Shown: piece by piece, positions 1-64,000 of the stretch
Layout of the letters: each line of letters opens with the position of its first letter
Numbering within the stretch: position 1 is the stretch's first letter
Virus record (IMG/VR): IMGVR_UViG_3300046514_000361
Direction: 5' to 3' (one strand)
Origin: an uncultured virus (IMG/VR IMGVR_UViG_3300046514_000361)
Lineage: Duplodnaviria; Heunggongvirae; Uroviricota; Caudoviricetes
Length of the DNA stretch: 64,000 nt
Position numbers and translations under genes: made by a program
Notes under the pieces: generated by a model
Database searches by the model: none
Seen by the model: the letters and a program-made list of their open reading frames with translations, nothing else
What the model was told of the DNA's origin: nothing

Positions 1-5
1 CAATC

Positions 6-296
6 ATGGGAAACGACAGCAACAACATCGACTATCACATGCTGATGGAAAACACGCCTGAGAGCAACGTTGGCTACATCGATTGTTTTGAGATGGTGCG
101 CCGCGTTGTATGCCCGATCAGTGAGGTCGGTCAGGGCGTCGATCACGCCAATCGCGGCAGGCTTTGCGCGCTCGTGTCTCTGCCGAGCGAGTGGTTGTTC
201 ATGTGGCGAAGGAGCCTGCGCGATTTCGAGGCCAGTCATCCCGGTTGCCATATCGAGGTGAAAAAAATTGTCTTTCTCGACACGGTCGAAGAATGA
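6..296 (+). CDS. hypothetical phage protein (LRDF..HPGCH.EV motif shared with 1005-1559)
   Basis: ORF track; first of a chain of ATGA-coupled small genes. Confidence 0.55.
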   Translation: MGNDSNNIDYHMLMENTPESNVGYIDCFEMVRRVVCPISEVGQGVDHANRGRLCALVSLPSEWLFMWRRSLRDFEASHPGCHIEVKKIVFLDTVEE

Positions 297-351
297 GCGA
301 GAACCCTGAAGCAAATGCCTTGATCCAGAGGACGTGGAGGACGGCGGAGGA

Positions 352-480
352 ATGAACAAGGATGAGGAGGAAAAACTGATCCGTGAACTACGGCGACAGA
401 TTCGATTCAACAGGATCATGGCCATCGCCATGGGCGTGTTTATGGCCGGAACGGCATTGATCACATGGTGGGGCAGATAA
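352..480 (+). CDS. 42-aa single-TM peptide, paralog of 8710-8847
   Basis: Hand translation MNKDEEEKLIRELRRQIRFNRIMAIAMGVFMAGTALITWWGR; upstream GGAGG; below the ORF-track cutoff. Confidence 0.6.
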   Translation: MNKDEEEKLIRELRRQIRFNRIMAIAMGVFMAGTALITWWGR

Positions 481-481
481 A

Positions 482-742
482 ATGATCGACGCCTCGCCGA
501 AACCTGAAGTCGGCTTTGCCATCCTGCACATGGGACGCGGGACATGCGTCGGCTGCAGCGAGCATCTGCGCAAGCTTGGCCTGATCGAGGTGATCGAGGA
601 TGTGCCGATGCCGGTGATGAACCTGCCGCCCGGCAGCATGGTCGTGCGGCACTATCGGCTCGCGCCCGGCGTGACGCTCGCCGAGTGCCAGCACGCCGTA
701 CGGCATCGCCATCGCGGGGCGCGACCGTGGGGGATGGAATGA
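482..742 (+). CDS. hypothetical protein
   Basis: ORF in coupled gene chain. Confidence 0.45.
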   Translation: MIDASPKPEVGFAILHMGRGTCVGCSEHLRKLGLIEVIEDVPMPVMNLPPGSMVVRHYRLAPGVTLAECQHAVRHRHRGARPWGME

Positions 743-1005
743 GCGACGACATCCCAATGCTGCCGCCGATTGGCGTGCCGTTCAAGCGCGGCGAGTTCGT
801 CCTGATCACATGCAATGGCCGCACGGTCGAGGGCATGGTGACGCTCGCGTCGCCGAACGGCCGGTCACTCATGCTCATGTTCGAAGCGATCCTCGACGGG
901 TACGCGGGCAAGATGCAGGTGTTCCAGCGCGACGACGGCACGTTCGTCGCGATCATCAACAGCGCGCCGGTCGAGATCAGGCGCAAGCACGAGGCGATGC
1001 ACTGA
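739..1005 (+). CDS. hypothetical protein
   Basis: ATG overlaps previous stop (ATGA); MSDDIPML... Confidence 0.55.
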   Translation: MSDDIPMLPPIGVPFKRGEFVLITCNGRTVEGMVTLASPNGRSLMLMFEAILDGYAGKMQVFQRDDGTFVAIINSAPVEIRRKHEAMH

Positions 1006-1559
1006 TGGCCGACGAGATCGAGGACAAGGTGATGCGCGCGGCGAAGCTCGCCGAGCCGGTCAAGGTGTTCACCGTCGCGCATGTTCCGCAGGGCTTGGCG
1101 CAGGCGTGGCTGCAGCATCTGCGCGACTTCGATGTCGCGCATCCCGGTTGCCATTTCGAGGTGCTGACGGAATCGCCGACGCTCTCGGCCGCCGAGATGA
1201 TCGAGATGACGAAGATCGAGCCGGACCTCACGTTCTCACAGATCATCGAGCGCACCAAGGCCGCGCCCGACGACAAGCCGGTCGTCCACATCCTGAACTA
1301 CGGGTTGCCGCTCTGCCGCTTCATGTACAAAGCGCCGGTCGATTGGCCGCGCAATCACCTGTGGGTCGGCTTCTATGAGCGGGATGATGCGAATTGCCCC
1401 AACTGCCTGAAGACGGCCGAAAGCATGCCGTGCCTCATCTGCGGCACCGAGGGATGCCGCTACCCGCCGGGCGGCCCGCCGCCGCCACCGGATTGCAGGC
1501 TGCGCCAGATCGCGCAGGAGATTGTCGCAGAGGAGACAGGCACCGATGCGACTGGCTGA
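1005..1559 (+). CDS. hypothetical protein with C-terminal Cys-rich (CxxC) region
   Basis: TGATG coupling; MADEIEDK...; CPNC, CLIC. Confidence 0.6.
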   Translation: MADEIEDKVMRAAKLAEPVKVFTVAHVPQGLAQAWLQHLRDFDVAHPGCHFEVLTESPTLSAAEMIEMTKIEPDLTFSQIIERTKAAPDDKPVVHILNYGLPLCRFMYKAPVDWPRNHLWVGFYERDDANCPNCLKTAESMPCLICGTEGCRYPPGGPPPPPDCRLRQIAQEIVAEETGTDATG

Positions 1560-2646
1560 CTTCATGCTCGCGGCGCGCGGCTCGCTCATGGACATGGGCG
1601 GGTTCGCCACCAAGCTGTCGCACCACATCGCGAAGGCGCAGCGGTTCGAGATCGCCGAAGACGTCGCGCGGGCGGCGGGTGACTTGGTCAACTCGCGGCC
1701 GACTGCGCTTGCCGCCGTGCTGCCGCTGTGCCGGTTGCCGTACCCCACCATGTGGCTCGAATGGCGCGGCGGGCTTGGCCCGGAGAATTTTCGTGGCGAG
1801 GAAGCTGCGCCGACACCGGCCCGCCAAGGCATGTTGATCGAGACGCCGCCCGATCCGGCGTTCGCCGGGCGCGTCGGCTTCATGACGGCCGCCTGGGTCC
1901 ACACGCACTACAAAGACCTTCCCGACGCGGTGAACTTCACGCCGATCTCGGTCTACTTCGACTGGCGCGAGGACGGCGACGTGCGCCGCGTGATCGAGGC
2001 CACGCACCGCGCCATCTTGAAAATCTATCGCGATGCGTCGTTCTATCGGCTGCTCGAAATCTACGTCGCGGCGCTGGAAATGCAGTGGTGTAGGATTTCA
2101 TCGCACGAAGCTGTCTCACACTTCTTCACCGGTCACAACACTTGGAAAAAATTCGCGAACAACGCGGAGGAGGTCGAGGCGATCCGCTACCTGGATCACC
2201 ACGCGCTGCCGGGCCTGTCGCCGCACGGCGCCGAGTTCGTGGCGATCTTCCTGGCGAAGGCAACGCCGGACGAGTTGAAGCACTTTATTCAGAACTGGCA
2301 GGCCGACATCCAGGGCGAGGGCACGTTCATCGAGTGCTTCCTGGCGATGCTCAATTCGAAAAATCCGGTGGTCGAGCAAGAGCCAGTCGATCTGACCAAG
2401 CTCAACCGGTCACGGCGCAAGAGTGGCAAGGCGGAATTCCTGTCGTACACGAAGACGCGGCTCGCCATGTCGCGCAGCCAGGGCCGCATCGCCGACGCAC
2501 GCGGGATCAGCCGCGAGGCCGCGCGGGCGCACCTCGTGCGCGGCCACTTCAAGATTCGCCGCACCGGCGTCTACTGGTGGTCACCGTTCCTGCGCGGCGA
2601 TGCAAAGAAGGGGGAGATTCAACGAAGCACCTACGAAGTCACATAG
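1546..2646 (+). CDS. conserved phage hypothetical protein with C-terminal RAHLVRGHF...WWSPFLRGD motif
   Basis: Long ORF with AGGAG SD; H-x-x-RGH motif common in phage/plasmid proteins. Confidence 0.7.
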   Translation: MRLADFMLAARGSLMDMGGFATKLSHHIAKAQRFEIAEDVARAAGDLVNSRPTALAAVLPLCRLPYPTMWLEWRGGLGPENFRGEEAAPTPARQGMLIETPPDPAFAGRVGFMTAAWVHTHYKDLPDAVNFTPISVYFDWREDGDVRRVIEATHRAILKIYRDASFYRLLEIYVAALEMQWCRISSHEAVSHFFTGHNTWKKFANNAEEVEAIRYLDHHALPGLSPHGAEFVAIFLAKATPDELKHFIQNWQADIQGEGTFIECFLAMLNSKNPVVEQEPVDLTKLNRSRRKSGKAEFLSYTKTRLAMSRSQGRIADARGISREAARAHLVRGHFKIRRTGVYWWSPFLRGDAKKGEIQRSTYEVT

Positions 2647-2658
2647 AGGAAACATACC

Positions 2659-3042
2659 ATGGCTGGGAAGCGGAGCACGACCAAGGCCGATGCAGAAGTC
2701 GGCAAGAGAGTCCGAACATTTCGCATGCAGAAGGGCCTATCGCAAACCGAGCTTGCGACCAAGATCGGTGTGTCGTTTCAGCAGATTCAGAAATACGAGA
2801 AGGGGACGAACCGCATTTCGTCGGGACGCCTTGAGGCCATCGCCGCCGCGCTCGGTCAGCCGGTGACGGTCCTGTTGCCGAGCATGGACCGCGTCAACGG
2901 CATCAGCGCCCAGGTGTTCACCGAGCCGAGCCGCGACGCGACACGCTTGCTTGAACTGTTCGGCAAAATCCGCGATGCGGCGACCAAAACGATGGTCCTT
3001 CGACTCGTGGGCGTGGTTGTGGAATCGGGGCGAGCGCGATGA
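2659..3042 (+). CDS. XRE-family (HTH_3) transcriptional regulator
   Basis: VGKRVRTFRMQKGLSQTELATKIGVSFQQIQKYEKGTNRIS, typical alphaproteobacterial XRE HTH. Confidence 0.9.
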   Translation: MAGKRSTTKADAEVGKRVRTFRMQKGLSQTELATKIGVSFQQIQKYEKGTNRISSGRLEAIAAALGQPVTVLLPSMDRVNGISAQVFTEPSRDATRLLELFGKIRDAATKTMVLRLVGVVVESGRAR

Positions 3043-3095
3043 TGGCCACGGCGGCGAACCGTGCGATGCTGCTGGCGAACGTTTAGGATACACTG

Positions 3096-3548
3096 ATGGC
3101 GATCCTGATCATCGGCACGAAGGAGAAGGCGGACATCACGGCCGCCATGGAGCGTGCCCGCAAGCGCCCGCTTCCGTGGGACGTCGGCCGCCGGATGGCG
3201 GTTGAAGATCGGCAGGTGGTCAAGCTCGCTGACCGCCGCCCAGGCGCGCCGAACCGGGACACGACGCGCCATCGACCAGAGCAAGTGCTGATCCCGGTCG
3301 GCTATCGCGCCATGCTCAGCTTCGAAGAGCAGCCCGCTGGCATCTTCATGCACCTGTCGGTGTCAGTCGAGCGCGATGATCCGAAATGGAATCCGAGCGT
3401 TCCGGCTTTCCAGATGATCGCCGAGGCGTTCGGCATCGACCCGAAAGGCGCGAACGTCGGCAGCGTCTGGCTTGAGGAATACGAGCCGGGCCGCCACGCG
3501 GTGAACATCATCGTGCTGGTCGAGCCGAAGAAGGAAGGCCATGCGTGA
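3096..3548 (+). CDS. hypothetical phage protein
   Basis: ORF track; HLSVSV motif. Confidence 0.6.
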   Translation: MAILIIGTKEKADITAAMERARKRPLPWDVGRRMAVEDRQVVKLADRRPGAPNRDTTRHRPEQVLIPVGYRAMLSFEEQPAGIFMHLSVSVERDDPKWNPSVPAFQMIAEAFGIDPKGANVGSVWLEEYEPGRHAVNIIVLVEPKKEGHA

Positions 3549-3804
3549 AGTCAGCGGGTACGGATTTTACCGGCTGCAACGCGGCCGTTGTCCGAGGTGC
3601 AACGGCGAAATGTTTCAGCCCGGCCCGCGCGGCGGCTCGGCGCAGAACGTCGAATGCGTCGGCTGCGGCGAACGCTACAACGTGACCATCGTCGGCAAGA
3701 GCCTGCTGTTCGCCCAGGCCATCGGTCATCGTGGCACGGGCAGCGACTGGACCGCCTACAAGGAGAAATTTTCGCCGCGTGCGCTGTTCGAGAAAGGACA
3801 ATGA
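3541..3804 (+). CDS. small zinc-ribbon protein
   Basis: CPRC...CVGC. Confidence 0.55.
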   Translation: MREVSGYGFYRLQRGRCPRCNGEMFQPGPRGGSAQNVECVGCGERYNVTIVGKSLLFAQAIGHRGTGSDWTAYKEKFSPRALFEKGQ

Positions 3805-4676
3805 CGAAGCCCGTTGTCCACATTCACTCGCACCGGGTCGCGACCAGCAAGTGCTTGTCGTGCGGGCGCGCACTCGACGGCGCGACTTCATGGCTGGGCA
3901 AATCTGGGCCACAGCCCGGTGACGCGTCCGTCTGTGTCTACTGCGGACACCTGATGATCTTCGGCGACGATCTGGCGTTTCGCGAGCCGAACGACGAAGA
4001 GATCGAGCAACTTGCTGGCGACAAGACAATGCTGCTGGCGCAGAAGTTCAGCGGTGAATATCGCGAGCACCGCGCCGACTGGCGCAACGTGCCGGTGCCG
4101 GATCGCATGAAGCATCTGCCGCGCGACCCGCGTGGCTTTCCGATCTTCGTGATGGCCTATCGCGATATGGACGGTCGCGCGCATTTCACTGTCAACGACG
4201 AAACGGAGCGCCGACGCCTGATCGCCCAGGACCGCTGCTCGATCTGCGGCGAGCGACTGCTGCGTGGCCGGTGGTTCATCGGTGGCGAAAAGTCGGCGTT
4301 CTCGGTCGAGCCGCGTGGTGCCTACATCGACCCGCCGATGCATACGGAATGCGCACATTACGCGCTGCGCGTCTGCCCGTATCTTGCCGCACCGAGCTAC
4401 GCCAAGCTGATCCACGGCGGCACGCTGCGGCCCAATGATCCGACGCCGGTGATCGACCAGACGGCGATGGATTCGCCATCGACGGCCGCTGAAGTGCGGC
4501 CAGAAATGTTCGTCGCAGTGCTGGCGCGCGGGCAACGATTCAAGCGGACGCTGGCGGGCGGCGTCATCTTCCCCAAGCGCCCCTACATCAAGGTCGAATA
4601 CTGGCAGCACGGCTGGCAGCTAGAACGCGAGGAAGGCGAGGCCCACTGCCGCAAGCTGGGAGTCAAGCCGGAATGA
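3801..4676 (+). CDS. Cys/His-rich hypothetical protein
   Basis: ATGA coupling; CLSCG, CVYCG, CSICG, PPMHTECAHYALRVCPYL. Confidence 0.65.
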   Translation: MTKPVVHIHSHRVATSKCLSCGRALDGATSWLGKSGPQPGDASVCVYCGHLMIFGDDLAFREPNDEEIEQLAGDKTMLLAQKFSGEYREHRADWRNVPVPDRMKHLPRDPRGFPIFVMAYRDMDGRAHFTVNDETERRRLIAQDRCSICGERLLRGRWFIGGEKSAFSVEPRGAYIDPPMHTECAHYALRVCPYLAAPSYAKLIHGGTLRPNDPTPVIDQTAMDSPSTAAEVRPEMFVAVLARGQRFKRTLAGGVIFPKRPYIKVEYWQHGWQLEREEGEAHCRKLGVKPE

Positions 4677-4900
4677 CCGACGCGCTGCCGATGTGGACCG
4701 TGTACGCGCACCCGCTGGATTACCCAGACAGCTTCGTGGCGCGGCGGTTCCTGGTGGATGCGAATGGGTCGGTATCGACCGATGACATCATGCGGGAGGA
4801 TGCGCTCGACGTGCTGCGTGCGCGGCTGATGCGGCTGGGGTTAACGTGCATCACGCGCAGCCCGCAGGACGAGCCGCAGATCGTGGAGACGTGGCTGTGA
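4673..4900 (+). CDS. conserved small phage protein
   Basis: WTVYAHPLDYPDSFVARRF...IVETWL; coupled. Confidence 0.6.
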   Translation: MTDALPMWTVYAHPLDYPDSFVARRFLVDANGSVSTDDIMREDALDVLRARLMRLGLTCITRSPQDEPQIVETWL

Positions 4901-5103
4901 TCACGGCGCGAGAGTGTGAAAAGTTCTGGCCAGACTTGCCCTGGCGCGAGCCGGTCGTGGTGACGTCGTTTGATCGACCGAAAGAAGCCCGCTATGCATG
5001 CCGGTACTGCATCGCCATGAAGGGATTGCGCGGCGATCAGGTGCCTGATCTTCCCCGCGACCGCGCGGCCGTAATCGCGCACATCGAGGCTGAGCACGAA
5101 TGA
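4897..5103 (+). CDS. hypothetical protein (GTG start, CRYC)
   Basis: GTGA overlap with previous stop. Confidence 0.5.
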   Translation: MITARECEKFWPDLPWREPVVVTSFDRPKEARYACRYCIAMKGLRGDQVPDLPRDRAAVIAHIEAEHE

Positions 5104-5348
5104 GCGACGACGAAGTAGAACCGGTGCCGGTCGAACGCGAACCAACCGAGCGGTTGTTCGGTAAATTCCACGCGGCTATCCGCGAGCACTGCGACGAACG
5201 ACCGAAGGCGCGTGCGACAGCAATGGAGGTGCTCAACGCGCTCGCGATGGCGACCGCGCTCGTGCTCGTTGGTTGCGGCAACGATCCAGACGTGCGCGAC
5301 TTTTTCGACTGTGCCGTGGATGACAACGTCATCGTGAATTCGGATTAG
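5100..5348 (+). CDS. hypothetical protein
   Basis: ATGA coupling. Confidence 0.5.
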   Translation: MSDDEVEPVPVEREPTERLFGKFHAAIREHCDERPKARATAMEVLNALAMATALVLVGCGNDPDVRDFFDCAVDDNVIVNSD

Positions 5349-5351
5349 GCG

Positions 5352-6002
5352 ATGAGCGAAGCACCTCGCAAATCGCAGTGGGGACCGGGTCCGTGGCAGG
5401 ACGAACCGAACAGGCTCGACTGGCGCGACGAGGCGACGGGCCTCGCCTGCGCGATCCGCCGTAATACGGACATCACCGGATCGCTGTGCGGCTACGTCGG
5501 CGTGCCGCCCGGCCACGCGCTGCACGGCTGGGGCTATGACGACGACGTGCCCGTGCGCCCGGAATTCGAGAAGTTGGGCAAGAACGACTACGGTGCCGTC
5601 GATCTTTTCATTTATGCGTTGAGCGGCGCGCACGAGCACGGGACCATTCCGCTGGGCATTGCGCTCAAGGCGCACGGCGGCGTCAATTTTTCGGGTGGGC
5701 TGCGCGATGACACGAGCGGGCGATGGTGGTTCGGTTTCGACTGCGGCCACGCTGGCGACTTCTCACCGGGACTGCACGCTCTGCTGAAACGGATGCACAT
5801 CAAGGACAGCACGACACGCGCCTTCGCCGAACACGACAAGCATGTCGGCCTCGGTGCGCCGACGCCGTGGGGTGATCCGGTCACCTATCGCACCGTCGAG
5901 TACGTCAAGGGTGAATGCACGGCGCTGGCGCTGCAGCTTGCCGAGCTTGAGAAATTCGTGATCGCGCCGCCGCTCAATCTAGTGCGGGAGAAGAAGCCAT
6001 GA
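5352..6002 (+). CDS. conserved phage hypothetical protein
   Basis: LCGYVGVP...HGG...WWFGFDCGHAGD motif widespread in phages. Confidence 0.75.
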   Translation: MSEAPRKSQWGPGPWQDEPNRLDWRDEATGLACAIRRNTDITGSLCGYVGVPPGHALHGWGYDDDVPVRPEFEKLGKNDYGAVDLFIYALSGAHEHGTIPLGIALKAHGGVNFSGGLRDDTSGRWWFGFDCGHAGDFSPGLHALLKRMHIKDSTTRAFAEHDKHVGLGAPTPWGDPVTYRTVEYVKGECTALALQLAELEKFVIAPPLNLVREKKP

Positions 6003-6334
6003 AGGTCTATCGCGGCGTGCGAGACATCGACCGGTGTGCCAGCGTCCTCGTGCAGCGCGACGGCCGCCGCGCGACGCCGCTGCGCATGCGGCGCGATCTG
6101 GACAACCATTCTCCCACCGGATTGGAGTGGGGCTATCCCGGCAGCGGCCCGGCGCAACTGGCGTTGGCGCTTCTGGCCGACGCGCTCAGCGATGACGAGA
6201 CGGCCGTGCATCTCCACCAGCGGTTCAAGTGGGCCGTCGTTGCCAAGCTCCCGCAGGAGCGTGGCTGGCAGATGACCGAGGACGAGGTGCGCGCCCACGC
6301 GGCACGGCTGATGGCCGAGGAGCAAAGCGCATGA
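5999..6334 (+). CDS. DUF6166-like protein
   Basis: NHSPTGLEWGYPGSGPAQLALALLAD signature. Confidence 0.75.
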   Translation: MKVYRGVRDIDRCASVLVQRDGRRATPLRMRRDLDNHSPTGLEWGYPGSGPAQLALALLADALSDDETAVHLHQRFKWAVVAKLPQERGWQMTEDEVRAHAARLMAEEQSA

Positions 6335-6558
6335 CGATCTACGCCGGATGGTGCGACGGCGGCCCGCTCGCCGGGCAACAGCTTGCGCATGATGCAAGCC
6401 GCTATCCGGTTGCGGTGCGCGAGCCAATTCCGCCCGAGATTTTGGCACTGCTGGCCCATGCAGAGGCGCACGGCGTTGCGCTCGACATGGCGTCCGAATA
6501 TCGGGTGGTCGTGGGCGAGTACGTTTGGGACGAAGGTGCATGGAGATGGCGCGGATGA
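6331..6558 (+). CDS. hypothetical protein
   Basis: ATGA coupling; GGPLAG motif. Confidence 0.5.
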   Translation: MTIYAGWCDGGPLAGQQLAHDASRYPVAVREPIPPEILALLAHAEAHGVALDMASEYRVVVGEYVWDEGAWRWRG

Positions 6559-6648
6559 AACGACTATGGAAAGCGATATGCGGGATAATTTGGTGGGCAC
6601 GGCAACTTCACCGATACGTTTAGCCCGCGCCGCAATGGAGGAGAAGCC

Positions 6649-6999
6649 ATGGGTGAAGCAAAGCAGAAACGCGAACGGATTGGCGCGGCGGGGTTCGAAC
6701 ATCTCGTCACCGAGATCACCAAGAAGTTGACCGACGAGGGTCTGCTGATCGCAGCGGGCTGGGAAGGCTTCCGCAGGAGCGCCGTTCCGGCCGACGCAGC
6801 GCAGATTCAGATCGATGAGATGCGGCTCGCGTTCTTCGCTGGCGCGGATCACCTGTTCGTCGCGATGCTGAAATTCTTGGAGGAAGGCGAAGAGCCGACC
6901 GCGAAAGACCTTAAGCGCATGGATTTGATCCACGACGAGCTTGAGCGATTTCGCAACAACGAACTGCTCAAGCGGATGCCGACGAAAGGCCAAGGATGA
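6649..6999 (+). CDS. hypothetical phage protein
   Basis: GGAGGAG SD; MGEAKQKR start; EMRLAFFAGA motif. Confidence 0.65.
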   Translation: MGEAKQKRERIGAAGFEHLVTEITKKLTDEGLLIAAGWEGFRRSAVPADAAQIQIDEMRLAFFAGADHLFVAMLKFLEEGEEPTAKDLKRMDLIHDELERFRNNELLKRMPTKGQG

Positions 7000-7150
7000 C
7001 GAGGCTTGAAAAACTTGTTCGTGAGTGGCGCGACGCACAGAAGGCGATTGATCGGCTGACGGTGCAGGAGCGTCGGGAAAACCGCGAGCCTCTCGACCGG
7101 CTGGTTGCTGCGCACAACGCCTTGGCCAAATACGCCGATGAGGAACTGGG

Positions 7151-7519
7151 ATGAGGAACGACAAGACGCCGCCGGGATTTATCCCGCTCACGCCCGAACT
7201 GATGGAGCAGATTTCGGCCTCGCTGAGGGCGCGGTTCGCCGACATCAAGGCACGCTACCCGGCGCTGGTCGAGGCGTGCCCCTATGAGATGAAGCTCGCC
7301 GTGACCGCCTGGGTGATGCGCGCGATTGTCGAGCACGCGCAGGAGGGCGGAACGTTCCGCTATCTGATCTATGAGCGGCTTGGCTTCAATCCGGACGCCT
7401 ACGTGCCGCTCTACGATGCCGGGGGCATGACGATCTCGAACGAATTCGATTTGACGTCCTCCCGCCCGGATCAGCCAGCAAACAGCAAATTCAATCCTGG
7501 CGATGAAGAAGCCTCATGA
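7151..7519 (+). CDS. hypothetical phage protein
   Basis: GGTFRYLIYERLGFNPDAY...GGMTISNEF motif. Confidence 0.6.
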   Translation: MRNDKTPPGFIPLTPELMEQISASLRARFADIKARYPALVEACPYEMKLAVTAWVMRAIVEHAQEGGTFRYLIYERLGFNPDAYVPLYDAGGMTISNEFDLTSSRPDQPANSKFNPGDEEAS

Positions 7520-8007
7520 CGTCCGCCACCTACATCATCGGTTCTGACGGCAAGTGGATCACATGCTTGCGCTGCGGAATGACGTCGCACAATTCGTCCG
7601 ACGTGCGCAATCGCTACTGCGGCAACTGCCATCTCTTCCATATCGATCCCGGCCCGCTGGTCGGCTGCGCATTGTCGATCTATCGGCCGGGCCAACCCGA
7701 ACCGGAGATCGTCAACGTCCGCATGGCGAAGCGGCCGTCGCTGGACGAACTGCACGCGATCATCGATCCGTACCTTGAGATCGACGGCGAGAAGCGAAAC
7801 CTTGAGCACGTCAACGTGCTGTTCAACGGCACGCCGCACGACATGTTCGTGGACGAATGTGGCGTGCTCGATGAATTGCCGCGCAACGAGGCAGCGACCG
7901 CGATCTACCGGGCCAACTGGCTGGACATGCATCCAGACGACGATCCTGAATCGCTGCCGCACATCGCAGGCGTGGCGCTCGTGTTCTGGCGGAAGGTGTG
8001 GTCATGA
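7516..8007 (+). CDS. zinc-ribbon + DUF3846-like protein
   Basis: CLRC/CGNC; MFVDECG..LPRNEAAT...IAGVALVF resembles DUF3846. Confidence 0.55.
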   Translation: MTSATYIIGSDGKWITCLRCGMTSHNSSDVRNRYCGNCHLFHIDPGPLVGCALSIYRPGQPEPEIVNVRMAKRPSLDELHAIIDPYLEIDGEKRNLEHVNVLFNGTPHDMFVDECGVLDELPRNEAATAIYRANWLDMHPDDDPESLPHIAGVALVFWRKVWS

Positions 8008-8216
8008 CGATGCGCTTTGAAATCAAGCCGCACTCTGTGCTGCCGGGCGCGGAGATGATCGAGGTCTACAGCGACCAGCAATTCATTGCCGCGATCTATC
8101 CAGGCGCGAACGGTGACAGCCTGCGCGTCATCAGCAAATATCTGGCGGCGGCCACGCTCGATCAAGCGCCACCGCCTGCCGTAGATATTCTGCTCGACCT
8201 GTCGAGTCCGAAATGA
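8004..8216 (+). CDS. hypothetical protein
   Basis: Coupled ORF. Confidence 0.45.
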   Translation: MTMRFEIKPHSVLPGAEMIEVYSDQQFIAAIYPGANGDSLRVISKYLAAATLDQAPPPAVDILLDLSSPK

Positions 8217-8713
8217 GCGAGAAAGACGCCCATGCCTTGATCGAGCACGCCTCGCGCTTCGCCGAGCATGCGATCAAGAAATACGGCGTGGTCACACCGA
8301 TCTATCACATGATCACGGCGGACTGTCAGAACATCGTCGCACCCTCTCCCGGCAGAACCAAAGACGAAGCCGTCGCGATGATGCGGGCGCTGTTCGAACT
8401 GCGCGACGTCGTTCGCTACGTCTATCTCGATGAGGCGTGGATACTTGATCGGATCAACAGCGGCCCAGACGCGATCCCACCGGGCGAGCTTGAACGACTC
8501 AAACGCGAGGGTGTCTCAAAACATCCTGATCGCGTTGAGGTCGTGATGTTCTCCTGCGAGGATCGCGATGCCGGTCAGATCATGGCACTTCGCGAGATCA
8601 TCAGGAACGGGAGCGGCAAGCCACGCCTCGGCCCGCTGCGATATACGCCCCGCAGCGGCTATACAGAGGGCCGCATGGTCGGACTGCTGCCGGTGCGAGG
8701 AACGCGGCAATGA
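8213..8713 (+). CDS. hypothetical phage protein
   Basis: EAW...PDRVEVVM motif; coupled. Confidence 0.6.
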   Translation: MSEKDAHALIEHASRFAEHAIKKYGVVTPIYHMITADCQNIVAPSPGRTKDEAVAMMRALFELRDVVRYVYLDEAWILDRINSGPDAIPPGELERLKREGVSKHPDRVEVVMFSCEDRDAGQIMALREIIRNGSGKPRLGPLRYTPRSGYTEGRMVGLLPVRGTRQ

Positions 8714-8847
8714 ACAAAGACGACATTGACCGGGAAGATCGCTTGGTGCGCGAGTTGAGCCGTCAGGTGATGTTCAATCGGATCGTCGGCATCCTCATGG
8801 GACTGGCGATGGCCGGGTTGGCATTGGCGCACTTGTTGTCACGATGA
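8710..8847 (+). CDS. 45-aa single-TM peptide, paralog of 352-480
   Basis: MNKDDIDREDRLVRELSRQVMFNRIVGILMGLAMAGLALAHLLSR; ATGA-coupled on both sides. Confidence 0.6.
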   Translation: MNKDDIDREDRLVRELSRQVMFNRIVGILMGLAMAGLALAHLLSR

Positions 8848-8990
8848 TCCCGCCGCCGCACTCCGCGCGCGAGCACTTGCTGTTGGAGCAGATCGACCGG
8901 CTACGCGACGGCATGTGGCTCGTCGCGTTCGTCGCGTTCGTCTGCGGTGTGCTCGCGACGCTATTGGCGTGCGCTGTGATTGCGATGTGA
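8844..8990 (+). CDS. 48-aa C-terminal TM peptide
   Basis: Hand translation; ATGA overlap; hydrophobic C-terminus. Confidence 0.5.
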   Translation: MIPPPHSAREHLLLEQIDRLRDGMWLVAFVAFVCGVLATLLACAVIAM

Positions 8991-9077
8991 AATGTTAGAG
9001 AGGGCAACGACAAGCCATGCTAAAGGAGCGACGCGTGGTGGTGACGTTCTCAACCCTCACAAAAGGAAACCAACAAA

Positions 9078-9839
9078 ATGAGACGCTTACTGGCGACGAC
9101 CGTCCTTTTGGCGGCGCTTGCCTCGCCTGCTTCCGCCGATGTGGTGCTGGGCGGCCAAACCTGGACCGGCACCGGAACGACCCTAACCCTGTCCGCAACA
9201 GTGCCGGGCGGCAACCAACCGACGAACACTCCGTGCTTGATCTGCGGCGACAACCAACCGCAGCAACCGGCGGGCTTCGGCTATAACGACTTCCAGAACG
9301 GCGGCAACCTGACGAATGTCACCGCCTTCTCAGACCAAGGCAATGGCGGCAGAAATACTCTGGCCGACAACACCTTCAACAACACCAGCACCGGCGGCTA
9401 TCAAATCGGGACCGGTAGTCTCTTTCTGGCGTTCCTGCTCGCTAACGGTGCGACACCGGGCAACCTCGGATTCAGCCTCGGCTTCGACGTGAACGACAAC
9501 AACACGGCGCAGACGTTGAACTCGTTTTTTTTCCTCGATCTGACGACGCACACGGTGCTTGCCGCATTCACCGGCGGCACGACGGGCAACATCCCGTCGC
9601 AGCATAATGGCACTGGCTTTCCGGACTACACCTTGTCCGGCTTCACGCTCAACGGCATCACTGCAGGCGACGAGATCATCTTCGCCGCTCGCATGACGGG
9701 ACTCAACGACGGGCCGGATTCCTTCTTCCTGGAGCCTGCGGCCGTTCCGGCTCCGGTTGTCGGCGCCGGACTACCGGGATTGCTCTCGGCATGCATCGGC
9801 CTCGTGGTGCTTGCCAAGCGTCGGCGTAATCGCGTCTGA
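9078..9839 (+). CDS. PEP-CTERM/VP-CTERM-like exosortase-target surface protein
   Basis: Signal peptide MRRLLATTVLLAALASPASA; G/T/N-rich body; VPAPVVGAGLPGLL + TM + KRRRNR tail. Confidence 0.85.
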   Translation: MRRLLATTVLLAALASPASADVVLGGQTWTGTGTTLTLSATVPGGNQPTNTPCLICGDNQPQQPAGFGYNDFQNGGNLTNVTAFSDQGNGGRNTLADNTFNNTSTGGYQIGTGSLFLAFLLANGATPGNLGFSLGFDVNDNNTAQTLNSFFFLDLTTHTVLAAFTGGTTGNIPSQHNGTGFPDYTLSGFTLNGITAGDEIIFAARMTGLNDGPDSFFLEPAAVPAPVVGAGLPGLLSACIGLVVLAKRRRNRV

Positions 9840-9844
9840 ACACG

Positions 9845-9871
9845 AAAACCCCCCGGTGTGGGGCCGGGGGC
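9845..9871 (+). terminator. GC hairpin after the surface-protein gene
   Basis: cccccgg tgtgggg ccggggg; weak U-tail. Confidence 0.4.
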
Positions 9872-10143
9872 ACAAACTTGGTGAAATAATTATTTTCGCC
9901 GAGGCGACCGCTACACTGTCATTGCTTTTTGCATTCATTGCCATGCGACGACGCGATAGTTATGCCCATTCCATCGAAGTCAACCTTTCCGAAAATCGGC
10001 GGCGAGTCCCTTGTTTCATAGGCTTTGCGCAATCGCGCTAACGCTGAATCGCAAAATCCGAAAAGTCGATTTGCTACACTACGCACGCGCTGGTCGATGA
10101 CCGGCCAGCGCGGGTTATTTGACATTGTGAGGAGACTACGACG

Positions 10144-10392
10144 ATGGCGAAAGCCAAACGACGAACCGCGTCCAAATTTGATTATCGTCCATACCCGGAC
10201 CCGGATGATATGCGGACTGGCTGCAAAGTCAGTTGGCGCATCTACCGGGATCGGGCTGCTGCCGAGGCTTGCGCCGAGGCCGCAAAGCACAACGCGGTTC
10301 GGGCTGCGGAGTTGGGCTACGACTTCGGCTACTGCTGTCCTGGGTCAATCGAAACCCTGGACGACGGTCGGTTCGAAGTCTGCCTACCCTGA
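10144..10392 (+). CDS. hypothetical protein
   Basis: GAGGAG SD; preceded by TGcTACACT extended -10 (10072-10080). Confidence 0.65.
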   Translation: MAKAKRRTASKFDYRPYPDPDDMRTGCKVSWRIYRDRAAAEACAEAAKHNAVRAAELGYDFGYCCPGSIETLDDGRFEVCLP

Positions 10393-10453
10393 AAATGAAA
10401 AGCGCCCGCCGATGCAGACACATCGGCGGGCCAGTCAAATGAGGTTGAGCACC

Positions 10454-10909
10454 ATGAGCACTACCACACTGCGTGAGCGTCGTCATCAGGACGCCACGAA
10501 CGCATTGAGCCGGGTCACCGCCCAGCGCGATGCATGTCTGACGAACCTCGTGCGGTACGAGGCGAAGCTGAAGGGCCTGCGCAGACAGGTCGAGCGGCTC
10601 GCCCGCGCCATCGCCGCCGAGAAGGCCAAGCCCGTCGAGCAGCCCAAGCCAAAGCCGAAGCTGCCCGACGTGAAGCCGCTGCCGCTTCCGCAGGCGACGG
10701 AGGAACCAACGATCCCTGACTTCCTGCGGCGCACGGCCGAGGCCAAGGCGAAGGACGCCGAGGCCGCCGAGGCGATCCGCCAGGAGCAAGCCGAGCGGAA
10801 GACGGCGAAGGCCAGGGGGCGGATTGCGAAGCTCAAGGCCGCCCAGGCTGGCGACACCAAGCGGATGCCACTGACCGGGAAGGCGGCGCTCGCAGCGATC
10901 AGAGGGTAA
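10454..10909 (+). CDS. basic coiled-coil hypothetical protein
   Basis: GAGG SD; IPDFLRR motif; terminator follows. Confidence 0.6.
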   Translation: MSTTTLRERRHQDATNALSRVTAQRDACLTNLVRYEAKLKGLRRQVERLARAIAAEKAKPVEQPKPKPKLPDVKPLPLPQATEEPTIPDFLRRTAEAKAKDAEAAEAIRQEQAERKTAKARGRIAKLKAAQAGDTKRMPLTGKAALAAIRG

Positions 10910-10917
10910 CCAAAGAC

Positions 10918-10951
10918 GGCCCGCCGGTGCAGATCGGCGGGCCTTTTTTTT
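10918..10951 (+). terminator. rho-independent terminator
   Basis: ggcccgccg gtgcagat cggcgggcc followed by T8. Confidence 0.8.
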
Positions 10952-11020
10952 GGGGGGAGATCGAGAGATAATCCATAGTTGGGCCGACTCTCGACCTCGG
11001 GCAGAATTCGGAGATGGGTG

Positions 11021-11287
11021 ATGACGTGGTATTGGCTCTCGTTCGTTGATCCCGAGCGGCCCAAAGGCGACAAGTTTGTCGGTGCGCTCTTGATCGAATC
11101 CAACACGTTCGCCGCAGCCATCGCCACTTCGTGGCTGCTCAAGCTTAACCCCGGCGGTGAGGTCCAGGGCTTCGCCGTGCCAGCAGAATTCGAGGAGCGG
11201 GTCGAAATTCTGCGCAACGAGGGCATGACCTATCGGCTGTTGAGCAAGGCAGAGGCACTGAGCATTGAACGGCGGTTCACGCAATGA
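11021..11287 (+). CDS. hypothetical protein
   Basis: WYWLSFVDPERP...LNPGGEV motif. Confidence 0.6.
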   Translation: MTWYWLSFVDPERPKGDKFVGALLIESNTFAAAIATSWLLKLNPGGEVQGFAVPAEFEERVEILRNEGMTYRLLSKAEALSIERRFTQ

Positions 11288-11313
11288 GAGTTGATCCAGA
11301 GTTGGGCCAACTC

Positions 11314-11739
11314 TCAGTACGTCAGCGGCTTCAGATTGGCGAAGCAGGCATCGAGCGCATAAACCACGTGCTTTTTCAGGTGCTCGTTTGCGATGCGGTC
11401 GCGCAACTCGTCGCCGACTTCAAGCATATGCTTCCACAGATCAAGTGCGGCCTCGTAGCAAGTGATAATGCGCCCGACGCGCACGGTCTGACCATCTTCT
11501 CCGTCTTCGTTTGTGTAGTCGTAGTTGGCGTGGATGATGTAGCTGTATTTGCCGTGACGGACCCGGAATTCGACACTCCATCCGCTTCCGTCCATACAGG
11601 GGTGGTCCCAGCCGCAAACTCCTTGTGCAATGACCGGCCATTCACTCTCCTTGATCTGGATCGGAGCACGGTTGGTGAGGGTAATGGTGCGCAGCTTTTC
11701 GACTGGCGGCGCAATGGGGGGAGTGACGTTCATGTTCAT
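11314..11739 (-). CDS. hypothetical protein
   Basis: AGGAG SD; RTITLTNRAPIQIKESEWPVIA. Confidence 0.6.
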   Translation of the reverse strand: MNMNVTPPIAPPVEKLRTITLTNRAPIQIKESEWPVIAQGVCGWDHPCMDGSGWSVEFRVRHGKYSYIIHANYDYTNEDGEDGQTVRVGRIITCYEAALDLWKHMLEVGDELRDRIANEHLKKHVVYALDACFANLKPLTY

Positions 11740-11808
11740 GTTGATTACTCCTGTGGTGCCACCTTGGCCCGGTGGCTGGGGCCACTATTCAAGCAAATTT
11801 TCGGCAAC

Positions 11809-11839
11809 AAAAAAAGGCCCCTGGCTCTCGCCAGGGGCC
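11809..11839 (-). terminator. terminator closing the virion (late) operon
   Basis: Minus strand ggcccctgg cgagag ccaggggcc + T8. Confidence 0.85.
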
Positions 11840-11899
11840 AAGTCGTACTGAGGCCGTCTATCCGGCGGTGACTGGGATGGGGCCGCCGAATTCAGGAAT

Positions 11900-12181
11900 T
11901 CATTTCGTCGGGTTGATGTGAAGCTCGCGCGTCATGATTTCTACGATCTTCTGAAGGCGGAGGTTGTTCGATTGAGTCTCTTTCTCGGTGACCGTCAAAC
12001 GGTTGTTGATCTCGGCGAGATGCGGCGAGCCGCGCACCTCAAGCGTGCTCACCCGTGTTTCCAGCCTGACCATGTACGCCGTGACGCTGAGCACGGCCGC
12101 GCCGATTGCGATGAATTGCGCGATCAGGAAATAGACGAGCGTCTGGTTCTGACTGAACCAGCTTCTTGCCTTGTCGATCAT
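11900..12181 (-). CDS. single-TM + coiled-coil protein, possible holin-like
   Basis: MIDKARSW... with one TM; last gene of late operon, coupled to the upstream stop. Confidence 0.55.
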   Translation of the reverse strand: MIDKARSWFSQNQTLVYFLIAQFIAIGAAVLSVTAYMVRLETRVSTLEVRGSPHLAEINNRLTVTEKETQSNNLRLQKIVEIMTRELHINPTK

Positions 12182-15100
12182 GGCGTGCCGTCCATCGAAT
12201 GCCCTGGCTGCAGGTTCGAGTACGAGTAGACGATCTCGGTGTGCGCAGGCTTCCAGCGATTGAACAGGCAGTTCTGATCGAGGAACAGGCCGATGCGCAA
12301 GTGCGGATCGACGCCCGCTTGGCCCTGGCTCGCGCGGAACCAATTGAGTGATGCGTTGGTGACGTGGATCGTCCAGTAGAATCGCATCTCGGGCCGACCG
12401 ATCTGCCAGCGCGGCGACTTGCGATCCTGGCTGAGCGCGCTTGTGTCGCCGCACTGGCTGATGCCGACCATGAACGGCGAATATTCCTCGATGAAGATGC
12501 TGTAGCCCATGAACTCGGCGACGCTGAAAAAGAAGTCGCGCGACTGGCCGCCGAGCATCGTCATTTTCATGACGAGGATGTCGCGCCGCTCGCCGATGGT
12601 TGTCGTTTCCTGGAAGCACGGATCGGGCAGACCCCAATTGCGCTCCCAGTCTGGCAACAGTTCGAGCGTGGCGCGCGGATCGGATTCGGTTTCGAGCAGA
12701 TCGGCGGCGCGGCCGTCCACGTAGCCGTAGAACATCGCGAGGCCGGTCAACGCCTGGATCATGGTCGAGCCAGGATCGCGCGGCCATGCTTGTCCGCGTG
12801 GCAATAGGTCGATCAGCGCCTGCGCATAGTCGTCGCCTGATCGCCGCACATGGCGATCCATGTCGGCCGGATAGGTCGGCGGCGGCGACGGAATGCGTCC
12901 AGGTTTACCGAGCACCGGACTATCCGGCACCAGATCATCGCCATAGAGGATTTGCGGATGCTGTTGCAGCGTCGGATCGACCGGCACGACAGGCGAACCA
13001 GTGACGAGGTTGTTCGCACGCAGAACGCCTATCGAATAGCCGAGGCCGAGGTACGGTGAGCCAGTGACGAGATCGATTGCGTGCGGGATCGCATAGAAGT
13101 GCGTGAGCGCGGGCGCGGTGAACACCGGGCTGGACGTGACGAGGTCGAGCGCCGCCATGCTGCCGCCGAGGCCGGGCGTACCAAAGGCAGGCGACGATGG
13201 CGCGAGCGGAGTCCCGTAGAACAGGTAGCCGTAGGGCGCATTCGGCGGCGAGAAGTTGTTGGTCCACCGCGCCACGCCCTTGGTGACGCGGATTTCGTCT
13301 AAGTAGCCGTTGACAGTGTTTCCAGTGCTAGTGAAAGCGTTACCGGAAATCACCGGAGCAGACGCACCAACGAGATAGTTGTTCGTATCGGTGTAGCTTG
13401 GGCCTTCCTGCACGCCGTTGAGGTAGAGCTTAGTGACACCCGCCGCGCGAACGAGCGCGACGTGATACCAAGCACCTATAGTTAGGGTCGTCACACCGGC
13501 AATTACATTCAGGGAATTTTGATAAAAGTTAATGGTCGATCCACTGAAGTAGATCACCGGGTATAAGCCATTCACACTATTAGGACGGCTGTCATAGATC
13601 GTTTGATTTGTGCCCGATGCATTTGGGAAGAACCATAGATCAACCGTAAAGTCCCCGGTCCCAAAGGCAAAGTCGTTGCTCCCATCAAGTGTGAGATAGC
13701 TGCCTATTGTCCCATCATTTGAGAGCGATGAGCTTCCGAACCTTTCCTGCGCAGTTGCAAGTTTTGCATTTCCGTTTTGCGTAACCGGGTGATTGCGCCC
13801 TGACGTGTCGGGCACCACGGTCGAGCCGTTGAAGCCGTCGCAATGGAGCAACAGGACGGTCGCGGCGTCGATAGACTGCAGCGGCCATGCGTTGCCGAGA
13901 ACTGGCGAAGCTGGTGCGAGTGGCTGTGCGAAGAACTGATACGGCGGGTACGGCGCAGTCGGTGGCGAGAAGTTCGTCGTCCAGCGGGCAACCCGCGAGA
14001 CGCGAATTTCATCCATGAAGCCGTTAAAGCAACCTGGGCTATAGGCTGGCCCCGACGCGCCAATGCGTGGATAGCCGCCAGCGCCGACCGCGTAGTTGTT
14101 TGGGTCGGCGTAGATTGGGCCTTCCTGCACGCCGTTGACGTAGAGCTTGGTGACACCTGCCGCGCGAACGGCGGCGACGTGGTACCACACGCCAGTCGTG
14201 GCTACGGTCGTGCCGGTGATCGGGATCGCGCCATCGTAGCCGAACTGGAATTTGTTCGTCGGGCCGTCGATCACAACGAACGGTGCGACGGTCGCCCCGG
14301 CATCGCGGCTATCGTAGATGATGAATGTCGCGCCCGTTGTGGACGGCAATCCCACCAGATTGACCCACGCCTCTATGGTGAAGTCGCCGAGGCCGAACGC
14401 AAAGTCTACTCCGCTATCGAGCGATAGGTAAAAGGCTGTCGTTCCTCCAAACTCAGCGCCTCCTCCGCCAAACCTTGCAGCGCCAGTATTATTATTGACC
14501 CGCGTGCCGCCGTTCGACGTAACTGCGTGGTTCTTGCCCGAGTAGTCGGTGAACGTGGTTGCGAACTGCGTTCCCTCGCAGTGCAGCAGCAGGACCGTGT
14601 TGCCGTCCACCGTCGTGAGTCCCGGCAGGCCGAGCGCCGCCGTGCCAACCATCGGCGTTGGGGTGTACGGCGCGGTGGGTGGAGTGAAGTTGCCTGTCCA
14701 CAGCGCGCGACCCTTGGTGACACGCACCTCATCAAGGTAGCCGTAGGTCAAGAAAAGTGGGTAATTCGTTGAACCGACCTGACCATAGTTACTCGTATCG
14801 GCAATGCTGCCTTGAGACACGCCATCGAGGTATAGAGTTAACGTACCTCCCGAGCGCACCAGCGCAGCATGGTGCCATACATTCGTTGTAACGGCAGTCG
14901 CTCCCACAATCCTATTCGTGCTGTAAAGGAAATTGCCACCAGCAGTGACTGCGATGGAAACATTCGCCTCCGACCCAGTCAAATAAGGCCAGTACAATAC
15001 GAAATCGCCACCTACGACAGACGGCAGGGCGGTCAGGTAGAACCAAAGGTCGATGGTGAAATTATTGGTATCGAAAAGGAAGTCGGCACTGGCGTCGTTG

Positions 15101-16416
15101 ACAAGCATTCCGCTTTGAGTTGCGGAATGGAAAGACGAAGGGCCGAATTTCGACAGTGCGGTCGATAGCGCACCGCCTGAGCCGCCAGGATTAACTACAT
15201 GGCGGGCCGTCGCGTCGGGATAGGCTGTCGATCCATTTGCCCCATCGAGATGAAGCAAGAGAACCGTTCCGTCCGCAGACGGCGCGAGCGCCAGCGGAAC
15301 GAAATAGTACGGCGGGAACGGTGCGACTGACGGCGTGAAGTTCGCGGTGTAGCGTGCGCCTCTTGAGATGCGATACTCGTCAATGTAGCAGTTTGCGCAG
15401 GGGCCGTAGTTGATCGTTGCATATGTGTTGGTATACGAATAGGTGTCAGAGAAGGTGCCGCCCTCCGACACGCCGTTGACGTAGACCCGAGAGACTTGCA
15501 GATAGCGGACGAGCGCGACGTGGACCCACTGATTGACCGGGATTGGAGTCGTCGTGGTAATGGTGTGCGCGCCCTGCTGCGTATAATACTGAACGACCTC
15601 TGCCGACCCATTCCAGTAGAAGCCGAGATATGGATTGTTCGCGTCGCCAGCATTGCGGCCATCATAGATGCCGCCGTCGTAACCGACGTTCCTAAACGAG
15701 TTGACCCATATCCACGTCTCAATCGTGAAGTCATCAAGCGCAAAACCAAAGTCAGAGTGGGGTGCATTACCGTCAGTTACGACATAAGATGCGGCCGTTC
15801 CGTCGCACGATAGCGAGCCAGAACCGATCTTAGACCGAGCCGACGTGAGTGTCGCGCCGCTTTGCAGATTGACCGCGTGGCGACCGGCGCTGTCCGGTGC
15901 ATATGGGCCATCGAAGTGCAGCAGCAGAGAGGTCGAGAGCGGAGTGGCGACGAGAGACGCCGTGTAGGTGATCGAAACATAGCCAGTGCCAGCCGTGACA
16001 CCGTCGCCAGCGTCGGTTCCTGCCTGTCCGACGACGACGGTGATGTTTGCCGAGGCGGCAGGAGCGCCGCCGTCGCTTGGCGCCCATGTCTGAGTGACCC
16101 TACCTCCTGCACTGCCCCAATAGAAGCTGCCACCTCCTGATGAAACGCTACTACTGCCAGCGCCGCCACCGCCTACAGTGACTGCACCTCCAAAGCCACC
16201 TTGAGCGGCTGGTTGACCAGTCCTCGTATTGCCAGTGCCACCGTAGGCAACGACTGCGGAGCTTGAGCCAAACGAGCTATTGCCGCCACTCGAACCATTG
16301 GTAACGCGGTCATAGCTTGACCCTCCGCCGGGAGCACTCACATCGACACTTAACGTCGTGTAAGCTACGACGGTAAAAGTATAGGTGCCCGGCGTTGTGT
16401 AGTTGACAGTCGGCAT
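12178..16416 (-). CDS. Gly-rich + four LamG/concanavalin-like domains fused to a C-terminal YmfQ/DUF2313 (Mu gp48-like) baseplate domain
   Basis: Four LLLHxDG...DFT(I/V)..W...W.HVA.VR...LY.NG...DE.R.. repeats; C-term LLPRGQAWPR...WERNWGLPD...GGQS...KPAHT. Confidence 0.8.
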   Translation of the reverse strand: MPTVNYTTPGTYTFTVVAYTTLSVDVSAPGGGSSYDRVTNGSSGGNSSFGSSSAVVAYGGTGNTRTGQPAAQGGFGGAVTVGGGGAGSSSVSSGGGSFYWGSAGGRVTQTWAPSDGGAPAASANITVVVGQAGTDAGDGVTAGTGYVSITYTASLVATPLSTSLLLHFDGPYAPDSAGRHAVNLQSGATLTSARSKIGSGSLSCDGTAASYVVTDGNAPHSDFGFALDDFTIETWIWVNSFRNVGYDGGIYDGRNAGDANNPYLGFYWNGSAEVVQYYTQQGAHTITTTTPIPVNQWVHVALVRYLQVSRVYVNGVSEGGTFSDTYSYTNTYATINYGPCANCYIDEYRISRGARYTANFTPSVAPFPPYYFVPLALAPSADGTVLLLHLDGANGSTAYPDATARHVVNPGGSGGALSTALSKFGPSSFHSATQSGMLVNDASADFLFDTNNFTIDLWFYLTALPSVVGGDFVLYWPYLTGSEANVSIAVTAGGNFLYSTNRIVGATAVTTNVWHHAALVRSGGTLTLYLDGVSQGSIADTSNYGQVGSTNYPLFLTYGYLDEVRVTKGRALWTGNFTPPTAPYTPTPMVGTAALGLPGLTTVDGNTVLLLHCEGTQFATTFTDYSGKNHAVTSNGGTRVNNNTGAARFGGGGAEFGGTTAFYLSLDSGVDFAFGLGDFTIEAWVNLVGLPSTTGATFIIYDSRDAGATVAPFVVIDGPTNKFQFGYDGAIPITGTTVATTGVWYHVAAVRAAGVTKLYVNGVQEGPIYADPNNYAVGAGGYPRIGASGPAYSPGCFNGFMDEIRVSRVARWTTNFSPPTAPYPPYQFFAQPLAPASPVLGNAWPLQSIDAATVLLLHCDGFNGSTVVPDTSGRNHPVTQNGNAKLATAQERFGSSSLSNDGTIGSYLTLDGSNDFAFGTGDFTVDLWFFPNASGTNQTIYDSRPNSVNGLYPVIYFSGSTINFYQNSLNVIAGVTTLTIGAWYHVALVRAAGVTKLYLNGVQEGPSYTDTNNYLVGASAPVISGNAFTSTGNTVNGYLDEIRVTKGVARWTNNFSPPNAPYGYLFYGTPLAPSSPAFGTPGLGGSMAALDLVTSSPVFTAPALTHFYAIPHAIDLVTGSPYLGLGYSIGVLRANNLVTGSPVVPVDPTLQQHPQILYGDDLVPDSPVLGKPGRIPSPPPTYPADMDRHVRRSGDDYAQALIDLLPRGQAWPRDPGSTMIQALTGLAMFYGYVDGRAADLLETESDPRATLELLPDWERNWGLPDPCFQETTTIGERRDILVMKMTMLGGQSRDFFFSVAEFMGYSIFIEEYSPFMVGISQCGDTSALSQDRKSPRWQIGRPEMRFYWTIHVTNASLNWFRASQGQAGVDPHLRIGLFLDQNCLFNRWKPAHTEIVYSYSNLQPGHSMDGTP

Positions 16417-16431
16417 CTGGCGCCTAGAGTT

Positions 16432-16812
16432 TTACTGGTTCGGCAGTCGGATCAGGAAGCTCGCCAGCGTGAATGTGTTGCCCGCCGTCACCGCTTGCGA
16501 AGCCGAGAGCGACCCGTTCGCCAGCAGGCGCGAGTTGACGGCATCGACCGCAGCCCACTTCGACGCCGTCGCCGTTCCGGTTACGCTACCGTCCGTGATC
16601 GGTGTCGAGGCGATCTGCCGACCGTTTGGCGAGCCAGCACCCGGTGCGCCGAAGCACCCGCCCGCTCCGAAATTCTTGTTGCCGAGCGCGTAGGTCGAGG
16701 TCGCGTCGGTATAGGTCAGCGGGTCTTGCGTGCAGAGGTAGATGTGGGTCGCGTAGGTCTTGATCGCGTTGAGGCCATTGTCCAACGCATAGTCGCCGAC
16801 GACGTTTGCCAT
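16432..16812 (-). CDS. tail-associated structural protein
   Basis: GGAG SD; tail-fibre region; LDNGL...VTAGNTFTL. Confidence 0.65.
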   Translation of the reverse strand: MANVVGDYALDNGLNAIKTYATHIYLCTQDPLTYTDATSTYALGNKNFGAGGCFGAPGAGSPNGRQIASTPITDGSVTGTATASKWAAVDAVNSRLLANGSLSASQAVTAGNTFTLASFLIRLPNQ

Positions 16813-16828
16813 TGCGAGTGCTCCAAAT

Positions 16829-16853
16829 AAAAAAAGCCCCGCGAGGGGGCTTT
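16829..16853 (-). terminator. internal terminator in late operon
   Basis: Minus strand gcccc-ctcgc-ggggc + T7. Confidence 0.6.
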
Positions 16854-16881
16854 CTTGAAGGTGGTGAAGGTTTTGGCCGAC

Positions 16882-17175
16882 TTATTCTTTGATGCCTGAA
16901 AGCTGGCTGCACAGCGCACGGGCTTCGGCTTCTTCGCCCGTTCCCTGTGCCACCCAGACAGCCTCCTCGGTCGTCCCTTCGATGCCCTCGGTCGGATGAC
17001 TGCCGTCCGTTACAGGCGTCAGCGCGTAGACAACCCAGGCGAATTGACCGTTGTTCTTTGGCATTGTCATGCGGTTCATGCGCACATGATCACCGTAGTG
17101 GATGAGCGTGCCATCCGGGTTCTCGGTCACGACATTTGGCGGCGGCTTGGCCGGAAACGGTGTTGCTTCTGCCAT
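16882..17175 (-). CDS. hypothetical protein
   Basis: GGGAG SD; ORF track. Confidence 0.6.
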   Translation of the reverse strand: MAEATPFPAKPPPNVVTENPDGTLIHYGDHVRMNRMTMPKNNGQFAWVVYALTPVTDGSHPTEGIEGTTEEAVWVAQGTGEEAEARALCSQLSGIKE

Positions 17176-17187
17176 GTCTTTTCTCCC

Positions 17188-18228
17188 TTACGACCACGAA
17201 ATATTGGCGCTGCCGTTTCCACCTGATTGTGCGACACCGCCGAGCGGAGTCGTGGCACCTACGCCGCCGCCGCCAACATTGAGCATGATGGACGTTCCAG
17301 GCACCGGGGCACCGACGTCGGTTACCAACCAAGTCTTGGTGACGCGACCGCCTGCGCTTCCCGAGTAATAGGCCGCTGGCTGCGCGGGGGTGTACGTCCA
17401 AGAGATGCCGACTGAGCCATCGCCGGAATTTTTAACGGGACGGCCGCCATCCAACCCGCCAGAGCCGACGACACCCGCTTGTTGACTTCCGACAGCCAGA
17501 GCGCCCACTGCAAACGTCGCGGAGACGCGACCACCGGCAGCGCCGTTGTACTGGGGAACGCCGTTGGCCGAGCCAGTAAGGCTTCCGGCCCCGCCACCGC
17601 CAGTCGTCACTGTTCCGCCGCTGCCACCACCGGGCACTGACGGAAGGTGCGCAGGATCGCAGCCGCCACCGCCATTCGCGACGACCGATGCGAATGTGCT
17701 TTGGCCGCCGTCCTGTCCGACAAAAGCCCCATCAGTCGCGCCACCGCCGCCTGCGGCCACAACGACTGTGAGCGTCGTATAGGTCGGCACCACGAAGCTG
17801 TAGGTGCCGGAAGCAAACGAGGCCGAGCCGCCAGCACCGCCGATGATGCCGTTGCCGCCCAGGCCGCCGCCCCCCGCCGTGACGGTGCCGCCGCTGCCAC
17901 CTTGATTCGGAGGGACCGGCCCAACGCCAGCAAGACCACCGGTCGCGACCATCGTGGTGCCGAACGACGAGTTCTGTCCTGCGCCCGCTGGCGTCGCAAC
18001 AACGTCCGACGAGCCGCCGCCGCCCCCGCCCTCAATGGTGATCGTGAGCGTGGTGTAGTTTGGGCAGGGGAAATTGACGTTGCCGGGCACGGCCTGCGAA
18101 TACGATCCGGGCTTGACCGACTGCAGCACCGGCATTCCAAATACAGGCGAGCCGCCGACAAGTGTCAGCGCGTTGGGGATTGTCCACCCACGCGGAAACG
18201 GACCAATAACGGTCTTAATGTGGAACAC
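17188..18228 (-). CDS. glycine-rich tail fibre-type protein
   Basis: Two YTTL.....GGGG...SSFG...GGRV...ISW units. Confidence 0.65.
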   Translation of the reverse strand: MFHIKTVIGPFPRGWTIPNALTLVGGSPVFGMPVLQSVKPGSYSQAVPGNVNFPCPNYTTLTITIEGGGGGGSSDVVATPAGAGQNSSFGTTMVATGGLAGVGPVPPNQGGSGGTVTAGGGGLGGNGIIGGAGGSASFASGTYSFVVPTYTTLTVVVAAGGGGATDGAFVGQDGGQSTFASVVANGGGGCDPAHLPSVPGGGSGGTVTTGGGGAGSLTGSANGVPQYNGAAGGRVSATFAVGALAVGSQQAGVVGSGGLDGGRPVKNSGDGSVGISWTYTPAQPAAYYSGSAGGRVTKTWLVTDVGAPVPGTSIMLNVGGGGVGATTPLGGVAQSGGNGSANISWS

Positions 18229-18232
18229 CGGA

Positions 18233-18703
18233 TCACGCCTTGATGTTCAACTGCGCGCCGACAAATTCGAGCACGTTCCCCGGAGCGCCACGGAAATGGA
18301 AAACGTCGATTGCGCCAGCAATATTCGACGGCGCGACCGCGCTCGCAGCGCCGCCCGGCCAATGATACGGACCCGTTTGCCATGTCAGCACGCGGGGCGT
18401 GGTGGGGTCTTGGACGATGCGAAGCGCGTAGTAAGCGCCCTCGACTACGTTCATCGGCGATCCCATTGCCGAGTTGCCGCCCAGCATCGTCAACCGCGCG
18501 CTCGGAGTCTGTTTCGTATCCCACACGGTCGTGCCGCTCACCGCATAGGCGAGATCGTTCGGGACGAAGTATTGCAGCGTCGTCCAGCCGCGCATGACGT
18601 CGAGCGCGACGATCTGGCCCGGCGGTCCTTGCGCGCCATCTTGACCCGGCGGCCCCGGCTGGAGCGCGATGCCCTGGACGACTGTAATTTGGGTGATCGT
18701 CAT
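18233..18703 (-). CDS. tail fibre-associated protein
   Basis: Short GPPGQDGAQGPPG collagen; LRIVQD...WPGG..P.....DVF motif. Confidence 0.65.
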   Translation of the reverse strand: MTITQITVVQGIALQPGPPGQDGAQGPPGQIVALDVMRGWTTLQYFVPNDLAYAVSGTTVWDTKQTPSARLTMLGGNSAMGSPMNVVEGAYYALRIVQDPTTPRVLTWQTGPYHWPGGAASAVAPSNIAGAIDVFHFRGAPGNVLEFVGAQLNIKA

Positions 18704-19080
18704 CGTGTGATTCCTTCGACCACCGCGATTGTCCCCGTCATGATGACGCGCTGCATTCCGTCTGCATTGCCTATGGCATCGAACACGTAATCGCCCTTTG
18801 GCACGCGCGACATTTTCGAGAGCGGAACGTTGATCGCGAATTGATTGCCGGTGATGACGATCTTGCCGCCGGTCTGATCGTCGTCGGGATTATTGGTGAT
18901 GCTGATGAGCGCGGTCACCTCCTCGACGGCATGGCGCATTTCGAGCGCAAAATGGATGCCGTCGAGCAAAATCGGATTGTTGGCGAGATCGTAGTACGCG
19001 AGCGCGTCCAGCCAGTCCTCGTTGGTGAACACCTCGATGGTCAGATCGACGCGAGGGATCGAAAGAAGCTGGGTCGTCAT
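18700..19080 (-). CDS. tail-associated protein (BppU-N-like)
   Basis: GDYVFD...IMTGTIAVVEGITR ending. Confidence 0.55.
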   Translation of the reverse strand: MTTQLLSIPRVDLTIEVFTNEDWLDALAYYDLANNPILLDGIHFALEMRHAVEEVTALISITNNPDDDQTGGKIVITGNQFAINVPLSKMSRVPKGDYVFDAIGNADGMQRVIMTGTIAVVEGITR

Positions 19081-19084
19081 CGCG

Positions 19085-20521
19085 TCACCGCCAGATGATG
19101 GCCATCATGTTGATGTTGGTCGGCCGCGTCTCGTTTCCGCCGGTAGACTGCGTTCCCAGCGCGCTGCCGCTCACCTTGATGTTCGTGATCTTGTTGACGT
19201 AGTCGAATTGACCCTGACCAACCTGCAACTGGGTGCCTACCCCACCGCCCCACGGCGGGCCGTGAAGGCCGGGGAACGGCCCCATCGAAACATCGTGCCC
19301 GCTCGTCGTGTCCCAGCCCTGCGCTGGATTCGTCGGACGCCCGGCCACCATTGGTCCGCCAAAATCAAGATCGAGCATTCCGCCGCTTATGGCCGCGTGG
19401 GAGTGACTTCTTACGGCATCAGTCTGCTTGGTGCCGACATGATCGCCCGCCGTCCCATCGCCGCGATCCGTGCGCGTGTTCGCGTCAGGATCGACACCGC
19501 TGCCGTGTGACCAGCCGCGAATGAACTGTCCCCGGAAATCGGGCACGTTGAAGGTGTTTGGATCGGGCGATCCGTAACGCGTCCCGATGATGCCGAACAG
19601 TCGCGCATCATTCACGCGCGACAGCGCCTGTCCGTTGCACTCGTATGCACCGGCTGGCGGCGTATCGGTTGGCCAGAGGTCGATTGTCCCCGGCACGCCG
19701 GTCGTCGGCGGCGGCGGGCCGCCACCACCCCCGCCGTTGATGCGGCAGAGAAGTTGAAGCTTCGTGCCGTCGAACACGCAGAAGATCAGGCCGCCGGTGA
19801 TGATATCGCCAGCCGCAAGCTGGCTCTGATCAGGCCAGATAAGTTGGACGGCGGGGAGCGCATCCATTTTCACCGACACCGGGCCGGTGTTCGTGTTCAT
19901 CACCTTGATGAGGTATGGATCGCCTGCCGATTGCAGCGTGATGTGCGGATTGAAAATTCCGACAATGGCGTTGGCCGCTCCGGTGTCGGTCGAAAATGGA
20001 ATCTTCAGCGTGAAATTGTTGACGGTCGTGTCGGATTGGAATCCGAGGAAGTTGATCATCTGCCAATACGCGCCGTCGAATACGAAAGCGGCGATTTGGC
20101 CAGACCGAAGGTCGCCAGAGTTGATGTCAGCACCGGTCGCGCGCTTAATCGCGTGCGCGCCAAGCCCACAGATATTGAGGGTCGATGCCCCGGTGTTGGC
20201 GTTGCCGATCTTGATTGCAACTGTCATGCCGACATAAAGCTGGGTCGGGACCGGCGTGATTGAAGCGGAATAGACATTCGCCGAACCGGTATCGACGCCG
20301 TATTCCTGAATCCACGGCGCGATCTGCAACGCCTGCCAAAGCTGCGTGAGGTCAGTATCGGTCGGCGTCAACCCGCAACCGGTGATGCACTGTACGAGTT
20401 CGCGCATCGGCTGCTCGAACGCGGCGGCCGGTGGGATTGAGCCAGCGCGACCGACGCTAGGGTCGCCGTTGATGTATGGCGCGTTTGCGTCGAGGACGCC
20501 GTATGGCTGTTGATACTTCAT
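19085..20521 (-). CDS. tail fibre protein with tail-collar domain
   Basis: GLTPTDTDLTQL N-term; PPAGAYECNGQALSR..LFGIIGTRYG...FNVPDFRGQFIRGW; ETRPTNI. Confidence 0.85.
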   Translation of the reverse strand: MKYQQPYGVLDANAPYINGDPSVGRAGSIPPAAAFEQPMRELVQCITGCGLTPTDTDLTQLWQALQIAPWIQEYGVDTGSANVYSASITPVPTQLYVGMTVAIKIGNANTGASTLNICGLGAHAIKRATGADINSGDLRSGQIAAFVFDGAYWQMINFLGFQSDTTVNNFTLKIPFSTDTGAANAIVGIFNPHITLQSAGDPYLIKVMNTNTGPVSVKMDALPAVQLIWPDQSQLAAGDIITGGLIFCVFDGTKLQLLCRINGGGGGGPPPPTTGVPGTIDLWPTDTPPAGAYECNGQALSRVNDARLFGIIGTRYGSPDPNTFNVPDFRGQFIRGWSHGSGVDPDANTRTDRGDGTAGDHVGTKQTDAVRSHSHAAISGGMLDLDFGGPMVAGRPTNPAQGWDTTSGHDVSMGPFPGLHGPPWGGGVGTQLQVGQGQFDYVNKITNIKVSGSALGTQSTGGNETRPTNINMMAIIWR

Positions 20522-20535
20522 TGATCTCTATCCCG

Positions 20536-21618
20536 TCAGCCGTAGGAGATTGTGCCGACAATCGGCATGTAGCCGTTGGAAGGCATCACGGTGTTTTCGT
20601 ATTCGAGGTCGAAGTGATCGACGCCCCCGGCTTGCGAGATCGCTTCGGAAATCCACGACCGATAGATTTCCTGGCCGGGCGAAGCGCGCTCCATGAACAT
20701 CGCTTCGACTGCCTGCTCGATGTTCGCGCGTGTTGCCTCGTCGTCGGTGGCGAGGTTGATGATCTTGAAGTTGATCGGGAACCGCAGCGGCGCGACGACG
20801 AAGAAATCCTTCACGGTGACAGGTCGCATGCGGTCGAGATGTGTGGTGAGCGCCTGCACATCCTCATCCAGCGGGAAGCCGTCATTCTCGACGGCGCGAA
20901 GGTCGTCACACATGAAGCGCACCGTCACGGTGCCGATGCCCATTTCGAGCGGGTAGCACCATGCGCGGGTGACGCCCGGCAGCATCAGCGACCAGTGGAC
21001 GTAGTCCTCGGCATCGCCGCCCATCGGAGGGGCCTGAATTCGCTCAAGCACGCGGGCGCGTAGCTCTTCGTCGGTTTCCTGATCGGTGCCACCTTGCAGA
21101 AGCTCGACGGCAGCGGTGGAATCGATCTGTGGCGGCGGCGCTGCTACGAACGTGAGCGAGGTGCCGGGATCGAGATTGCCGACCACGCCAGGATCAAGCG
21201 CGCGGATTGGTATTGGCGTCGGTTGGTCGGTGACGATGGTATCGGTCAGCGTCTCGAATAGCGTCGCGCCGTAGGATAGTTGCGTCGCCACCGGCACGAC
21301 CGCGCCACCTAGCGGCCCGGTGAATATGGCGGTGCCGACCGAAGGCGTGGCAAGTTTGCGACCGGTCGAGCCGTCCGCATTGACGAGCCAGATAAAGGCA
21401 TGACGGTCGAGCCACACTGTCTCGCTGGTATCTGGCATCAGTTGCAGCGCAAGCCAGTCGATGTACTGCAAAACTAAATGACAAAGCGCGCCTTGATTAT
21501 CGCTTAGAACCCGCAGCACGCTGTTCGGAACGTTCGCGTCCGCGCCCGGCAACGAGCCGCGTATAAGATCGCGAACCTGACTACGTACTGCGCTGAGCGT
21601 TGGCGTCTGCCATGGCAT
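20536..21618 (-). CDS. baseplate J / Mu gp47-like
   Basis: GGTDQETDEELRARVLERIQAPPMGG..DY..W. Confidence 0.9.
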   Translation of the reverse strand: MPWQTPTLSAVRSQVRDLIRGSLPGADANVPNSVLRVLSDNQGALCHLVLQYIDWLALQLMPDTSETVWLDRHAFIWLVNADGSTGRKLATPSVGTAIFTGPLGGAVVPVATQLSYGATLFETLTDTIVTDQPTPIPIRALDPGVVGNLDPGTSLTFVAAPPPQIDSTAAVELLQGGTDQETDEELRARVLERIQAPPMGGDAEDYVHWSLMLPGVTRAWCYPLEMGIGTVTVRFMCDDLRAVENDGFPLDEDVQALTTHLDRMRPVTVKDFFVVAPLRFPINFKIINLATDDEATRANIEQAVEAMFMERASPGQEIYRSWISEAISQAGGVDHFDLEYENTVMPSNGYMPIVGTISYG

Positions 21619-21621
21619 CCC

Positions 21622-22131
21622 TTATTCCTCGATGATGTCGTCCCAGAGGATTTGATAAGCGAGTTCGACTGCGGTCAGCGGCCCGCGATAGAGCCGTATA
21701 AGCGCAGTGATGCGCTGCGTATCGACACGCTGGACGATGACTTCCATTCCCGACGCAATGCGCAGATCGATGAACGGTTGGAGAGCCTCGCGGATGTAGA
21801 ACTGGATGCGCACGAGGGTCGAACCGCGCGCCGCTTCGACGCCGGTGATCTTCTCGCGCGAGAGCAGCCAGAGATGCGATCCGATGGGCCACGCACCGCG
21901 CCAAATAAGCCGCGCGTCGAGATCGCCCCACCAGCCCCGGCGATCCGTCGAATCCGGATCGGGCAAGATATCGTCGGTGCTGGCAAGGCGATCCGTTCCG
22001 AGCGCGACGATTACCGCTGTCGCAAGCGCCTCGGAATCGTCAAGCGTGCCGTCGCCCAGAAGAAGCCAATCGACCGAGACTTCGGTCTGGTATGGAAACT
22101 CGCCCTGTTGGACGAGACGGACATCGGCCAC
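21622..22131 (-). CDS. Mu gp46-like baseplate protein
   Basis: LATAVIVALGTDR...RRGWWGD...IGSHLWLLSREK. Confidence 0.9.
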   Translation of the reverse strand: MADVRLVQQGEFPYQTEVSVDWLLLGDGTLDDSEALATAVIVALGTDRLASTDDILPDPDSTDRRGWWGDLDARLIWRGAWPIGSHLWLLSREKITGVEAARGSTLVRIQFYIREALQPFIDLRIASGMEVIVQRVDTQRITALIRLYRGPLTAVELAYQILWDDIIEE

Positions 22132-23157
22132 TCAGCGGCTCACAAGGCTCGCGATCATCGTCGGCCCGCGCTCTGTGATCAGCGCGTAGTTCGCGCCGAG
22201 CGAAATGCCGAGCAGCAGCATGAGCGCAGGCACGAGGGGCGGTATCAGCCTTGAGCGTGGCCTGAATCGCTCAAGTACATTCGACATTTCCGTTTCGAGT
22301 TCGAGCGCCACCATGCTGCCGTCGATTTTGCCGTAGACGTTTTGCGCTACACCAGCCTCGGTGAGTACGCGCGCAAACTTGTGCTTGTCGGCATTGCCGC
22401 CGAGATACGTTTTCTTTTCCTTGCAATGAACGTAGCTGTCCTTGTCCTCAAGCATCAGATGGGATTCCTTGCCGGACAAGCGCGTGGCGTCCTTGGTCAC
22501 GTCAACGTAGCGGTAGGATTTGTCCACGCCTTGTTTGTAGATCGGCTTCTGTCCTTTCTGCTGCTTGCCGCTTTGGCTGGTGCCGTCGCCCTTGCCGGTC
22601 GAGCTACCGCTGCCACCGCCGCCGCTTGGATCAGTGCCGCCACCGCCGCCCTCTCCAGCGAGCGCAGATGCGCCACCGCCGCTAGAACCGCCAGAGCCGC
22701 CACCCTGCTGTTGATTCTGCTGCTTATCGACAAGCTGCATGCGCACCGTCTTTTCGGTCTGCGCACTCCAAAAGCCGCCGTCTGTCGTCATGTGAAACTG
22801 TTGGCCGTCGTCCTTGCCGCGATACATCGCGGTGTCGCCCTTCTCCATTCCCCACAGGCGATGCCGCCGGTCATCCATCACGGGGCACACCGGAAACGAG
22901 CGATTGCCGCCCATGAACTGCACGAAGCCCTCGGCGCCATCACTGACAGACCCGTCCTGGCCCTTGTCGGCGTCATGAACCACGGAAGTGAAACCATAGT
23001 TTTGTGGACTCTCGACACCGCCCCGCGACTCGCCCTTCATGAAATTGCCCTTCATCTCCTGCATGAATTTGGAGTCGTCGGCCTCGTGGATTACCGAGCG
23101 CGAGCCACCGGAGTAGTAGGAGCGGAACGAGGTGTGGGCGGGCGTAGCGTTATGCAT
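22132..23157 (-). CDS. Mu gp45-like baseplate spike
   Basis: QNYGFTS...GGNRS...DDRRHR...GDTAMY. Confidence 0.8.
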   Translation of the reverse strand: MHNATPAHTSFRSYYSGGSRSVIHEADDSKFMQEMKGNFMKGESRGGVESPQNYGFTSVVHDADKGQDGSVSDGAEGFVQFMGGNRSFPVCPVMDDRRHRLWGMEKGDTAMYRGKDDGQQFHMTTDGGFWSAQTEKTVRMQLVDKQQNQQQGGGSGGSSGGGASALAGEGGGGGTDPSGGGGSGSSTGKGDGTSQSGKQQKGQKPIYKQGVDKSYRYVDVTKDATRLSGKESHLMLEDKDSYVHCKEKKTYLGGNADKHKFARVLTEAGVAQNVYGKIDGSMVALELETEMSNVLERFRPRSRLIPPLVPALMLLLGISLGANYALITERGPTMIASLVSR

Positions 23158-23172
23158 GATCCTTTCTCCTTG

Positions 23173-24360
23173 CTAGTCTGTGCTTGGCAATTTGTCGGGC
23201 GGTGTCGTTGTTGGTGGCAATGGTGTTGGCGCCACCGTTGTGGGCTGCGGGGCGGTCGGATTCGTCACGTCCAAGTCGTTGCCGTCGTTCAGCGCCCAGG
23301 GCGGAACGAGTTCAAGCTCGGTCAGCGTCCCGCTTTTTGAATCTTGGGTAAACGTTGCGGTCTTGATCGCCATGTACATGTCGAGCATCGCCATTGGCGA
23401 ATAGACGCTGACCAGCGAACCAGCGCGCCATAGATCGTGTGTGCGTGGATTCGGCGCGGCACCCTTCATCAATCGACCCGGCATCATCCAACCTTGCACG
23501 GTGATGTGGACGCGTATGATCGTGCCGTTGTGCCACTTCGCTTCATTCTGGGCGCGCTTTTGCAGTTCAGCCTTACTCCATACTGGCTGTTCTGCCGGTG
23601 TAAGGATCGGGCTGTACCGTCTCAGCGCACCCATCGCTTCAGCATCCATTTCAGATGCCGTTGGTCCACTATTGTCGTTGCTCGCACCGGTCTGCCCATG
23701 CACGAGATACTTTGAATAAATCTCCGCTTCGGATATCAGGGCTTGGCATTTCAGGATGTTGATTCCTTCGACTAGCTCGGCGACGGCCGGTTCGCTGTGA
23801 TCGCCAATCAGCAGCAAATTTCCATGATGGTCGCTGCCGAGAATGACGCCGCGCGGGCGCGCGAGCCGCTCGATGAAATGCCCGATTGGTTCGCCAATGC
23901 CGACTTGCAACTGCTTGAATGGCGTTGGATCGACATTGCCAATCGGCAGAAACGCAACGCCGGTTGGGGCAGCGACTTCGTTCGCGACTTGCTGCAAATT
24001 CTTGCCGTCGAAATTCCCGGTCGGATGAATCACGCTGGCGCGGGCGGCATAGAATTGGACGCCCACGCCCTGCAGCATGACGCCCTTGTTTCCTTTGTCG
24101 TAGGCAGTCTGCCGTTCGTAGATGACGCCGGTTACAGCGAGGTTGTCGCCGAGATAAATCGCAGCCGGGTCGCCCGGCTTGATCTGCAGTAGCTGCCAGT
24201 TCGCGGGCGGCGGCTGATCGGGCACCTCTACGATATCAGCCGTCGTAAAGCGGAAGAGGGGATAGTTCTCGGCCCAACGATGCTGGACCCAAACCGATTC
24301 CCAGTTGTCGAACCGGAATCCACCGACGACGATGGTCGCTACCTCATCGCGATTAGGCAT
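23173..24360 (-). CDS. Mu gpP/gp44-like baseplate hub
   Basis: FDNWESV.V...GE....IERLAR.RGV..SD..GNL...LVEGINI. Confidence 0.85.
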   Translation of the reverse strand: MPNRDEVATIVVGGFRFDNWESVWVQHRWAENYPLFRFTTADIVEVPDQPPPANWQLLQIKPGDPAAIYLGDNLAVTGVIYERQTAYDKGNKGVMLQGVGVQFYAARASVIHPTGNFDGKNLQQVANEVAAPTGVAFLPIGNVDPTPFKQLQVGIGEPIGHFIERLARPRGVILGSDHHGNLLLIGDHSEPAVAELVEGINILKCQALISEAEIYSKYLVHGQTGASNDNSGPTASEMDAEAMGALRRYSPILTPAEQPVWSKAELQKRAQNEAKWHNGTIIRVHITVQGWMMPGRLMKGAAPNPRTHDLWRAGSLVSVYSPMAMLDMYMAIKTATFTQDSKSGTLTELELVPPWALNDGNDLDVTNPTAPQPTTVAPTPLPPTTTPPDKLPSTD

Positions 24361-24370
24361 GGGCGGCGGG

Positions 24371-25039
24371 CTATCCCGAGAGCGCGCGTCCGGTCATCCG
24401 CATGAACGCTGGATGCACGGTCTTGTTTTCGACGCGCAATTCGTCGGCGCGGCTCGCGTCCGCGTAGAGCCGATGAGCCATCACGATGCTCGCCATCGAT
24501 TTAGCGAATATGAACTTGAGCATCATCGGTAACGGCCGCGCCGTGCTGGTGAGAAATCCGTTGAGCGCCGCATGCAAGGCAACAATGACCTGGAATGTTG
24601 CCTGATCCATTTGATCGGCGGCGGTTTCTTCGACGCCTGCATACATGGTGTTGATATTTGCCTGCAGCGCCTCGACGTCAGAGCGGGTGACAAAGGTCGT
24701 GGCCGCGATCACCTTCGCCTCTGTTGCGAGACAGAGCCGCACGATGCAATCCCGGATCAGAACAGCACCGAGCAATACCGGCGTTTCGGCGAGCGTCTGA
24801 TTGCGCACCACGGCAAGCTGCGGCTGGGTCGCCAAGTTCTGCAGCGCGAGCGCGAAGCAGTTAACGAGCGGTGCTCCTGCAGTGTTGGTCTGCAAAAGCG
24901 TCTCGGCGTTGGCGGAAAGACGACCACATGCGACGCGGAGATCAGAACCGGTTCGCCCGGTCGCTGGCACAACACGCACGAGCGCGTCGAGACTGCGCTG
25001 CATGATGGCAGCGGCCTCTTGTGCAGTCTTCTTATCCAT
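24371..25039 (-). CDS. Mu gpN-like DNA circulation protein, C-terminal part
   Basis: VMAHRLYADASRADELRVENKTVHPAFM. Confidence 0.75.
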   Translation of the reverse strand: MDKKTAQEAAAIMQRSLDALVRVVPATGRTGSDLRVACGRLSANAETLLQTNTAGAPLVNCFALALQNLATQPQLAVVRNQTLAETPVLLGAVLIRDCIVRLCLATEAKVIAATTFVTRSDVEALQANINTMYAGVEETAADQMDQATFQVIVALHAALNGFLTSTARPLPMMLKFIFAKSMASIVMAHRLYADASRADELRVENKTVHPAFMRMTGRALSG

Positions 25040-25635
25040 CAGCCCGGCCCCGGAATATTGCCCGCGCCTATCGCGTGAAGGCGCAGCATTTCATCGACAT
25101 TGTCCATGACGGTCTTCATCTGATCGCGGAGATCATTCGCCGTCTGGGCGAGCATGCCTGCCGGGTTGTCAATCGTCTGATCTGGCACGCCATACTCAAC
25201 GAAGCTCATATCGAACACGCAAAACCCCCCGAACTTTTGCTCTTCCGCCCATCGGTAATTCATGTTCACCACATAGGCGGGCGGGATCGTCGGCAACTGC
25301 AGCAGGGCAGGGCCTTCCCTTTCGAGCGCGGCGATCAGCCGGTCGCGCGCCTTGCGATAGTCGCGTTGGTAGAGAAGCTCCGGTGTGTCAAATGGATATG
25401 CGATGCAGTAGCCGCGCACGCTGAACTGTCGCGTCTTGCGTCCCATGTCCTCCGGATAGCCCTGGTCCTTCTTTGGCCACTCGTGGAGCACGATGCGACG
25501 GCCGCTTTCCTTGCTGCCCGTCTCGACGTGGAAAAATGCACCGCCATAGGAAGCGGGCATGAGTTCGTCCCGCCATTTCGTGTTCGGGATATCGGTGATC
25601 TTTGGTCCCGGTCCAGGTACGAATGCCATTGTCAC
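25039..25635 (-). CDS. DNA circulation protein N-terminal domain (DNA_circ_N)
   Basis: WRDELMPASYGG..F.V...GRRIVLHEWP...EDMGR. Confidence 0.85.
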   Translation of the reverse strand: MTMAFVPGPGPKITDIPNTKWRDELMPASYGGAFFHVETGSKESGRRIVLHEWPKKDQGYPEDMGRKTRQFSVRGYCIAYPFDTPELLYQRDYRKARDRLIAALEREGPALLQLPTIPPAYVVNMNYRWAEEQKFGGFCVFDMSFVEYGVPDQTIDNPAGMLAQTANDLRDQMKTVMDNVDEMLRLHAIGAGNIPGPG

Positions 25636-28600
25636 TCGACTCCTGCTCGCCCGGTTGCTTCTCCTTCACTACCCTTACCGAGCGAGCTTGCTGCTGGCTC
25701 CATCTGCGTCTGACGCTGCACCGAGACTTTCTTGAACAAACCGCCAGATGAGGCGCTGACCTTCGTGCCACGCGGCGCATTGACGTCCACGGAAATCTTA
25801 CCGGTACCCTCGACGCGATGCGTAGTTGCGGCATCGATGTTGGCGCGGTCGATTGCGAGCATTGAGCCTGTCGGATCGCTGCGACCGCCGCGCATAGTTG
25901 GATCGAACAACCCACCGCGCGTCGGATCAAACGCACCACTACCCGTGGTCGGATCGTCTCTGCTGCGCGAACCTGAAGGATCGCTGCGGCCGAGGCCGGG
26001 ACGCGTCGGATCGCCGCCGAAATTGATTCCACGCGTTGGATCATCGCGACTGGCCGTACCGGATGGATCGCTTCTTCCGAGGCCGGGGCGTTGATTGAAC
26101 CCAGAACCTGATAAGTCTTTCGAGTCCCTGCTTGCCGTTCCTGACGGGTCAGAATTGCCGAGGCCAGGACGTTGATTGAATCCAGAACCCGATAACTCTT
26201 TCGAGTCTCTGCTTGCTGTCCCTGATGGATCAGAATTGCCGAAGCCAGGACGATTCCAACCTGAGCCGGAAAGCGATTTTGTGTCTCTGCTCTGTGAACC
26301 TGCGGGATCGCTCTTGCCGAGTCCTGGACGACCCGTGGCGTCTATCGCCGACGAACTCATATCTCTGCTGGCAGTCCCCGCCGGATCGGTGGCGCCGAGG
26401 CCGGGACGACCCGATGGCGTCATACCTGGAGTGCCATAGCCACCCTTGCCGATACCGCCATAGCCGCCAGCAAACGAGCGCCCGGCGCCGCCGGTCCACG
26501 TACCGCCGATGGACGATGGTCCACCTCCGCGCTCATCATCTCTAAAACCAGGAGGAAGACCGGAGACCGGAGCGCCCATGCCGCCAAGTCCGCCTTCACT
26601 AACTGGAATGCCACCGCCGCCGCCACCGCCACCACCACCGCCGGGTGAAACCATGCCCTGAGATACGCCGCCCTGTTCGAGCATCTTCTTTGTAAAGATC
26701 GACGCGCGCCCATCACGACCGACGTTGAGCACGAGCGGGCCGTTGTGTGCTTCCTTGAGCAAGGCTTGTTTGAACGCTGGCCATTCCTTTCTCGATACGG
26801 AGAAACAGCCTTCGGTAAACATTCGGTCGAGCGTGTCACCGCTGCCCGGATGAATCTGAATGCCCCCGCGCGGCTGGCCTGGATATTTCGGATCGTTGAT
26901 CACACCGCCAGCGCCGCCGACTGTCGCAATCGATCCGATACGCTGACCGATAGGACCGATGTCGCCACGCCCGATGTTCACGTCATACGTCCCATACGGA
27001 ATGCTGCCGCGCTTCATGCCGCCGCTTTCCCAGTGAAACGTCTGGCCGCCAAGCGCGAGGTTGCCGCCGATCTTGTACGGCCGGTTGGCTTGATCCGGCT
27101 CCGCACCCATCGCGAGCGGGCCACTAGGGCCAGTGCCGCCGCCAGCGCCAGCGCCCGCGCCAGCACCCGCACCGGCACCCGCACCATCTAAGTGAGTGAT
27201 CTGCCCGGCCGCCATCCGTTTTTGCCACTCTAACCATTTAGCGCGGCTGAAATTCCCCGACGTACCCGGCGACCAAAAATATTCGCCACCGGAAGTAAAC
27301 TGTTGTACGAAGCGACCGCTGCTGCCCTCACGTTGTGCGAGGCCGCCCGAGGAATTGTCGGTCGCAAAATTACTGACATTCGATCCGGCGAGAGCGGACT
27401 CAAGTCTTGCTTCAGATGCGGCCCGAAACCCTGCGTCGCGCAGAGCGCCAGGATTATATCCTGCGTAATAGCCACCCTCGCGCGTGGTACGCGCTTCGTG
27501 TTCAAGCGAATGCCCGGATACCGACGCGCGATTCATCGTTTCTTCAAACACAGCCTGATTGGCCGCCGGATCGCGATTTTCACCCGCGCCGATACCAAGC
27601 AATTTTTCGCGCAGCCACGGCTTTTGCTGCAATTCGGCTCTGAACCGTTCGCGATCTTTCGCGAGATTCGCGTTTACGTCGCCGCTGGCCGCTGCCGGGG
27701 TGCCCGCTGCCGGTACGGCTGCATTGCCACCTCCACCGCCGCCACCTCCACCGCCGCGATGCCGCCCACCGCCGCCGAACCCACCGCCGCCGAAGCCGCG
27801 ACCACCACCGCCAAACCCGCCGCCGCCGAATAGACCGCCAAGCATCGAGAAAATGCCGCCGCCACCGAAGCCGCGACCACCTCCACCCAACAAGCCGCCG
27901 AGCATGTTGAAAATGCCGCCGCCACCGCCGAGCAGGCCGCCAAGCATTCCACCGAAGCCACCCATGCCTCGGCCGCCACCAAACCCACCGAAGCCGCCAC
28001 CACCGCCCAGGCCACCGAGAAGTCGCCCGATCATTCCCCCCATCGGACCCATTGCAGGGAAGCCACCACCGCCGCCGCCACCGAAACCAGCCAATCCACC
28101 ACCACCGCCGCCACCACCACCGCCGCCACCGCCGCCGCCGCCGCCGCCGCCCGGAGCGTCCACATTGCTGCCTCCGAGCGTATCAATCGAAAAATGTCCG
28201 GTGTCGGGATTTCTCCAGTGCTCGCCGCCGCTCATTCCCCATTTCTGCTCAAGCGCGTTGAGCGTGCTGCGATTGTTCGATATCCACGCCTGCACATCAC
28301 GGTCCACGACGTTTCGCGAATGCTGCGCCCAATCGACGGCAAGTCCCACCGGGTGCTGCGAAGCGTTGCCGGGGCGAGCACCGACGCCGCCCAAATTTCG
28401 AACCGGCGCTCCCGCCGCAATCAGATCATTGAAGAAGCCCTGGAATTGCGCGGCGCCGCGTTTGTTGACCGTAACTCGCGAGCCGTTCGATAGCGTCACC
28501 GTCTCGCTCTCGCCAGCGCCTATCGGACGCGTGCCCGCAGGGACATTGAAACGGCCGCCGCTTCCGCCACCCGTTCCTGTATTGCCACCAACCGGCAAAC

Positions 28601-30431
28601 CGCTCGCACCTCCGGGAACATCAGTGCTGCCCATGCGTCGGGCCGCACTCACGTCGGTCGGCGCCGTGCCGCCGCTCGCCGGTGGAGTGCCGCCTGTGTT
28701 TACGCCGCCAGGACCACCCGTGGCGAAACCAGTCGGATCAGCGTTGCCCGTGCCGGTGCCGGTGCCCGTGCCGGTGCCGGTGCCGGTGCCCGCGCCTGTG
28801 CCCGCGCCTGTGCCCGTGCCTGTATCAGTGCCGCTGCCAAAACCCGGCAGGCCGCCGAGGCCCTGCATGATCGAAGCGCCCAATGCGCCACCGGCTGCGC
28901 CGCTCTCTGCCGTGCCCGCGCCGGTCCCACCCGGAGTCCCGGCGGTCCCGCCCTTGGCTTTGCCCGGCCCAGACGTCCTGAACAGAAACTCGTTGAGTCG
29001 TTTCAATTCGTCGGTGAGTTGCTTCTCGGTCTTGATCTGTTCGTCAGCCTGATCACCGAGGCCGAACCCTTTCTGCTGCGCAGGCGTGTGTATCGTGACC
29101 CGCTCGCCCGGCGACGCCATGAAGCTGATCGGCTCGCTGTCATCACCGCCGGTGCCGCCGACCATAAACGCGCCGCCGGTCTGGAAGCCACTCGAACGCG
29201 GAGCATAACGTCCGCGATAGAAACCTTGTGACGGCGGATGTGCGGTATCACGCACAGGTGGCCGTGGCCGTTCTCTTTCGCTACTTGGTACAGCCTCTCC
29301 CTTTGCTCGCGCCTGACGCTGCCTTTCTAGTCGTTCCTCTTGTTCTCTGGCGGTCTTCTCCCACTCGCTGAAAATATGGTCCATATGGTTAGCAAACGCT
29401 GTCAGACCGCGAATGACTGCGTTGATACCGGGCGCGCTAAACCGTCCGAAGAATAATGCGGCGGAGTCATCCATTCTCTTCCAGGCACCCGCCATAGCAT
29501 TGACGTTCTCAATATATTCTTTGGCCATTTTCTCGCGCGTTTGCCATGCCGCAAGCTCGTCTGGCGTCATTCCGGCAAACGCAGATTTTACCCGCCAAAG
29601 GTCATGCGTATGAGCAATCTCCCCGGCCATTTCTCGTGCGTGGGCCGCCCTGCTCCGAGCCTCGTCGTCGGAATACATGCGGTTGCCCTGCGCATCGCGG
29701 ACAGCCTGCATTGCCTTGAATGTGTTCTCGTAAGTTAAATTCTGGACGTTTCTCACCCAATTGGCTAAGCCGACGACATCTGATTTTTCTAGTTCCTGTA
29801 ATCTCTGCATCATGGCTTCGCGTTGTGCGACGGCGAGGCCCGCTCCTTGCAGGTATTGCTGAATAACCTGACTGTTCCCCTTCGTCTTGTCGGCCAATGT
29901 ATCGGACAGCCCCTTCAAGTTTTCGGTAATTTGCGACTCGGTCAAACCGGCATCGCGCATCTGTTGGCTTAATTTTTCATACTGACCGCCGAGCAAGCCG
30001 AGCCTCTGCGAGGCAACGGTGATGGCGTCCGTACTTCTCGAAAAGCGGTCGAGTGATTTATATGCTTCCGCTGCGGCGCCTGCGACGACGAGCATAGGCC
30101 CAGCAATGGCGCCGATGCGACCGGCAAGCGGCAAAACCTTTTCGCCGACCGCCCCAAAGCCTTCGGTTAGTGGCTTTAATGCTCCTGTTAGTTCGCCCGC
30201 GCCCTTCGACATTACGCCGAAGATGCGGCCCCAGTCGTGCCCGGCGAATTTCTTTATCTGCTCTTCGAGTACCTTCGTCAGGTCGCCAACTTTGGTAACG
30301 TGGCCATGAAATTGTTTCAGGGCCTCGCCACCACCCATCCTGTCAATCTCGTCATTGATCTTCCGCAGGCCGGGCGAAGCATTGTCCTGCAGATTGACGG
30401 TTAGCTGTAGTTCTTCGTATTCAGTTGCCAT
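25632..30431 (-). CDS. tape measure protein with embedded peptidoglycan-active domains and C-terminal repeats
   Basis: Position between chaperone and gpN; helical N-term; M15-like, SleB-like and LD-transpeptidase-like motifs. Confidence 0.8.
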   Translation of the reverse strand: MATEYEELQLTVNLQDNASPGLRKINDEIDRMGGGEALKQFHGHVTKVGDLTKVLEEQIKKFAGHDWGRIFGVMSKGAGELTGALKPLTEGFGAVGEKVLPLAGRIGAIAGPMLVVAGAAAEAYKSLDRFSRSTDAITVASQRLGLLGGQYEKLSQQMRDAGLTESQITENLKGLSDTLADKTKGNSQVIQQYLQGAGLAVAQREAMMQRLQELEKSDVVGLANWVRNVQNLTYENTFKAMQAVRDAQGNRMYSDDEARSRAAHAREMAGEIAHTHDLWRVKSAFAGMTPDELAAWQTREKMAKEYIENVNAMAGAWKRMDDSAALFFGRFSAPGINAVIRGLTAFANHMDHIFSEWEKTAREQEERLERQRQARAKGEAVPSSERERPRPPVRDTAHPPSQGFYRGRYAPRSSGFQTGGAFMVGGTGGDDSEPISFMASPGERVTIHTPAQQKGFGLGDQADEQIKTEKQLTDELKRLNEFLFRTSGPGKAKGGTAGTPGGTGAGTAESGAAGGALGASIMQGLGGLPGFGSGTDTGTGTGAGTGAGTGTGTGTGTGTGTGNADPTGFATGGPGGVNTGGTPPASGGTAPTDVSAARRMGSTDVPGGASGLPVGGNTGTGGGSGGRFNVPAGTRPIGAGESETVTLSNGSRVTVNKRGAAQFQGFFNDLIAAGAPVRNLGGVGARPGNASQHPVGLAVDWAQHSRNVVDRDVQAWISNNRSTLNALEQKWGMSGGEHWRNPDTGHFSIDTLGGSNVDAPGGGGGGGGGGGGGGGGGGGLAGFGGGGGGGFPAMGPMGGMIGRLLGGLGGGGGFGGFGGGRGMGGFGGMLGGLLGGGGGIFNMLGGLLGGGGRGFGGGGIFSMLGGLFGGGGFGGGGRGFGGGGFGGGGRHRGGGGGGGGGGNAAVPAAGTPAAASGDVNANLAKDRERFRAELQQKPWLREKLLGIGAGENRDPAANQAVFEETMNRASVSGHSLEHEARTTREGGYYAGYNPGALRDAGFRAASEARLESALAGSNVSNFATDNSSGGLAQREGSSGRFVQQFTSGGEYFWSPGTSGNFSRAKWLEWQKRMAAGQITHLDGAGAGAGAGAGAGAGGGTGPSGPLAMGAEPDQANRPYKIGGNLALGGQTFHWESGGMKRGSIPYGTYDVNIGRGDIGPIGQRIGSIATVGGAGGVINDPKYPGQPRGGIQIHPGSGDTLDRMFTEGCFSVSRKEWPAFKQALLKEAHNGPLVLNVGRDGRASIFTKKMLEQGGVSQGMVSPGGGGGGGGGGGIPVSEGGLGGMGAPVSGLPPGFRDDERGGGPSSIGGTWTGGAGRSFAGGYGGIGKGGYGTPGMTPSGRPGLGATDPAGTASRDMSSSAIDATGRPGLGKSDPAGSQSRDTKSLSGSGWNRPGFGNSDPSGTASRDSKELSGSGFNQRPGLGNSDPSGTASRDSKDLSGSGFNQRPGLGRSDPSGTASRDDPTRGINFGGDPTRPGLGRSDPSGSRSRDDPTTGSGAFDPTRGGLFDPTMRGGRSDPTGSMLAIDRANIDAATTHRVEGTGKISVDVNAPRGTKVSASSGGLFKKVSVQRQTQMEPAASSLGKGSEGEATGRAGVE
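25865..26410 (-). repeat. six RPG(L/F)Gx(S/T)DPxGxxSRD peptide repeats plus one partial
   Basis: Read directly from the translation. Confidence 0.85.
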
Positions 30432-30624
30432 TGTCGTCTTCCGACGCACGCGCACTTCGCCGAAGCTCGGCGATCTTTGCGGTGCGCATCAAATGAATTC
30501 TGACTTCAGACAACGGCATGGCGAGAAACACCTCCGGGTTCTGGTGGTACCATTGGGCGAGCCAGTAGCAGTCGAGGACGATGTTTTCGTCCTCACCTAC
30601 CACCACGGCTCCGGAATAAAAAAA
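30421..30624 (-). CDS. tail assembly chaperone -1 frameshift extension
   Basis: Open in the -1 frame after the T7 run: YSGAVVVGEDENIVLDCYWLAQWY... Confidence 0.7.
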   Translation of the reverse strand, partial: FFYSGAVVVGEDENIVLDCYWLAQWYHQNPEVFLAMPLSEVRIHLMRTAKIAELRRSARASEDDNGN

Positions 30625-31067
30625 CCGCGCAATCTGTACGCACACGTATTCCAGTCGCGCGGGTCCATGCGTTCGAGATGCGGACTGAGCACGCCCGAGA
30701 GCGCGGCCATCATCATCGTCATCTTGCGTTCATCGATGATGACCTCGCCCGTCGTATCGATGCGGCACGGGTTGCCGTATCGGTTGATGTCGCCGCCAGT
30801 CGGTTCGCGAAACAAAAGCTCTCGAACCTCCTCTGGCCTGTCGGTGCGGAGCGCCTTGTGTCGCAACGGGACTTTGATTGGCCACGTCTCGACAATTGCG
30901 GGCGTATCTGGCTCCGCAGGCGGTGCGGCTGCTGCTGGCGCTGGTGCGGCAGCGACCGGTGCAGCCGCTGGTGCAGCGGGTGCCGGTGCGGGTGGTGCGA
31001 CGGGCTTCGGGTCGTCGGCCTGAAACCCCTCGCGGATAGGACGAACAGGCACATTCATGACGATCAC
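30597..31067 (-). CDS. tail assembly chaperone (Mu gp41/P2 gpE-like)
   Basis: LLFREPTGGD...LERMDPRDW...GFF; follows the tube gene. Confidence 0.8.
   Translation of the reverse strand: MIVMNVPVRPIREGFQADDPKPVAPPAPAPAAPAAAPVAAAPAPAAAAPPAEPDTPAIVETWPIKVPLRHKALRTDRPEEVRELLFREPTGGDINRYGNPCRIDTTGEVIIDERKMTMMMAALSGVLSPHLERMDPRDWNTCAYRLRGFFIPEPWW
30618..30624 (-). other. slippery heptamer T TTT TTT (programmed -1 frameshift)
   Basis: CGC GGT TTT TTT ATT at the chaperone 3' end. Confidence 0.7.
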
Positions 31068-31471
31068 CCTGGCCCAGGCCCGACTGGCGGCGGTGTGCTG
31101 GGCGCACCGATGGGCATCTCATGGCAGACCAGCCCTTCCCATCGCACGCGCACCTGACCGTCGCGCGTGTTGTTGTCGAAGCCGCCTTTGCAGGTTGCTC
31201 CCTCAAGGCTGTACTGCAGCCCGTTGGCGAGTTGGGCGACGACGTTGACGTTGGTCTGGGCCGCAAGGGCTTCCAGACTCAAATCCGGCAACGTCGAGAT
31301 GTCGCCTTCGATGTACGGGACACGGGGCAATTCTTGGTACCCGTGAATCCGATCTTGGCCTGCGATCATCGTGCGCTCGAACCCGGTCGGCGACACGGTG
31401 AAGTTGCCGCGCAAGGCGTATTCATTTCCATCGATCTTGAGATGAGCAACGCCCGCGAATCTTTGTGCCAT
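31064..31471 (-). CDS. tail tube protein (Mu gpM-like)
   Basis: AGVAHLKIDG...GQDRIHGYQELPRVPYIEG. Confidence 0.85.
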   Translation of the reverse strand: MAQRFAGVAHLKIDGNEYALRGNFTVSPTGFERTMIAGQDRIHGYQELPRVPYIEGDISTLPDLSLEALAAQTNVNVVAQLANGLQYSLEGATCKGGFDNNTRDGQVRVRWEGLVCHEMPIGAPSTPPPVGPGPG

Positions 31472-31517
31472 CGTCGTGGCTCCTGGTTAGGGTTGAGTTG
31501 TTGAGGTTTGGTTTGGA

Positions 31518-33092
31518 TCAGGCGGCGGGCGCGATACCGGTCACGCCGATCTGCGGACCAATGATCGCGGTATCGATGCCCCGGTCGTATTGCAGGCGGA
31601 ATTGCGCCAACACGGCGAAAATCCGCAATTGGTTGATGAGGTCCGGCGGATAGAGCACGTTCAGGCGGTTCGGATCATTCGAATCACGCTCGACTAGGAG
31701 GTTGGCTTTGAATGCCGCGAGGTTTTCGCAAAGCCCGTTGAACTCATCGAGGCTGTACTGCGAGACGAGTTCGGCTTTGATAATTCCAGGCGTGACGATT
31801 GCCTGTCCCTGACCAAACCGCGTGCCGTCGTCGGCCAGCTTGCAGCGCGGATACTTCGACGTGATCAGTTGCCGCTGATTGCGCAGCAGCTTCGCGAGCG
31901 TGGCGAGCGTCGTCACCAATTCGTAGGCGTCGTCGCTCTGACCGTACAGATTGAGTTGGTAGGTCGTCTGCTCACGCGCGATCATTGGCTGATTGTCGCT
32001 GCCAGCCTTCTGGATCGCGAGGCCGTTCGATGCGATGCTGTTCATCTCCACGAAGTCGAACCGCTGGTGCAAAGGGGCGAGCTTGATCTTGTTGAGCGTG
32101 AGTGTCTGCAGCGGGCGGGCCGGGTCATTCGAGAGCGCGCGCTGTGCTTTGGCCGTATATGCGGCGGTCCACTCGAACGACGGCGATGGACTGCCCACCT
32201 CGACCGCCATGATCGAGGTAACGCCCGAGTTCTGCGTCGCACCGAACGTTACAAGGTCCGGATAGATGCCGCGCTTTGCCGAGAAGATCGACCCGAAGAG
32301 TTGCCGCTCCCAGCCCCAGCGCCCAAGGTCCGTAAAACCGTACTCCTCATTCCAGTCGAATAAGCTGTTGGAGTCGGTATACGGCATCGCGACATACTCG
32401 AACGGCATCTCGCCGAGGTTCGAGATTGCAGTAGCGAAGTCTGGCGTGCCTACCCCACCGGTGAGAAAGCCTGTCGTTGGCACTTCGATCCCGAGATCGT
32501 GCGGCAAAATCTCGCCGCCAATCGGGCCGTAGTAGTTCAGGCTCACATTGATCTCGTTGCCGCCAACGCCCTTCCAGATGCAAGTCAATACAACGTCGCC
32601 AGCCGTTGCCACCGCCGTCACGGGCAGATCGAGATTTTCGTTGATTGCATCGGCAATGGACGTTCCGATGCTATCCATGGTGTCAGTCGAGTGGATATTC
32701 ACCGGGATGTGTTCGCCGCAGATATAGAGATGGATTGTTCCGGCTTCGCTTGCCACATCGGTGATCTTGATCGTGCCGGTCGCTGCGGTTGCAGCAACAG
32801 TTTCCGACACGCCCAATCCCCACACTTCGTTTGCGAAGTTATTGGCGAAATAAGCCTTGAACATACGGGCGATCTCCGACCCTTGTCCGAAGGCTGCGTC
32901 GGCCTGCGCCTGTGAGCCGATGGCAAGCGGCACGTCTGGCGGTGCGTGGCCGCCATTCATGGCGTCGAGCATCGTGCCGACAATCAGCGCCCGCAGGCCA
33001 AGTTGCGGGAGACCCGCCTTCGATGGGTCAACTTCAACCCAGTAGAGCGGGACTTTTATGTTCGATGGAATTTGGGAAAAGCTAATGGGCAT
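31518..33092 (-). CDS. tail sheath protein (Mu gpL-like)
   Basis: ISFSQIPSNIKVPLYWVEVD; DPARPLQTL; KLADDGTRF; PPDLINQLRIFA. Confidence 0.95.
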   Translation of the reverse strand: MPISFSQIPSNIKVPLYWVEVDPSKAGLPQLGLRALIVGTMLDAMNGGHAPPDVPLAIGSQAQADAAFGQGSEIARMFKAYFANNFANEVWGLGVSETVAATAATGTIKITDVASEAGTIHLYICGEHIPVNIHSTDTMDSIGTSIADAINENLDLPVTAVATAGDVVLTCIWKGVGGNEINVSLNYYGPIGGEILPHDLGIEVPTTGFLTGGVGTPDFATAISNLGEMPFEYVAMPYTDSNSLFDWNEEYGFTDLGRWGWERQLFGSIFSAKRGIYPDLVTFGATQNSGVTSIMAVEVGSPSPSFEWTAAYTAKAQRALSNDPARPLQTLTLNKIKLAPLHQRFDFVEMNSIASNGLAIQKAGSDNQPMIAREQTTYQLNLYGQSDDAYELVTTLATLAKLLRNQRQLITSKYPRCKLADDGTRFGQGQAIVTPGIIKAELVSQYSLDEFNGLCENLAAFKANLLVERDSNDPNRLNVLYPPDLINQLRIFAVLAQFRLQYDRGIDTAIIGPQIGVTGIAPAA

Positions 33093-33120
33093 TGCTTTGT
33101 CCTTTCAGGTTGACGAAACG

Positions 33121-33147
33121 AAAAAGGGGCCGCGCGATGCAGCCCCT
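33121..33147 (-). terminator. hairpin + T5 upstream of the sheath gene
   Basis: Minus strand ggggctgc atcgc gcggcccc ttttt. Confidence 0.55.
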
Positions 33148-33174
33148 CGGTCGGCAGGGTTTGGTTTGAGAAGA

Positions 33175-33507
33175 TCAGCCGGTCGGCGTTTCCGTTGCGG
33201 CGCCGCCGCGATGCTGACGTGGCTGCGGCGGCGAACGAGACGACGACTGCGCGGATTGCTCGATCACTTTGACCGACCCGTCCGCGATACGACGTCGGGT
33301 GAAGCGGTCCTGGGGCCAAAGGGCCGATCCGCTGTTTTGCGGAAACTTTGTCCCGTTTGGATGCTTGAGATACTTGCGATAGTCGTCCTTCGTCGGCTCG
33401 ACCTGGAGCATCGGCCGCTTCGGCGTTAGCTCCCTGACCCGATCATTCCTGGCCTTGAGAAATTTCGCGCGCTCGCTCATGCCGTTGTTCTTAGCGTTCT
33501 CCGTCAT
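33175..33507 (-). CDS. DUF2635-like (Mu gp38-like) small protein
   Basis: WPQDRFTRRRIADGSV; directly upstream of sheath. Confidence 0.6.
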   Translation of the reverse strand: MTENAKNNGMSERAKFLKARNDRVRELTPKRPMLQVEPTKDDYRKYLKHPNGTKFPQNSGSALWPQDRFTRRRIADGSVKVIEQSAQSSSRSPPQPRQHRGGAATETPTG

Positions 33508-34162
33508 TTGCCGTCTCCTTTGCAGGGTTGAACTCGTATTCAGTGATGATGCGTTGCACCTCACTCGCATCAGGAACCGTGCCGTCCTTTTTGAGCCACA
33601 CGCTTTCCTGATGGAGATGGAGAAAGTCGTCGGTCACTATCGCGCCGTACTCGGCGCGATACATCGCGGTCGCGGTGTATTGCAGTTCGGCATAGGGCTT
33701 CTCGCCGTTGAGGCCGCCAGCGCCCCAATCGTGCGTGCGTCGGCCCTTCTCGATTGCTTCGACGCGCACGTTGTCGGGCATGTCTGAGTTGATCACGTTC
33801 ATCAAATTTGGATCACGCCACAGCCCGTTCATGATCGACCAGAACGCCTGATCGAGCTTGAGTTCGGCGAGGACTGGATCGTTATGTTCGATCAGAACCT
33901 GCCAGCCGATTTGAAGCCGATGGATGAAACGGATTTCACCGGCATTTGGATCGCCATCCGGACCCATGTCCTCGCTGACGATGTAGACGCCGAGGTATGG
34001 AATATGAATTTGCCAGATTGGCAGTTGCTTGCTTCGGCGCGCCGTGAAGCCTTGAAAAAACGGCAGCAGAACGGTCTTTGCAAAAAATGCGTCACGAATA
34101 ACCGAAGAATAGCTTTGCGTGTCGGTGACCCCGCGCGCGCTTACGGTGCTGGCGGCAACCAT
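33491..34162 (-). CDS. tail completion/terminator-like protein
   Basis: Synteny between head-tail genes and sheath. Confidence 0.55.
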   Translation of the reverse strand: MVAASTVSARGVTDTQSYSSVIRDAFFAKTVLLPFFQGFTARRSKQLPIWQIHIPYLGVYIVSEDMGPDGDPNAGEIRFIHRLQIGWQVLIEHNDPVLAELKLDQAFWSIMNGLWRDPNLMNVINSDMPDNVRVEAIEKGRRTHDWGAGGLNGEKPYAELQYTATAMYRAEYGAIVTDDFLHLHQESVWLKKDGTVPDASEVQRIITEYEFNPAKETANDGER

Positions 34163-34530
34163 TTGCGCAAAACCAGTGTCGTCTCGCCGCCGCCGTTCGT
34201 GCTCGCGTTGGTGATCTCGAATTCGCCTTCGGCCGGGCCAGCGTCTGCCGGGCCGATGTAGCACCGGTCGAGTTGCAGCGGCAGCACGGCGAACTCGACC
34301 TCGCGGATATCGAGGATCGTCTGCTGATCGGCGAAAATCGCGCCGTCGAGGCCGACGACGTCGAGCGAACGCGTGCCAAAGATTCCGCGTGCCACGTATG
34401 ACGGGCCGTTCGGTTGCGACTCGTATGGATAGAACGTCACCGGCCGCGCGAACATGTCGAAGGCAGGCAGGTAGACCAGCGTCGAGAAGTTGACGCCGCT
34501 GCCGCCGCTGCCGCCTGGGGTCAATGGCAT
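34141..34530 (-). CDS. head-tail joining protein
   Basis: Synteny; ARGIF...P.Q.D....NGGGETTLVL. Confidence 0.6.
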   Translation of the reverse strand: MPLTPGGSGGSGVNFSTLVYLPAFDMFARPVTFYPYESQPNGPSYVARGIFGTRSLDVVGLDGAIFADQQTILDIREVEFAVLPLQLDRCYIGPADAGPAEGEFEITNASTNGGGETTLVLRKWLPPAP

Positions 34531-34531
34531 C

Positions 34532-35167
34532 TCAAACCTCGTAGCGCATGTAAGCCGACAACAGATCGGTCATACCGCCCGACACGGCGAGCGCCATGCC
34601 GCCTTTCTGCCCGTGCGCTCCGCTGAACGGATCGTAGAACATGACACGCGCATCCTTGTGCGAGATTGAGCGGACACCGCTGATGCCGAGACGGCTGACG
34701 TAGGCGAGTTCTTCGCGGATCAGAAGCTCGATGACTTGCTTCAACGCAGGCGGCGCGTCCTCGGGCAAGTCGTAACCGCCGGTGTATGTGACGACGACCG
34801 GTTCGCTGCGCGTCTCGAACAGTTCGAGCTTGCCGGATTTTTCCTCGAACTCGTAGGCGCCCGGATCAAGGATCGAGCCGCGCGGCGACTCGACCGTTGC
34901 GATGTCCGCTTCAAGCGCGGGATAGTGGCTGAGAAACACCCGGCGCGATCCCATACAGCGCCACGTCTCACGCACCTCTTCCTTGGCGAAGCAGCGATTG
35001 CACAGCGTCGCCACGAGATCGGAAAAGCGGGTGATCAGCGCCGCATATTGCTCGTCGTGCGTTGTGTCGCTGTCGGGGATGCCCATCGCCCCCTTGAGTT
35101 CTTCCAACGAGATTAGATCGAAGTTGTCAGCGGGCGTGATGATCTTGATGATGATGTCAGCCATCAC
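34532..35167 (-). CDS. head-tail connector (gp6-like)
   Basis: LISLEELK...CNRCF...VTYTGGYDLPEDAPPALKQ. Confidence 0.75.
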   Translation of the reverse strand: MMADIIIKIITPADNFDLISLEELKGAMGIPDSDTTHDEQYAALITRFSDLVATLCNRCFAKEEVRETWRCMGSRRVFLSHYPALEADIATVESPRGSILDPGAYEFEEKSGKLELFETRSEPVVVTYTGGYDLPEDAPPALKQVIELLIREELAYVSRLGISGVRSISHKDARVMFYDPFSGAHGQKGGMALAVSGGMTDLLSAYMRYEV

Positions 35168-36813
35168 TTAGCCTCGTCGTGGAATTGCTCGAACATCGCG
35201 CGCAGATCGAGCGGCGGTGCTGCGCTCGAATCGGACAAGAGCGGCGTCGCGAGATAGGCCGCGCGATTGATCTCCCAGCCGACGATCACCGGCGCAGCGG
35301 CACCATCCGCACCACGCGCGCCAGCCGCACCGGATTCGCCGCGCTCGCCCTTGAGTCCCTGGCGGCCCGGCTTCCCGGCCGACGCGATCAACTGCCAATC
35401 CGCGCCTGGGCACGCACCTGGGCTGTTCTTGCGTGCGATGAAGCTCGACCCGCCAAGGGCAACAATGTCGTGGCGAAGGTAGTGCTCAGTTTCGTTGAAC
35501 GTGCCGCGCACTCTCGGCATCGGCGCATCGCGCCCAGCCGCCGCGAGACAAATCCAATCGAGGTGCGGTGGCGCACGCCCGGTGTCGCATCGCGCCTGAA
35601 ATGTTGCGCCGTCGTGCGCAACGATCTGGCTGCGGTAGTACACCTTGTCTGGTTCGTAAGGGATCGCGACCGTCAGTTCGCCGACCGGACCTTGCTCGCC
35701 ACGCTCGCCTTTCTCGCCGCGTGATCCCGGCACGCCCGGCTTGCCCGGCTCACCCGGCAAACCGCGCTCGCCTGCCGGGCCGGGCAGTCCACGTTCGCCG
35801 CGCAGCCCCAGATCGCCGCGCTCGCCCGGCTCACCCTTGGGGCCGACAACGCCATTCATGCCGCGCTCGCCCTTCGGTCCTAGCGCACCGTCCATGCCGC
35901 GCTCGCCACGCGGCCCAGGATCGCCGCGCTCACCCTTCGCGCCGACTGCACCGACTGGCCCAGGCTCGCCGCGTGCGCCAGCCGCGCCAGCCGCACCGGG
36001 TTCGCCCTGCAGCCCGCGCTCGCCCGCTGGCCCGGCCGCACCATCTGCACCGTGTTCGCCGCGCTCGCCCTGCAGACCTTGGGGACCGACCGGCCCAGCT
36101 TCGCCGCGTTCGCCGGGCAGGCCGTCGAGGCCACGCTCGCCCGGTTCGCCACGCTCGCCGTCCTTGCCAGTCGCACCCGGATCGCCGGGCAAGCCGCGCT
36201 CACCCTGGGTGCCCGGCTCGCCGCGCTCACCCATCGGCCCTGGCAGGCCGCGTTCACCCGCTGCGCCGACCGTGCCCGGCTCACCCGAAAGCCCGCGCTC
36301 GCCTTGTGGACCTTGTTCGCCGCGCTCGCCGCGCTCGCCCATGGGGCCGGGCAAGCCGCGCTCGCCGGACAAACCGCGCTCGCCATCCTTGCCCGGTGCG
36401 CCATCCGCACCCGGCAACCCGCGTTCACCCCGCAGGCCCTGCAGGCCGCGCTCGCCGCGCTCGCCGGGCAGACCGGGCAGACCATCGAGGCCGCGCTCGC
36501 CCGGTTCGCCACGCTCGCCCATCGGCCCTGGTAGCCCACGCTCGCCGGGCAGACCCGGCTCGGCCGGTTTCACCTGGGCCAGATGCGTCGCGATCATCTC
36601 GCGCGAGTCGCCGCGCAGCGTGGCGACCTCGGCGCGTAGTTGGGCAATGGTCGCTGCGGTTTGCGCCATGAATAGCGCATGCTCGCGCTCCCACGCCGTT
36701 CGCTGGGTGGCGAGAACTTCGCCTAGCGCATCGCGCCACGCCTCAAGGAGACATTCGGCGGCCGAATCGGGCGGCGCTTGCAAAGACGTTGTGGACTTCC
36801 CGTTTGACGTCAT
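35164..36813 (-). CDS. collagen-like fibre protein with CBM5/12-like C-terminal modules
   Basis: 98 uninterrupted Gly-X-Y triplets (35674-36555). Confidence 0.85.
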   Translation of the reverse strand: MTSNGKSTTSLQAPPDSAAECLLEAWRDALGEVLATQRTAWEREHALFMAQTAATIAQLRAEVATLRGDSREMIATHLAQVKPAEPGLPGERGLPGPMGERGEPGERGLDGLPGLPGERGERGLQGLRGERGLPGADGAPGKDGERGLSGERGLPGPMGERGERGEQGPQGERGLSGEPGTVGAAGERGLPGPMGERGEPGTQGERGLPGDPGATGKDGERGEPGERGLDGLPGERGEAGPVGPQGLQGERGEHGADGAAGPAGERGLQGEPGAAGAAGARGEPGPVGAVGAKGERGDPGPRGERGMDGALGPKGERGMNGVVGPKGEPGERGDLGLRGERGLPGPAGERGLPGEPGKPGVPGSRGEKGERGEQGPVGELTVAIPYEPDKVYYRSQIVAHDGATFQARCDTGRAPPHLDWICLAAAGRDAPMPRVRGTFNETEHYLRHDIVALGGSSFIARKNSPGACPGADWQLIASAGKPGRQGLKGERGESGAAGARGADGAAAPVIVGWEINRAAYLATPLLSDSSAAPPLDLRAMFEQFHDEAK

Positions 36814-38185
36814 CGGGGTTGACCTTCTGCGGCGGCGGCTTCTGCTGATCTTCTGCCGCCGAGGCGGCCGGGGCCGCCGGTGGCGGTGCGTGTGGCGCAA
36901 ACGGTGCGGCGGCTGGCGGCGGCATCTGTCCAATCTGGCTAAGCGGCACAACCTGCTGCTGCACGCGCGGCTCCTCGCCGAATTTGACCTTGTCGAGTCC
37001 TTCGGCATTGCGCGCTTCGTTGGGCGAGTAGATGCCGCCCTGCACGCCACGCGCCAGCGCGTCGATCCGATCCTTCAACGCCGAGCGCAGCAGCGCCGCC
37101 GTGTCGAACTCGACGTATTCGTCCGGTTGTCCCTTGAGGTCGAACAAAACACCGATTGCTTCCTCGATGTGGTTGAGTGCAAAGCCGAGGCCAGAGGCGA
37201 TCCAGCTTTGCATCAGTTGTTCGGTCGAACCCATCGAACTGTTGCCGATGCCGAGCACCTGAAGCGGAATCCGGTAGGCGAGGGCGATGTGCTCGTTGCT
37301 GAGCTTGAGCATGTCGGCGGTCGCGGCATCGCGCCCGGCAACCGCCCACGGCTGCACCTTGAGGCCAGCGGTCAGGATCGGCGTGTTGCCCTGCGCCATA
37401 CCCTTGGCTTGTTCATTCCAGCGGTCGCGCAGATGCTGGGCCTGATCCTTGTCGAGCGTGAGATCGGTCGAGAGCACGGCCGAGGGCCGCGCTTCGTTCA
37501 TGTAAAAGTTTGCCTGCTGCATCGCTATGGCGTTGCTGACGTTCACATCGCCGTTGGCGGCAACGAGCGGCGACTCGCCGATCAGCGGCGTCGGATAGCG
37601 GCGATTCACGTTGAGACGAACGTGCAGGCAATCGCGCGCCGGAACGATCAACGGCTCCGGGCCGACACGCCGCTCGATGATGTCGTTGCCATAAAGCTGA
37701 TAAAAGATTTCGCCGTTGGTTGCCACCCGAGGATAGGACATGTTCGGGTGCATGAGGTGCAGTTCGCTGATCTCGTAGCGGTCGTTGCGCAGCCCGAGCG
37801 CGTAGGCGTTGCCATCGACGTAGAGCGAGCGCACGAGGTTGAGCAGAAAATCCGAGATTGTCTGGTAATCGTTCGGGTAACGCAGCAACCGCGCGAGCGC
37901 CGATGTCTTCACGCGATCACGGCCGCCCTTGCTGTTGAGCCGCCAGTGATCGCCGGGCAGCATGGCGATGGTCTGCGCATAGGCCGACACGCACGCTTCG
38001 ACCATCGCCGAGCGTTCGGAGAAGATCGGATTGTAACCTTGCTGCCACCAGTTCGCGCTGTCGCCGACGCCCGCTGGCAACCATCCGCCGGTGATCGGCA
38101 GATACCAGGGGCCTTGGCGAACATCCCCTTCGCCCTTGCGGACGAAGGGGGCAACGATCCGTGACAGCAGTTGAAGCGGCTTCAT
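36743..38185 (-). CDS. HK97-family portal protein
   Basis: LLRYPN.YQT; DGNAYA; IGESPL; NEARPS; YSPNEARNAEGL. Confidence 0.95.
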   Translation of the reverse strand: MKPLQLLSRIVAPFVRKGEGDVRQGPWYLPITGGWLPAGVGDSANWWQQGYNPIFSERSAMVEACVSAYAQTIAMLPGDHWRLNSKGGRDRVKTSALARLLRYPNDYQTISDFLLNLVRSLYVDGNAYALGLRNDRYEISELHLMHPNMSYPRVATNGEIFYQLYGNDIIERRVGPEPLIVPARDCLHVRLNVNRRYPTPLIGESPLVAANGDVNVSNAIAMQQANFYMNEARPSAVLSTDLTLDKDQAQHLRDRWNEQAKGMAQGNTPILTAGLKVQPWAVAGRDAATADMLKLSNEHIALAYRIPLQVLGIGNSSMGSTEQLMQSWIASGLGFALNHIEEAIGVLFDLKGQPDEYVEFDTAALLRSALKDRIDALARGVQGGIYSPNEARNAEGLDKVKFGEEPRVQQQVVPLSQIGQMPPPAAAPFAPHAPPPAAPAASAAEDQQKPPPQKVNPDDVKREVHNVFASAARFGRRMSP

Positions 38186-38457
38186 TCTCGCGGGCGAGCG
38201 TCCCGCGTCGCGTAGCCGCCGCCTTGCGCTCGTTTCGGCTCGCTTTGTTTTGTGGTCGCGTTGGGATCGGGGCCGCTGCCGTCGTCGGCGTGTTCGGTGA
38301 TGTGCTCGCCCGTCGCGGCGCGGTCGTTCTCTTCCTGCGTCGGGGTTGGTGTCTGCTTCGCAAGGTTCTCCGCAGCTTCCTTGTTCGCCTTGTCGCGCTT
38401 CGCTTTCTCTTCGGCCTGCTGCTTCTTGGCAGCTTCGTTCGTCGTCGTCTCGGTCAT
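38182..38457 (-). CDS. small head-associated protein (PTPTQEENDR motif)
   Basis: GGAG SD; coupled to portal; YATRD ending. Confidence 0.7.
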   Translation of the reverse strand: MTETTTNEAAKKQQAEEKAKRDKANKEAAENLAKQTPTPTQEENDRAATGEHITEHADDGSGPDPNATTKQSEPKRAQGGGYATRDARPRE

Positions 38458-38493
38458 TGGTCCGACTCCTGAGTTGGGGAAAACGGCGGCGGC

Positions 38494-38940
38494 TTATCGC
38501 CGCCGCCGCGCTCGTGCCTGTTCGTCTGTCGGCGATTGCTCTGTCGGCGATTGCTCGTCGGCAGCGCGGCTTCCGGTGAACGTGAAGGATTGCGTGTTGC
38601 TGCTGCCAGCAACATCGCGCACGAGCACTTGGTAGGTGCCCGCCACCCCGGTGTAGTTGAACATTGACTGCACATCGGTCGGCGACGTGAACGTCGTGGG
38701 CCGCGCTACCCCGTCGAACACGACAACCGAATCAAGTGTGAAGTTCTGACCCGTGACGCGGAGATTGACCGCAGGCAGCGGGCCGGTGGTTGGCGAGATG
38801 GACCCAATCACCGGCACCGCCGGATGAGGACCGCTATCACCCGGTTGGAACGAACTGCCATCAGGCTCGTGATCGATGACATGCTCGCCCCCGACCGTGC
38901 GGTCGTTTTCCGCTTGCGTCGGCGTTGGCTTGACGGCCAT
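38494..38940 (-). CDS. IPT/TIG Ig-like capsid decoration candidate
   Basis: PVIGSISPTTG...VTGQNF...SVVVFDG..RPTTF.SPT...SNTQSFTF. Confidence 0.7.
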   Translation of the reverse strand: MAVKPTPTQAENDRTVGGEHVIDHEPDGSSFQPGDSGPHPAVPVIGSISPTTGPLPAVNLRVTGQNFTLDSVVVFDGVARPTTFTSPTDVQSMFNYTGVAGTYQVLVRDVAGSSNTQSFTFTGSRAADEQSPTEQSPTDEQARARRRR

Positions 38941-38946
38941 TGCCGA

Positions 38947-41900
38947 TCACCAAGTAACGCTTTGCGTCCAAGCCACCGTACCCGGCCGCCTGATGACCCA
39001 ATTGATCGGCATGATGAGTCGCAGTGCGAGGCTATCGGTCTGCCACATCGACTTGGTCGGGAACGCAGGCGTGCCCGGCGAAACGCCGCCGACGATATCG
39101 GCAGGCGAGGTATCTTCGAGATGTAGGGTAGCTTGGTCGCTGATCTCGAAGCGCGGTGCTTCGCCGCCGACTGCAACGAAATCCGCCGCGTCGATTGCGA
39201 CCACCGTGCCGAGCGGCACCGTGCCCGAGTCGATGATCGGCCAGCCGCCAAGTTGGCCTCGGCTGATTTCATCGCGGAACGGGAAAGCACCGACGCCCGG
39301 CGCGGCCACGAGGCCCGCACTGTTGACCTGTTGCGGGTTCATCAGCCATGCCGGATTGCGCACGTTGCCGCGCGTGCCGGTGAGCAACGCGCCGCTCAGT
39401 TGCTTGATGTCGCCGACCAGCGCGGCGAAGCCGCCGCCCGTTGTGGCGGTGAGCGCAGTGACGCCGTTCAAGATACCGGCGGGCCGGATCACAGTCGCTG
39501 CGTTCGCGTCGAGCAGCACCGCGTCGAGTGAGACGGCGGTGTCCTCCTGAATCGCGTTGCGCAGCAAGCCTTCGATTGCAGGAATCGAGTGCTCCGAGAT
39601 TTCACGCGTCCAAGTGGTGATGACCGCCATCTTCTTCGGCGTGAGCGTCTGCGACGTGAACGCACCCTGCCGCACCGGGATGGGCGCGCCTTCGCCGACG
39701 AACGAACCAGCGATGGTCGGAGTTATCGAACGCGTTGGGATGATGATCTTCCCGTTGCGCCCGAACGTGAGCGACAGACCCATGGCCGAGAGCCGTGGGA
39801 AGATCGATTTCGGCAGCAAGAGAGCCATGAAATCGACCACGATCTGCTGGACGAGTTCGGCCGCCCAGCCGGTCACGGTCGTCATGGCGGGCGCAGTCGC
39901 GGCGCGCGTCGCCCAGTCGAGAACGGCGCGGGTCGGCTCGTCCTCGCCGTAGATGGCCTGCCGAATCTCATCGAGCGGCTTGCGTTGCAGATGCGCGAAC
40001 AACTGCACGGTGCCAGCACGCACGAGATATTCGATTGGATCGATCTTCTTTGCCGCGATGCTGAACGGCCGCACACCGTTGCCGATGCCAGTATCGGTCC
40101 CGTGCCCGGAGCCACGGCCATTGGTAACCGCGAGCGCAGTGGTGCGGCCGCCACGGGAGTCGTCCGAGGTTGCACCGAGGTGACGCTCCGATTCGACCAG
40201 CACGGTGTACGTGCGGGCCTCCGCGTCGATCTTCTCGTTCAGTTCGTCGCTGCGCTTGAGATCGTCGTCAGTGACATTCGTGTCATCGACCTTGTCGAAG
40301 TGCTGTCGCAACTCATCCTTGAGTGCAAGCAGCCGCGTTTCAGAGTCCTTGACTCGCTGAGCAAGCGACATCGTCGTGCCCTTTCCATTGATCGATATCC
40401 TTCTGGCTTGCCCGCCGGTTGATCCACGACGTCGTGTCATCGCGTCTTTTCTGCCTTGCCCGGCAAAGACGAGATCGAGCGTCGCGGGAGAAATCTTCAG
40501 AGACTTGGCGACTTGCAGCGCGTTGGGATTCGCCGGGACCGCCACGAGCGAAGTTTCGAGCAACTCCTGCTTCGTGAAGCGGAAGCCAACGGCTTTCCCT
40601 TCGCTGTCGTTGAGCGGTTCGTAATCGCTTGGCCGGAAGCCGACCGACACGGCACGCAGAATGCCTGCCTCGATCAGCCGACGAATTTCATCGATCCGAG
40701 GCGAGGTGCCTTCGGGCGCGAGCACGAGGTGGCCGCGCAACGTGTTTTTCTCGACGCGCAGATTGCGCCACTTGCCTATGGGAAAATCGGTGCGATGGTT
40801 GAAGAGCGCGATGGGGTTTTTCGTGAAGTTCGCGATATCCCACCCCGTCGCCGAGATAACATCGCCCATCCTGTCAACCGATTCATCGGAGAGGATAAAC
40901 TCCATGCCATTGACCGGCTCGACGTGCGTCTTGAACACGCGACCAGATGGCGGCGCACTCTTGCGGGTCGCTGGCTCGGCGTGCCGCTCGTCCCACACCA
41001 TCTGGCACTGCTCGGCCGCCGCATCCGGGTCCATGTCGCCGTCATCGGTCAGTTCGTCGGTGCAGCGATCCATGAAGTCGTCGTAGGTTTCGTCGTCGTC
41101 AGGCGGATCGACGTCCTCGGCCTGCTTGACGGTCTTTGCCTTGTCCTTGTCGCGCCAGATCGTGAGACAGGCGGCGACCGCCTGATCCTGCGGGCGCTTA
41201 TCCGCACCGGTGCCGACCATTTCCGGCACGCAGCGGCCCATGAACGCCTGTTGGGTTTCGTCCTTGTGCGGAGAGATCGGCATGGCTAGCTCCATTGCGC
41301 GGATAAACTCGCCGAGCACTTGCGCGGCGCTTTTGGACTCGCTTGCTGGCTTTTTGCCTTTGCCGCCGGTGAACTTTTCGGCGGCTGCGATCAGCTTGGT
41401 GATTGAAATGTTGACGCGAGCGATCTTGACGTTTTTGTCGTCGTGCAAATTGTTGTCCTGGGCGTCGATGCCTAGCTGGCCAGCCCAGGTGTGATGGCCA
41501 TCAAGGATGTAGTCGTCTTTCGAAATGACGAGGCGCTTGTAGAAACCGTCTTTCTTGATGCGCGCCATCTGCGTCGCAACTTTTGCGCCGCTGATCTCGG
41601 ACTGGGTCGCGCGCAGATTGGCAGCGCGCTCGTGCCCCTTCTCGACCTCGTACCCCTGGCCTTTAAGGTACTTGATGAATTCCTTGGTTTGCTTCGCCGG
41701 GATAACCGGCATCTCGACACGCGGAATGCCCTTGGTGTCGGCGCAGAACAGATTTGTCCCTGGCACACTCACGTTGCACAGGTTGAACACCGGCGCAGTC
41801 TCGCCTTGCGCCGCCATCTCGGCGGCGGTTTCACCGAGGCGCTTGATCAGCGTCGAGACTTGCTTGACCTGGGCGAGTTCGACCTTGCGGTCCTCGAACA

Positions 41901-42342
41901 GGGCGCGCTGCGCGTCGTAGACGTTGGACGTGTGGATTACGCCGTCCTTGACGTAGGCCGAGGCGGAATATCCAGGCCCCGGATGCTCGCGCTTGCCGCC
42001 ATCGCTCGGCTTGTCGCCGCCGGTGCTGCCGCCACCGCCGCCGCCCCCACCGCCATCGGTCCACTTGCCGCTTTCGTCGCGCGGGTGCTTGTCCTCTTCG
42101 TACTCACGAGCGGCGCGAGAGTCTGCCGCACTCTTTTTTGAGGTGCCGCCGCCGAGCAGCAACGCGTCGAGATCGGCATCGGACAAGCCGAGCCGCTTGC
42201 CGACGCTGCGGCCCACGCCTTCGGCTGCTTGGTGATCGCCCTGATCGAGGATCGACTGATGTAATTCGGCATCTTCGGCGCGATGGTTGCGCCAGAAGAA
42301 AAGCTCACGCGGGCTTTGCTTTTGCTTTCCCGACGTAGGCAT
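38947..42342 (-). CDS. fusion of ParB-like cargo domain, HK97 prohead protease and major capsid protein
   Basis: LRATQSE...ISKDDYILDGHH; SDESVDRMGDVI, NPIALFNH, AVSVGF, LLETSLVAVPAN; FVGEGAPIPV, LTPKK. Confidence 0.9.
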   Translation of the reverse strand: MPTSGKQKQSPRELFFWRNHRAEDAELHQSILDQGDHQAAEGVGRSVGKRLGLSDADLDALLLGGGTSKKSAADSRAAREYEEDKHPRDESGKWTDGGGGGGGGGSTGGDKPSDGGKREHPGPGYSASAYVKDGVIHTSNVYDAQRALFEDRKVELAQVKQVSTLIKRLGETAAEMAAQGETAPVFNLCNVSVPGTNLFCADTKGIPRVEMPVIPAKQTKEFIKYLKGQGYEVEKGHERAANLRATQSEISGAKVATQMARIKKDGFYKRLVISKDDYILDGHHTWAGQLGIDAQDNNLHDDKNVKIARVNISITKLIAAAEKFTGGKGKKPASESKSAAQVLGEFIRAMELAMPISPHKDETQQAFMGRCVPEMVGTGADKRPQDQAVAACLTIWRDKDKAKTVKQAEDVDPPDDDETYDDFMDRCTDELTDDGDMDPDAAAEQCQMVWDERHAEPATRKSAPPSGRVFKTHVEPVNGMEFILSDESVDRMGDVISATGWDIANFTKNPIALFNHRTDFPIGKWRNLRVEKNTLRGHLVLAPEGTSPRIDEIRRLIEAGILRAVSVGFRPSDYEPLNDSEGKAVGFRFTKQELLETSLVAVPANPNALQVAKSLKISPATLDLVFAGQGRKDAMTRRRGSTGGQARRISINGKGTTMSLAQRVKDSETRLLALKDELRQHFDKVDDTNVTDDDLKRSDELNEKIDAEARTYTVLVESERHLGATSDDSRGGRTTALAVTNGRGSGHGTDTGIGNGVRPFSIAAKKIDPIEYLVRAGTVQLFAHLQRKPLDEIRQAIYGEDEPTRAVLDWATRAATAPAMTTVTGWAAELVQQIVVDFMALLLPKSIFPRLSAMGLSLTFGRNGKIIIPTRSITPTIAGSFVGEGAPIPVRQGAFTSQTLTPKKMAVITTWTREISEHSIPAIEGLLRNAIQEDTAVSLDAVLLDANAATVIRPAGILNGVTALTATTGGGFAALVGDIKQLSGALLTGTRGNVRNPAWLMNPQQVNSAGLVAAPGVGAFPFRDEISRGQLGGWPIIDSGTVPLGTVVAIDAADFVAVGGEAPRFEISDQATLHLEDTSPADIVGGVSPGTPAFPTKSMWQTDSLALRLIMPINWVIRRPGTVAWTQSVTW

Positions 42343-43936
42343 TAAACCGATCCATCGTTTCCTTGTCCTTCAGGTTGAGCGCGCCATACCAATCGGTGCC
42401 GAGCAGGAGTTTTTTGCCGTACTTCGAATCCGCAATGGCCCAAAGAGCTTTTGGGTCGTTGCTTTGTGTCAGCTTGCGCAGCCGTTCAGCGTCGTCCGCG
42501 CTCATCTCCCCGGTGCCTTCAACGCCGCCGCTTACCGTGAGGAAATCCGACGCGTTGTCCTCAGCCCATCGGTATTTTTCGCGGTCGTCCATCTGGTCCC
42601 AGTATTCGCCCTGGTATTCCTCGACGCTGTCACTCAGATAATCCGGCGGTTCGATGTCGTCGGCCTTGTGCTCCGCTTCACGGTCGAACGCCTTGTCGAT
42701 CACACTCGTCAGCCCGTCGCGCATCTCAGGGGTCAACCGCTCGTGCGGCGCGACCGGTGGAATGCCCGGCAATGTTTCCTGCGCTGGATCGTGACCTGTC
42801 GGGTTCGTCAGCTTGTGATCGACAAACTGAACTTCAAGGTCGCCCCTGCCATCGCCGCCACCGGTGTCGTAGTTGAGCGAAACCGCATTCAGAATCTGCT
42901 CATCGGTAAATGGAATTTCAGATTGGCCCTGCTCCTCGCGGCTCTTGCGATAACCCGCGATGGCGTGCTCGGCCCAATCCATGGTGCCGCCCTTGTTGAA
43001 GTCTTCCGCGACGGCCGCCTTGGCGTCATCGAGGGGCTGGCCGCCATCGCGCCAATTATTGATCTCGCTATCCAAAAATTCGCTGCGCGTGCTGCGCATC
43101 CAGGCGCCTTCAATTTTCGACTGGTTGCTGCTCGGCAGATCGTCCCAGCTACCTGCAGCATCGCCGCTTCCGCCGCCACTGCTAAGCTTGTCGATCTCGT
43201 AATCCAGGTCACCGCGCAGGTTAGGCCAAGAACCGCGCTCGGGTACGTAGCCGTATTTTGCCCACGCGTAGCCGCCGACGTCGATGTCGGCGTGGACCTG
43301 CACCTTGTCGAGGCCAAGCTTCTGGTACATCGCAATGTTCGCTGCGAGCACTGTCTTGCCAATGCCCGCGCTCTGCGAACTGTCGTCCAACTTGAAATAT
43401 TCGCTGATCGCTTTCTTTTGGGCGAAATCAATCGTGCGGGTGTACTCGCCAATCCCGTCGCCATTGGCATCCTTGAGAGTCCCGGCAACAACGAATTTGT
43501 CGTCGCCCTCTTCGTAGCGGATTCCCATCGAGGCATTGATGCCGCCAAGGAATTCCTTGCGAAACTCGGCAGGCGCTTCCGCGATACGCGAATTCCACAC
43601 ATCGACAAATTTCTTCTGCTTGTCGGGATTTGACTGCGTCCCCGGATCGAGCCTGATTTCGTCTTTCGCAAAGTCGGCAATCTCGATTTTCTTCTTCTCG
43701 CCGCCAGCCTCGCTTCCACCCGGCGCAGCAGGCTTTGCTTCGGCTGCGGGCTTGTCGGTGCCAGTGCTGCTGCTGCCGCCACCGCCGCCCCCACCGCCAT
43801 CGGTCCACTTGCCGCTTTCGTCGCGCGGATGCTTCGACTCGTCGTACTCGCGCAGCCGCGCGAGCGACTGCGCCTTGAGCGCCAGGAAGCGGGCGCGCCG
43901 CAGTGACTGATCAGAATCGCGCGCCAGTGCTTCCAT
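42305..43936 (-). CDS. putative virion-internal protein with GNAT-like domain
   Basis: YDESKHPRDESGKWTDGG; QSAGIGK.VL...YQKLG...HADIDVGGYAWAKYGY. Confidence 0.7.
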   Translation of the reverse strand: MEALARDSDQSLRRARFLALKAQSLARLREYDESKHPRDESGKWTDGGGGGGGGSSSTGTDKPAAEAKPAAPGGSEAGGEKKKIEIADFAKDEIRLDPGTQSNPDKQKKFVDVWNSRIAEAPAEFRKEFLGGINASMGIRYEEGDDKFVVAGTLKDANGDGIGEYTRTIDFAQKKAISEYFKLDDSSQSAGIGKTVLAANIAMYQKLGLDKVQVHADIDVGGYAWAKYGYVPERGSWPNLRGDLDYEIDKLSSGGGSGDAAGSWDDLPSSNQSKIEGAWMRSTRSEFLDSEINNWRDGGQPLDDAKAAVAEDFNKGGTMDWAEHAIAGYRKSREEQGQSEIPFTDEQILNAVSLNYDTGGGDGRGDLEVQFVDHKLTNPTGHDPAQETLPGIPPVAPHERLTPEMRDGLTSVIDKAFDREAEHKADDIEPPDYLSDSVEEYQGEYWDQMDDREKYRWAEDNASDFLTVSGGVEGTGEMSADDAERLRKLTQSNDPKALWAIADSKYGKKLLLGTDWYGALNLKDKETMDRFNAYVGKAKAKPA

Positions 43937-43990
43937 GACCGGTAGGACTCCGTGCTATGATGGCTAAAACCACGTTGGAGGGATCAGCCG

Positions 43991-44377
43991 ATGGACCGCG
44001 CGAAGTTGACCGACCTGAAGGAGCGGATCGCGATGCTGTCAGTCGTGTTCACGCCCGAAGAGCGCCGCTTCGTGCTCGACTGCATCAACGCAACGGTGAA
44101 CGCCGAGTCGCGCCTGGGCGTGGTCGAGATGCATGCGCCGCCGAACTACCTCGGCCGGATTGAGACGCTATGGGCTGCGTTCTCGCTCGATGAAGGCGGC
44201 GAGGGCCTCTGTGCTGCACCGTTCGGCCAGAACATGACGCTGCCGTTGATCGCCGCCGATGCCGCCCGGCTCAAGAACATCATCCCGATTGCGAAGCGCA
44301 TCGCGACCATGTTCGGCAAGCCGGTGCGGCTCGCCAAGTTCACCAAGCGCGAGGACGTGGAGATTTATCAGCCGTGA
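43991..44377 (+). CDS. moron-like hypothetical protein, opposite strand to the late operon
   Basis: GGAGG SD; TGcTATGAT extended -10 at 43953-43961. Confidence 0.65.
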   Translation: MDRAKLTDLKERIAMLSVVFTPEERRFVLDCINATVNAESRLGVVEMHAPPNYLGRIETLWAAFSLDEGGEGLCAAPFGQNMTLPLIAADAARLKNIIPIAKRIATMFGKPVRLAKFTKREDVEIYQP

Positions 44378-44925
44378 CGCCGCCGATTGATTTGATGCAG
44401 CGGATCGGTCGGAAATCCATTCTTATCGACGCCACGCTTGGCGATGCCAGGATCATTGTCCCGCTCCCGCTTTAGCCACTGATCGACAAGTGTCATGTGC
44501 TCTACGCGAACCGACACGCGGTCTGGATCGCGCATGATCCGGTGGCGCAGCTTGTCGCGCGGCGGCACGAGCAGGATCAGATCGCCGGTCGCAACGTTGA
44601 GAGCTTGACGCCACCACGCGCGTAAGCGAGCCGATGGTGCGTTGATGACCACCCACGCGATGCGCTCGGGCGGTTCGTCAGCCAAAGCGGCGAGACGTCT
44701 GTTGCGCTCTAACAGAAGTGGTCTCACAGCAGTTGGTGGCCGGTCGCGCCCGTACCCGCGCTCGCGCGCGATCAGGTCGAGATCGATGACGATGTCGGTG
44801 CTTGCCGCGCGCTTCTTGACGTATGTGGACTTGCCTGCCGCTGGCGGCCCGCAAACCAAGATCACGCGGCAGTTCGGTTTCGGCAGATCGGGCCGCGCGA
44901 TGTCGCCGAGATCAGGCCAGAGCAC
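44368..44925 (-). CDS. small P-loop NTPase (AAA_33-like)
   Basis: VILVCGPPAAGKSTYV...DIVIDLD. Confidence 0.75.
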   Translation of the reverse strand: MLWPDLGDIARPDLPKPNCRVILVCGPPAAGKSTYVKKRAASTDIVIDLDLIARERGYGRDRPPTAVRPLLLERNRRLAALADEPPERIAWVVINAPSARLRAWWRQALNVATGDLILLVPPRDKLRHRIMRDPDRVSVRVEHMTLVDQWLKRERDNDPGIAKRGVDKNGFPTDPLHQINRRRHG

Positions 44926-44928
44926 GAC

Positions 44929-45597
44929 TCACTCGGGCAATGGCACCGTCACGTTGTTGATGGTCACGACCACGTTGCCGCTGACCTGAATGTCAACGCG
45001 ACCGGGTGGCTGCACCGGCGGCGGCCGTTCCGGTCGCGGCGGCCGTTCCTCGCCCGGCGGCGGCTGTTCGACTTCCTCCGCGCCGCCCAGCACGCCCGCG
45101 ATGGCTTCGCAGATCGCATCGAAGTTTTCGCGATAGACCTCGGCATCGGCGGTCGAGTCCACGAAGCATGTCTCGATCAAGATGCTGGGCATCTCCGTCG
45201 AGTTCAAAAAATAGAGGTCGGTTCTTTTTTTTGCACCACGGTCGATGAACCCGCAGTCGGCGATGGCGCTGGAGATTTCACCGGAGAGCGCGCCCTGCGT
45301 GACATAGAGGCATTCGACGCCCATCGGATTCGTCGTCTCGACGTAGGCGTTGAAATGCACCGACACGTCGAGGTCGCGCATCTCCGCGTTGTGGTGATCC
45401 ACGATGGTGTGCAGGTTCGTGTTCTGGTCGTGGCTCGTGTTGTCGTGGAAGACGTCCACCCAGATGCCTCGGTCGCGCAGCTTGTCGGCGACGCGCTCGA
45501 CCACCTTGCGCGCCTCGTCCACCTCGTCCAGCACGCCGCTGGCGCCGCGAATATATTTGCCATGGCCCGACGAAATGCAGATTCGATTGTAGGTCAT
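44929..45597 (-). CDS. N-acetylmuramoyl-L-alanine amidase (Amidase_3) endolysin
   Basis: ISSGHG...DE...VSVHFNA...GVE...LYFL...PSILIETCFVD. Confidence 0.92.
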   Translation of the reverse strand: MTYNRICISSGHGKYIRGASGVLDEVDEARKVVERVADKLRDRGIWVDVFHDNTSHDQNTNLHTIVDHHNAEMRDLDVSVHFNAYVETTNPMGVECLYVTQGALSGEISSAIADCGFIDRGAKKRTDLYFLNSTEMPSILIETCFVDSTADAEVYRENFDAICEAIAGVLGGAEEVEQPPPGEERPPRPERPPPVQPPGRVDIQVSGNVVVTINNVTVPLPE

Positions 45598-45618
45598 GAA
45601 CCTCGCTCCAATGTTGGA

Positions 45619-45813
45619 TCAGCTTTCGCCCTTACGCGCACACGCTGGGCACGCGTGCTCGTAATCGCTCCAGCCGTGCTTGTAGGCACGCCAGCCGAGG
45701 GCACGCGCTTCCGCCCATGCGGCGGCGAACTCCCGCTGATCGTGCGGCTCGTATGTCTCGGGACACTCATCGCACGAGAACGCGATCACGCCCTTGATGG
45801 TGTGCGACGTCAT
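45619..45813 (-). CDS. small Zn-finger protein
   Basis: CDEC...GW...CPAC; ATGA overlap with terL stop. Confidence 0.6.
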   Translation of the reverse strand: MTSHTIKGVIAFSCDECPETYEPHDQREFAAAWAEARALGWRAYKHGWSDYEHACPACARKGES

Positions 45814-47417
45814 GCGATCAGCGTGTCGATGTCGATCTGCTTCGTCTTGCGATCCCGCGAACGCAGACCCATCACCATCGAGAGGGCCACCGCGCCGTCG
45901 ATGCGGAAGCGGGCTTTTTCTTTGTCGAGCTTGCGGTTGCCCGCCGGGTCGAGGACGGCGACGGCGTTCGCCATATTCCAATTGAGGACTGGATTGTTCG
46001 GATGGATGAGCGACCGCTCAAGGATGCCGAGTTCGAGCGCATCAATTGCCGGAGCCATGTCCTTGAAGCCCTGGCCCCACGGCACAAGACGCAATCCATC
46101 GCCGCCCTTCTCCCCATCTTCATAGGCTTGCAGCCCAATCCGGTCGAACTCACGCAGGAGATCGTTGATGCGCCATCGGTCGTAGGCCAGCCCGCGCACC
46201 TTGTAGGTCTTTGTGAGATCGCCGACGAACATCGCGATGGTTTCCGGGTCGATGCTCTTGCCTGGGCTTGTGAGAAGATGCCCGGCCGCGACCCACTCAC
46301 GATAGCGATGCGTGCCGGTGCCGAAGTCGCGGCCTGAATGCTCGATCAGGAGATCGAGCGGCTTCCAAAAGAACGGCCGGACGCGCGCTGGTTCGTCCGC
46401 CGACGCCATGACCAGCGCGGTGAGATCGGCAACGCTGGAAAGATCGAGCGCAAGGTAGACTTCCTCGCCATCGATGAACTCGGCCTTCCCCGCGCAAGCC
46501 ATCCACTCGGCGCGCGAGATCAGCGATGCCACCGGGGCAACACGCTGGTTCAAGAACAGATTGCGCACCTTTGGTTCTTCCGCTGGCATGCGCATCGCCT
46601 TGGCGACGGCCGCGACCAAATCCTCGCGGTCGCGGAATTTTCCGAGGGCAGGGTTTGCTTTCTTCCACTGCTTCTCGTCGTCCAGTTCGCAATCTTCGTC
46701 GGCCGCGTAGAGATGGCAGACGATGGTCGGATCGATGCCCGCCAAGCCGTCATCGATCAACTTCGACAGGATGTGCTCGGGATCGTTCGACTGCGTCGAG
46801 ATGACGACGAACAGCGGCTCGGTGCGTGCGCCGAACGATGTGTCGAGTACGTCGTAGAGATCGCGGTTCTTCGCCTGCGCCAGTTCGTCGTAGATCACGA
46901 CGCTCGGCATGTAGCCGTGCTTGGTCCCGGCCTCGGCCGACACCGCGCGATAGATCGAGCCGGTGGGAAGCCCGATCATCGTCTTTGTTGACGGGACGAT
47001 CTCGATCTTGGCGCGTAGCTCAGGCTCGTATTCGACAATCTGCTTTGCGAACTTGAACACGATGCTGGCTTGGTCGCGGTCGTTCGCGGCCGAGTAGATT
47101 TCGCCGTTGGGGATCGCCTCGGGACCGACGAGGTTCGCGAGCGCGATGCACGCGATTAGAGCGGTCTTCCCATTTTTTCTCGCGACTGACAGGATCGCCC
47201 TCCGCACCACGCGCTTTCTGCGCCGGTGCGGCTCATAGATGTCGCGGATAAAATCGCGTTCCCACTCGTCAAGCTTGAACGGCTTGCCCTGGCCGATGCC
47301 GCTCGGGATCGTCAGCTTCTCGATGAAGTCGATGACGTCTTGAGCGCGATCTCGGTCGCGGGTTATGCGCCCCTTAGCCGATGAGGCCGCTGAACTTGCC
47401 GCCACCGTCGTCGCCAT
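45810..47417 (-). CDS. terL: terminase large subunit
   Basis: VARKNGKT Walker A; VVIYDE Walker B; ISTQ; LDLS; RIDGAVA. Confidence 0.95.
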   Translation of the reverse strand: MATTVAASSAASSAKGRITRDRDRAQDVIDFIEKLTIPSGIGQGKPFKLDEWERDFIRDIYEPHRRRKRVVRRAILSVARKNGKTALIACIALANLVGPEAIPNGEIYSAANDRDQASIVFKFAKQIVEYEPELRAKIEIVPSTKTMIGLPTGSIYRAVSAEAGTKHGYMPSVVIYDELAQAKNRDLYDVLDTSFGARTEPLFVVISTQSNDPEHILSKLIDDGLAGIDPTIVCHLYAADEDCELDDEKQWKKANPALGKFRDREDLVAAVAKAMRMPAEEPKVRNLFLNQRVAPVASLISRAEWMACAGKAEFIDGEEVYLALDLSSVADLTALVMASADEPARVRPFFWKPLDLLIEHSGRDFGTGTHRYREWVAAGHLLTSPGKSIDPETIAMFVGDLTKTYKVRGLAYDRWRINDLLREFDRIGLQAYEDGEKGGDGLRLVPWGQGFKDMAPAIDALELGILERSLIHPNNPVLNWNMANAVAVLDPAGNRKLDKEKARFRIDGAVALSMVMGLRSRDRKTKQIDIDTLIA

Positions 47418-47862
47418 TAGGCCCGGCAGCGATGCGCGCTCTTGCGGATGGGGTGAGTCCGAATTCGACGGCATATCTGACCATGTCTGCTGCGGCCCGT
47501 GCTGACGTCAACACGAGCGGGTTCTGCATCGGCGTGCCGTTCTTCGCTCTGAGCATCAGAGCGTTGAGCATCGGATCACGCTTCCTCATTTCGGCGAGAG
47601 CTTCCTCGGCTAAGCGCCAGCGCGCGTAAGCTTGGCAGTAGGCCGCGAGCGGATTCACATCCACGATGGTGAGGAGGTTGAGGCGGCAAAGCTGCGCCGC
47701 GATGCGGTGCCATTCCTCCCGCGCGTGGTCTTCGAGAAACGGCGGCGGGCAAGGGACGTGCTCCGGGACTGTCGGCTGCACTTCGTTCGCGGGCAGGGGT
47801 CGCTTGCCTGGGTTGCCGCGCAACAGCTTCAGATGTGTCGGAATCGGCCGACGTCCGCGCAT
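47374..47862 (-). CDS. terS: terminase small subunit, P27 family
   Basis: MRGRRPIPTHLKLLRGNPGKR...EFGLTPSARAR. Confidence 0.92.
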   Translation of the reverse strand: MRGRRPIPTHLKLLRGNPGKRPLPANEVQPTVPEHVPCPPPFLEDHAREEWHRIAAQLCRLNLLTIVDVNPLAAYCQAYARWRLAEEALAEMRKRDPMLNALMLRAKNGTPMQNPLVLTSARAAADMVRYAVEFGLTPSARARIAAGPNGDDGGGKFSGLIG

Positions 47863-48004
47863 TTCAACTCTCCTCACAGTTGTTGTTTCCGGCCGCGCAC
47901 CAAAGAGTGCGCCCGCGCTCGATTTCCGGCATTTGGAAACGCCAGCCGGACGATTGCAACAAAAAATGTAGTAATTACAGCATGATAGGGGCAAAACAAG
48001 GCAC

Positions 48005-48033
48005 TTGCAAAAGTGACATGGTGTCACTATATT
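48005..48033 (+). promoter_or_regulatory. island promoter P1 with palindromic operator
   Basis: TTGCAA-17nt-TATATT; AGTGACA TGG TGTCACT (48012-48028) spans the spacer. Confidence 0.75.
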
Positions 48034-48039
48034 TATTGA

Positions 48040-48435
48040 TGGTTGGACGGCAGTAGCCAGTCCAGTCGGTGACCTAGTGCAGTAGCCAGACGTCACCTAG
48101 GGCCTTCGGGGCCGACCACTCGCAAAGCGCCAGATACGGGCGCACCAGAGAACTCCCGACGGAACGCTGATCGCGCGACACCGGCAACGCCCACGGGCAA
48201 TGCCACCGACGTTGCTGCGGAAAAGTAGCTCCCTGTGCCCGGTGCCGCTCGCAAATGAGGACGATGGCGGGGTTCAAGTGGGGAAGCGAGGATTGATGCG
48301 AGCCGAAAACGGGGAACTGCAGAGCGCGGTGGCCATGTTGGCAATGCCAGAGAACGAAGCGCCCCACCAAAATGAAATGAGTAACATCAAACACTGCGGC
48401 GGCTTTCGAGCCGCCGCATTATTGATGCATCTCAC
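48040..48435 (+). ncRNA. candidate ~400-nt structured leader RNA
   Basis: No credible ORF; serial hairpins; GCAGTAGCCAG x2, GGCAATGCCA x2, CTCGCAAA x2. Confidence 0.45.
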
Positions 48436-48449
48436 AACAGGAGTCACCC

Positions 48450-48704
48450 ATGACACGCAATCAAGCACTGCCCTACGTTTCGTTCTGCGTTGACGACGCG
48501 TTGTCGGAACGCAAGCTCGCCGACATGCCGTCGAATGCGCGGCTTGTCGGTTGGCAGTGCGGCTTCGAACCGCTGTTCGTCGCCGTGTGGTCCTACCTCG
48601 ACGTCACGCTTGACGATGACGAGGCGGCCGAGATCGCAACCGATCTGCTGGCCGAAAAGAAATGGTTCGCAGGCGAGCCGACGTCACCCGACTACATCAT
48701 CTGA
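48450..48704 (+). CDS. hypothetical protein
   Basis: GGAGTCACC RBS. Confidence 0.7.
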   Translation: MTRNQALPYVSFCVDDALSERKLADMPSNARLVGWQCGFEPLFVAVWSYLDVTLDDDEAAEIATDLLAEKKWFAGEPTSPDYII

Positions 48705-48800
48705 GTCACATCAAAGCGCGGCCCCGAGCGGGCCGCGTCATTGATGCATCTCGCATCCGCCGCTGCAAACGGCGTCCAATCCAAAAACGGAGTCACCCCA

Positions 48801-49835
48801 ATGGCAACCGCCATCCTTCCTGAAGTCAAGCCGGTCACCATCGCGTTCGCGGCGGTGCTGCTTCAACACTACATCGGCAAGCGCAAGTCCGCGATGCTCT
48901 GGGGGCCTCCCGGCATCGGCAAGTCGGCCATCGTCTACCAGATCGCAGCGATACTCGGCTGGAAGGTGATCGACTTTCGCGCCAACATTCGTGAGCCGGT
49001 TGACGTTCGCGGCATCCCGGTGCCCGATCTGAAAACCGGCACGACGCGCTGGCTCGTTCCTGACGAGCTTCCGCGCGTTGATCGCGACGGCGAGCACGGC
49101 ATTCTCTTCCTTGACGAGATCAACACGGCCAGCCCGCAGATGATGGCCGTGCTCTTCCAACTGATCTGGGAGCGCCGGGTTGGCGACTACAAGCTCCCTG
49201 ACGGCTGGGTGATCGTCGCGGCAGGCAATCGCGTGAGCGACCGTGCCGCCGCCCAGCGGATGCCGACCGCTCTGCGCAATCGCTTCGCGCACATCTACGT
49301 CGAGGTTGACGTGAAAGCGTGGTGCGATTGGGCGACGACGGCGAACGTCGCGCCCGAGCTTGTCGCCCTCATTCGGCTTCGCGGCAAAGACGTGCTGCAC
49401 ATCATGCCGCGCGGCGACGAGAACGCGTTCCCGACGCCCCGGTCGCTGACCGATGCGGCCGAGTACGTGGACGCACCGAAGGATGTGCGGATGCAGCTTT
49501 TCGCTGGCTGCATCGGCGACGCGGCGGCGGCCGAGCTTGATGGCTTCATCGAACTCTATCGCAGCCTCGGCTCGCTGGAAGACATCGTGCGCGATCCGAA
49601 CAGCGCGCCCGTGCCGACTGAGCCGTCGAGCCGCTACGCCGTCTGCACCGGCCTCGGCCGGATGGCCGACCGCAAGAACCTGCAGAACATCGTCACGTAT
49701 GTGAAGCGCCTGAACCATCGCGAGAGCGAGCTTCTGGTGATGCACGACGCGACGTTGCGCAATCCCAAGCTCAAGGAAACGACGACCTACGGCAAGTGGG
49801 CCGTCGAGAATCAAGACCTGATCGTGCAGATGTAA
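48801..49835 (+). CDS. MoxR-like AAA+ ATPase
   Basis: LWGPPGIGKS; ILFLDEIN; IVAAGNR; ALRNRF; FPTPRS. Confidence 0.9.
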   Translation: MATAILPEVKPVTIAFAAVLLQHYIGKRKSAMLWGPPGIGKSAIVYQIAAILGWKVIDFRANIREPVDVRGIPVPDLKTGTTRWLVPDELPRVDRDGEHGILFLDEINTASPQMMAVLFQLIWERRVGDYKLPDGWVIVAAGNRVSDRAAAQRMPTALRNRFAHIYVEVDVKAWCDWATTANVAPELVALIRLRGKDVLHIMPRGDENAFPTPRSLTDAAEYVDAPKDVRMQLFAGCIGDAAAAELDGFIELYRSLGSLEDIVRDPNSAPVPTEPSSRYAVCTGLGRMADRKNLQNIVTYVKRLNHRESELLVMHDATLRNPKLKETTTYGKWAVENQDLIVQM

Positions 49836-49893
49836 TGCACGGGGCGGCGCGCGAATGCGCCGCCATTGTTTTCTGAAACGGAGTCACCCACCC

Positions 49894-50787
49894 ATGTCTA
49901 AGAAAATCGCCACGCCGCTCGCCCGCAAGGCCGTGCTGGTGTCTGTCACCATCTCGCAGTGGACGGCGCGCAAAAAAGACAAGCGCGTCACCGCCGAGAC
50001 GAACCGCCGCCATCACGCATCCGACGATGCTGGCACCTATCACAAGCTGCTGATCCAGAAAGAGCGGCTTGCGGAGATCAACGCACTCGTGTCGGCGGCG
50101 CGGGCGCTGCACTACGAACTGACGCACCCGTGGGCCGACGAAGGCCCGCGCGTTCTGCCCAACGCGTTGTTCGCCAAGTTCTCGGAGAAATTCCGCAAGC
50201 TCAAGCGCGAGTTCGACACCGCTGCGGATGACTTCGCTCGCGACTATCCGCAGTACATCGCCGAGCGCAAAGTTGCGCTCAACGGTCTGTTCAGCGAGGC
50301 CGACTATCCGCCGGTCGAGCAGATCAGGAGCAAGTTCAAGCTCGACATGACGATCCTGCCGTTTCCCGACTCGGCTGACTTCCGCGCCGACCTGGATGAC
50401 GACACGGTCGCCGACATCAAGCGCGAGTTGGAGCAAACAACGGCTCGCGTCGGCAACGATACGCTGCGCCACACTGCGGAGCGGATCACCGAAGCTGTCG
50501 GCCACATGGCCGAGAAGTTGCGGGAGTACAATTCGGGCAATCTCGGCAAAGACGGCAAGCGAAATTTCTTTCTCAACTCGCTGGTCGATAACGTGCGCGA
50601 CCTTGCCGAGTTGCTGCCCGCCTTCAACCTCACCGACGACCCGAAGCTCAACGCGATCACCAAGCGCATCTTGAAAGAGTTGTGCGCGGAAGATGCGGCC
50701 GAGCTTCGGAAGAATGACGCCGCTCGCGAGTCGGTCAAAAAGTCGGCCGACGAGATCGTGAAAGCGGTTTCGCAATTCCTGGCTTGA
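49894..50787 (+). CDS. DUF3150-like protein
   Basis: VLVSVTISQWTARKKD...; lies between AAA and VWA genes. Confidence 0.65.
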   Translation: MSKKIATPLARKAVLVSVTISQWTARKKDKRVTAETNRRHHASDDAGTYHKLLIQKERLAEINALVSAARALHYELTHPWADEGPRVLPNALFAKFSEKFRKLKREFDTAADDFARDYPQYIAERKVALNGLFSEADYPPVEQIRSKFKLDMTILPFPDSADFRADLDDDTVADIKRELEQTTARVGNDTLRHTAERITEAVGHMAEKLREYNSGNLGKDGKRNFFLNSLVDNVRDLAELLPAFNLTDDPKLNAITKRILKELCAEDAAELRKNDAARESVKKSADEIVKAVSQFLA

Positions 50788-50834
50788 TCTATCCCCCGCG
50801 CGAATGCGGGGGCTTCCACCAAACGGAGTCACCC

Positions 50835-52367
50835 ATGTCAGACCTTCTCACCACCACCGCAATGCAGCGCGTCCAGCGGGCGCGCAGCGAACTGATCATG
50901 TCGCGGCGGTTCTACGGTGTGCTCGTCTCGAACGTCGAGCCGATCATCACCCGCAAGCACGAGACTGCGGCGACGAACGGACGCCAGCACTTCTGGAATC
51001 CCGACTACATCGCCACGCTGAAACAGGACAACGTGTTGTTCGTGCAGGCGCACGAGAGCGAGCACGATGCCCGACATCACAGCACACGGCGCAACGGTCG
51101 CGACCCGGAGCGATGGAATAGGGCTTGCGACTACGGGATCAACATCGATCTCGTTGACGAAGGCTTCGTGCCGCCGCCGGGCATCTTGCTCGACGCGAGG
51201 TTTCGCGGCATGAGCGCCGAGGAAATCTACCGGTGCCTTGAGCTTGACGAGGCCGCGCAGCAACAGCAGCAACAGCCGCAGCCGCAGGAAGGCGACGGCG
51301 ATGCCGACGAAGACGAGCAGCCGCAGTCCAACGGCGACGACAGCAACGACGCTGGCGACGACCAGGGCAAGAACCAGGGCGACGACGCGAGCGACGACGC
51401 TGGCGACGACCAGGGCGAGGGCGGTTCGGGCGACGCCGACGATGGTGACGCTGATCAGGACGCAGGTTCTGGCGGCGATGCCGACGACGGCGAAGGCCAG
51501 GGCGGCGACGCCGAGGGCGAAGGCTCTGACGCTGAAGGCGGCAACGGTGCTGGCAACGGCAGCGGCGACGCCGAGGGCGACGACCAGGGCGAAGGCTCTG
51601 GCGCGGGCGACGCGGACGGCGAGGGCGCTGGCAGCAAGCCGGTCGTCGGCGACGTCGGCGGCTGCGGCGAGGTGCTCGACGCGAGCGACGAGCCGGGTGA
51701 TCTCTCCGAGCAAGATGCCAAGTGGGAGCGGATCACGCGGCAAGCGGCATCGCTGGCGAAGGCTATCGGGCAGTGCCCCGGCCACATCACGCGCGAGATC
51801 GAACGGTCGAATAATCCGACCCAAGACTGGCGCGAGGTGCTGCGGTCCTATTTCGATCAAGGTGCGCTTCGCACCGAGACCTGGAATAGGCCGAACCGTC
51901 GCCACATCGGCCGGGGCGTAGTCCTGCCCGGCTCGCAGCGCGACGGCGTGAACAAGGCGTGCTTTCTGATCGATACCAGCGGATCGATCTACAGCGACCC
52001 GGTGGCGTTGCAGCTTGTTCGCGACGAGGCGCAGGCCGCGCTTGACGACCGTATTGTTGACGAGGCCGTCGTGATCTACGGCGACACGGCGGTCACGCGT
52101 GTTGACACCTACCGCACGGGCGACGAGATCGAGTTCGACCCGCGCGGCGGTGGCGGCACCGACATGAAGCCGCTGTTTGAGTACGTCGCGGAAGAGCACG
52201 ACGACGCATCGCTGATCGTCTGCTTCACCGACCTTGAGATCGGCGACCCCGGCGTCGAGCCGCATTGCCCGACGCTGTTCGCCGTGACCGGCTATCCGCA
52301 GCGGGTGCGCGAGCTTATCGCGAACGCCCCGTGGGGTGCGCCGTGCATCGACGTCGGTGCGCACTGA
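50835..52367 (+). CDS. DUF2201-type metallopeptidase-like + acidic linker + VWA protein
   Basis: TAATNG; HESEH; WNRACDYGIN; IDTSGS; GGGGTD; FTD. Confidence 0.85.
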   Translation: MSDLLTTTAMQRVQRARSELIMSRRFYGVLVSNVEPIITRKHETAATNGRQHFWNPDYIATLKQDNVLFVQAHESEHDARHHSTRRNGRDPERWNRACDYGINIDLVDEGFVPPPGILLDARFRGMSAEEIYRCLELDEAAQQQQQQPQPQEGDGDADEDEQPQSNGDDSNDAGDDQGKNQGDDASDDAGDDQGEGGSGDADDGDADQDAGSGGDADDGEGQGGDAEGEGSDAEGGNGAGNGSGDAEGDDQGEGSGAGDADGEGAGSKPVVGDVGGCGEVLDASDEPGDLSEQDAKWERITRQAASLAKAIGQCPGHITREIERSNNPTQDWREVLRSYFDQGALRTETWNRPNRRHIGRGVVLPGSQRDGVNKACFLIDTSGSIYSDPVALQLVRDEAQAALDDRIVDEAVVIYGDTAVTRVDTYRTGDEIEFDPRGGGGTDMKPLFEYVAEEHDDASLIVCFTDLEIGDPGVEPHCPTLFAVTGYPQRVRELIANAPWGAPCIDVGAH

Positions 52368-52434
52368 AAACTGCCGGGCGGCCCGCGTGGCCGCCCGGCC
52401 CTTTGCAAGCCCACTCTCACAAACGGAGTCACCA

Positions 52435-52671
52435 ATGAGCTACTGCCCTTGGACAAAAAATTTACACACCACGCACGAGGCCGGGAGACGGAAAGCCACA
52501 AAACGGACGCACAAGCCGAAGCCCGCGCAGCCATCGAGGTTCTCGACGCATAGCCACTTCAAGCAAGAGATCGGACTCGGATCGCGCCCAGACGTTTGTG
52601 CAAATTGCCGAATGCCGTTCGAAGACCACTACAACGGCGCGTGTCCGAAAGACGAAAACGAGAAAAGTTAG
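52435..52671 (+). CDS. hypothetical protein
   Basis: GGAGTCACC RBS; CANC. Confidence 0.55.
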   Translation: MSYCPWTKNLHTTHEAGRRKATKRTHKPKPAQPSRFSTHSHFKQEIGLGSRPDVCANCRMPFEDHYNGACPKDENEKS

Positions 52672-52766
52672 AGTCGTATCAAAGCGCCGCCCCATGCGGG
52701 CGGCGTCGTTGATGCATCTCGCATCACGCCGGTGCAAAACGGCGAACACATGAAACGGAGTCACCC

Positions 52767-53285
52767 ATGTCACCGAAGCTTGAAGCCATTGCCGCCTACG
52801 ATGCCGCGCTGAAGCGACCGGACAAGGCCGATTGGCGCGCCGTCGCGAAGCTCTTGCGCGACGTTCTCCCGCAACCGCGCGTCGGCAAAACGATGCCGCG
52901 ATCCGATGGCCACACCGAAATCGCCGACTACGTCACGAAAGGCAAATCGAACCGACGCGGCCCGTCGATGGTCGTCACGTTCGAAGATGACACGCAGGTT
53001 CGCATGTCGTTTTCGTCGCAGGAAGGCAAGCCGATCAACGCGGGGCTGGGCCTGCGCGTCGTGTGCTCGGGCTATCGCACGAAGCGGGCTTTCCCGATCA
53101 GCGATCTGAAGGCCATCGCCAAGCTTGGCGTGCCGTCGATCCGCAGCGCGCATGCCGAGCGGGACGGCGACGTCGTCGCCACGTTCGACCCTATCGAGTG
53201 CAACGGTTACACCGCGCCCTATCGGCAAGGCATGCCGTATGAGAAGTGGCGTTCGCGTCGCGACCGGTTGCACGTTGCAGCTTAA
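52767..53285 (+). CDS. hypothetical protein
   Basis: GGAGTCACCC RBS. Confidence 0.7.
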   Translation: MSPKLEAIAAYDAALKRPDKADWRAVAKLLRDVLPQPRVGKTMPRSDGHTEIADYVTKGKSNRRGPSMVVTFEDDTQVRMSFSSQEGKPINAGLGLRVVCSGYRTKRAFPISDLKAIAKLGVPSIRSAHAERDGDVVATFDPIECNGYTAPYRQGMPYEKWRSRRDRLHVAA

Positions 53286-53299
53286 AAGGAATCGCCCCA

Positions 53300-53581
53300 A
53301 TGACAACGAGACTAGAGCAACTCAAGGAAGCGTTCGCGCGCAATCTGGCGCGGACGCTCGCCGACGATCCGAGCTACTACGCCTGGAAAGCCGAAGAGCT
53401 TCCGGACGTCACGGCCCGCATGCTTGCGGCCATCGACCGTGCGGGCGGGCTTGGCGGCATCAACATCCAGTCGCGCACGTTCACGCGCACCGCCCGCGAG
53501 TTCGGTATCAAGAACACGTACAAGGCATGGGCCGCGTGGCTCGCCGCCGATGTGAAAGAGGAGTCGGACAATGGACTGTGA
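53300..53581 (+). CDS. hypothetical protein
   Basis: Variant RBS GGAATCGCC; GIKNTYKA motif. Confidence 0.65.
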   Translation: MTTRLEQLKEAFARNLARTLADDPSYYAWKAEELPDVTARMLAAIDRAGGLGGINIQSRTFTRTAREFGIKNTYKAWAAWLAADVKEESDNGL

Positions 53582-53744
53582 CGCCCACACCAAAGACGAC
53601 GGCTCGTGGTGGGAGCACGATGCGCGCGGCATTCCGCTTTGCCGCGTTTGCGCCAAGTGCAAGCGCCGCAAGCTTGCGCACTACCGGCCCGAGGTGCTGT
53701 CCGATCCCAACTACGTGGCGGACGAACCGATTGATGAAGACTGA
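53571..53744 (+). CDS. 57-aa Zn-binding phage protein
   Basis: Hand translation ...SWWEHDARGIPLCRVCAKC...YRPEVL; GAGGAG SD. Confidence 0.65.
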   Translation: MDCDAHTKDDGSWWEHDARGIPLCRVCAKCKRRKLAHYRPEVLSDPNYVADEPIDED

Positions 53745-53783
53745 AAAAGAGAAAGCCGGGGACCGTGAGGCCGCCCGGCTTTC
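53744..53783 (-). terminator. intrinsic terminator of the sRNA
   Basis: Minus strand gaaagccggg...cccggctttc followed by tcttttt. Confidence 0.75.
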
Positions 53784-53841
53784 CCGTTGGAATGCGGATC
53801 GCGTGCAAACGCGACCTGCGTGGAGTCACCCTTCCAACAGT
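53744..53841 (-). ncRNA. candidate antisense sRNA carrying seed GGGUGACUCC
   Basis: Own promoter and terminator; seed (53822-53831) in a 12-nt bulge between two stems. Confidence 0.75.
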
Positions 53842-53845
53842 GCGG

Positions 53846-53874
53846 AGGTTAGGGCCACGGTCCTGCACCGTCAA
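53846..53874 (-). promoter_or_regulatory. sigma70 promoter of the sRNA
   Basis: TTGACG (53874-53869), 17-nt spacer, TAACCT (53851-53846). Confidence 0.75.
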
Positions 53875-53880
53875 TTGGCG

Positions 53881-53889
53881 TTATCCACA
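53881..53889 (+). promoter_or_regulatory. perfect DnaA box
   Basis: TTATCCACA, 6 nt upstream of the sRNA -35. Confidence 0.45.
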
Positions 53890-53947
53890 GGTGGGTGCTG
53901 CGAGAGATCAGCCAACTTTTGGCACACTCTCGGCCCGCCGCACGCTT

Positions 53948-53978
53948 TTGACCCGAGGGTGACAATTTGTCATACACA
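53948..53978 (+). promoter_or_regulatory. island promoter P2 with second operator
   Basis: TTGACC -35; GTGACA ATT TGTCAT (53959-53973); -10 weak. Confidence 0.55.
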
Positions 53979-54007
53979 CGCCAATCAACCGAAACCAGGA
54001 GTCACCG

Positions 54008-54235
54008 ATGACCACCACGACACAGAATCCAAACTGCAGCGGCAACCATTGCCGCTCCACCACCGGCGAGGTTCGCGTCTACCCGCTCGGCGGCGGCGGC
54101 AACTTGATCCTCTGCATCGCTTGCTGGGCGCATGAGAACCGCTACCGGTTCGAGCGCGGGCGCGAGACGCGCGAGCCTGCGAACTGGCCCCAGGTCGATT
54201 GGGCCACAGCGGAAGTCTACGGAGGTGCGTCATGA
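54008..54235 (+). CDS. hypothetical Cys-containing protein
   Basis: GGAGTCACC RBS. Confidence 0.65.
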   Translation: MTTTTQNPNCSGNHCRSTTGEVRVYPLGGGGNLILCIACWAHENRYRFERGRETREPANWPQVDWATAEVYGGAS

Positions 54236-54603
54236 TCACGGCGAAGACGCAACCATTCTGTCATTGGTGCGGCAAACCGCTGCGCAAGCACGCCGTGCGA
54301 CGCCACCCGCCGGGTCAGTTGGGGTTTAACGATTCAACTCTGCGCACTCTCGCGGATTGTCAGCGTCGCGAGAACCAGAAAGTGATCAGCGTGCAGTACC
54401 GCTGGGACTACGACGACGGCGACAAAATCCCGAGCACGAAGCGCATCCACAGCTACGCTGTTTGGGACGGCGAGACGTATCAGGCGGTGCTCGAATTCTT
54501 CTGCACCAACGACTGCGCCATGTCGTTAGGCCACGCGGCAGCGAAGCATCACAACATCGTTGGCAAGGCTTTCAACGAGGCCACGCGAAAGGCAAAGCCA
54601 TGA
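54232..54603 (+). CDS. Zn-finger-like hypothetical protein
   Basis: CHWCGK...FCTNDCA; coupled. Confidence 0.6.
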   Translation: MITAKTQPFCHWCGKPLRKHAVRRHPPGQLGFNDSTLRTLADCQRRENQKVISVQYRWDYDDGDKIPSTKRIHSYAVWDGETYQAVLEFFCTNDCAMSLGHAAAKHHNIVGKAFNEATRKAKP

Positions 54604-54803
54604 CCGACCGTGAAGTTCTCGCCATGCTGCGCGGTTCGCCGAGCGGCACCACCGAAGCGATGGCGGCGTTGCACGGCATCGACCGCGCCCAGCTTGATCG
54701 GCTTGTTGCCGCAGGCCGGGCACGCGTCCAGATGCAGGCGCTCCACAAGCCACGCATCGTCAAGTTCGCCACGTTCTTTTTCAACTCTCAACAGGAAACA
54801 TGA
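54600..54803 (+). CDS. small hypothetical protein
   Basis: ATGA coupling. Confidence 0.5.
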   Translation: MTDREVLAMLRGSPSGTTEAMAALHGIDRAQLDRLVAAGRARVQMQALHKPRIVKFATFFFNSQQET

Positions 54804-55063
54804 CCATGACACTCACACGTCTCGCCATCGTGCTGGCGTTGTTCGCGCCAGCCGATGCACTCGCACAGTCCAGCACTTTCTACGACGCGTCCGGCCGCGT
54901 GTCGGGTCGCTCGGCCACCGACAGCGGCGGCGCGACCACGTTCTACGATCCGAGCGGGCGCGTCACGAACCGCGCATCTATCGATAGCCAGGGCACCACG
55001 ACGATCTATGACGCAAGCGGGCGCAAGGTCGGAACTGATCCAACGCAGGAGAAACGACGATGA
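54800..55063 (+). CDS. small secreted protein with three T(F/I)YDxSGR repeats
   Basis: Signal peptide ending ADALA; repeats in translation. Confidence 0.7.
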   Translation: MTMTLTRLAIVLALFAPADALAQSSTFYDASGRVSGRSATDSGGATTFYDPSGRVTNRASIDSQGTTTIYDASGRKVGTDPTQEKRR

Positions 55064-55272
55064 CGATGCACGAGTGGATCACGGGCAGGGGCAGGCGCGG
55101 CCTGCTTTTGCCGTTGAGCTTGCCGGGCATGCTGTGCATCGGCTGCGTCATCCTGCCCCCGCTCCTGGTGCTCACCATCGTCGGTCCCGGTCCCGATGAC
55201 GAACGGCCGCCTGATCCGTGGCGCAAGCGCCAGCGCATGCGGGCCGTGCGGCGGAAGGATGTTCGACCATGA
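55060..55272 (+). CDS. small membrane protein
   Basis: Hydrophobic segment; coupled. Confidence 0.45.
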   Translation: MTMHEWITGRGRRGLLLPLSLPGMLCIGCVILPPLLVLTIVGPGPDDERPPDPWRKRQRMRAVRRKDVRP

Positions 55273-55451
55273 CCTGGGAAACCCTGAACGCTGTCCGCAC
55301 CGCGACCCGGTGCGAGTTCTCTGCCGCGCTCGCTGCGCGGCACGTCTTTGTGCGACTGCTAAGCGGGCGTTGGGGCCGATGCCTCGACGCGCCGCCGCTC
55401 AACGCCGTGCATGTGCGCGGCAACGTCTACCATCTCGCGGAGGGCCGGTGA
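55269..55451 (+). CDS. hypothetical protein
   Basis: ATGA coupling. Confidence 0.4.
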   Translation: MTWETLNAVRTATRCEFSAALAARHVFVRLLSGRWGRCLDAPPLNAVHVRGNVYHLAEGR

Positions 55452-55452
55452 C

Positions 55453-55590
55453 ATGCACCTCATATTGCTCGGCCTCTTCTTGATCTTCATCGTGTGCCTG
55501 ATGCGGTCATGCAAGACATCACCGCCAGTGGTGCCGGTGCCAGAACCGGACTCGCAATTCACCATCATCGTTATCAACATCAACGACTGA
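55453..55590 (+). CDS. 45-aa membrane peptide
   Basis: Hand translation MHLILLGLFLIFIVCLMRSC... Confidence 0.4.
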   Translation: MHLILLGLFLIFIVCLMRSCKTSPPVVPVPEPDSQFTIIVININD

Positions 55591-55599
55591 GGAGACACG

Positions 55600-55806
55600 A
55601 TGAAGCACACCGCGCAAACCAACGCCGACTTCGTCCGCGCGGCGCGTGAGCGGCTCGGCATCACGCAGGCCGAGTTCGGCGAGCGGCTCGGCGTATCTAA
55701 GCGTACCGTCATTCGCTGGGAGCAAGGCAGCGTGCTCAAGCGGCGCGACCGCGTCGCCATCACGCTGCTGATCGAGCAACCGGTCGTATCGCAGAGGATC
55801 ACATGA
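55600..55806 (+). CDS. small XRE/Cro-like HTH regulator
   Basis: RERLGITQAEFGERLGVSKRTVIRWEQG; GAGGAG SD. Confidence 0.88.
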   Translation: MKHTAQTNADFVRAARERLGITQAEFGERLGVSKRTVIRWEQGSVLKRRDRVAITLLIEQPVVSQRIT

Positions 55807-56606
55807 TCACGCTCAACGACGACGGCGTGTCCGTCAAAGGCTGCAGGATCATCTACGCACCGAAAGGGCAGGCGGGGGAATACGCCCCGCTTGCCACCAA
55901 TCCGTATCGCGGCTGCGGCCACGGCTGCGCGTACTGCTACGTGCCGCTGGTGACGCATCAGGATCGCAAAGAGTTCGACGCGGGCGCGATCCCGCGTCGC
56001 GACTACCTCACCTCGCTGTGGGCCGACGCCGCCAAGTACAAGGCGCTCGGCTGTCGCGAACAGGTCATGCTGTCGTTCACCACCGACCCGTACAATCCGA
56101 GCGACATTTCGCTGACGCGGCCGACGCTCGACACGCTGATCGCGCACGGGCTGGCGATCTGCACCCTGACCAAGGGCGGCACGCGGGCGCTGCGCGACGT
56201 CGAGCTATTCCGCCCGGAGCGCGATGCGTTTGCATCCACGCTCACCTCGCTTGACGACCGCTTCTCGCAGAAGTGGGAGCGCAACGCGGCGCTGCCTGCC
56301 GACCGGATCGCGGCGCTGCGCACCTTCCACGAGCGCGGCATCTTCACCTGGGTTTCGCTTGAGCCGACGCTCGACGTCGATGCGTCGATTGCGATTGTCG
56401 AAGCAACCCACGACTTCATTGATCTCTTCAAGGTCGGCCGGGTGAACTACCTGCCGATGACAAAGACGACCGACTGGCGCGACTACACGGTGCGCATGCT
56501 CGACGTGCTCAATCGTGTCGGTGCGCGCCACTACATCAAGCGCGACCTGCAAGGCTACCTGCCGCCGAACTATCCCAACGCACTGCGCGTCCCGCAGCAT
56601 CACTGA
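55803..56606 (+). CDS. radical SAM protein (SplB/COG1533-like)
   Basis: NPYRGCGHGCAYCY; TDPY; LTK; SLEP. Confidence 0.85.
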   Translation: MITLNDDGVSVKGCRIIYAPKGQAGEYAPLATNPYRGCGHGCAYCYVPLVTHQDRKEFDAGAIPRRDYLTSLWADAAKYKALGCREQVMLSFTTDPYNPSDISLTRPTLDTLIAHGLAICTLTKGGTRALRDVELFRPERDAFASTLTSLDDRFSQKWERNAALPADRIAALRTFHERGIFTWVSLEPTLDVDASIAIVEATHDFIDLFKVGRVNYLPMTKTTDWRDYTVRMLDVLNRVGARHYIKRDLQGYLPPNYPNALRVPQHH

Positions 56607-56619
56607 AAGGAGTCACCTC

Positions 56620-56842
56620 ATGACCGAATCCGCCGCTCGGTCTGACAACCGAGCGGGCTTGGTTTCAATGCGGCCCGCTGCTTGGCATCGTGCTGATAGA
56701 CAACGTGGACCGTGACTGGTCATTCGTCGCGTTGAGCCGAACGCTGCCCGAAACGCAGTATCGCGCCTTCGACGTCGGCACCAGCTACGCGTCACAAGAG
56801 GAAGCCACCGAGGCGTTGGCGAAAGCACTGGAGTCACCCTGA
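56620..56842 (+). pseudogene. frameshifted small gene
   Basis: ATG frame stops after 31 aa; the +1 frame is open 56624-56842 and its TGA overlaps the next ATG. Confidence 0.6.
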
Positions 56843-57060
56843 TGGCCTACGTTCTCTGTACCAGCCACTGCATCGATTGCGGACAATTGTTCTCGTACAA
56901 TCCGGTTCGCGTGCCGAGCATTCCGATCAATGGCAACCGCGAGCCGATCTGCCGCGAGTGCGTCGAGCGGGTTAACCCGCAGCGCATCGCCAACGGCCTT
57001 GAACCCATCGTGCCCGCGCCAGACGCCTACGACGCGTGCGACGAATCCGAACTCGACTGA
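56842..57060 (+). CDS. small Zn-ribbon protein
   Basis: CIDC..FSYNPVRVPS..REPICREC. Confidence 0.7.
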   Translation: MAYVLCTSHCIDCGQLFSYNPVRVPSIPINGNREPICRECVERVNPQRIANGLEPIVPAPDAYDACDESELD

Positions 57061-57082
57061 AATCCAACGAAGGAGTCACCCA

Positions 57083-57271
57083 ATGATCGACGTGAGCGAA
57101 ATGCCCGAAGACGCCGTTCTGGCTACGATCCGCTGGCTCGAAGCTCGCGAAAAAGAAGCAATCGAGATGATGCCGAAAAGCGAAGGAGGGGAGATAGGCG
57201 CAACTTGCCGTCGCGCTCGGATCGAACTGACGACGCTCTATGATCTTCATCAAGACGACTACGAAGGGTAA
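57083..57271 (+). CDS. hypothetical protein
   Basis: GGAGTCACCC RBS. Confidence 0.55.
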   Translation: MIDVSEMPEDAVLATIRWLEAREKEAIEMMPKSEGGEIGATCRRARIELTTLYDLHQDDYEG

Positions 57272-57275
57272 AAAC

Positions 57276-57584
57276 ATGAGACGAACAATCCTAGCAGCGT
57301 TGTGTCTAACGGCGCTGGCCCCGCTTCCGGCCAGTGCTGACGGGCGCAGCGTGATGTTTCTCAAGGGTGTCGCCTATGGCATCGCACAGGAATGTCCTGC
57401 CATGCAGGTCGATGGCGACGCTGTCCGTAAGATCAAACACGTTGAAGGCAACCGGTCTGGCAACTCCCACGACTTCAAGGACGGCGTCACCTACGCATCA
57501 CAACTGCTCAAGAGGAAGGAGCAAAGCTGCGATACGATCTGCAGCATTCGTCCCGGCACCTGCTACTTCGTGAAAGAGCAGTGA
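57276..57584 (+). CDS. small secreted Cys-containing protein
   Basis: Signal peptide MRRTILAALCLTALAPLPASA. Confidence 0.65.
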   Translation: MRRTILAALCLTALAPLPASADGRSVMFLKGVAYGIAQECPAMQVDGDAVRKIKHVEGNRSGNSHDFKDGVTYASQLLKRKEQSCDTICSIRPGTCYFVKEQ

Positions 57585-57623
57585 CCATCTACCAACCAGC
57601 CCCGAAGGATAGGAGTCACCACC

Positions 57624-57842
57624 ATGAAAAAGCAAACCGAAATCTATTCGATCTTCAGCCAGATCGACGCCATCGTCGCGCAAGCGATGGTGGACGAGGG
57701 CAAGGCCAACAAAATCTCGGCCGACCTGATCCCGCCCACCGCCCTGTTCAACGACGCGGGCGACCGCGCGCATTTCGCCATCGCGATCCACACGGCGTTC
57801 TTGCCAGAGTACGAAGAGCGGGTGCGCACGCTGCGCGCCTAA
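57624..57842 (+). CDS. hypothetical protein
   Basis: GGAGTCACC RBS. Confidence 0.6.
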   Translation: MKKQTEIYSIFSQIDAIVAQAMVDEGKANKISADLIPPTALFNDAGDRAHFAIAIHTAFLPEYEERVRTLRA

Positions 57843-57864
57843 ACCCATGAAGGAGTCACCGACC

Positions 57865-58206
57865 ATGAAGACCATACTCGCAACCATCGTGCTCGCCGCT
57901 GCGCTCGCCGCAAGCGGACAGAACGCCAGCGCCGATTCCGACGATGCCATCAAAGTGACGGTGGGACGCACCTACAGCAACACGGGCAACTATCAGAACA
58001 CGACATTCACGCTCATCAATGGGCCGCGCCCTTACAAAAGTATCAAGGTTCAATGCGCGCTGCTCGACGCCAACAAACGGCCGCTTGCGGTCGATTTTAC
58101 CACACTGGAAAATGTCGGCGCTGGTGCCACCGTCTATGGCGAAGTGATGATCACGGTCAAAGACGCAGGCGCAAGCGCCAACTGTCGCGTCGAAGACGCA
58201 CGCTAA
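57865..58206 (+). CDS. secreted beta-sandwich (FxLYD-like) protein
   Basis: Signal peptide; VQCALLD...LENVGAG. Confidence 0.65.
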   Translation: MKTILATIVLAAALAASGQNASADSDDAIKVTVGRTYSNTGNYQNTTFTLINGPRPYKSIKVQCALLDANKRPLAVDFTTLENVGAGATVYGEVMITVKDAGASANCRVEDAR

Positions 58207-58223
58207 AGGAGTCACCCACCACC

Positions 58224-58631
58224 ATGAACACGATCAAGTCTCTGGCGGCCACCATCCTGGCCGTCGCTACTCTAGCGACCGGGCAAGCTCGCGCGGCCGA
58301 CTACTTCACCACGAGCGCATTCCTTGCTCACTGCGACAGCCCTGTCGATTATCATCAGGTCGCTTGCAGCTTCTACGCGGCGGCCATCGCCGATGCCTAT
58401 CGCGCGCTTGCGCTCGCGACGTATGACCCAACCTCGCAGTACGTCAGCTTCGCTGGCATTTGCATGCCATTGCAGATCGGTGCCAACGAGGTAATCGCCT
58501 TCACGCGCGAAGAGGCGGGCGGTGCGCGCGGTTACTCGTCGCTAAAGCTTGAGGCCCCGGCGTCGGTCACGGCGTTCGCCGGGCTGCGCAAGGCTTACCC
58601 CTGCCCGAGACAGCCGAGGCAGGGGTCGTGA
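58224..58631 (+). CDS. Rap1a/Tai-like periplasmic immunity protein
   Basis: Signal peptide; LAHC...C..Y...IAD...ICMP...PAS....GLRKAYPC. Confidence 0.7.
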   Translation: MNTIKSLAATILAVATLATGQARAADYFTTSAFLAHCDSPVDYHQVACSFYAAAIADAYRALALATYDPTSQYVSFAGICMPLQIGANEVIAFTREEAGGARGYSSLKLEAPASVTAFAGLRKAYPCPRQPRQGS

Positions 58632-58641
58632 CCAGAGGATC

Positions 58642-58672
58642 GGGGCGGCCTTCGCGGGCCGCCCCTTTTTTT
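58642..58672 (+). terminator. rho-independent terminator
   Basis: ggggcggcc ttcgcg ggccgcccc + T7. Confidence 0.85.
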
Positions 58673-58778
58673 GTGCCCAGTGCCGAGAGATGACCCAACT
58701 CTTGGCCATGGTGCCAGCGGCTTGCCGTTGACCATTGGCTGATCGATGGATAAAACCATCTCAACCAAGAAACGGGGG

Positions 58779-59093
58779 ATGACCAAAATGAGAGTGTTGC
58801 GGGCGCTTCCGCTGGCCTTACTGGCGACCATGGCGGGCTGCGCGACGGCACCGCCGCCGCCGATGCACTGGGTGAAAGCGGGCGCTACCGAAGAGATGTT
58901 CCTGAAGGAACGCTATGCCTGCCTTCAACAGGCACAGCAGCCGCAGACCGGCAGCTACGTGAACGGCTACGGCGGGTCCAGCTACGGAACGATGATCACC
59001 AATCAGAAACTGTTCTTCTCGTGCATGGAAGCGGCAGGCTACAAGTGGGAGCTTGTCACGCCCGTGCCGGTGGCCGCAGCCGCCAAACCCTGA
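58779..59093 (+). CDS. lipoprotein
   Basis: Lipobox MAGC; W.K.GAT...C...CM...GY. Confidence 0.75.
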   Translation: MTKMRVLRALPLALLATMAGCATAPPPPMHWVKAGATEEMFLKERYACLQQAQQPQTGSYVNGYGGSSYGTMITNQKLFFSCMEAAGYKWELVTPVPVAAAAKP

Positions 59094-59233
59094 AGAGTGC
59101 GCGGCCCGCCCCGGCGACTTGCGGAGAGCCTAGAGGAGGTCAACAACCGCGAGCGGGGACGGTCCAGTGCTCTCACCGCTGGTGGTTTTTTCCACTTCGG
59201 TGTGCTACGATCCGATCACAAAGGATTCGATGC

Positions 59234-59482
59234 ATGACCACGGCCGAATCGCATGTCGAACTCGATGTTCGCGAGAAGATCGCCCACATCGATCAGATGC
59301 TCGCCGACCACGAGCGCATCTACGCCGACACAAAGCGCATCAATGCGGATCATGACCGCAAGCGGCAGGAAATCCGCTACGCGCCGTGGGTGCTCATTTT
59401 GCCGATTGCGGTTAGTTTACTGACCGCTGGGGCAGCACTGTTTGCGGCCGGTGCCGCGTTCATGAAGTTTGTGCAGCCATGA
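59234..59482 (+). CDS. coiled-coil + C-terminal TM protein
   Basis: AAGGA SD; TGcTACGAT extended -10 upstream. Confidence 0.6.
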   Translation: MTTAESHVELDVREKIAHIDQMLADHERIYADTKRINADHDRKRQEIRYAPWVLILPIAVSLLTAGAALFAAGAAFMKFVQP

Positions 59483-59793
59483 ACCCGCGCTTCGACACCC
59501 TCGCCATCGCCCGTGATCTGCGGCAGCACGGCTTCACGCAGGATCAGGCCGAAGCCGTCGCCGACGCGGTGAACCAAGCGGCGGGCCTGCCTGATCTGAC
59601 GGTGCTCGCGACCAAGGATGATCTCGCGGCGCTAGCGACCAAGGACGAGTTGCGCGCGGCCATCGCCGACGTGCGCAGCGTCATCACCGGAAGCCAAAAT
59701 GACATCCTGAAATGGATCATCGGCTTGGTCGTGTCATCGTGGCTCGTCAACGTCGGCACCATGCTCGCGCTGGTCAGGCTGACGGGGCACTAG
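59479..59793 (+). CDS. DUF1640/CCDC90-like coiled-coil membrane protein
   Basis: FDTL..ARDL...GFT..QAEA; LATKDD repeats; ILKWIIG TM. Confidence 0.8.
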   Translation: MNPRFDTLAIARDLRQHGFTQDQAEAVADAVNQAAGLPDLTVLATKDDLAALATKDELRAAIADVRSVITGSQNDILKWIIGLVVSSWLVNVGTMLALVRLTGH

Positions 59794-59794
59794 A

Positions 59795-60007
59795 ATGACG
59801 TATGGAACGGCTCTTGTCCTCGGCGTGGCGGCCCTCACCCTCTTCGGACTCGGAATGCTGTTCGCCAACTACTTCATGGTGACGCGTCCCGCCCAGCAGG
59901 CCGTCTGCGCTACCCACGGGATGGAATATCTCAGCATGGGAGCGAACGCGCACAACTGGGTCTGCAGGGATCGCGACGGGCGGCTCTATCGGTTCGAGGA
60001 AAAATGA
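59795..60007 (+). CDS. small membrane-anchored protein
   Basis: N-terminal TM, two Cys. Confidence 0.55.
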   Translation: MTYGTALVLGVAALTLFGLGMLFANYFMVTRPAQQAVCATHGMEYLSMGANAHNWVCRDRDGRLYRFEEK

Positions 60008-60219
60008 AAATGGCAATCATGATGGGCAAGCTGTACGCGGCACTGCGCGCGGCGAATGCATCCGATGATCTTGCGCGCGAAGCTGCCGAGGAAGTGGCGG
60101 CTTTCGAAAACAGGATCGCCGAGATTCGCGCTGATCTTTTGCTGGTGAAGTGGATGATCGGCTTCAACCTTGCGATGACCGTTGCGATCTTATGGCGCGT
60201 GTTCGTGCAGCAGCACTAG
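60004..60219 (+). CDS. small coiled-coil + TM protein (CCDC90-like)
   Basis: LYAALRAA...AAEEVA...LVKWMIG. Confidence 0.65.
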   Translation: MKMAIMMGKLYAALRAANASDDLAREAAEEVAAFENRIAEIRADLLLVKWMIGFNLAMTVAILWRVFVQQH

Positions 60220-60899
60220 CGCCCGCGCAGGACCACGCCGACGTAGACCACCGCCGCGCCCTTGCCCTTGCCAGCCTGCCAGCGCGTCTCAATCTCGCAC
60301 CCCATCCGCCGCGCCACCTCGTTGATCGCCCGCGTGATGATCTCGTCGTGCCAGCGGATCGCGCCGGTGACGTGGCGCGGCATCCCGACAAGATGCGCCA
60401 AAGCGTAGGAGAGGTTGCCCCGCTTCACGTCGAGGCCCGAGCCGTCGGTCAGCACGAGGCCGATGCGCTCGCCCGGTGCCGCCTTGCGCCGCGCCGCCAG
60501 GATCGTCGCTTGCTCCCACGGCGACCCGTGTGCGTCGAGATCGAAGACCGCGAACGCGCCGAGATCGATGCAGCGCATCACCCGGCGATTGTCGGCGACG
60601 TAGGCCACGCGTTCGTCGCGATGCCAGTCGAGGTCGCAGCCGACGCACGCGCGAGCCTCGTGCCAGACGTTGCGATACATCTCGCCCGCACCCGCGAACG
60701 CATCGAACACCGCGACGTCGCGCCCGAGCGCGTCGAGCACGTTGCGCCTGATCTCGACCTTGGCGGGCTTGCTCGCCTGCGCGTTCTTGATCTTGGCGGC
60801 CCGCGTGCTGGCGAGAAACATCAGGCGGTCGGGGACAAACACGAGCGGCGGGCGAGTGCCGACATCGAGAAAGACAATCCGATAGCCGCCCCTGCGCAT
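60216..60899 (-). CDS. SAM-dependent methyltransferase-like protein (start may be 60821)
   Basis: VFDAFAGAG motif I; FDLDAHGSPW. Confidence 0.65.
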   Translation of the reverse strand: MRRGGYRIVFLDVGTRPPLVFVPDRLMFLASTRAAKIKNAQASKPAKVEIRRNVLDALGRDVAVFDAFAGAGEMYRNVWHEARACVGCDLDWHRDERVAYVADNRRVMRCIDLGAFAVFDLDAHGSPWEQATILAARRKAAPGERIGLVLTDGSGLDVKRGNLSYALAHLVGMPRHVTGAIRWHDEIITRAINEVARRMGCEIETRWQAGKGKGAAVVYVGVVLRGR

Positions 60900-60911
60900 C
60901 TGCGCATTGTC

Positions 60912-61484
60912 TCACTCCTCGTACCCGGTCGTACCTAGCTCGACCTCGATGGCCGGGAAGTCCGCCATCACCTGTCGCAGCCGGTGCAGCGCCTGCGCCT
61001 GATCCTTCAGCGGCCCGCGCACCGCGATCCAGAACCGGTCTTCCAGCGCGCCGACCTTGACCTGTTCGACCGTCGCGACATCAGGATGCATCAGCGCGTC
61101 GATCTCCTTGACGTCGAAGCCCAGATCGCTCGCCTTCTCGCCGCTCGCGATCATCGCGCCAATCTCGTGCGCCAGTAGCTCGGCATCCCATGACGCGTTG
61201 AGCGCGATCCGGTTGTCGGCCAGCGCCAGCGCCCGGCACTGCGTCTCGGTCAGATCGCGAAGCTCAATCACCGGCACCTCGGCCAGCCCGAGCTTGCGTG
61301 CCGCTCGCCAGCGCCCTTCGCCCGCGATGATCTCGCCGCCCTCGCGCACCAGCACCGGGTTGACGAACCCGAACCGGCGAATGGACGTCGCGATCTGATC
61401 TATCTGTGCGTCCGAATGCAGCCGCGCATTACGCGGATCGGGCTTGAGCGCCTCAGCCTGCCGATACTCGATTGCCAGCTTCAT
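60912..61484 (-). CDS. ParB/Srx N-terminal domain protein
   Basis: PRNARLHSDAQIDQIATSIRRFGFVNPVL...IIAGEGR...LADNRI. Confidence 0.88.
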   Translation of the reverse strand: MKLAIEYRQAEALKPDPRNARLHSDAQIDQIATSIRRFGFVNPVLVREGGEIIAGEGRWRAARKLGLAEVPVIELRDLTETQCRALALADNRIALNASWDAELLAHEIGAMIASGEKASDLGFDVKEIDALMHPDVATVEQVKVGALEDRFWIAVRGPLKDQAQALHRLRQVMADFPAIEVELGTTGYEE

Positions 61485-61792
61485 CCCTTTTCCCTCGGCC
61501 GCTCAGCGGCGACGACCCGCCGGGCCATGGTCCCAGCGGGCCGCCCCAAAGTCGCACCCACGAGCGCGCCAGCAAGCTCTGCAGGGCTTTTAACCTGCAC
61601 CTCTCCCAGCCTGTCCTGCCTTCGTTCCCGATTCGACCCTTGTCCAACCTGGACAGGAGTCACGCCTGATCGGCGTTAACGTGCCCGCATCCTAACCGGC
61701 AGCGCGCCAACCACTTAACCTCAAACCAACGTTGGCCAGACTCTCGGCCTTTGTGCGGCCGGGCAGATCGCCAAACCCATTGGGGCATAAGC

Positions 61793-61872
61793 CAATTTCG
61801 CGGGCGCTAAAAAATGACTGCGGGCGCGCCGCGACTAATGGCGATCCAAAAATTTTTGGCACTCCCCCCCCT
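61793..61872 (-). other. probable cos (packaging/cohesive end) region
   Basis: Downstream of HNH; minus strand G9 AGTG CCAAAAATTTTTGG ... CGCGGCGCGCCCGCAG TCA T6 ... CGCGAAATT, typical of HNH/P27 3'-cos phages. Confidence 0.55.
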
Positions 61873-61993
61873 GCCTTTGCTGAGCCTGTGCCGATGATCG
61901 GCATGGAGAGAGCGGCGCGTGTCGAATGTGGGGATGCTTTTCGGATCAGTCATCAATCGCGAGGACGGGAGTGCGGCACCTACCCCCCACCTT

Positions 61994-62395
61994 TCACCAA
62001 CGAATGCTGTCTCTCAACGTTTGGAAGCGCCCTATGAGCTTGTCCTGCAGTACCTCACGCAAGATGGGACGCTGGGACGCTAGAAGGTAACTTGTCGGCA
62101 GCACGTAGTCTCTCTTGCGCTTGGATCGGGATGACCGCTTGGCGATGCGTGTGAGCTTGCGCCCATACGCTTTGCTGTGCTCCATCTCGTACAACGAATG
62201 CGGACGCACGAGTGTGAGTGCTTTGCCTAGACCTCTATATCGTTTTGTACCAGGACGATGGCGATGCATGTCTTGTGTTTGCCAATCGCTCAACATCGTG
62301 CCGACTTCGACTTGCTTGATGTGCCGAAGACGACGCGTCATCTTCAATATTCGTTTGGTCACCTTCGTCGTATTGCATGTGACGTAGACGTGCAT
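61994..62395 (-). CDS. basic hypothetical protein
   Basis: AAGGA SD right after HNH. Confidence 0.55.
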   Translation of the reverse strand: MHVYVTCNTTKVTKRILKMTRRLRHIKQVEVGTMLSDWQTQDMHRHRPGTKRYRGLGKALTLVRPHSLYEMEHSKAYGRKLTRIAKRSSRSKRKRDYVLPTSYLLASQRPILREVLQDKLIGRFQTLRDSIRW

Positions 62396-62406
62396 GGTGG
62401 CGTTCC

Positions 62407-62745
62407 TTATGCAGTACGATTGGCTGGATGGCGTGGGTCCGTAGGCCAGCCATCATTGTCCACATCGCATGTGTAGCCACGCTCATCGAGCACACGCTTG
62501 TGTCTGTCATGGCAGGGCTTGCAGACAGACTGCAGCTTGCCGAGGCGAAACTTATTCCAGTCACCACCATGCGACTCGACGTGGTCAGCTACGGTAGCAA
62601 GCGTGGTGACGCCCTGTGCCAAGCACATGGCGCAAAGGGGATGCTGCTGTAGCTGCAGGGTGCGACGTCGCTGCCAGATTGAGGTGCCGTACCAGTTCTT
62701 GCGCCAGTCCTTGAGCGCAATGGGTGGCTGCAGCGGCTCAGTCAT
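62407..62745 (-). CDS. HNH endonuclease (cos-associated, HK97 gp74-like)
   Basis: PLCAMC...ATVADHVESHGGD...LQSVCKPCHD. Confidence 0.9.
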   Translation of the reverse strand: MTEPLQPPIALKDWRKNWYGTSIWQRRRTLQLQQHPLCAMCLAQGVTTLATVADHVESHGGDWNKFRLGKLQSVCKPCHDRHKRVLDERGYTCDVDNDGWPTDPRHPANRTA

Positions 62746-62929
62746 CGCTGACGACAGGCGCACTGTGTTCGAGCGTCCAGCCGTTGGCGCGACATTGCTC
62801 GGCGACCTGTTGATCGGTCATGCCGATCAGCCTGCGCACGATGGGTGCAGCGGCGATCACCCGGTTGTCACGCGTGACAACGCCTGCAGTGAAGCGCGGC
62901 GCTTTGATGCTGAAGACGATCTCGATCAT
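62738..62929 (-). CDS. small conserved phage protein
   Basis: APRFTAGVV...VIAAAPIV...C...GW. Confidence 0.55.
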   Translation of the reverse strand: MIEIVFSIKAPRFTAGVVTRDNRVIAAAPIVRRLIGMTDQQVAEQCRANGWTLEHSAPVVSDD

Positions 62930-63079
62930 GGGAGGAAGCTCCCCAAAAGCAAACGCCGCCAGGGCGGAAAGCCGAGGCGGCGTGCATCGTTTGCGGGGTG
63001 ACCAACGAAAACCCAGGGAAGGAGAAAACCCGGATTCCGCGAATCTGATTTTTTTAATACGCTCATTTCATCCCATCCG

Positions 63080-63847
63080 TCAAGATGATCGAACCTTGGA
63101 CGATGGTCCCACTACCCGTTGTGCCTGCTGGCGCTCGTGGTTGGCCCTGGCGCGGTCGGCCTCGGCTTTGGCTTCGGTGTCCTCGCGTTCCAGGCCCACG
63201 GTGGCCATGCCGAGCTTGATCGCAATCATGGTCAGGCTTGCCGAGAACAGGAAGCCGCGCGTCCATTTGTCGGTTTTTGTGCGGTCTGCTGCGGCTGCGA
63301 GCGGCTTGCAGTCGATCAGGACGGTGCGGACGACGAACAGCCCGAGCGAGCCGAGATATTTCAGAATCGCAGCATCGATCATCCGCAGGCGGCGAGCAGC
63401 CCGGCGTTGGCGATCCGTGATGAGTTCGGCGAAGCGGCCACCCTGCACGTAGGGGCGGGATGGATCGGTGGCAGCGATGCGGCCGACTTGGCTGACGGTG
63501 TGGAGTTCCTGGTAGCTGCGGCCAGCGGCGTAGCGCACCGGATTGATCTGATGGCGAGCGAACATCTTGCCGAGCGGATCGCCGCGAATGGTTTGGGCGA
63601 CGATGATGGTGGGCCGCATCGGTGGCACCCATTCGTGTTCACCGCGTGGATGGGCGAGCAGCCCGTCGCGTCGCTGCCCGATCTCGCGGGTGGCTTGGTC
63701 GGTCGAGAGCAGGCCACCCGGTTCTTCGATGGTAAGCGCAGCCATCTGCGGCTGGCCTGGGATCGGGCCGTAGAGCGGTCGCAGATCGTGGACGCGTTGC
63801 GGCTTGGCTTTGCGCTGGCGAGGTCGGCGCTGTGTGTGCTTCGTCAT
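63080..63847 (-). CDS. putative late-transcription regulator (DUF6456-like)
   Basis: DPL..M..R.QI....YAAG...DPSRPYVQGG; positioned upstream of HNH/packaging genes. Confidence 0.5.
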   Translation of the reverse strand: MTKHTQRRPRQRKAKPQRVHDLRPLYGPIPGQPQMAALTIEEPGGLLSTDQATREIGQRRDGLLAHPRGEHEWVPPMRPTIIVAQTIRGDPLGKMFARHQINPVRYAAGRSYQELHTVSQVGRIAATDPSRPYVQGGRFAELITDRQRRAARRLRMIDAAILKYLGSLGLFVVRTVLIDCKPLAAAADRTKTDKWTRGFLFSASLTMIAIKLGMATVGLEREDTEAKAEADRARANHERQQAQRVVGPSSKVRSS

Positions 63848-64000
63848 TCAGTCATCCAGGGATTTGTAGGCGCAGGCTTCGACGTCGAAGCGAAATTTGA
63901 TGTGGCCTTTTGAGCCTGAGTCATCGAACCGAACTTTGCGGATGTACGCGGTCGCGGTGTTTGGCTCGTCGGTGTAGATCACGACGCCATGGTCGGGCTT
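63848..64000 (-). CDS. C-terminus of a T7 gp4/Twinkle-like DnaB-family helicase (partial)
   Basis: KPDHGVVIY...YIRKVRF...GSKGHIKFRFD. Confidence 0.55.
   Translation of the reverse strand, partial: KPDHGVVIYTDEPNTATAYIRKVRFDDSGSKGHIKFRFDVEACAYKSLDD

Follow-up and report, generated by a model that had tools for sequence, protein, structure and literature searches.

A nine-base motif before the start codons of one soil-phage operon is the 3' end of a standard intergenic linker

The window, a 64-kb stretch of DNA analyzed over its full length, is the genome of a tailed phage with its structural genes at 12 to 48 kb on the minus strand. The island to which an earlier note on this DNA had confined a start-associated motif corresponds to a single plus-strand operon of nonstructural genes, closed by an intrinsic terminator. 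This operon encodes a MoxR-like AAA ATPase, a DUF3150 protein, a DUF2201 VWA/metallopeptidase, an HTH protein, a radical SAM protein, and many small ORFs (Table 1). Nearly every separately translated gene of this soil-phage operon begins with the same nine bases. A scan with a sigma-70-like consensus, which may not be that of the host, retrieved a single match at 48005 to 48033 on the plus strand and no promoter in the linkers between the genes. A tRNA scan of the operon found nothing, and an Rfam scan of positions 47000 to 61000 gave one match at chance level (E 0.86).

The motif, GGAGTCACC, occurs in 14 exact copies when both strands of the window are counted, all on the plus strand between 48440 and 58216. 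The count agrees with the earlier note at every copy and likewise finds none beyond the island. Dinucleotide-preserving shuffles (n of 100) contained 0.38 copies on average and never more than 3, and 14 copies were reached in 0/100. As the note had stated, 13 of the 14 copies sit 1 to 7 nt 5' of an ATG, with gaps, in order, of 1, 3, 5, 1, 1, 1, 1, 2, 3, 2, 3, 4, and 7 nt. The remaining copy is an orphan, followed only by a GTG 9 nt downstream. The variant GGAATCGCC that the note had listed is present, with an ATG 3 nt later, and a second variant, GGAGTCGGA, also precedes a start codon; sequences within two mismatches of GGAGTCACC are not enriched as a class (180 observed versus 187 expected). 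The motif consists of a Shine-Dalgarno (SD) core, GGAG, followed by a fixed tail. The TCACC half, fixed in 14/14 copies, cannot pair with what we take to be the anti-SD, which may not be that of the host.

The note's account of the genes that lack the motif also holds. Those starting at 54232, 54600, 54800, 55060, and 55803 overlap the preceding stop codon, the gene at 57276 starts 4 nt after the upstream stop codon, and the HTH gene at 55600 uses the SD GGAGACACG in place of the motif.

Table 1. Positions of motif copies and associated elements in the window
Feature	Position	Strand	Description
Transcription unit with all 14 copies	48440..58675	+	nonstructural genes
Motif copy 1	48440..48448	+	ATG 48450, 84-aa gene
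Motif copy 2	48789..48797	+	ATG 48801, AAA ATPase
Motif copy 3	49880..49888	+	ATG 49894, DUF3150
Motif copy 4	50825..50833	+	ATG 50835, DUF2201 VWA-like protein
Motif copy 5	52425..52433	+	ATG 52435, 78 aa
Motif copy 6	52757..52765	+	ATG 52767, 172 aa
Motif copy 7, orphan	53822..53830	+	canonical hairpin 5', no ATG, inside ~260 nt (53745-54007) without clear coding signal
Motif copy 8	53998..54006	+	ATG 54008, 75 aa
Motif copy 9	56609..56617	+	ATG 56620, then only a 31-codon ORF
Motif copy 10	56830..56838	+	ATG 56842, 72 aa
Motif copy 11	57072..57080	+	ATG 57083, 62 aa
Motif copy 12	57612..57620	+	ATG 57624, 72 aa
Motif copy 13	57852..57860	+	ATG 57865, 113 aa, signal-peptide-like N terminus
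Motif copy 14	58208..58216	+	ATG 58224, 135 aa, signal-peptide-like N terminus
Degenerate copy GGAATCGCC	53288..53296	+	ATG 53300
Variant GGAGTCGGA	53560..53568	+	family core GGAGTC; ATG 53571
Canonical linker hairpin	48758..48774	+	5-bp stem, loop CTGCAAA, 14 nt 5' of copy 2
Canonical linker hairpin	52727..52744	+	loop GTGCAAAA, 5' of copy 6
Canonical linker hairpin	53799..53814	+	loop TGCAAA, 5' of orphan copy 7
Long interrupted hairpin 1	48378..48434	+	z -5.7; outer stem CATCAA/TTGATG conserved, GC-rich inner stem variable
Long interrupted hairpin 2	48702..48753	+	z -3.3; 92% identity to relative G002
Long interrupted hairpin 3	52671..52720	+	z -3.4; 96% identity to relative G002
GC hairpin and T-rich tail, terminator-like	49843..49874	+	between ATPase and DUF3150 genes
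GC hairpin	50793..50812	+	5' of motif copy 4
Strong intrinsic terminator	58642..58675	+	10-bp stem, 9 GC pairs, T7 run; adjoins last motif-bearing gene

The motif forms the 3' portion of a standard intergenic linker common to about 10 related IMG/VR contigs, in which a covarying 5-bp hairpin with the loop CTGCAAA is followed by an A/C-rich, G-poor spacer, GGAGTC(ACC), and the ATG. Across 11 loci, 43 distinct cassettes were collected, with stems of 4 to 7 bp and 17 different inner stems. The loop CTGCAAA is found in 20/43 cassettes, the spacers have a composition of A 0.47, C 0.30, G 0.07, and T 0.16, and GGAGTC is present in 41/43, the other 2/43 having GGAGTT. Because whole-cassette MAFFT alignments (A2, A3, and A4) misregister the stems, pairing was counted by a loop-anchored script, without selecting for pairing. 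All five flanking pairs form at 21/29 of the loop 7-mers with GGAGT downstream, compared with 1/25 of those without GGAGT downstream and 2/14 on the opposite strand. Within the window the canonical hairpin accompanies just 3 of the 14 copies, and six copies lie in gaps that leave no room for one; hairpin and motif are therefore separable. The terminator-like element between the ATPase and DUF3150 genes is a shortened version of a three-hairpin linker found in relatives at this junction. A promoter formed by loop and motif together was considered and rejected because the distance from the loop to GGAGTC ranges from 7 to 21 nt. Start regions bearing the motif are somewhat more open, with a mean unpaired probability of 0.53 versus 0.45 (one-sided P of 0.005; n of 13 versus 74) and versus 0.48 for SD-bearing genes (P of 0.049), a small gain for which the underlying start calls are crude.

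Close cultured relatives were not retrieved by megablast, tblastn matches reached at most 46% identity, and no ATPase match above 42% identity was found among 185,579 species genomes searched for prophage relatives. All 24 sequencing runs listed as containing the phage are soil or rhizosphere DNA metagenomes, with no RNA run among them. A 96%-complete relative (G002; DNA identity, 66 to 81%) carries seven exact copies of GGAGTCACC at syntenic gene starts on a single strand. In the spacer between the ATPase and DUF3150 genes of eight lineages, the sole runs of invariant columns are GGAGTC and the ATG, which make up 9 of the 12 invariant columns. GGAGTC is kept across lineages with an ATPase identity of only 61 to 68%, while stems, spacers, and tails vary. 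In a neighbor-joining tree without support values, the clade of the window has GGAGTCACC, the wider clade retains only GGAGTC, and a sister clade has GGAGCAAGC instead. One sister contig (L107) contains seven copies of GGAGCAAGC and no GGAGTC, and L317 contains four. Among the matches listed by an IMG/VR scan with a 14-mer of the sister motif, mostly single chance ones, at least one contig besides L107 has four copies. The earlier note's position that this is not a generic ribosome-binding site is upheld, because other genes of the window phage use varied SDs, the sister clade has a different motif, and no bacterial genome among the 401 sampled has more than four copies of GGAGTCACCNATG. Literature matches listed for the 9-mer were unrelated primers, and a search on DUF3150 found only one unrelated preprint.

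The linker stands 5' of genes that have no homologue in the other loci compared. The note had proposed that the motif might serve cassette shuffling, and all three indels examined between close relatives (G002 versus L097, the window versus L095, and L100 versus L099) are bracketed by linker copies. This is partly expected, as linkers occupy most gene borders. From these comparisons the linker appears to be a reusable joint at which related phages share and exchange genes.

Taken together, these features make us moderately confident that the motif serves as the ribosome-binding end of a standard linker, which also carries a clade-specific class mark and acts as a joint of gene gain and loss. 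The linker would be placed 5' of each operon gene that needs an independent translation start and would act in the mRNA. In its full form, as seen in the relatives, a stop codon is followed by a short GC-paired hairpin (fixed loop CUGCAAA or CUUGCA, freely covarying stem), by an A/C-rich, nearly G-free single-stranded leader of 7 to 21 nt, by GGAGUC(ACC), and, after 1 to 8 nt, by AUG. GGAG would be the SD core, 6 to 12 nt 5' of the ATG, with leader and tail holding the start site open. The hairpin may insulate adjacent cistrons, and protection or marking of RNA ends is a probable further role. Selection acts separately on the bases that follow GGAG, and these change from one clade to another; they could therefore serve as a common class mark, recognized either by the ribosome in a host-specific manner or by a putative factor. 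The same linker stands on either side of unrelated genes, which suggests a role as a joint of gene gain and loss. Counting against this explanation are the orphan copy with no gene behind it, the small gain in accessibility, and the low number of hairpins at the window copies.

A reading by the ribosome alone leaves the fixation of T and C after GGAG across a clade unexplained. One alternative would make the motif only an ordinary strong ribosome-binding site, with functionless extra bases kept identical by common descent and gene conversion between linkers. Linker copies do recombine or duplicate, and in the first six window copies the identity extends over 14 to 17 nt. The last six, however, have only the 9-mer in common between unrelated flanks, so their identity does not come from recent copying, and GGAGTC survives at an ATPase divergence over which the rest of the linker varies. 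Nine bases are, moreover, a very short tract for gene conversion, and we regard this explanation as rather unlikely. That bases of no use to the anti-SD are fixed within the genome and different between clades is what a class tag for a dedicated phage or host RNA-binding protein would produce, with the whole gene set switched on or off posttranscriptionally. The hairpin looks as RNA hairpins bound by proteins usually do, its loop fixed and its stem covarying; this and the confinement of the motif to one operon point the same way. T4 offers precedents in RegB, which cleaves GGAG within the ribosome sites of early genes, and RegA, which represses such sites. We hold the idea of such a reader only tentatively, as no RNA-binding domain was found among the scanned proteins of the window (Pfam, 65 ORFs; PHROGs, 71 ORFs) and the first gene of the operon had no usable match in the Atlas. 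It is also somewhat doubtful that each clade has a private extension of its ribosome-binding site (GGAG plus TCACC, TC, or CAAGC) that a coevolving phage factor reads together with the fixed-loop hairpin, so that swappable accessory genes are translated, silenced, or processed as one posttranscriptional regulon. Were it so, a newly acquired gene would join the regulon merely by landing between two linkers.

Action on DNA instead of RNA would require a one-orientation site for a phage DNA-binding protein that overlaps the ribosome-binding site by chance. In favor of this, the stoperators of cluster A mycobacteriophages are described as 13-bp sites acting on transcription (PMC3203893). Their orientation and position are comparable, the small HTH protein of the operon is conserved in four of eight loci (the window, G002, L099, and L112), and clade-specific motifs would fit coevolving repressors. 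The window encodes two HTH proteins in all, at 2659 to 3042 and at 55600 to 55806. Against it, GGAG is kept at SD distance from the start codon in every copy, the motif is accompanied by elements of an RNA type, namely stems that covary and a single-stranded leader poor in G, and GGAGTCACC is absent outside gene starts and from the promoter-like site, which makes a DNA site improbable. The note's own proposal of a small-RNA target tag was not borne out. The reverse complement GGTGACTCC is absent from the window and from G002, and the strongest remaining duplex partner (at 27945 on the minus strand, inside a structural-gene region; -25.2 kcal/mol) needs wobble pairs and is not conserved in G002. 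A small RNA of the host might still pair with the motif. The note was right that each copy contains GANTC, as GAGTC, and these sites are mildly underrepresented in the window (157 versus 223 expected from base composition). Its suggestion of a CcrM methylation mark is not supported, since only 14 of the 157 sites come from the motif and the other 143 lie outside it, the sister motif GGAGCAAGC has no GANTC, and a methyltransferase domain was not found in the window. An antisense RNA target, a methylation mark, or both together are thus very improbable explanations.

Start-associated sequences (SAS) have been on record since 2011 and in 2025 are still without a proven function. The linker with its class mark extends the phenomenon beyond actinobacteriophages and adds three handles: an RNA-type covarying hairpin attached to the motif, variants of the motif that track phylogeny, and indels bounded by linkers. 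If a reader exists, the clade-specific motifs offer a natural swap experiment. The phage itself is uncultured, and a practical use of the linker would be as a compact, portable expression joint in polycistronic constructs.

Among known systems, T4 RegB resembles the present case in that GGAG in early-gene ribosome sites constitutes a class-wide posttranscriptional mark. RegB sites, in contrast, have no fixed 5-nt tail, and the window yielded no RegB-like nuclease. The likeness to the SAS of cluster K mycobacteriophages that the earlier note had drawn stands in position, single orientation, restriction to nonstructural genes, and extra conserved bases (PMC3203893). In the passages on SAS, as here, the repeats are short and asymmetric, number 11 to 19 copies per genome, and lie a few nucleotides before mostly ATG starts (typically 3 to 7 nt for SAS). 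Both occur in a single orientation and only among nonstructural genes, before unrelated gene families; all copies in the window keep away from the minus-strand structural genes. Both also combine an SD core with further conserved bases, which in SAS lie beyond the pairing to 16S rRNA and here probably do so. The sequences differ, in that the 13-mer GGGATAGGAGCCC of cluster K is not matched by GGAGTCACC within two mismatches and only the GGAG core is common; moreover, the present phage is contractile tailed and comes from soil metagenomes, and its motif changes between sister clades. About half of the cluster K copies have an upstream inverted repeat (PMC3203893). These extended SAS (ESAS) are imperfect 17-bp inverted repeats with conserved arms that do not covary, for which the passages of Pope et al. 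on them favor DNA binding, whereas the freely varying stems with a fixed loop described here are RNA-like.

The 26-bp repeat at eight genes of the Citrobacter myophage Mordin, a phage of a Gram-negative host, was likened to SAS by its authors and shares the A/C-rich leader, the GGAG, the fixed tail, and the location upstream of hypothetical-gene starts (PMC4611695). Its sequence is different, and the passages of that genome announcement on the repeat do not report a hairpin, a comparison of clades, or an analysis of indels. The PeSL of T4-like phages (PMC4122927; see also PMC2839356) are likewise small regulatory composites that include a stem-loop, flank variable small ORFs, and act as exchange points for indels between close relatives, as the linker stem-loops and indel break points do here. 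They are composed of an early promoter and a terminator stem-loop (PMC4122927), whereas the sigma-70-like consensus retrieved no promoter in the linkers, whose conserved part is the ribosome site. By analogy with these systems, the linker is best read as an RNA-level start-associated sequence, similar to that of cluster K, carried on PeSL-like shuffling cassettes.

The 9-mer GGAGTCACC, a Shine-Dalgarno (SD) core (GGAG) with a fixed TCACC tail, occurs 14 times in the window, always on the + strand, within one + strand block of non-structural genes and with no copy elsewhere in the window; 100 shuffles of the window gave a mean of 0.38 copies and a maximum of 3. These copies and their positions are exactly those of the earlier note, as is the ATG found 1 to 7 nt 3' of the motif in 13 of the 14. 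Sites with up to two mismatches are not enriched (180 versus 187 expected), indicating that the exact 9-mer is what is kept. Motif copies 1 to 6 share the longer word AAAC-motif-C/A-ATG, and the last six have nothing in common beyond the nine bases, which argues against recent copying as the cause of the identity. In silico, motif-bearing start regions show modestly greater openness than those of all other genes (0.53 versus 0.45; p = 0.005) and those of genes with an SD (0.53 versus 0.48; p = 0.049).

The block also carries many small open reading frames (ORFs), several with signal-peptide-like N termini, and a strong intrinsic terminator lies directly 3' of the last motif-bearing gene; the + strand genes past it (58746-60219) are without the motif. 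Where a gene of the block lacks the motif, it overlaps the stop codon of the gene before it or is 4 nt away from that codon; the exception is the helix-turn-helix (HTH) gene, which has GGAGACACG instead. This fits the proposed coupling to upstream genes and the ordinary SD of the HTH gene. The operon's 3' end encodes four small proteins with signal-peptide-like N termini (54800-55063, 57276-57584, 57865-58206, and 58224-58631) that resemble accessory, moron-like cargo; RHS repeats occur in one of them, and one weakly matches a Rap1a-like immunity protein (E value of 4.6e-4, below the Pfam cutoff). Motif copy 9 precedes an ORF of just 31 codons (56620-56715) with a 9-bp terminator-like hairpin inside it (56633-56656), and the arrangement could be that of a leader peptide or an attenuator.

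Features of the window and of the IMG/VR loci compared with it
Feature	Sequence	Coordinates	Strand	Remark
MoxR-like AAA ATPase	window	48801-49835	+	
DUF3150	window	49894-50787	+	
DUF2201 VWA/metallopeptidase protein	window	50835-52367	+	
Small HTH protein	window	55600-55806	+	
Radical SAM protein	window	55803-56606	+	
Strong intrinsic terminator	window	58642-58675		
Terminase	window	45810-47474	-	PHROG
Capsid-protease fusion	window	38947-42342	-	PHROG
Sheath	window	31518-33092	-	PHROG
Tube and baseplate genes	window		-	PHROG
Fibre/baseplate protein, 1412 aa	window	12178-16416	-	PHROG
Long interrupted hairpin	window	48378-48434		fold z-score -5.7
Long interrupted hairpin	window	48702-48753		fold z-score -3.3
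Long interrupted hairpin	window	52671-52720		fold z-score -3.4
Second small hairpin	L103	9590-9606; 13818-13834; 14985-15001; 15890-15906		
Second small hairpin	L098, L099, L100			before DUF3150 gene
Orphan linker	L099	17487		
Orphan linker	L103	16722		
Orphan linker	L112	14912		

PHROG scans identify the window as a contractile-tailed phage, and its GC content is 58 to 68%. The capsid-protease ORF (1131 aa) joins prohead-protease-like and major-capsid-like regions in a single frame. IMG/VR contains identical fragments, among them G001 (39 kb), as well as the relative G002 (69,726 bases, 96% complete by CheckV), with a DNA identity of 66 to 81% in the aligning blocks only. None of the cultured phages searched is close, and the prophage relatives searched never exceeded 42% ATPase identity. 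DNA of this phage was detected in soil and rhizosphere metagenomes.

An ATPase alignment search gathered 73 IMG/VR loci. Among the relatives, the exact 9-mer recurs, always on the coding strand, with seven copies in G002 (at syntenic starts), five in L100, three each in L095 and L099, two in L098, and one each in L097 and L115; GGAGTCAC with a different next base is additionally present in L099 and L100. The more distant L102, L103, and L112 (61 to 68% ATPase identity) keep GGAGTC alone, with a variable tail, and GGAGTC is entirely absent from a sister clade. There, L107 (2436-9390) has seven copies of GGAGCAAGC 1 to 3 nt before start codons and none on the opposite strand, L109 has two, and L317, an unrelated-looking 6-kb contig, has four; GC hairpins and A/C-rich spacers also precede this sister motif, GGAGCAAGC(C). 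The motif types group into nested clades on a neighbor-joining ATPase tree (without support values). Across eight lineages, the only invariant runs in the orthologous ATPase-DUF3150 spacer are GGAGTC and ATG (9 of 12 invariant columns). In locus L104, ACGACA immediately precedes the ATG of all three core genes (921, 2050, and 3007), possibly another start-adjacent motif.

In the relatives, the motif forms the 3' end of a linker of about 45 to 50 nt, which runs from a stop codon through a few C-rich bases into a GC hairpin. Forty-three distinct cassettes were chosen for a loop-type hairpin before GGAGT, so that pairing among them is given by construction. Their stems measure 4 to 7 bp (5 bp in 27); the inner stem comes in 17 versions, with G-C/C-G swaps at every stem position, and the loop is CTGCAAA in 20 of 43 and CTTGCA-like in most others. 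The spacer (7 to 21 nt; A 0.47, C 0.30, G 0.07, T 0.16) is followed by GGAGTC in 41 cassettes and GGAGTT in 2. A pairing-blind test covered all CTGCAAA and CTTGCAA words on the + strand of 11 family loci: loops with GGAGT within 28 nt 3' had 5/5 flanking pairs in 21 of 29 cases and 4/5 in 4 of 29, loops without GGAGT downstream had 5/5 in 1 of 25, and opposite-strand loops gave 2 of 14. An Rfam search matched no family. Within the window, the canonical hairpin accompanies three copies only (48758, 52727, and 53799), two further copies have different GC hairpins (49843 and 50793), and the six from 56609 onward lie in gaps of 2 to 14 nt with no room for one, so motif and hairpin are separable modules.

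Several linkers carry a second small hairpin of the TGTTCA-N3-TGAACA type just 5' of the CTGCAAA-type hairpin, making the spacer a two- or three-hairpin one. The long interrupted hairpin has a conserved outer stem (CATCAA/TTGATG) and a variable GC inner stem with compensatory changes; its arm word ATTGATGCATCTC has 3 matches versus 0.13 expected, and it is the best-conserved noncoding DNA of the window against G002 (92 to 96% identity). It could serve in RNA processing or termination. A complete linker (hairpin 53799-53814, motif 53822) with no gene behind it opens a stretch of about 260 nt (53745-54007) that has clear coding signal in no frame and might be what is left of a gene, or else a small RNA. 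Directly after the similar orphan linker in L099 lies an odd 97-nt tRNA-like gene (17521-17617, - strand), whose anticodon ARAGORN left undetermined.

Genes behind the linker include ones without a homologue in other loci. Three examined indels between close relatives are as predicted by exchange at linkers: an extra 65-aa gene between two near-identical linkers in G002, where L097 has one linker; the first gene of the window (48450-48704) enclosed by two long-hairpin-plus-motif units, against a single one in L095; and an extra 183-aa gene between linkers in L100, where L099 has one. The suggestion of cassette shuffling is to that extent supported, but this is not a strong independent test, because linkers mark most gene borders here.

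GGAGTCACCNATG has at least one copy in 90 of 401 sampled genomes from one bacterial class (the host not necessarily included) and never more than 4, so the motif is not a common bacterial ribosome-binding site among the genomes searched. Together with the different motif of the sister clade and the varied SDs of other phage genes, this upholds the earlier view that it is no generic site. The proposed role as a small-RNA target tag found no phage-encoded partner: the reverse complement is absent from the window and G002, and among other possible duplex partners the best, a wobble match (27945, - strand), is not kept in G002, leaving a phage antisense RNA against the motif unsupported. The link to CcrM methylation is not supported: the window has 157 GANTC sites versus 223 expected from base composition, and just 14 of them fall in the motif; the sister motif GGAGCAAGC has none, and no methyltransferase domain was found in the window proteins scanned. 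A stoperator-like DNA site is a conceivable but unlikely reading, at odds with the constant SD spacing and the accompanying RNA-type features.

The repeated motif is a genuine feature on which selection acts. It is best read as an RNA-level start-associated linker with a putative reader; its kind is known but unexplained, and the variant is new. In agreement with the earlier analogy, Pope et al. 2011 (PMC3203893) describe the start-associated sequences (SAS) of cluster K mycobacteriophages in nearly identical terms, and a 2025 survey still calls their role unverified (PMC12699233). The genome announcement of Citrobacter phage Mordin gives an SAS-like 26-bp repeat that resembles the linker in its A/C-rich leader and GGAG (PMC4611695). 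The known example of gene indels mediated by regulatory stem-loop cassettes is that of the PeSL cassettes of T4-like phages (PMC4122927).

Follow-up and report, generated by a model that had tools for sequence, protein, structure and literature searches.

A candidate small RNA complementary to the shared ribosome-binding-site motif of early genes in soil phages

Our analysis of 64,000 nucleotides of DNA from an uncultured, myovirus-like soil phage (hereafter 'the window') leads us to lean towards the view that the minus strand at 53744-53840 encodes a trans-acting small RNA of ~95 nt, directed against a ribosome-binding-site (RBS) motif common to 13 early genes. The first-pass annotation had read this element as an antisense RNA silencing the translation of a whole gene 'island'. 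Its view of the element as an RNA unit tied to the shared motif is supported by the recurrence of such a unit in 15-16 loci, and its interpretation as a whole appears partly supported by the sequences compared here.

The window phage has its nearest cultured relatives, as judged by TerL, among Ralstonia and Burkholderia phages (45-46% identity), and nucleotide searches of cultured phages with the window DNA gave no match. All of the sequencing runs containing this DNA (24/24) are runs of DNA, and they come from metagenomes of rhizosphere or soil. Structural genes occupy 12-48 kb on the minus strand and are devoid of the RBS motif; the 13 motif genes are early, non-structural and all on the plus strand, and the supposed 'island' is in fact the early region of the phage. 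Early regions are mosaic, with a gene content after the DUF2201 gene that differs between phages, and none of 20 ORFs scanned belonged to an integrase or repressor family.

The motif GGAGTCACCC is found 18 times in the window at up to one mismatch (3.5 expected; 18 was reached by 0 of 100 shuffles). On the plus strand from 48440 to 58217, nine copies are exact, eight of which are followed by an ATG within 0-6 nt, and five further copies with one mismatch also precede an ATG, which bears out the earlier count of 13 gene starts; altogether, 13 of the 14 plus-strand copies at 48-58 kb have an ATG 0-6 nt downstream. These RBS copies of GGAGTCACC(C), belonging to repeat families D2 and D4, start at 48440, 48789, 49880, 50825, 52425, 52757, 53998, 56609, 56830, 57072, 57612, 57852 and 58208 (plus strand), the one at 56609 opening a frame of 31 residues only. 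The motif is asymmetric, ~10-13 nt long, includes the Shine-Dalgarno (SD) core, and is conserved past the need of 16S pairing: compared by eye with the usual 16S 3' end, its TCACCC part does not pair, and a pairing role for this extension was rejected. Two of the motif genes are preceded by an intergenic cassette. Upstream of the MoxR gene (48703-48776, plus strand; repeat families D6 and D9) it consists of a GC hairpin, the box TTGATGCATCTCGCA and a stem-loop, CGCCG-CUGCAAA-CGGCG, located ~12 nt before the RBS motif; a second copy, with 86% column identity to the first, lies upstream of a 172-aa gene (52671-52745, plus strand).

One exact copy, at 53822-53831, is an orphan lacking an ATG, and is oriented like all 13 RBS copies. 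The earlier statement that it is the only copy without an ATG holds for exact copies, but a copy at 61656 with one mismatch is without a start as well, a single copy of this kind being within chance expectation. A small ORF after the orphan was considered and rejected: the window offers only a GTG, 14 nt from the GGAG and 8 nt after the orphan, which opens a 40-aa frame, and no such frame is kept in the relatives.

Read on the minus strand, the DNA around the orphan has the anatomy that had been described for it, both by sequence and by RNAfold. A promoter-like TTGACG-17-TAACCT (53874-53846; TTGACG at 53874-53869, TAACCT at 53851-53846) is separated by the five nucleotides CCGCA from the 5' arm of a stalk, CUGUUGGAA (53832-53840). 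Directly after this arm comes a 12-nt stretch, GGGUGACUCCAC (53820-53831), which contains the proposed seed GGGUGACUCC (53822-53831), confirmed as the exact reverse complement of the early-gene RBS motif. It is followed by an inner hairpin with the loop UUUGCA, GCAGGUCGCGUUUGCACGCGAUCCGC (53794-53819; 'hairpin B'), a single A, the 3' arm of the stalk, UUCCAACGG (53784-53792), and a terminator hairpin (53751-53783) having the U-rich tail UCUUUUU only on its minus side, with TTTCCCGTT on the plus side. For 53744-53845 on this strand RNAfold predicts a folding energy of -53 kcal/mol (z = -5.16), equalled by none of 200 shuffles, with stalk, inner hairpin and terminator all formed and the 12-nt stretch unpaired save for a weak 3-bp GUG/CAC helix. 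The stalk contains one U-G pair that corresponds to a C-A mismatch on the plus strand, and comparison with its counterpart in the related locus L020 (UGUUCGAU/AUCGAACA) reveals two pairs changed on both sides. The exposed 12-nt bulge of the first-pass annotation is predicted for the window, apart from the weak helix, but in L020, L160, L165 and L172 some of the seed bases pair in the predicted fold, which is a point against the small-RNA reading. The element's overlap with upstream coding sequence does not go past the stop codon, and a comparison with Rfam 15, as had been suggested, matched no family (no match at the gathering score over the whole window, and none at E<=10 over 53650-54010).

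The seed is an exact 10-nt complement of eight RBSs and complementary in 9 of 10 nt to five more. It costs 3.9 kcal/mol to open, and the mean net energy predicted for its interaction is -11.1 kcal/mol with the 13 motif genes, compared with +0.9 kcal/mol for 11 other plus-strand starts and +4.9 kcal/mol for 12 late-gene starts, a contrast which stems largely from the complementarity itself. Unrestricted duplex folding yielded unrealistically long duplexes and was discarded.

Relatives (L-numbered) were taken from metagenomes and IMG/VR, and likewise possess extended RBS motifs, each specific to its lineage. A single copy of the lineage's own motif, with no gene behind it, is found at the same position in 15-16 loci. 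The plus-strand order of terminator hairpin, hairpin with a ..GCAA.. loop, and gene-less motif copy is common to 15 of them (the window, L172, L020, L169, L142, L160, L165, L018, L185, L182, L176, L199/L201, L202, L162 and L187), the DUF2201 proteins of which are only ~50-65% identical; L181 is a variant locus at a distance of 32 nt from a tRNA-Glu gene on the minus strand. The ..GCAA.. hairpin adjoins the orphan motif in 14 of 14 loci tested. Orphan copies in the relatives usually occupy loops of GC-rich stems, or else a bulge like that of the window, and L199, L202, L018 and L181 retain the stems although their sequences differ; the flanks of most real RBSs, unlike the surroundings of the orphans, look A/C-rich. 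The scaffolds are too divergent for a single alignment (MAFFT). The nearest record, G001, is identical to the window across the element and thus provides no comparative information.

Other searches delimit this distribution. An automated context test gave no typical element in about 12 related loci having 5 kb or more of downstream sequence; the test was loose, as 196 of 2040 random positions (9.6%) passed, and the 40-aa GTG frame made it overlook the orphan of the window itself. Neither motif nor element is present in L012-L014, relatives via a 75-aa neighbour. An exact 18-mer scan returned only identical copies and two chance matches inside terminase genes; two gapped DNA patterns recovered nothing beyond the phage of the window and L020, with chance accounting for the remaining matches (5/8 and 4/8); and a MoxR-alignment scan of genome contigs led to distant CbbQ/NorQ-type ATPases (<=47% identity) with no useful locus. 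Gene-less GATGGAG copies in L161 turned out to be arms of a repeated terminator-like hairpin and are not an obvious homologue.

The loop of the element changes with the RBS motif of the lineage, so that the seed/RBS covariation for which related phages were to be searched is indeed present. The orphan reads GGAGTCACCC in the window, where the RBS consensus is GGAGtCACcc, CGAGTCACAC in L160 (consensus GGAGtCaca), AAACGAAGTCAAA in L018 (consensus AAACGGAG) and CCAAATGGAGAAAGC in L199 (consensus AAATGGAGA). L202 has the scaffold of L199, but its orphan is TGGAGATTTCCAAG and its RBS consensus GGAAATGGAGATTTCCAA. The orphans of L020 (GGAGTCACT) and L169 (CCAAACAAACGGAAAC) match different parts of one common RBS consensus, caaacaaacGGAGTCAC. 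Such co-variation is what base pairing predicts, while a factor reading one fixed sub-motif predicts it less well. Against the small-RNA reading, the anti-SD sequence of L160 and L165 is CUCG and not CUCC.

As to the strand, the 110 nt preceding the anti-motif on the minus strand contain a promoter-like pattern TTGNNN-17-TANNNN in 11 of 16 loci (background 1.8%), whereas none of the 16 has it when the same DNA is read on the plus strand. Within 75 nt it is present in 8 of 16 loci, or 5 of 11 related groups; L176 and L202 both have TTGCAA-17-TACATC with unlike spacers, and five of the 16 loci lack the pattern. This strand-specific recurrence supports the TTGACG-17-TAACCT promoter proposed earlier, but a strict consensus scan listed no promoter in the window, L020, L160 or L142; under the strict rule the window match is weak (8 of 12 consensus positions, with TAACCT agreeing in 3 of 6 with the -10 consensus). 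A sigma-54 reading of the upstream TGGCTG..TCGCA was dropped by eye, its spacing not being kept in the relatives. The element abuts a terminator, as expected of the 3' end of a small RNA; tails, which were read by eye, are U-rich on the minus side only in the window, L176, L199 and L162. Hairpin B is more stable on the minus strand in 12 of 14 loci (background 49%), an advantage that may follow from its conserved loop; for the hairpin B of the window, the plus strand is favored (-17.0 vs -14.6 kcal/mol).

Some features of the data would fit a different, if rather unlikely, explanation, in which the unit works on the plus strand or as DNA, being a gene-less copy of the leader cassette (stem-loop plus standard RBS) that precedes real genes, and acts as mimic, decoy or binding site, read by a phage or host RBS-binding protein, a factor like RegA or RegB, or a DNA-binding protein. 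Specifically, (i) the orphan shares the orientation of all 13 RBS copies, and (ii) stem-loops like hairpin B with the same loop, TGCAAA, precede two real genes, those for MoxR and the 172-aa protein, which is what makes a cassette of this type conceivable; similar stem-loops precede genes in L018 and L169. A mimic would also track the RBS motif, the minus strand shows no advantage in a uniform fold test (100-nt window; better in only 5 of 14 loci), and proteins acting on early RBSs as a class do exist, as exemplified by RegB (GG*AGRAYARAA) and RegA of T4 according to the portion of PMC3014915 available to us. However, 9 of 14 elements directly follow a T6-T8 terminator on the plus-strand reading, leaving no room for a plus-strand promoter, and the promoter-like pattern is confined to the minus reading. 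Moreover, distinct portions of the RBS region are presented by L020 and L169, the SD cores of L169 and L018 are weakened (GGAA and GAAG), and it is not obvious what the GC stems enclosing the orphan would do for a DNA site. The adjoining HTH gene, finally, has palindromic operator-like sites of its own, unlike the orphan motif: a rightward promoter-like TTGACC-17-CATACA (53948-53976, plus strand), which diverges from that of the small RNA, harbors the palindrome TGACAATTTGTCA (53960-53972) inside its spacer, and GGTGACAATTTG is kept in L020 upstream of the HTH gene there.

Less probable still is a minus-strand RNA with another role, for which the match to phage RBSs would be secondary: a cis-antisense RNA or insulator that counters transcripts reading through out of the upstream operon, an RNA regulating host mRNAs via CUCC, or one bound by protein at its ..GCAA.. 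loop. The promoter and terminator evidence on the minus strand would serve this explanation as well, the weak plus-side terminator tail of the window makes read-through likely, and the conserved loop of hairpin B suggests a specific contact. Yet the loop follows the RBS motif even in close relatives with one scaffold (L199 vs L202), which neither host targets nor plain insulation would need, and past the stop codon there is no overlap with upstream coding sequence. That the orphan is a relic, i.e., the leftover RBS of a lost gene homogenised by recombination, is very improbable, since, even though motif copies are repeats and early regions vary in gene content after the DUF2201 gene, position and architecture are kept in 15 loci with such divergent DUF2201 proteins, the orphans are enclosed in stems, no frame is conserved after them, and the promoter-like site is on the opposite strand.

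The following mode of action is proposed for the small RNA favored here. It would be transcribed from its own sigma-70-type promoter (53874-53846) and ended by the intrinsic terminator (53783-53744), so as to present GGGUGACUCC in its 5' domain, unpaired or weakly paired, between stalk and hairpin. Since the targets are direct repeats of the element, an RNA pairing with them must come from the opposite strand. Pairing of the seed with the extended Shine-Dalgarno sequence GGAGUCACCC common to the 13 early non-structural genes would prevent 30S from binding, with RNase cleavage as a possible further consequence, whereby translation of the whole gene class would be lowered at once. The UUUGCA loop is complementary to the CUGCAAA leader loops of two motif genes and might thus provide a first 'kissing' contact. 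The early-to-late switch or lysogeny may be proposed as the time of action. Production of the RNA, pairing with the RBSs, repression and its timing are all steps that we infer from sequence.

The first-pass annotation did not recognize a described system. This stands in so far as no paper proposing an RNA partner for start-associated motifs was found in open-access full text, but the shared RBS as such has an analogue in the start-associated sequences (SAS) of Cluster K mycobacteriophages. As described in the available parts of PMC3203893 and PMC12699233, SAS is an asymmetric motif (consensus GGGATAGGAGCCC) containing, and longer than, the Shine-Dalgarno sequence, with 11-19 equally oriented copies, each a few bases ahead of a start codon (mostly ATG), that are found only in the non-structural half of the genomes of these siphoviruses of actinobacteria. 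The same parts describe an inverted repeat (ESAS) just upstream of about half of the SAS copies, mention a single gene-less copy in opposite orientation in some genomes, leave open whether RNA or protein binds SAS, and put forward no partner RNA (PMC3203893; PMC12699233); the 2025 survey, in the part available, still calls its role unverified (PMC12699233). The window motif is likewise asymmetric, includes the SD, lies few nt before ATG, and is confined to one orientation and to the non-structural region; a stem-loop precedes 2 of its 13 copies, as compared with about half for SAS. Motif sequence, phage group and host phylum all differ, however, and the window orphan is oriented like the RBS copies and forms part of a conserved, structured unit in which a terminator and a promoter-like site are present. 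From these comparisons, the window motif is to be regarded as an analogue of SAS, and not as a homologue or member.

Further precedents are found among RNAs. The C4 RNAs of P1/P7 and the CI RNA of P4 are small structured phage RNAs that are cut, with RNase P, from the transcript of the same-strand operon, and their unpaired loops or bulges pair with two or three repeated sites in early or immunity-region mRNAs. In the predicted fold, the window element similarly has a mostly unpaired bulge complementary to repeated phage mRNA sites, but it matches no Rfam family and is predicted on the opposite strand, with its own promoter and with 13 targets that are the RBSs themselves; in L181, where the unit is upstream of the tRNA gene, RNase P processing would be possible. 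The staphylococcal RsaE and RNAIII pair with SD regions of several mRNAs through C-rich CUCC/UCCC hairpin loops. They resemble the window element in having three hairpins and an intrinsic terminator, but their targets share the generic SD only, in contrast to the standardised 8-13-nt extension co-varying with the loop here. Stoperators are DNA sites for a repressor, occurring in many asymmetric intergenic copies of one orientation that are not tied to start codons. The window, too, has many such copies of a short asymmetric site and one at a regulatory region, but tightly spaced to ATG and with the SD within the motif. Those of Cluster A mycobacteriophages are mentioned in the available part of PMC3203893. 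A functional comparison can be made with RegB and RegA of T4, by which, according to the portion of PMC3014915 at hand, early genes are shut off class-wide after transcription via their ribosome-binding regions, RegB reading an extended GGAG-containing motif. These effectors are proteins, whereas the one proposed here would be an RNA owing its specificity to base pairing.

What is new is thus a gene-less motif unit that recurs in relatives with a specificity loop changing along with the motif, and the class of start-associated motifs now extends to phages of an unrelated group, in which it is accompanied by a concrete and conserved candidate partner. We give about even weight to the broader view, suggested by the sequence comparisons, that soil and rhizosphere myovirus-like phages run their early genes on a standardised RBS and a matching anti-RBS small RNA, the two co-evolving by lineage. 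If so, the loop would be re-written whenever the RBS motif drifts, and an RNA of ~100 nt would constitute a phage-private, programmable master switch of translation, giving the virus a compact way to address all of its early genes at once. It would then also provide the first mechanism for motifs like SAS, which have been unexplained since 2011, and represent an RNA counterpart of RegA/RegB that might serve as a template for orthogonal translational switches.

The gene content of the window separates two modules. By PHROG matches, the minus strand between 12 and 48 kb carries myovirus-type structural genes (small and large terminase subunits, portal, major head/protease fusion, tail sheath, baseplate, tail fibres and endolysin), and a plus-strand block of mainly small genes, divergent from the terminase gene, extends from 48.4 to ~60.2 kb and encodes a MoxR-type AAA ATPase, DUF3150, a DUF2201 metallopeptidase/VWA protein, HTH_3 and radical-SAM proteins. 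No cultured phage matches the window at the nucleotide level; its large terminase subunit finds its best identity (45-46%) in Ralstonia and Burkholderia phages, its MoxR protein is at most 37% identical to those of cultured phages, and the record nearest to the window, an IMG/VR fragment, is identical to it. Because of this gene layout and the lack of a close cultured phage, what the first-pass annotation called an ‘island’ belongs instead to an uncultured phage or prophage, of which it is the early, non-structural region. An integrase family match was found in none of 20 ORFs scanned, and the runs listed as containing the DNA are rhizosphere and soil metagenomes, none of them an RNA run. Two ORFs of the structural module, of 1607 aa (25632-30455, minus strand, where a tape-measure protein is expected) and 543 aa (42305-43936, minus strand), are without a PHROG match at E<=1e-5, and the DUF2201 protein (50835-52367, plus strand) contains an acidic Gly/Asp/Glu-rich low-complexity insert of ~130 residues, coded by short tandem-like repeats (repeat families D1, D3 and D5).

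The early genes share an extended ribosome-binding site (RBS). Allowing one mismatch, GGAGTCACCC occurs 18 times in the window versus 3.5 times expected, a number reached by none of 100 shuffles. As had been claimed, the motif lies at the RBS of 13 genes (eight exact and five one-mismatch copies, each 0-6 nt before ATG on the plus strand between 48440 and 58217), usually in the context aaaC-GGAGTCACCC-N0-6-ATG, and it is absent from the window’s structural genes. The ninth exact copy, at 53822-53831, is indeed the sole one without an ATG. A start-less one-mismatch copy, GGAGTCACGC at 61656-61665 (plus strand), where the ORFs are on the minus strand, is within chance expectation. Accessory or competition genes among those bearing the motif may be represented by an 87-aa secreted-looking protein (54800-55063, plus strand; weak RHS-repeat match, E 5e-6) and a 135-aa protein (58224-58631, plus strand; sub-threshold Rap1a immunity-protein match, E 4.6e-4).

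Read on the minus strand, the orphan copy falls within a candidate small RNA of ~95 nt (53744..53840), the sequence of which agrees base for base with the first-pass annotation. A 102-nt stretch is predicted to fold at -53 kcal/mol (z = -5.16; none of 200 shuffles folded equally well) into a stalk, an inner hairpin (hairpin B, 53794..53819) and a terminator hairpin, with GGGUGACUCCAC unpaired save for a weak 3-bp contact. The proposed exposure of this seed holds for the predicted fold of the window, where most of it is unpaired, but is not universal, since part of the anti-motif is paired in a small apical hairpin in the minimum-energy folds of four related loci (L020, L160, L165 and L172). 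Opening the 10-nt seed is computed to cost 3.9 kcal/mol. Net pairing energies, which sum the hybrid energy and both opening costs and speak to plausibility only, are predicted to average -11.1 kcal/mol (range -6.1 to -15.7) for the 13 motif genes, +0.9 kcal/mol for 11 other plus-strand starts and +4.9 kcal/mol for 12 late-gene starts at approximate start sites. Rfam yielded no match at gathering score for the entire window, and none at E<=10 for 53650-54010.

Related loci were collected via the MoxR protein and the DUF2201 alignment. Early genes of many of these lineages are preceded by the lineage’s own extended motif: GGAGTCAC (L020, L143, L160, L165, L168, L169), AATGGAGTCA (L142, L182), GAAAGGTCAC (L021, L153), GATGGAGAGA (L161, 14-17 copies), cAAAGGAGCAAc (L174, L155), cAAATGGAGAa (L176, L199, L201), GGAAATGGAGATTTCCAA (L202), GGAGTCTAC (L187, L162, L148), ACAAGGAGTC (L185), GGAGCAA(a/g)c (L181, L184) and AAACGGAG (L018). 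A shared extended RBS is a general trait of this phage group, and a known analogue exists in the start-associated sequences (SAS) of Cluster K mycobacteriophages. The latter are described as asymmetric 13-mers including the Shine-Dalgarno (SD) sequence, present in 11-19 copies 3-7 bp ahead of mostly ATG starts, in the non-structural half only and in a single orientation, about half with an upstream inverted repeat; their function is given there as unknown, and the authors allow for an RNA or protein binder (PMC3203893). According to a 2025 survey covering 188 Cluster K genomes, the role of SAS still needs experimental verification (PMC12699233). The motifs of the window group match SAS feature for feature, but they constitute an analogue and not a family member, since sequences and phage groups are unrelated. 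In L202 the conserved RBS comprises 21 nt, AACGGAAATGGAGATTTCCAA (copies at 7903, 9027, 9975, 11983 and 12621), with flanks GGAAAT/ATTTCC forming an inverted repeat, so that GGAG would occupy the 4-nt loop of a 6-bp hairpin on every mRNA. L161 has ~600 nt without an obvious ORF upstream of its first motif gene (1100-1700); its arms GAGCCACGCGCGATGGAG...CACTCCGCGACTC (1100-1700, 12110-12160) occur twice, split by a ~100-nt insert in one case and forming a compact hairpin between convergent genes in the other.

The gene-less unit itself is conserved. Fifteen loci (the window, L172, L020, L169, L142, L160, L165, L018, L185, L182, L176, L199/L201, L202, L162 and L187), which include close pairs and represent ~10 related groups, have the same plus-strand order of terminator hairpin, ..GCAA..-loop hairpin and gene-less copy of the own-lineage motif. 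In L020 (MoxR 71% identical), a CGCGC-CUGCAAA-GCGCG hairpin and a terminator precede the start-less copy GGAGTCACTC, which sits in a hairpin loop closed by a GAGGGG/CCCCUC stem; the enclosing stalk, UGUUCGAU/AUCGAACA, differs from that of the window at two pairs, with both sides changed at each. Where the next operon is readable (window, L020, L160 and L142), the unit is succeeded at a distance of 100-400 nt by an HTH gene and a rightward promoter-like site with a palindromic operator-like sequence. The promoter-like site of the window (53948-53976, plus strand) holds the palindrome TGACAATTTGTCA in its spacer and is divergent from the candidate small RNA promoter; GGTGACAATTTG is kept in L020 (17653-17680), and L160 and L142 carry another palindrome, TGTCGCA-N3-TGCGACA, ahead of the HTH gene. 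This divergent region looks like a switch region. L181 possesses a variant hairpin, in minus-strand reading CGGCCGCCCG-[GUGGUUUGCUCCUA]-CGGGCGGCCG, which is separated by 32 nt from a minus-strand tRNA-Glu gene downstream of it; TTGACT-17-CATTTT stands farther upstream. The tRNA-Glu(UUC) gene and a 10-bp GC hairpin of this locus map to 11588-11662 (minus strand) and 11680-11715, and the 14-nt loop of the hairpin is complementary to the L181 RBS motif GGAGCAAACCA. Among loci without a typical unit, six end within ~2 kb of the DUF2201 gene and ~12 retain 5 kb or more of downstream sequence. Of the latter, L174 shows a gene-less match of 13 nt in a different context, and no convincing unit was found in L161, L184, L186, L193, L194, L195 and others.

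Co-variation of seed and RBS, named as a check in the first-pass annotation, was sought in related phages and found: the orphan loop tracks each lineage’s RBS motif. Orphan and RBS have in common the 3' extension CCC in the window, ACAC in L160 and a T ahead of GGAG in L142. L199 and L202 share one scaffold, with loops CCAAATGGAGAAAGC and TGGAGATTTCCAAG that match their respective RBS consensus sequences AAATGGAGA and GGAAATGGAGATTTCCAA, and in L018, where the conserved RBS part is AAACGGAG, the loop is AAACGAAGTCAAA, a G-to-A change with which a G-U pair could still form on the opposite strand. By chance, a 20-kb strand should hold about one 7-mer orphan, but not matches of 10-17 nt such as those seen here. 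This correspondence shows that the unit is functionally linked to the RBS motifs.

The most likely mechanism, which we favour with some reserve, is that of a trans-acting anti-RBS small RNA transcribed from the minus strand. Its main rival, which we regard as appreciably less probable, is that the unit acts on the sense strand or at the DNA level, as a gene-less cassette or mimic; co-variation alone does not give the strand, because a sense mimic would also track the motif. L020 and L169, however, share the consensus caaacaaacGGAGTCAC but each displays its own part of it (GGAGTCACT and CCAAACAAACGGAAAC, respectively), which, with the weakened SD cores of L169 and L018, fits base pairing better than recognition of a fixed sub-motif. 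The promoter-like pattern TTGNNN-17-TANNNN likewise speaks against a sense cassette, being found in 11 of 16 loci on the minus strand, no more than 110 nt ahead of the anti-motif and always with a spacer of exactly 17 nt although 16-18 were permitted, versus 0 of 16 on the plus reading of the same DNA and 1.8% of random windows. Within 75 nt of the anti-motif it occurs in 8/16 loci (5/11 related groups); L176 and L202 keep TTGCAA and TACATC around spacers of different sequence. A strict consensus scan listed no promoter in four loci. The unit adjoins a terminator hairpin, as a small RNA body does, and in plus-strand reading it stands directly behind a T6-T8 terminator in 9/14 loci, leaving no room for a promoter. 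Read by eye, a U-rich tail is present on the minus side only in the window, L176, L199 and L162, and on both sides in most other loci, while L185 and L187 have it on neither side or on the plus side alone; the position of the L181 unit upstream of a minus-strand tRNA gene was counted for the minus strand.

Predicted minus-strand RNAs resemble classic three-hairpin small RNAs, that of L199 (-65.3 kcal/mol, z = -6.2) placing the entire anti-motif in an 11-13-nt loop and that of L202 having a 14-nt loop. With hand-set borders, the minus-strand fold is better in 5/5 loci, with a margin of 0.1 to 3.7 kcal/mol if only the element is folded and a larger one once the terminator is included; with a uniform 100-nt window it is better in 5/14 loci only, a point in favour of the sense reading. 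For hairpin B taken by itself, the minus strand gives the better fold in 12/14 loci, versus 49% of random strong windows. This asymmetry may derive from its loop, since stem-loops with the same loop also precede, by ~12-20 nt, the RBS motif of two real window genes (48760-48776, 52728-52745), with similar ones in L018 and L169. A box GCCGC.T..TTGATGCATCTC(A/G)CA, containing the palindrome GATGCATC, is found upstream of the first early gene (48413-48436), the MoxR gene (48732-48755) and a 172-aa gene (52700-52723), in two cases with a GC-rich hairpin before and a CGCCG-(C/G)TGCAAA(A)-CGGCG stem-loop after it; by analogy with the extended SAS of Cluster K, this arrangement could be an early promoter/operator cassette. 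The orphan may represent a copy of the plus-strand leader cassette that lacks a gene, analogous to extended SAS plus SAS. The leader stem-loops are compatible with the small RNA model too, because an RNA antisense to the cassette is complementary to both the RBS motif and the leader loop (UUUGCA versus CUGCAAA), arranged in the order that antiparallel pairing requires; the two loops could make a kissing contact. A minus-strand RNA with another role is a doubtful explanation, and that the unit is a mere relic seems very improbable.

The element would work like the P1 C4 and P4 CI RNAs and multi-target anti-SD small RNAs without being a member of these systems. The same holds for the T4 proteins RegA and RegB (PMC3014915). 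No proposal of an RNA partner for such start-associated motifs was found in open-access full text. Judged from comparison of the loci, the element is real and conserved, with a functional tie to the standardised RBS of the early genes, against which a minus-strand small RNA would act in trans.
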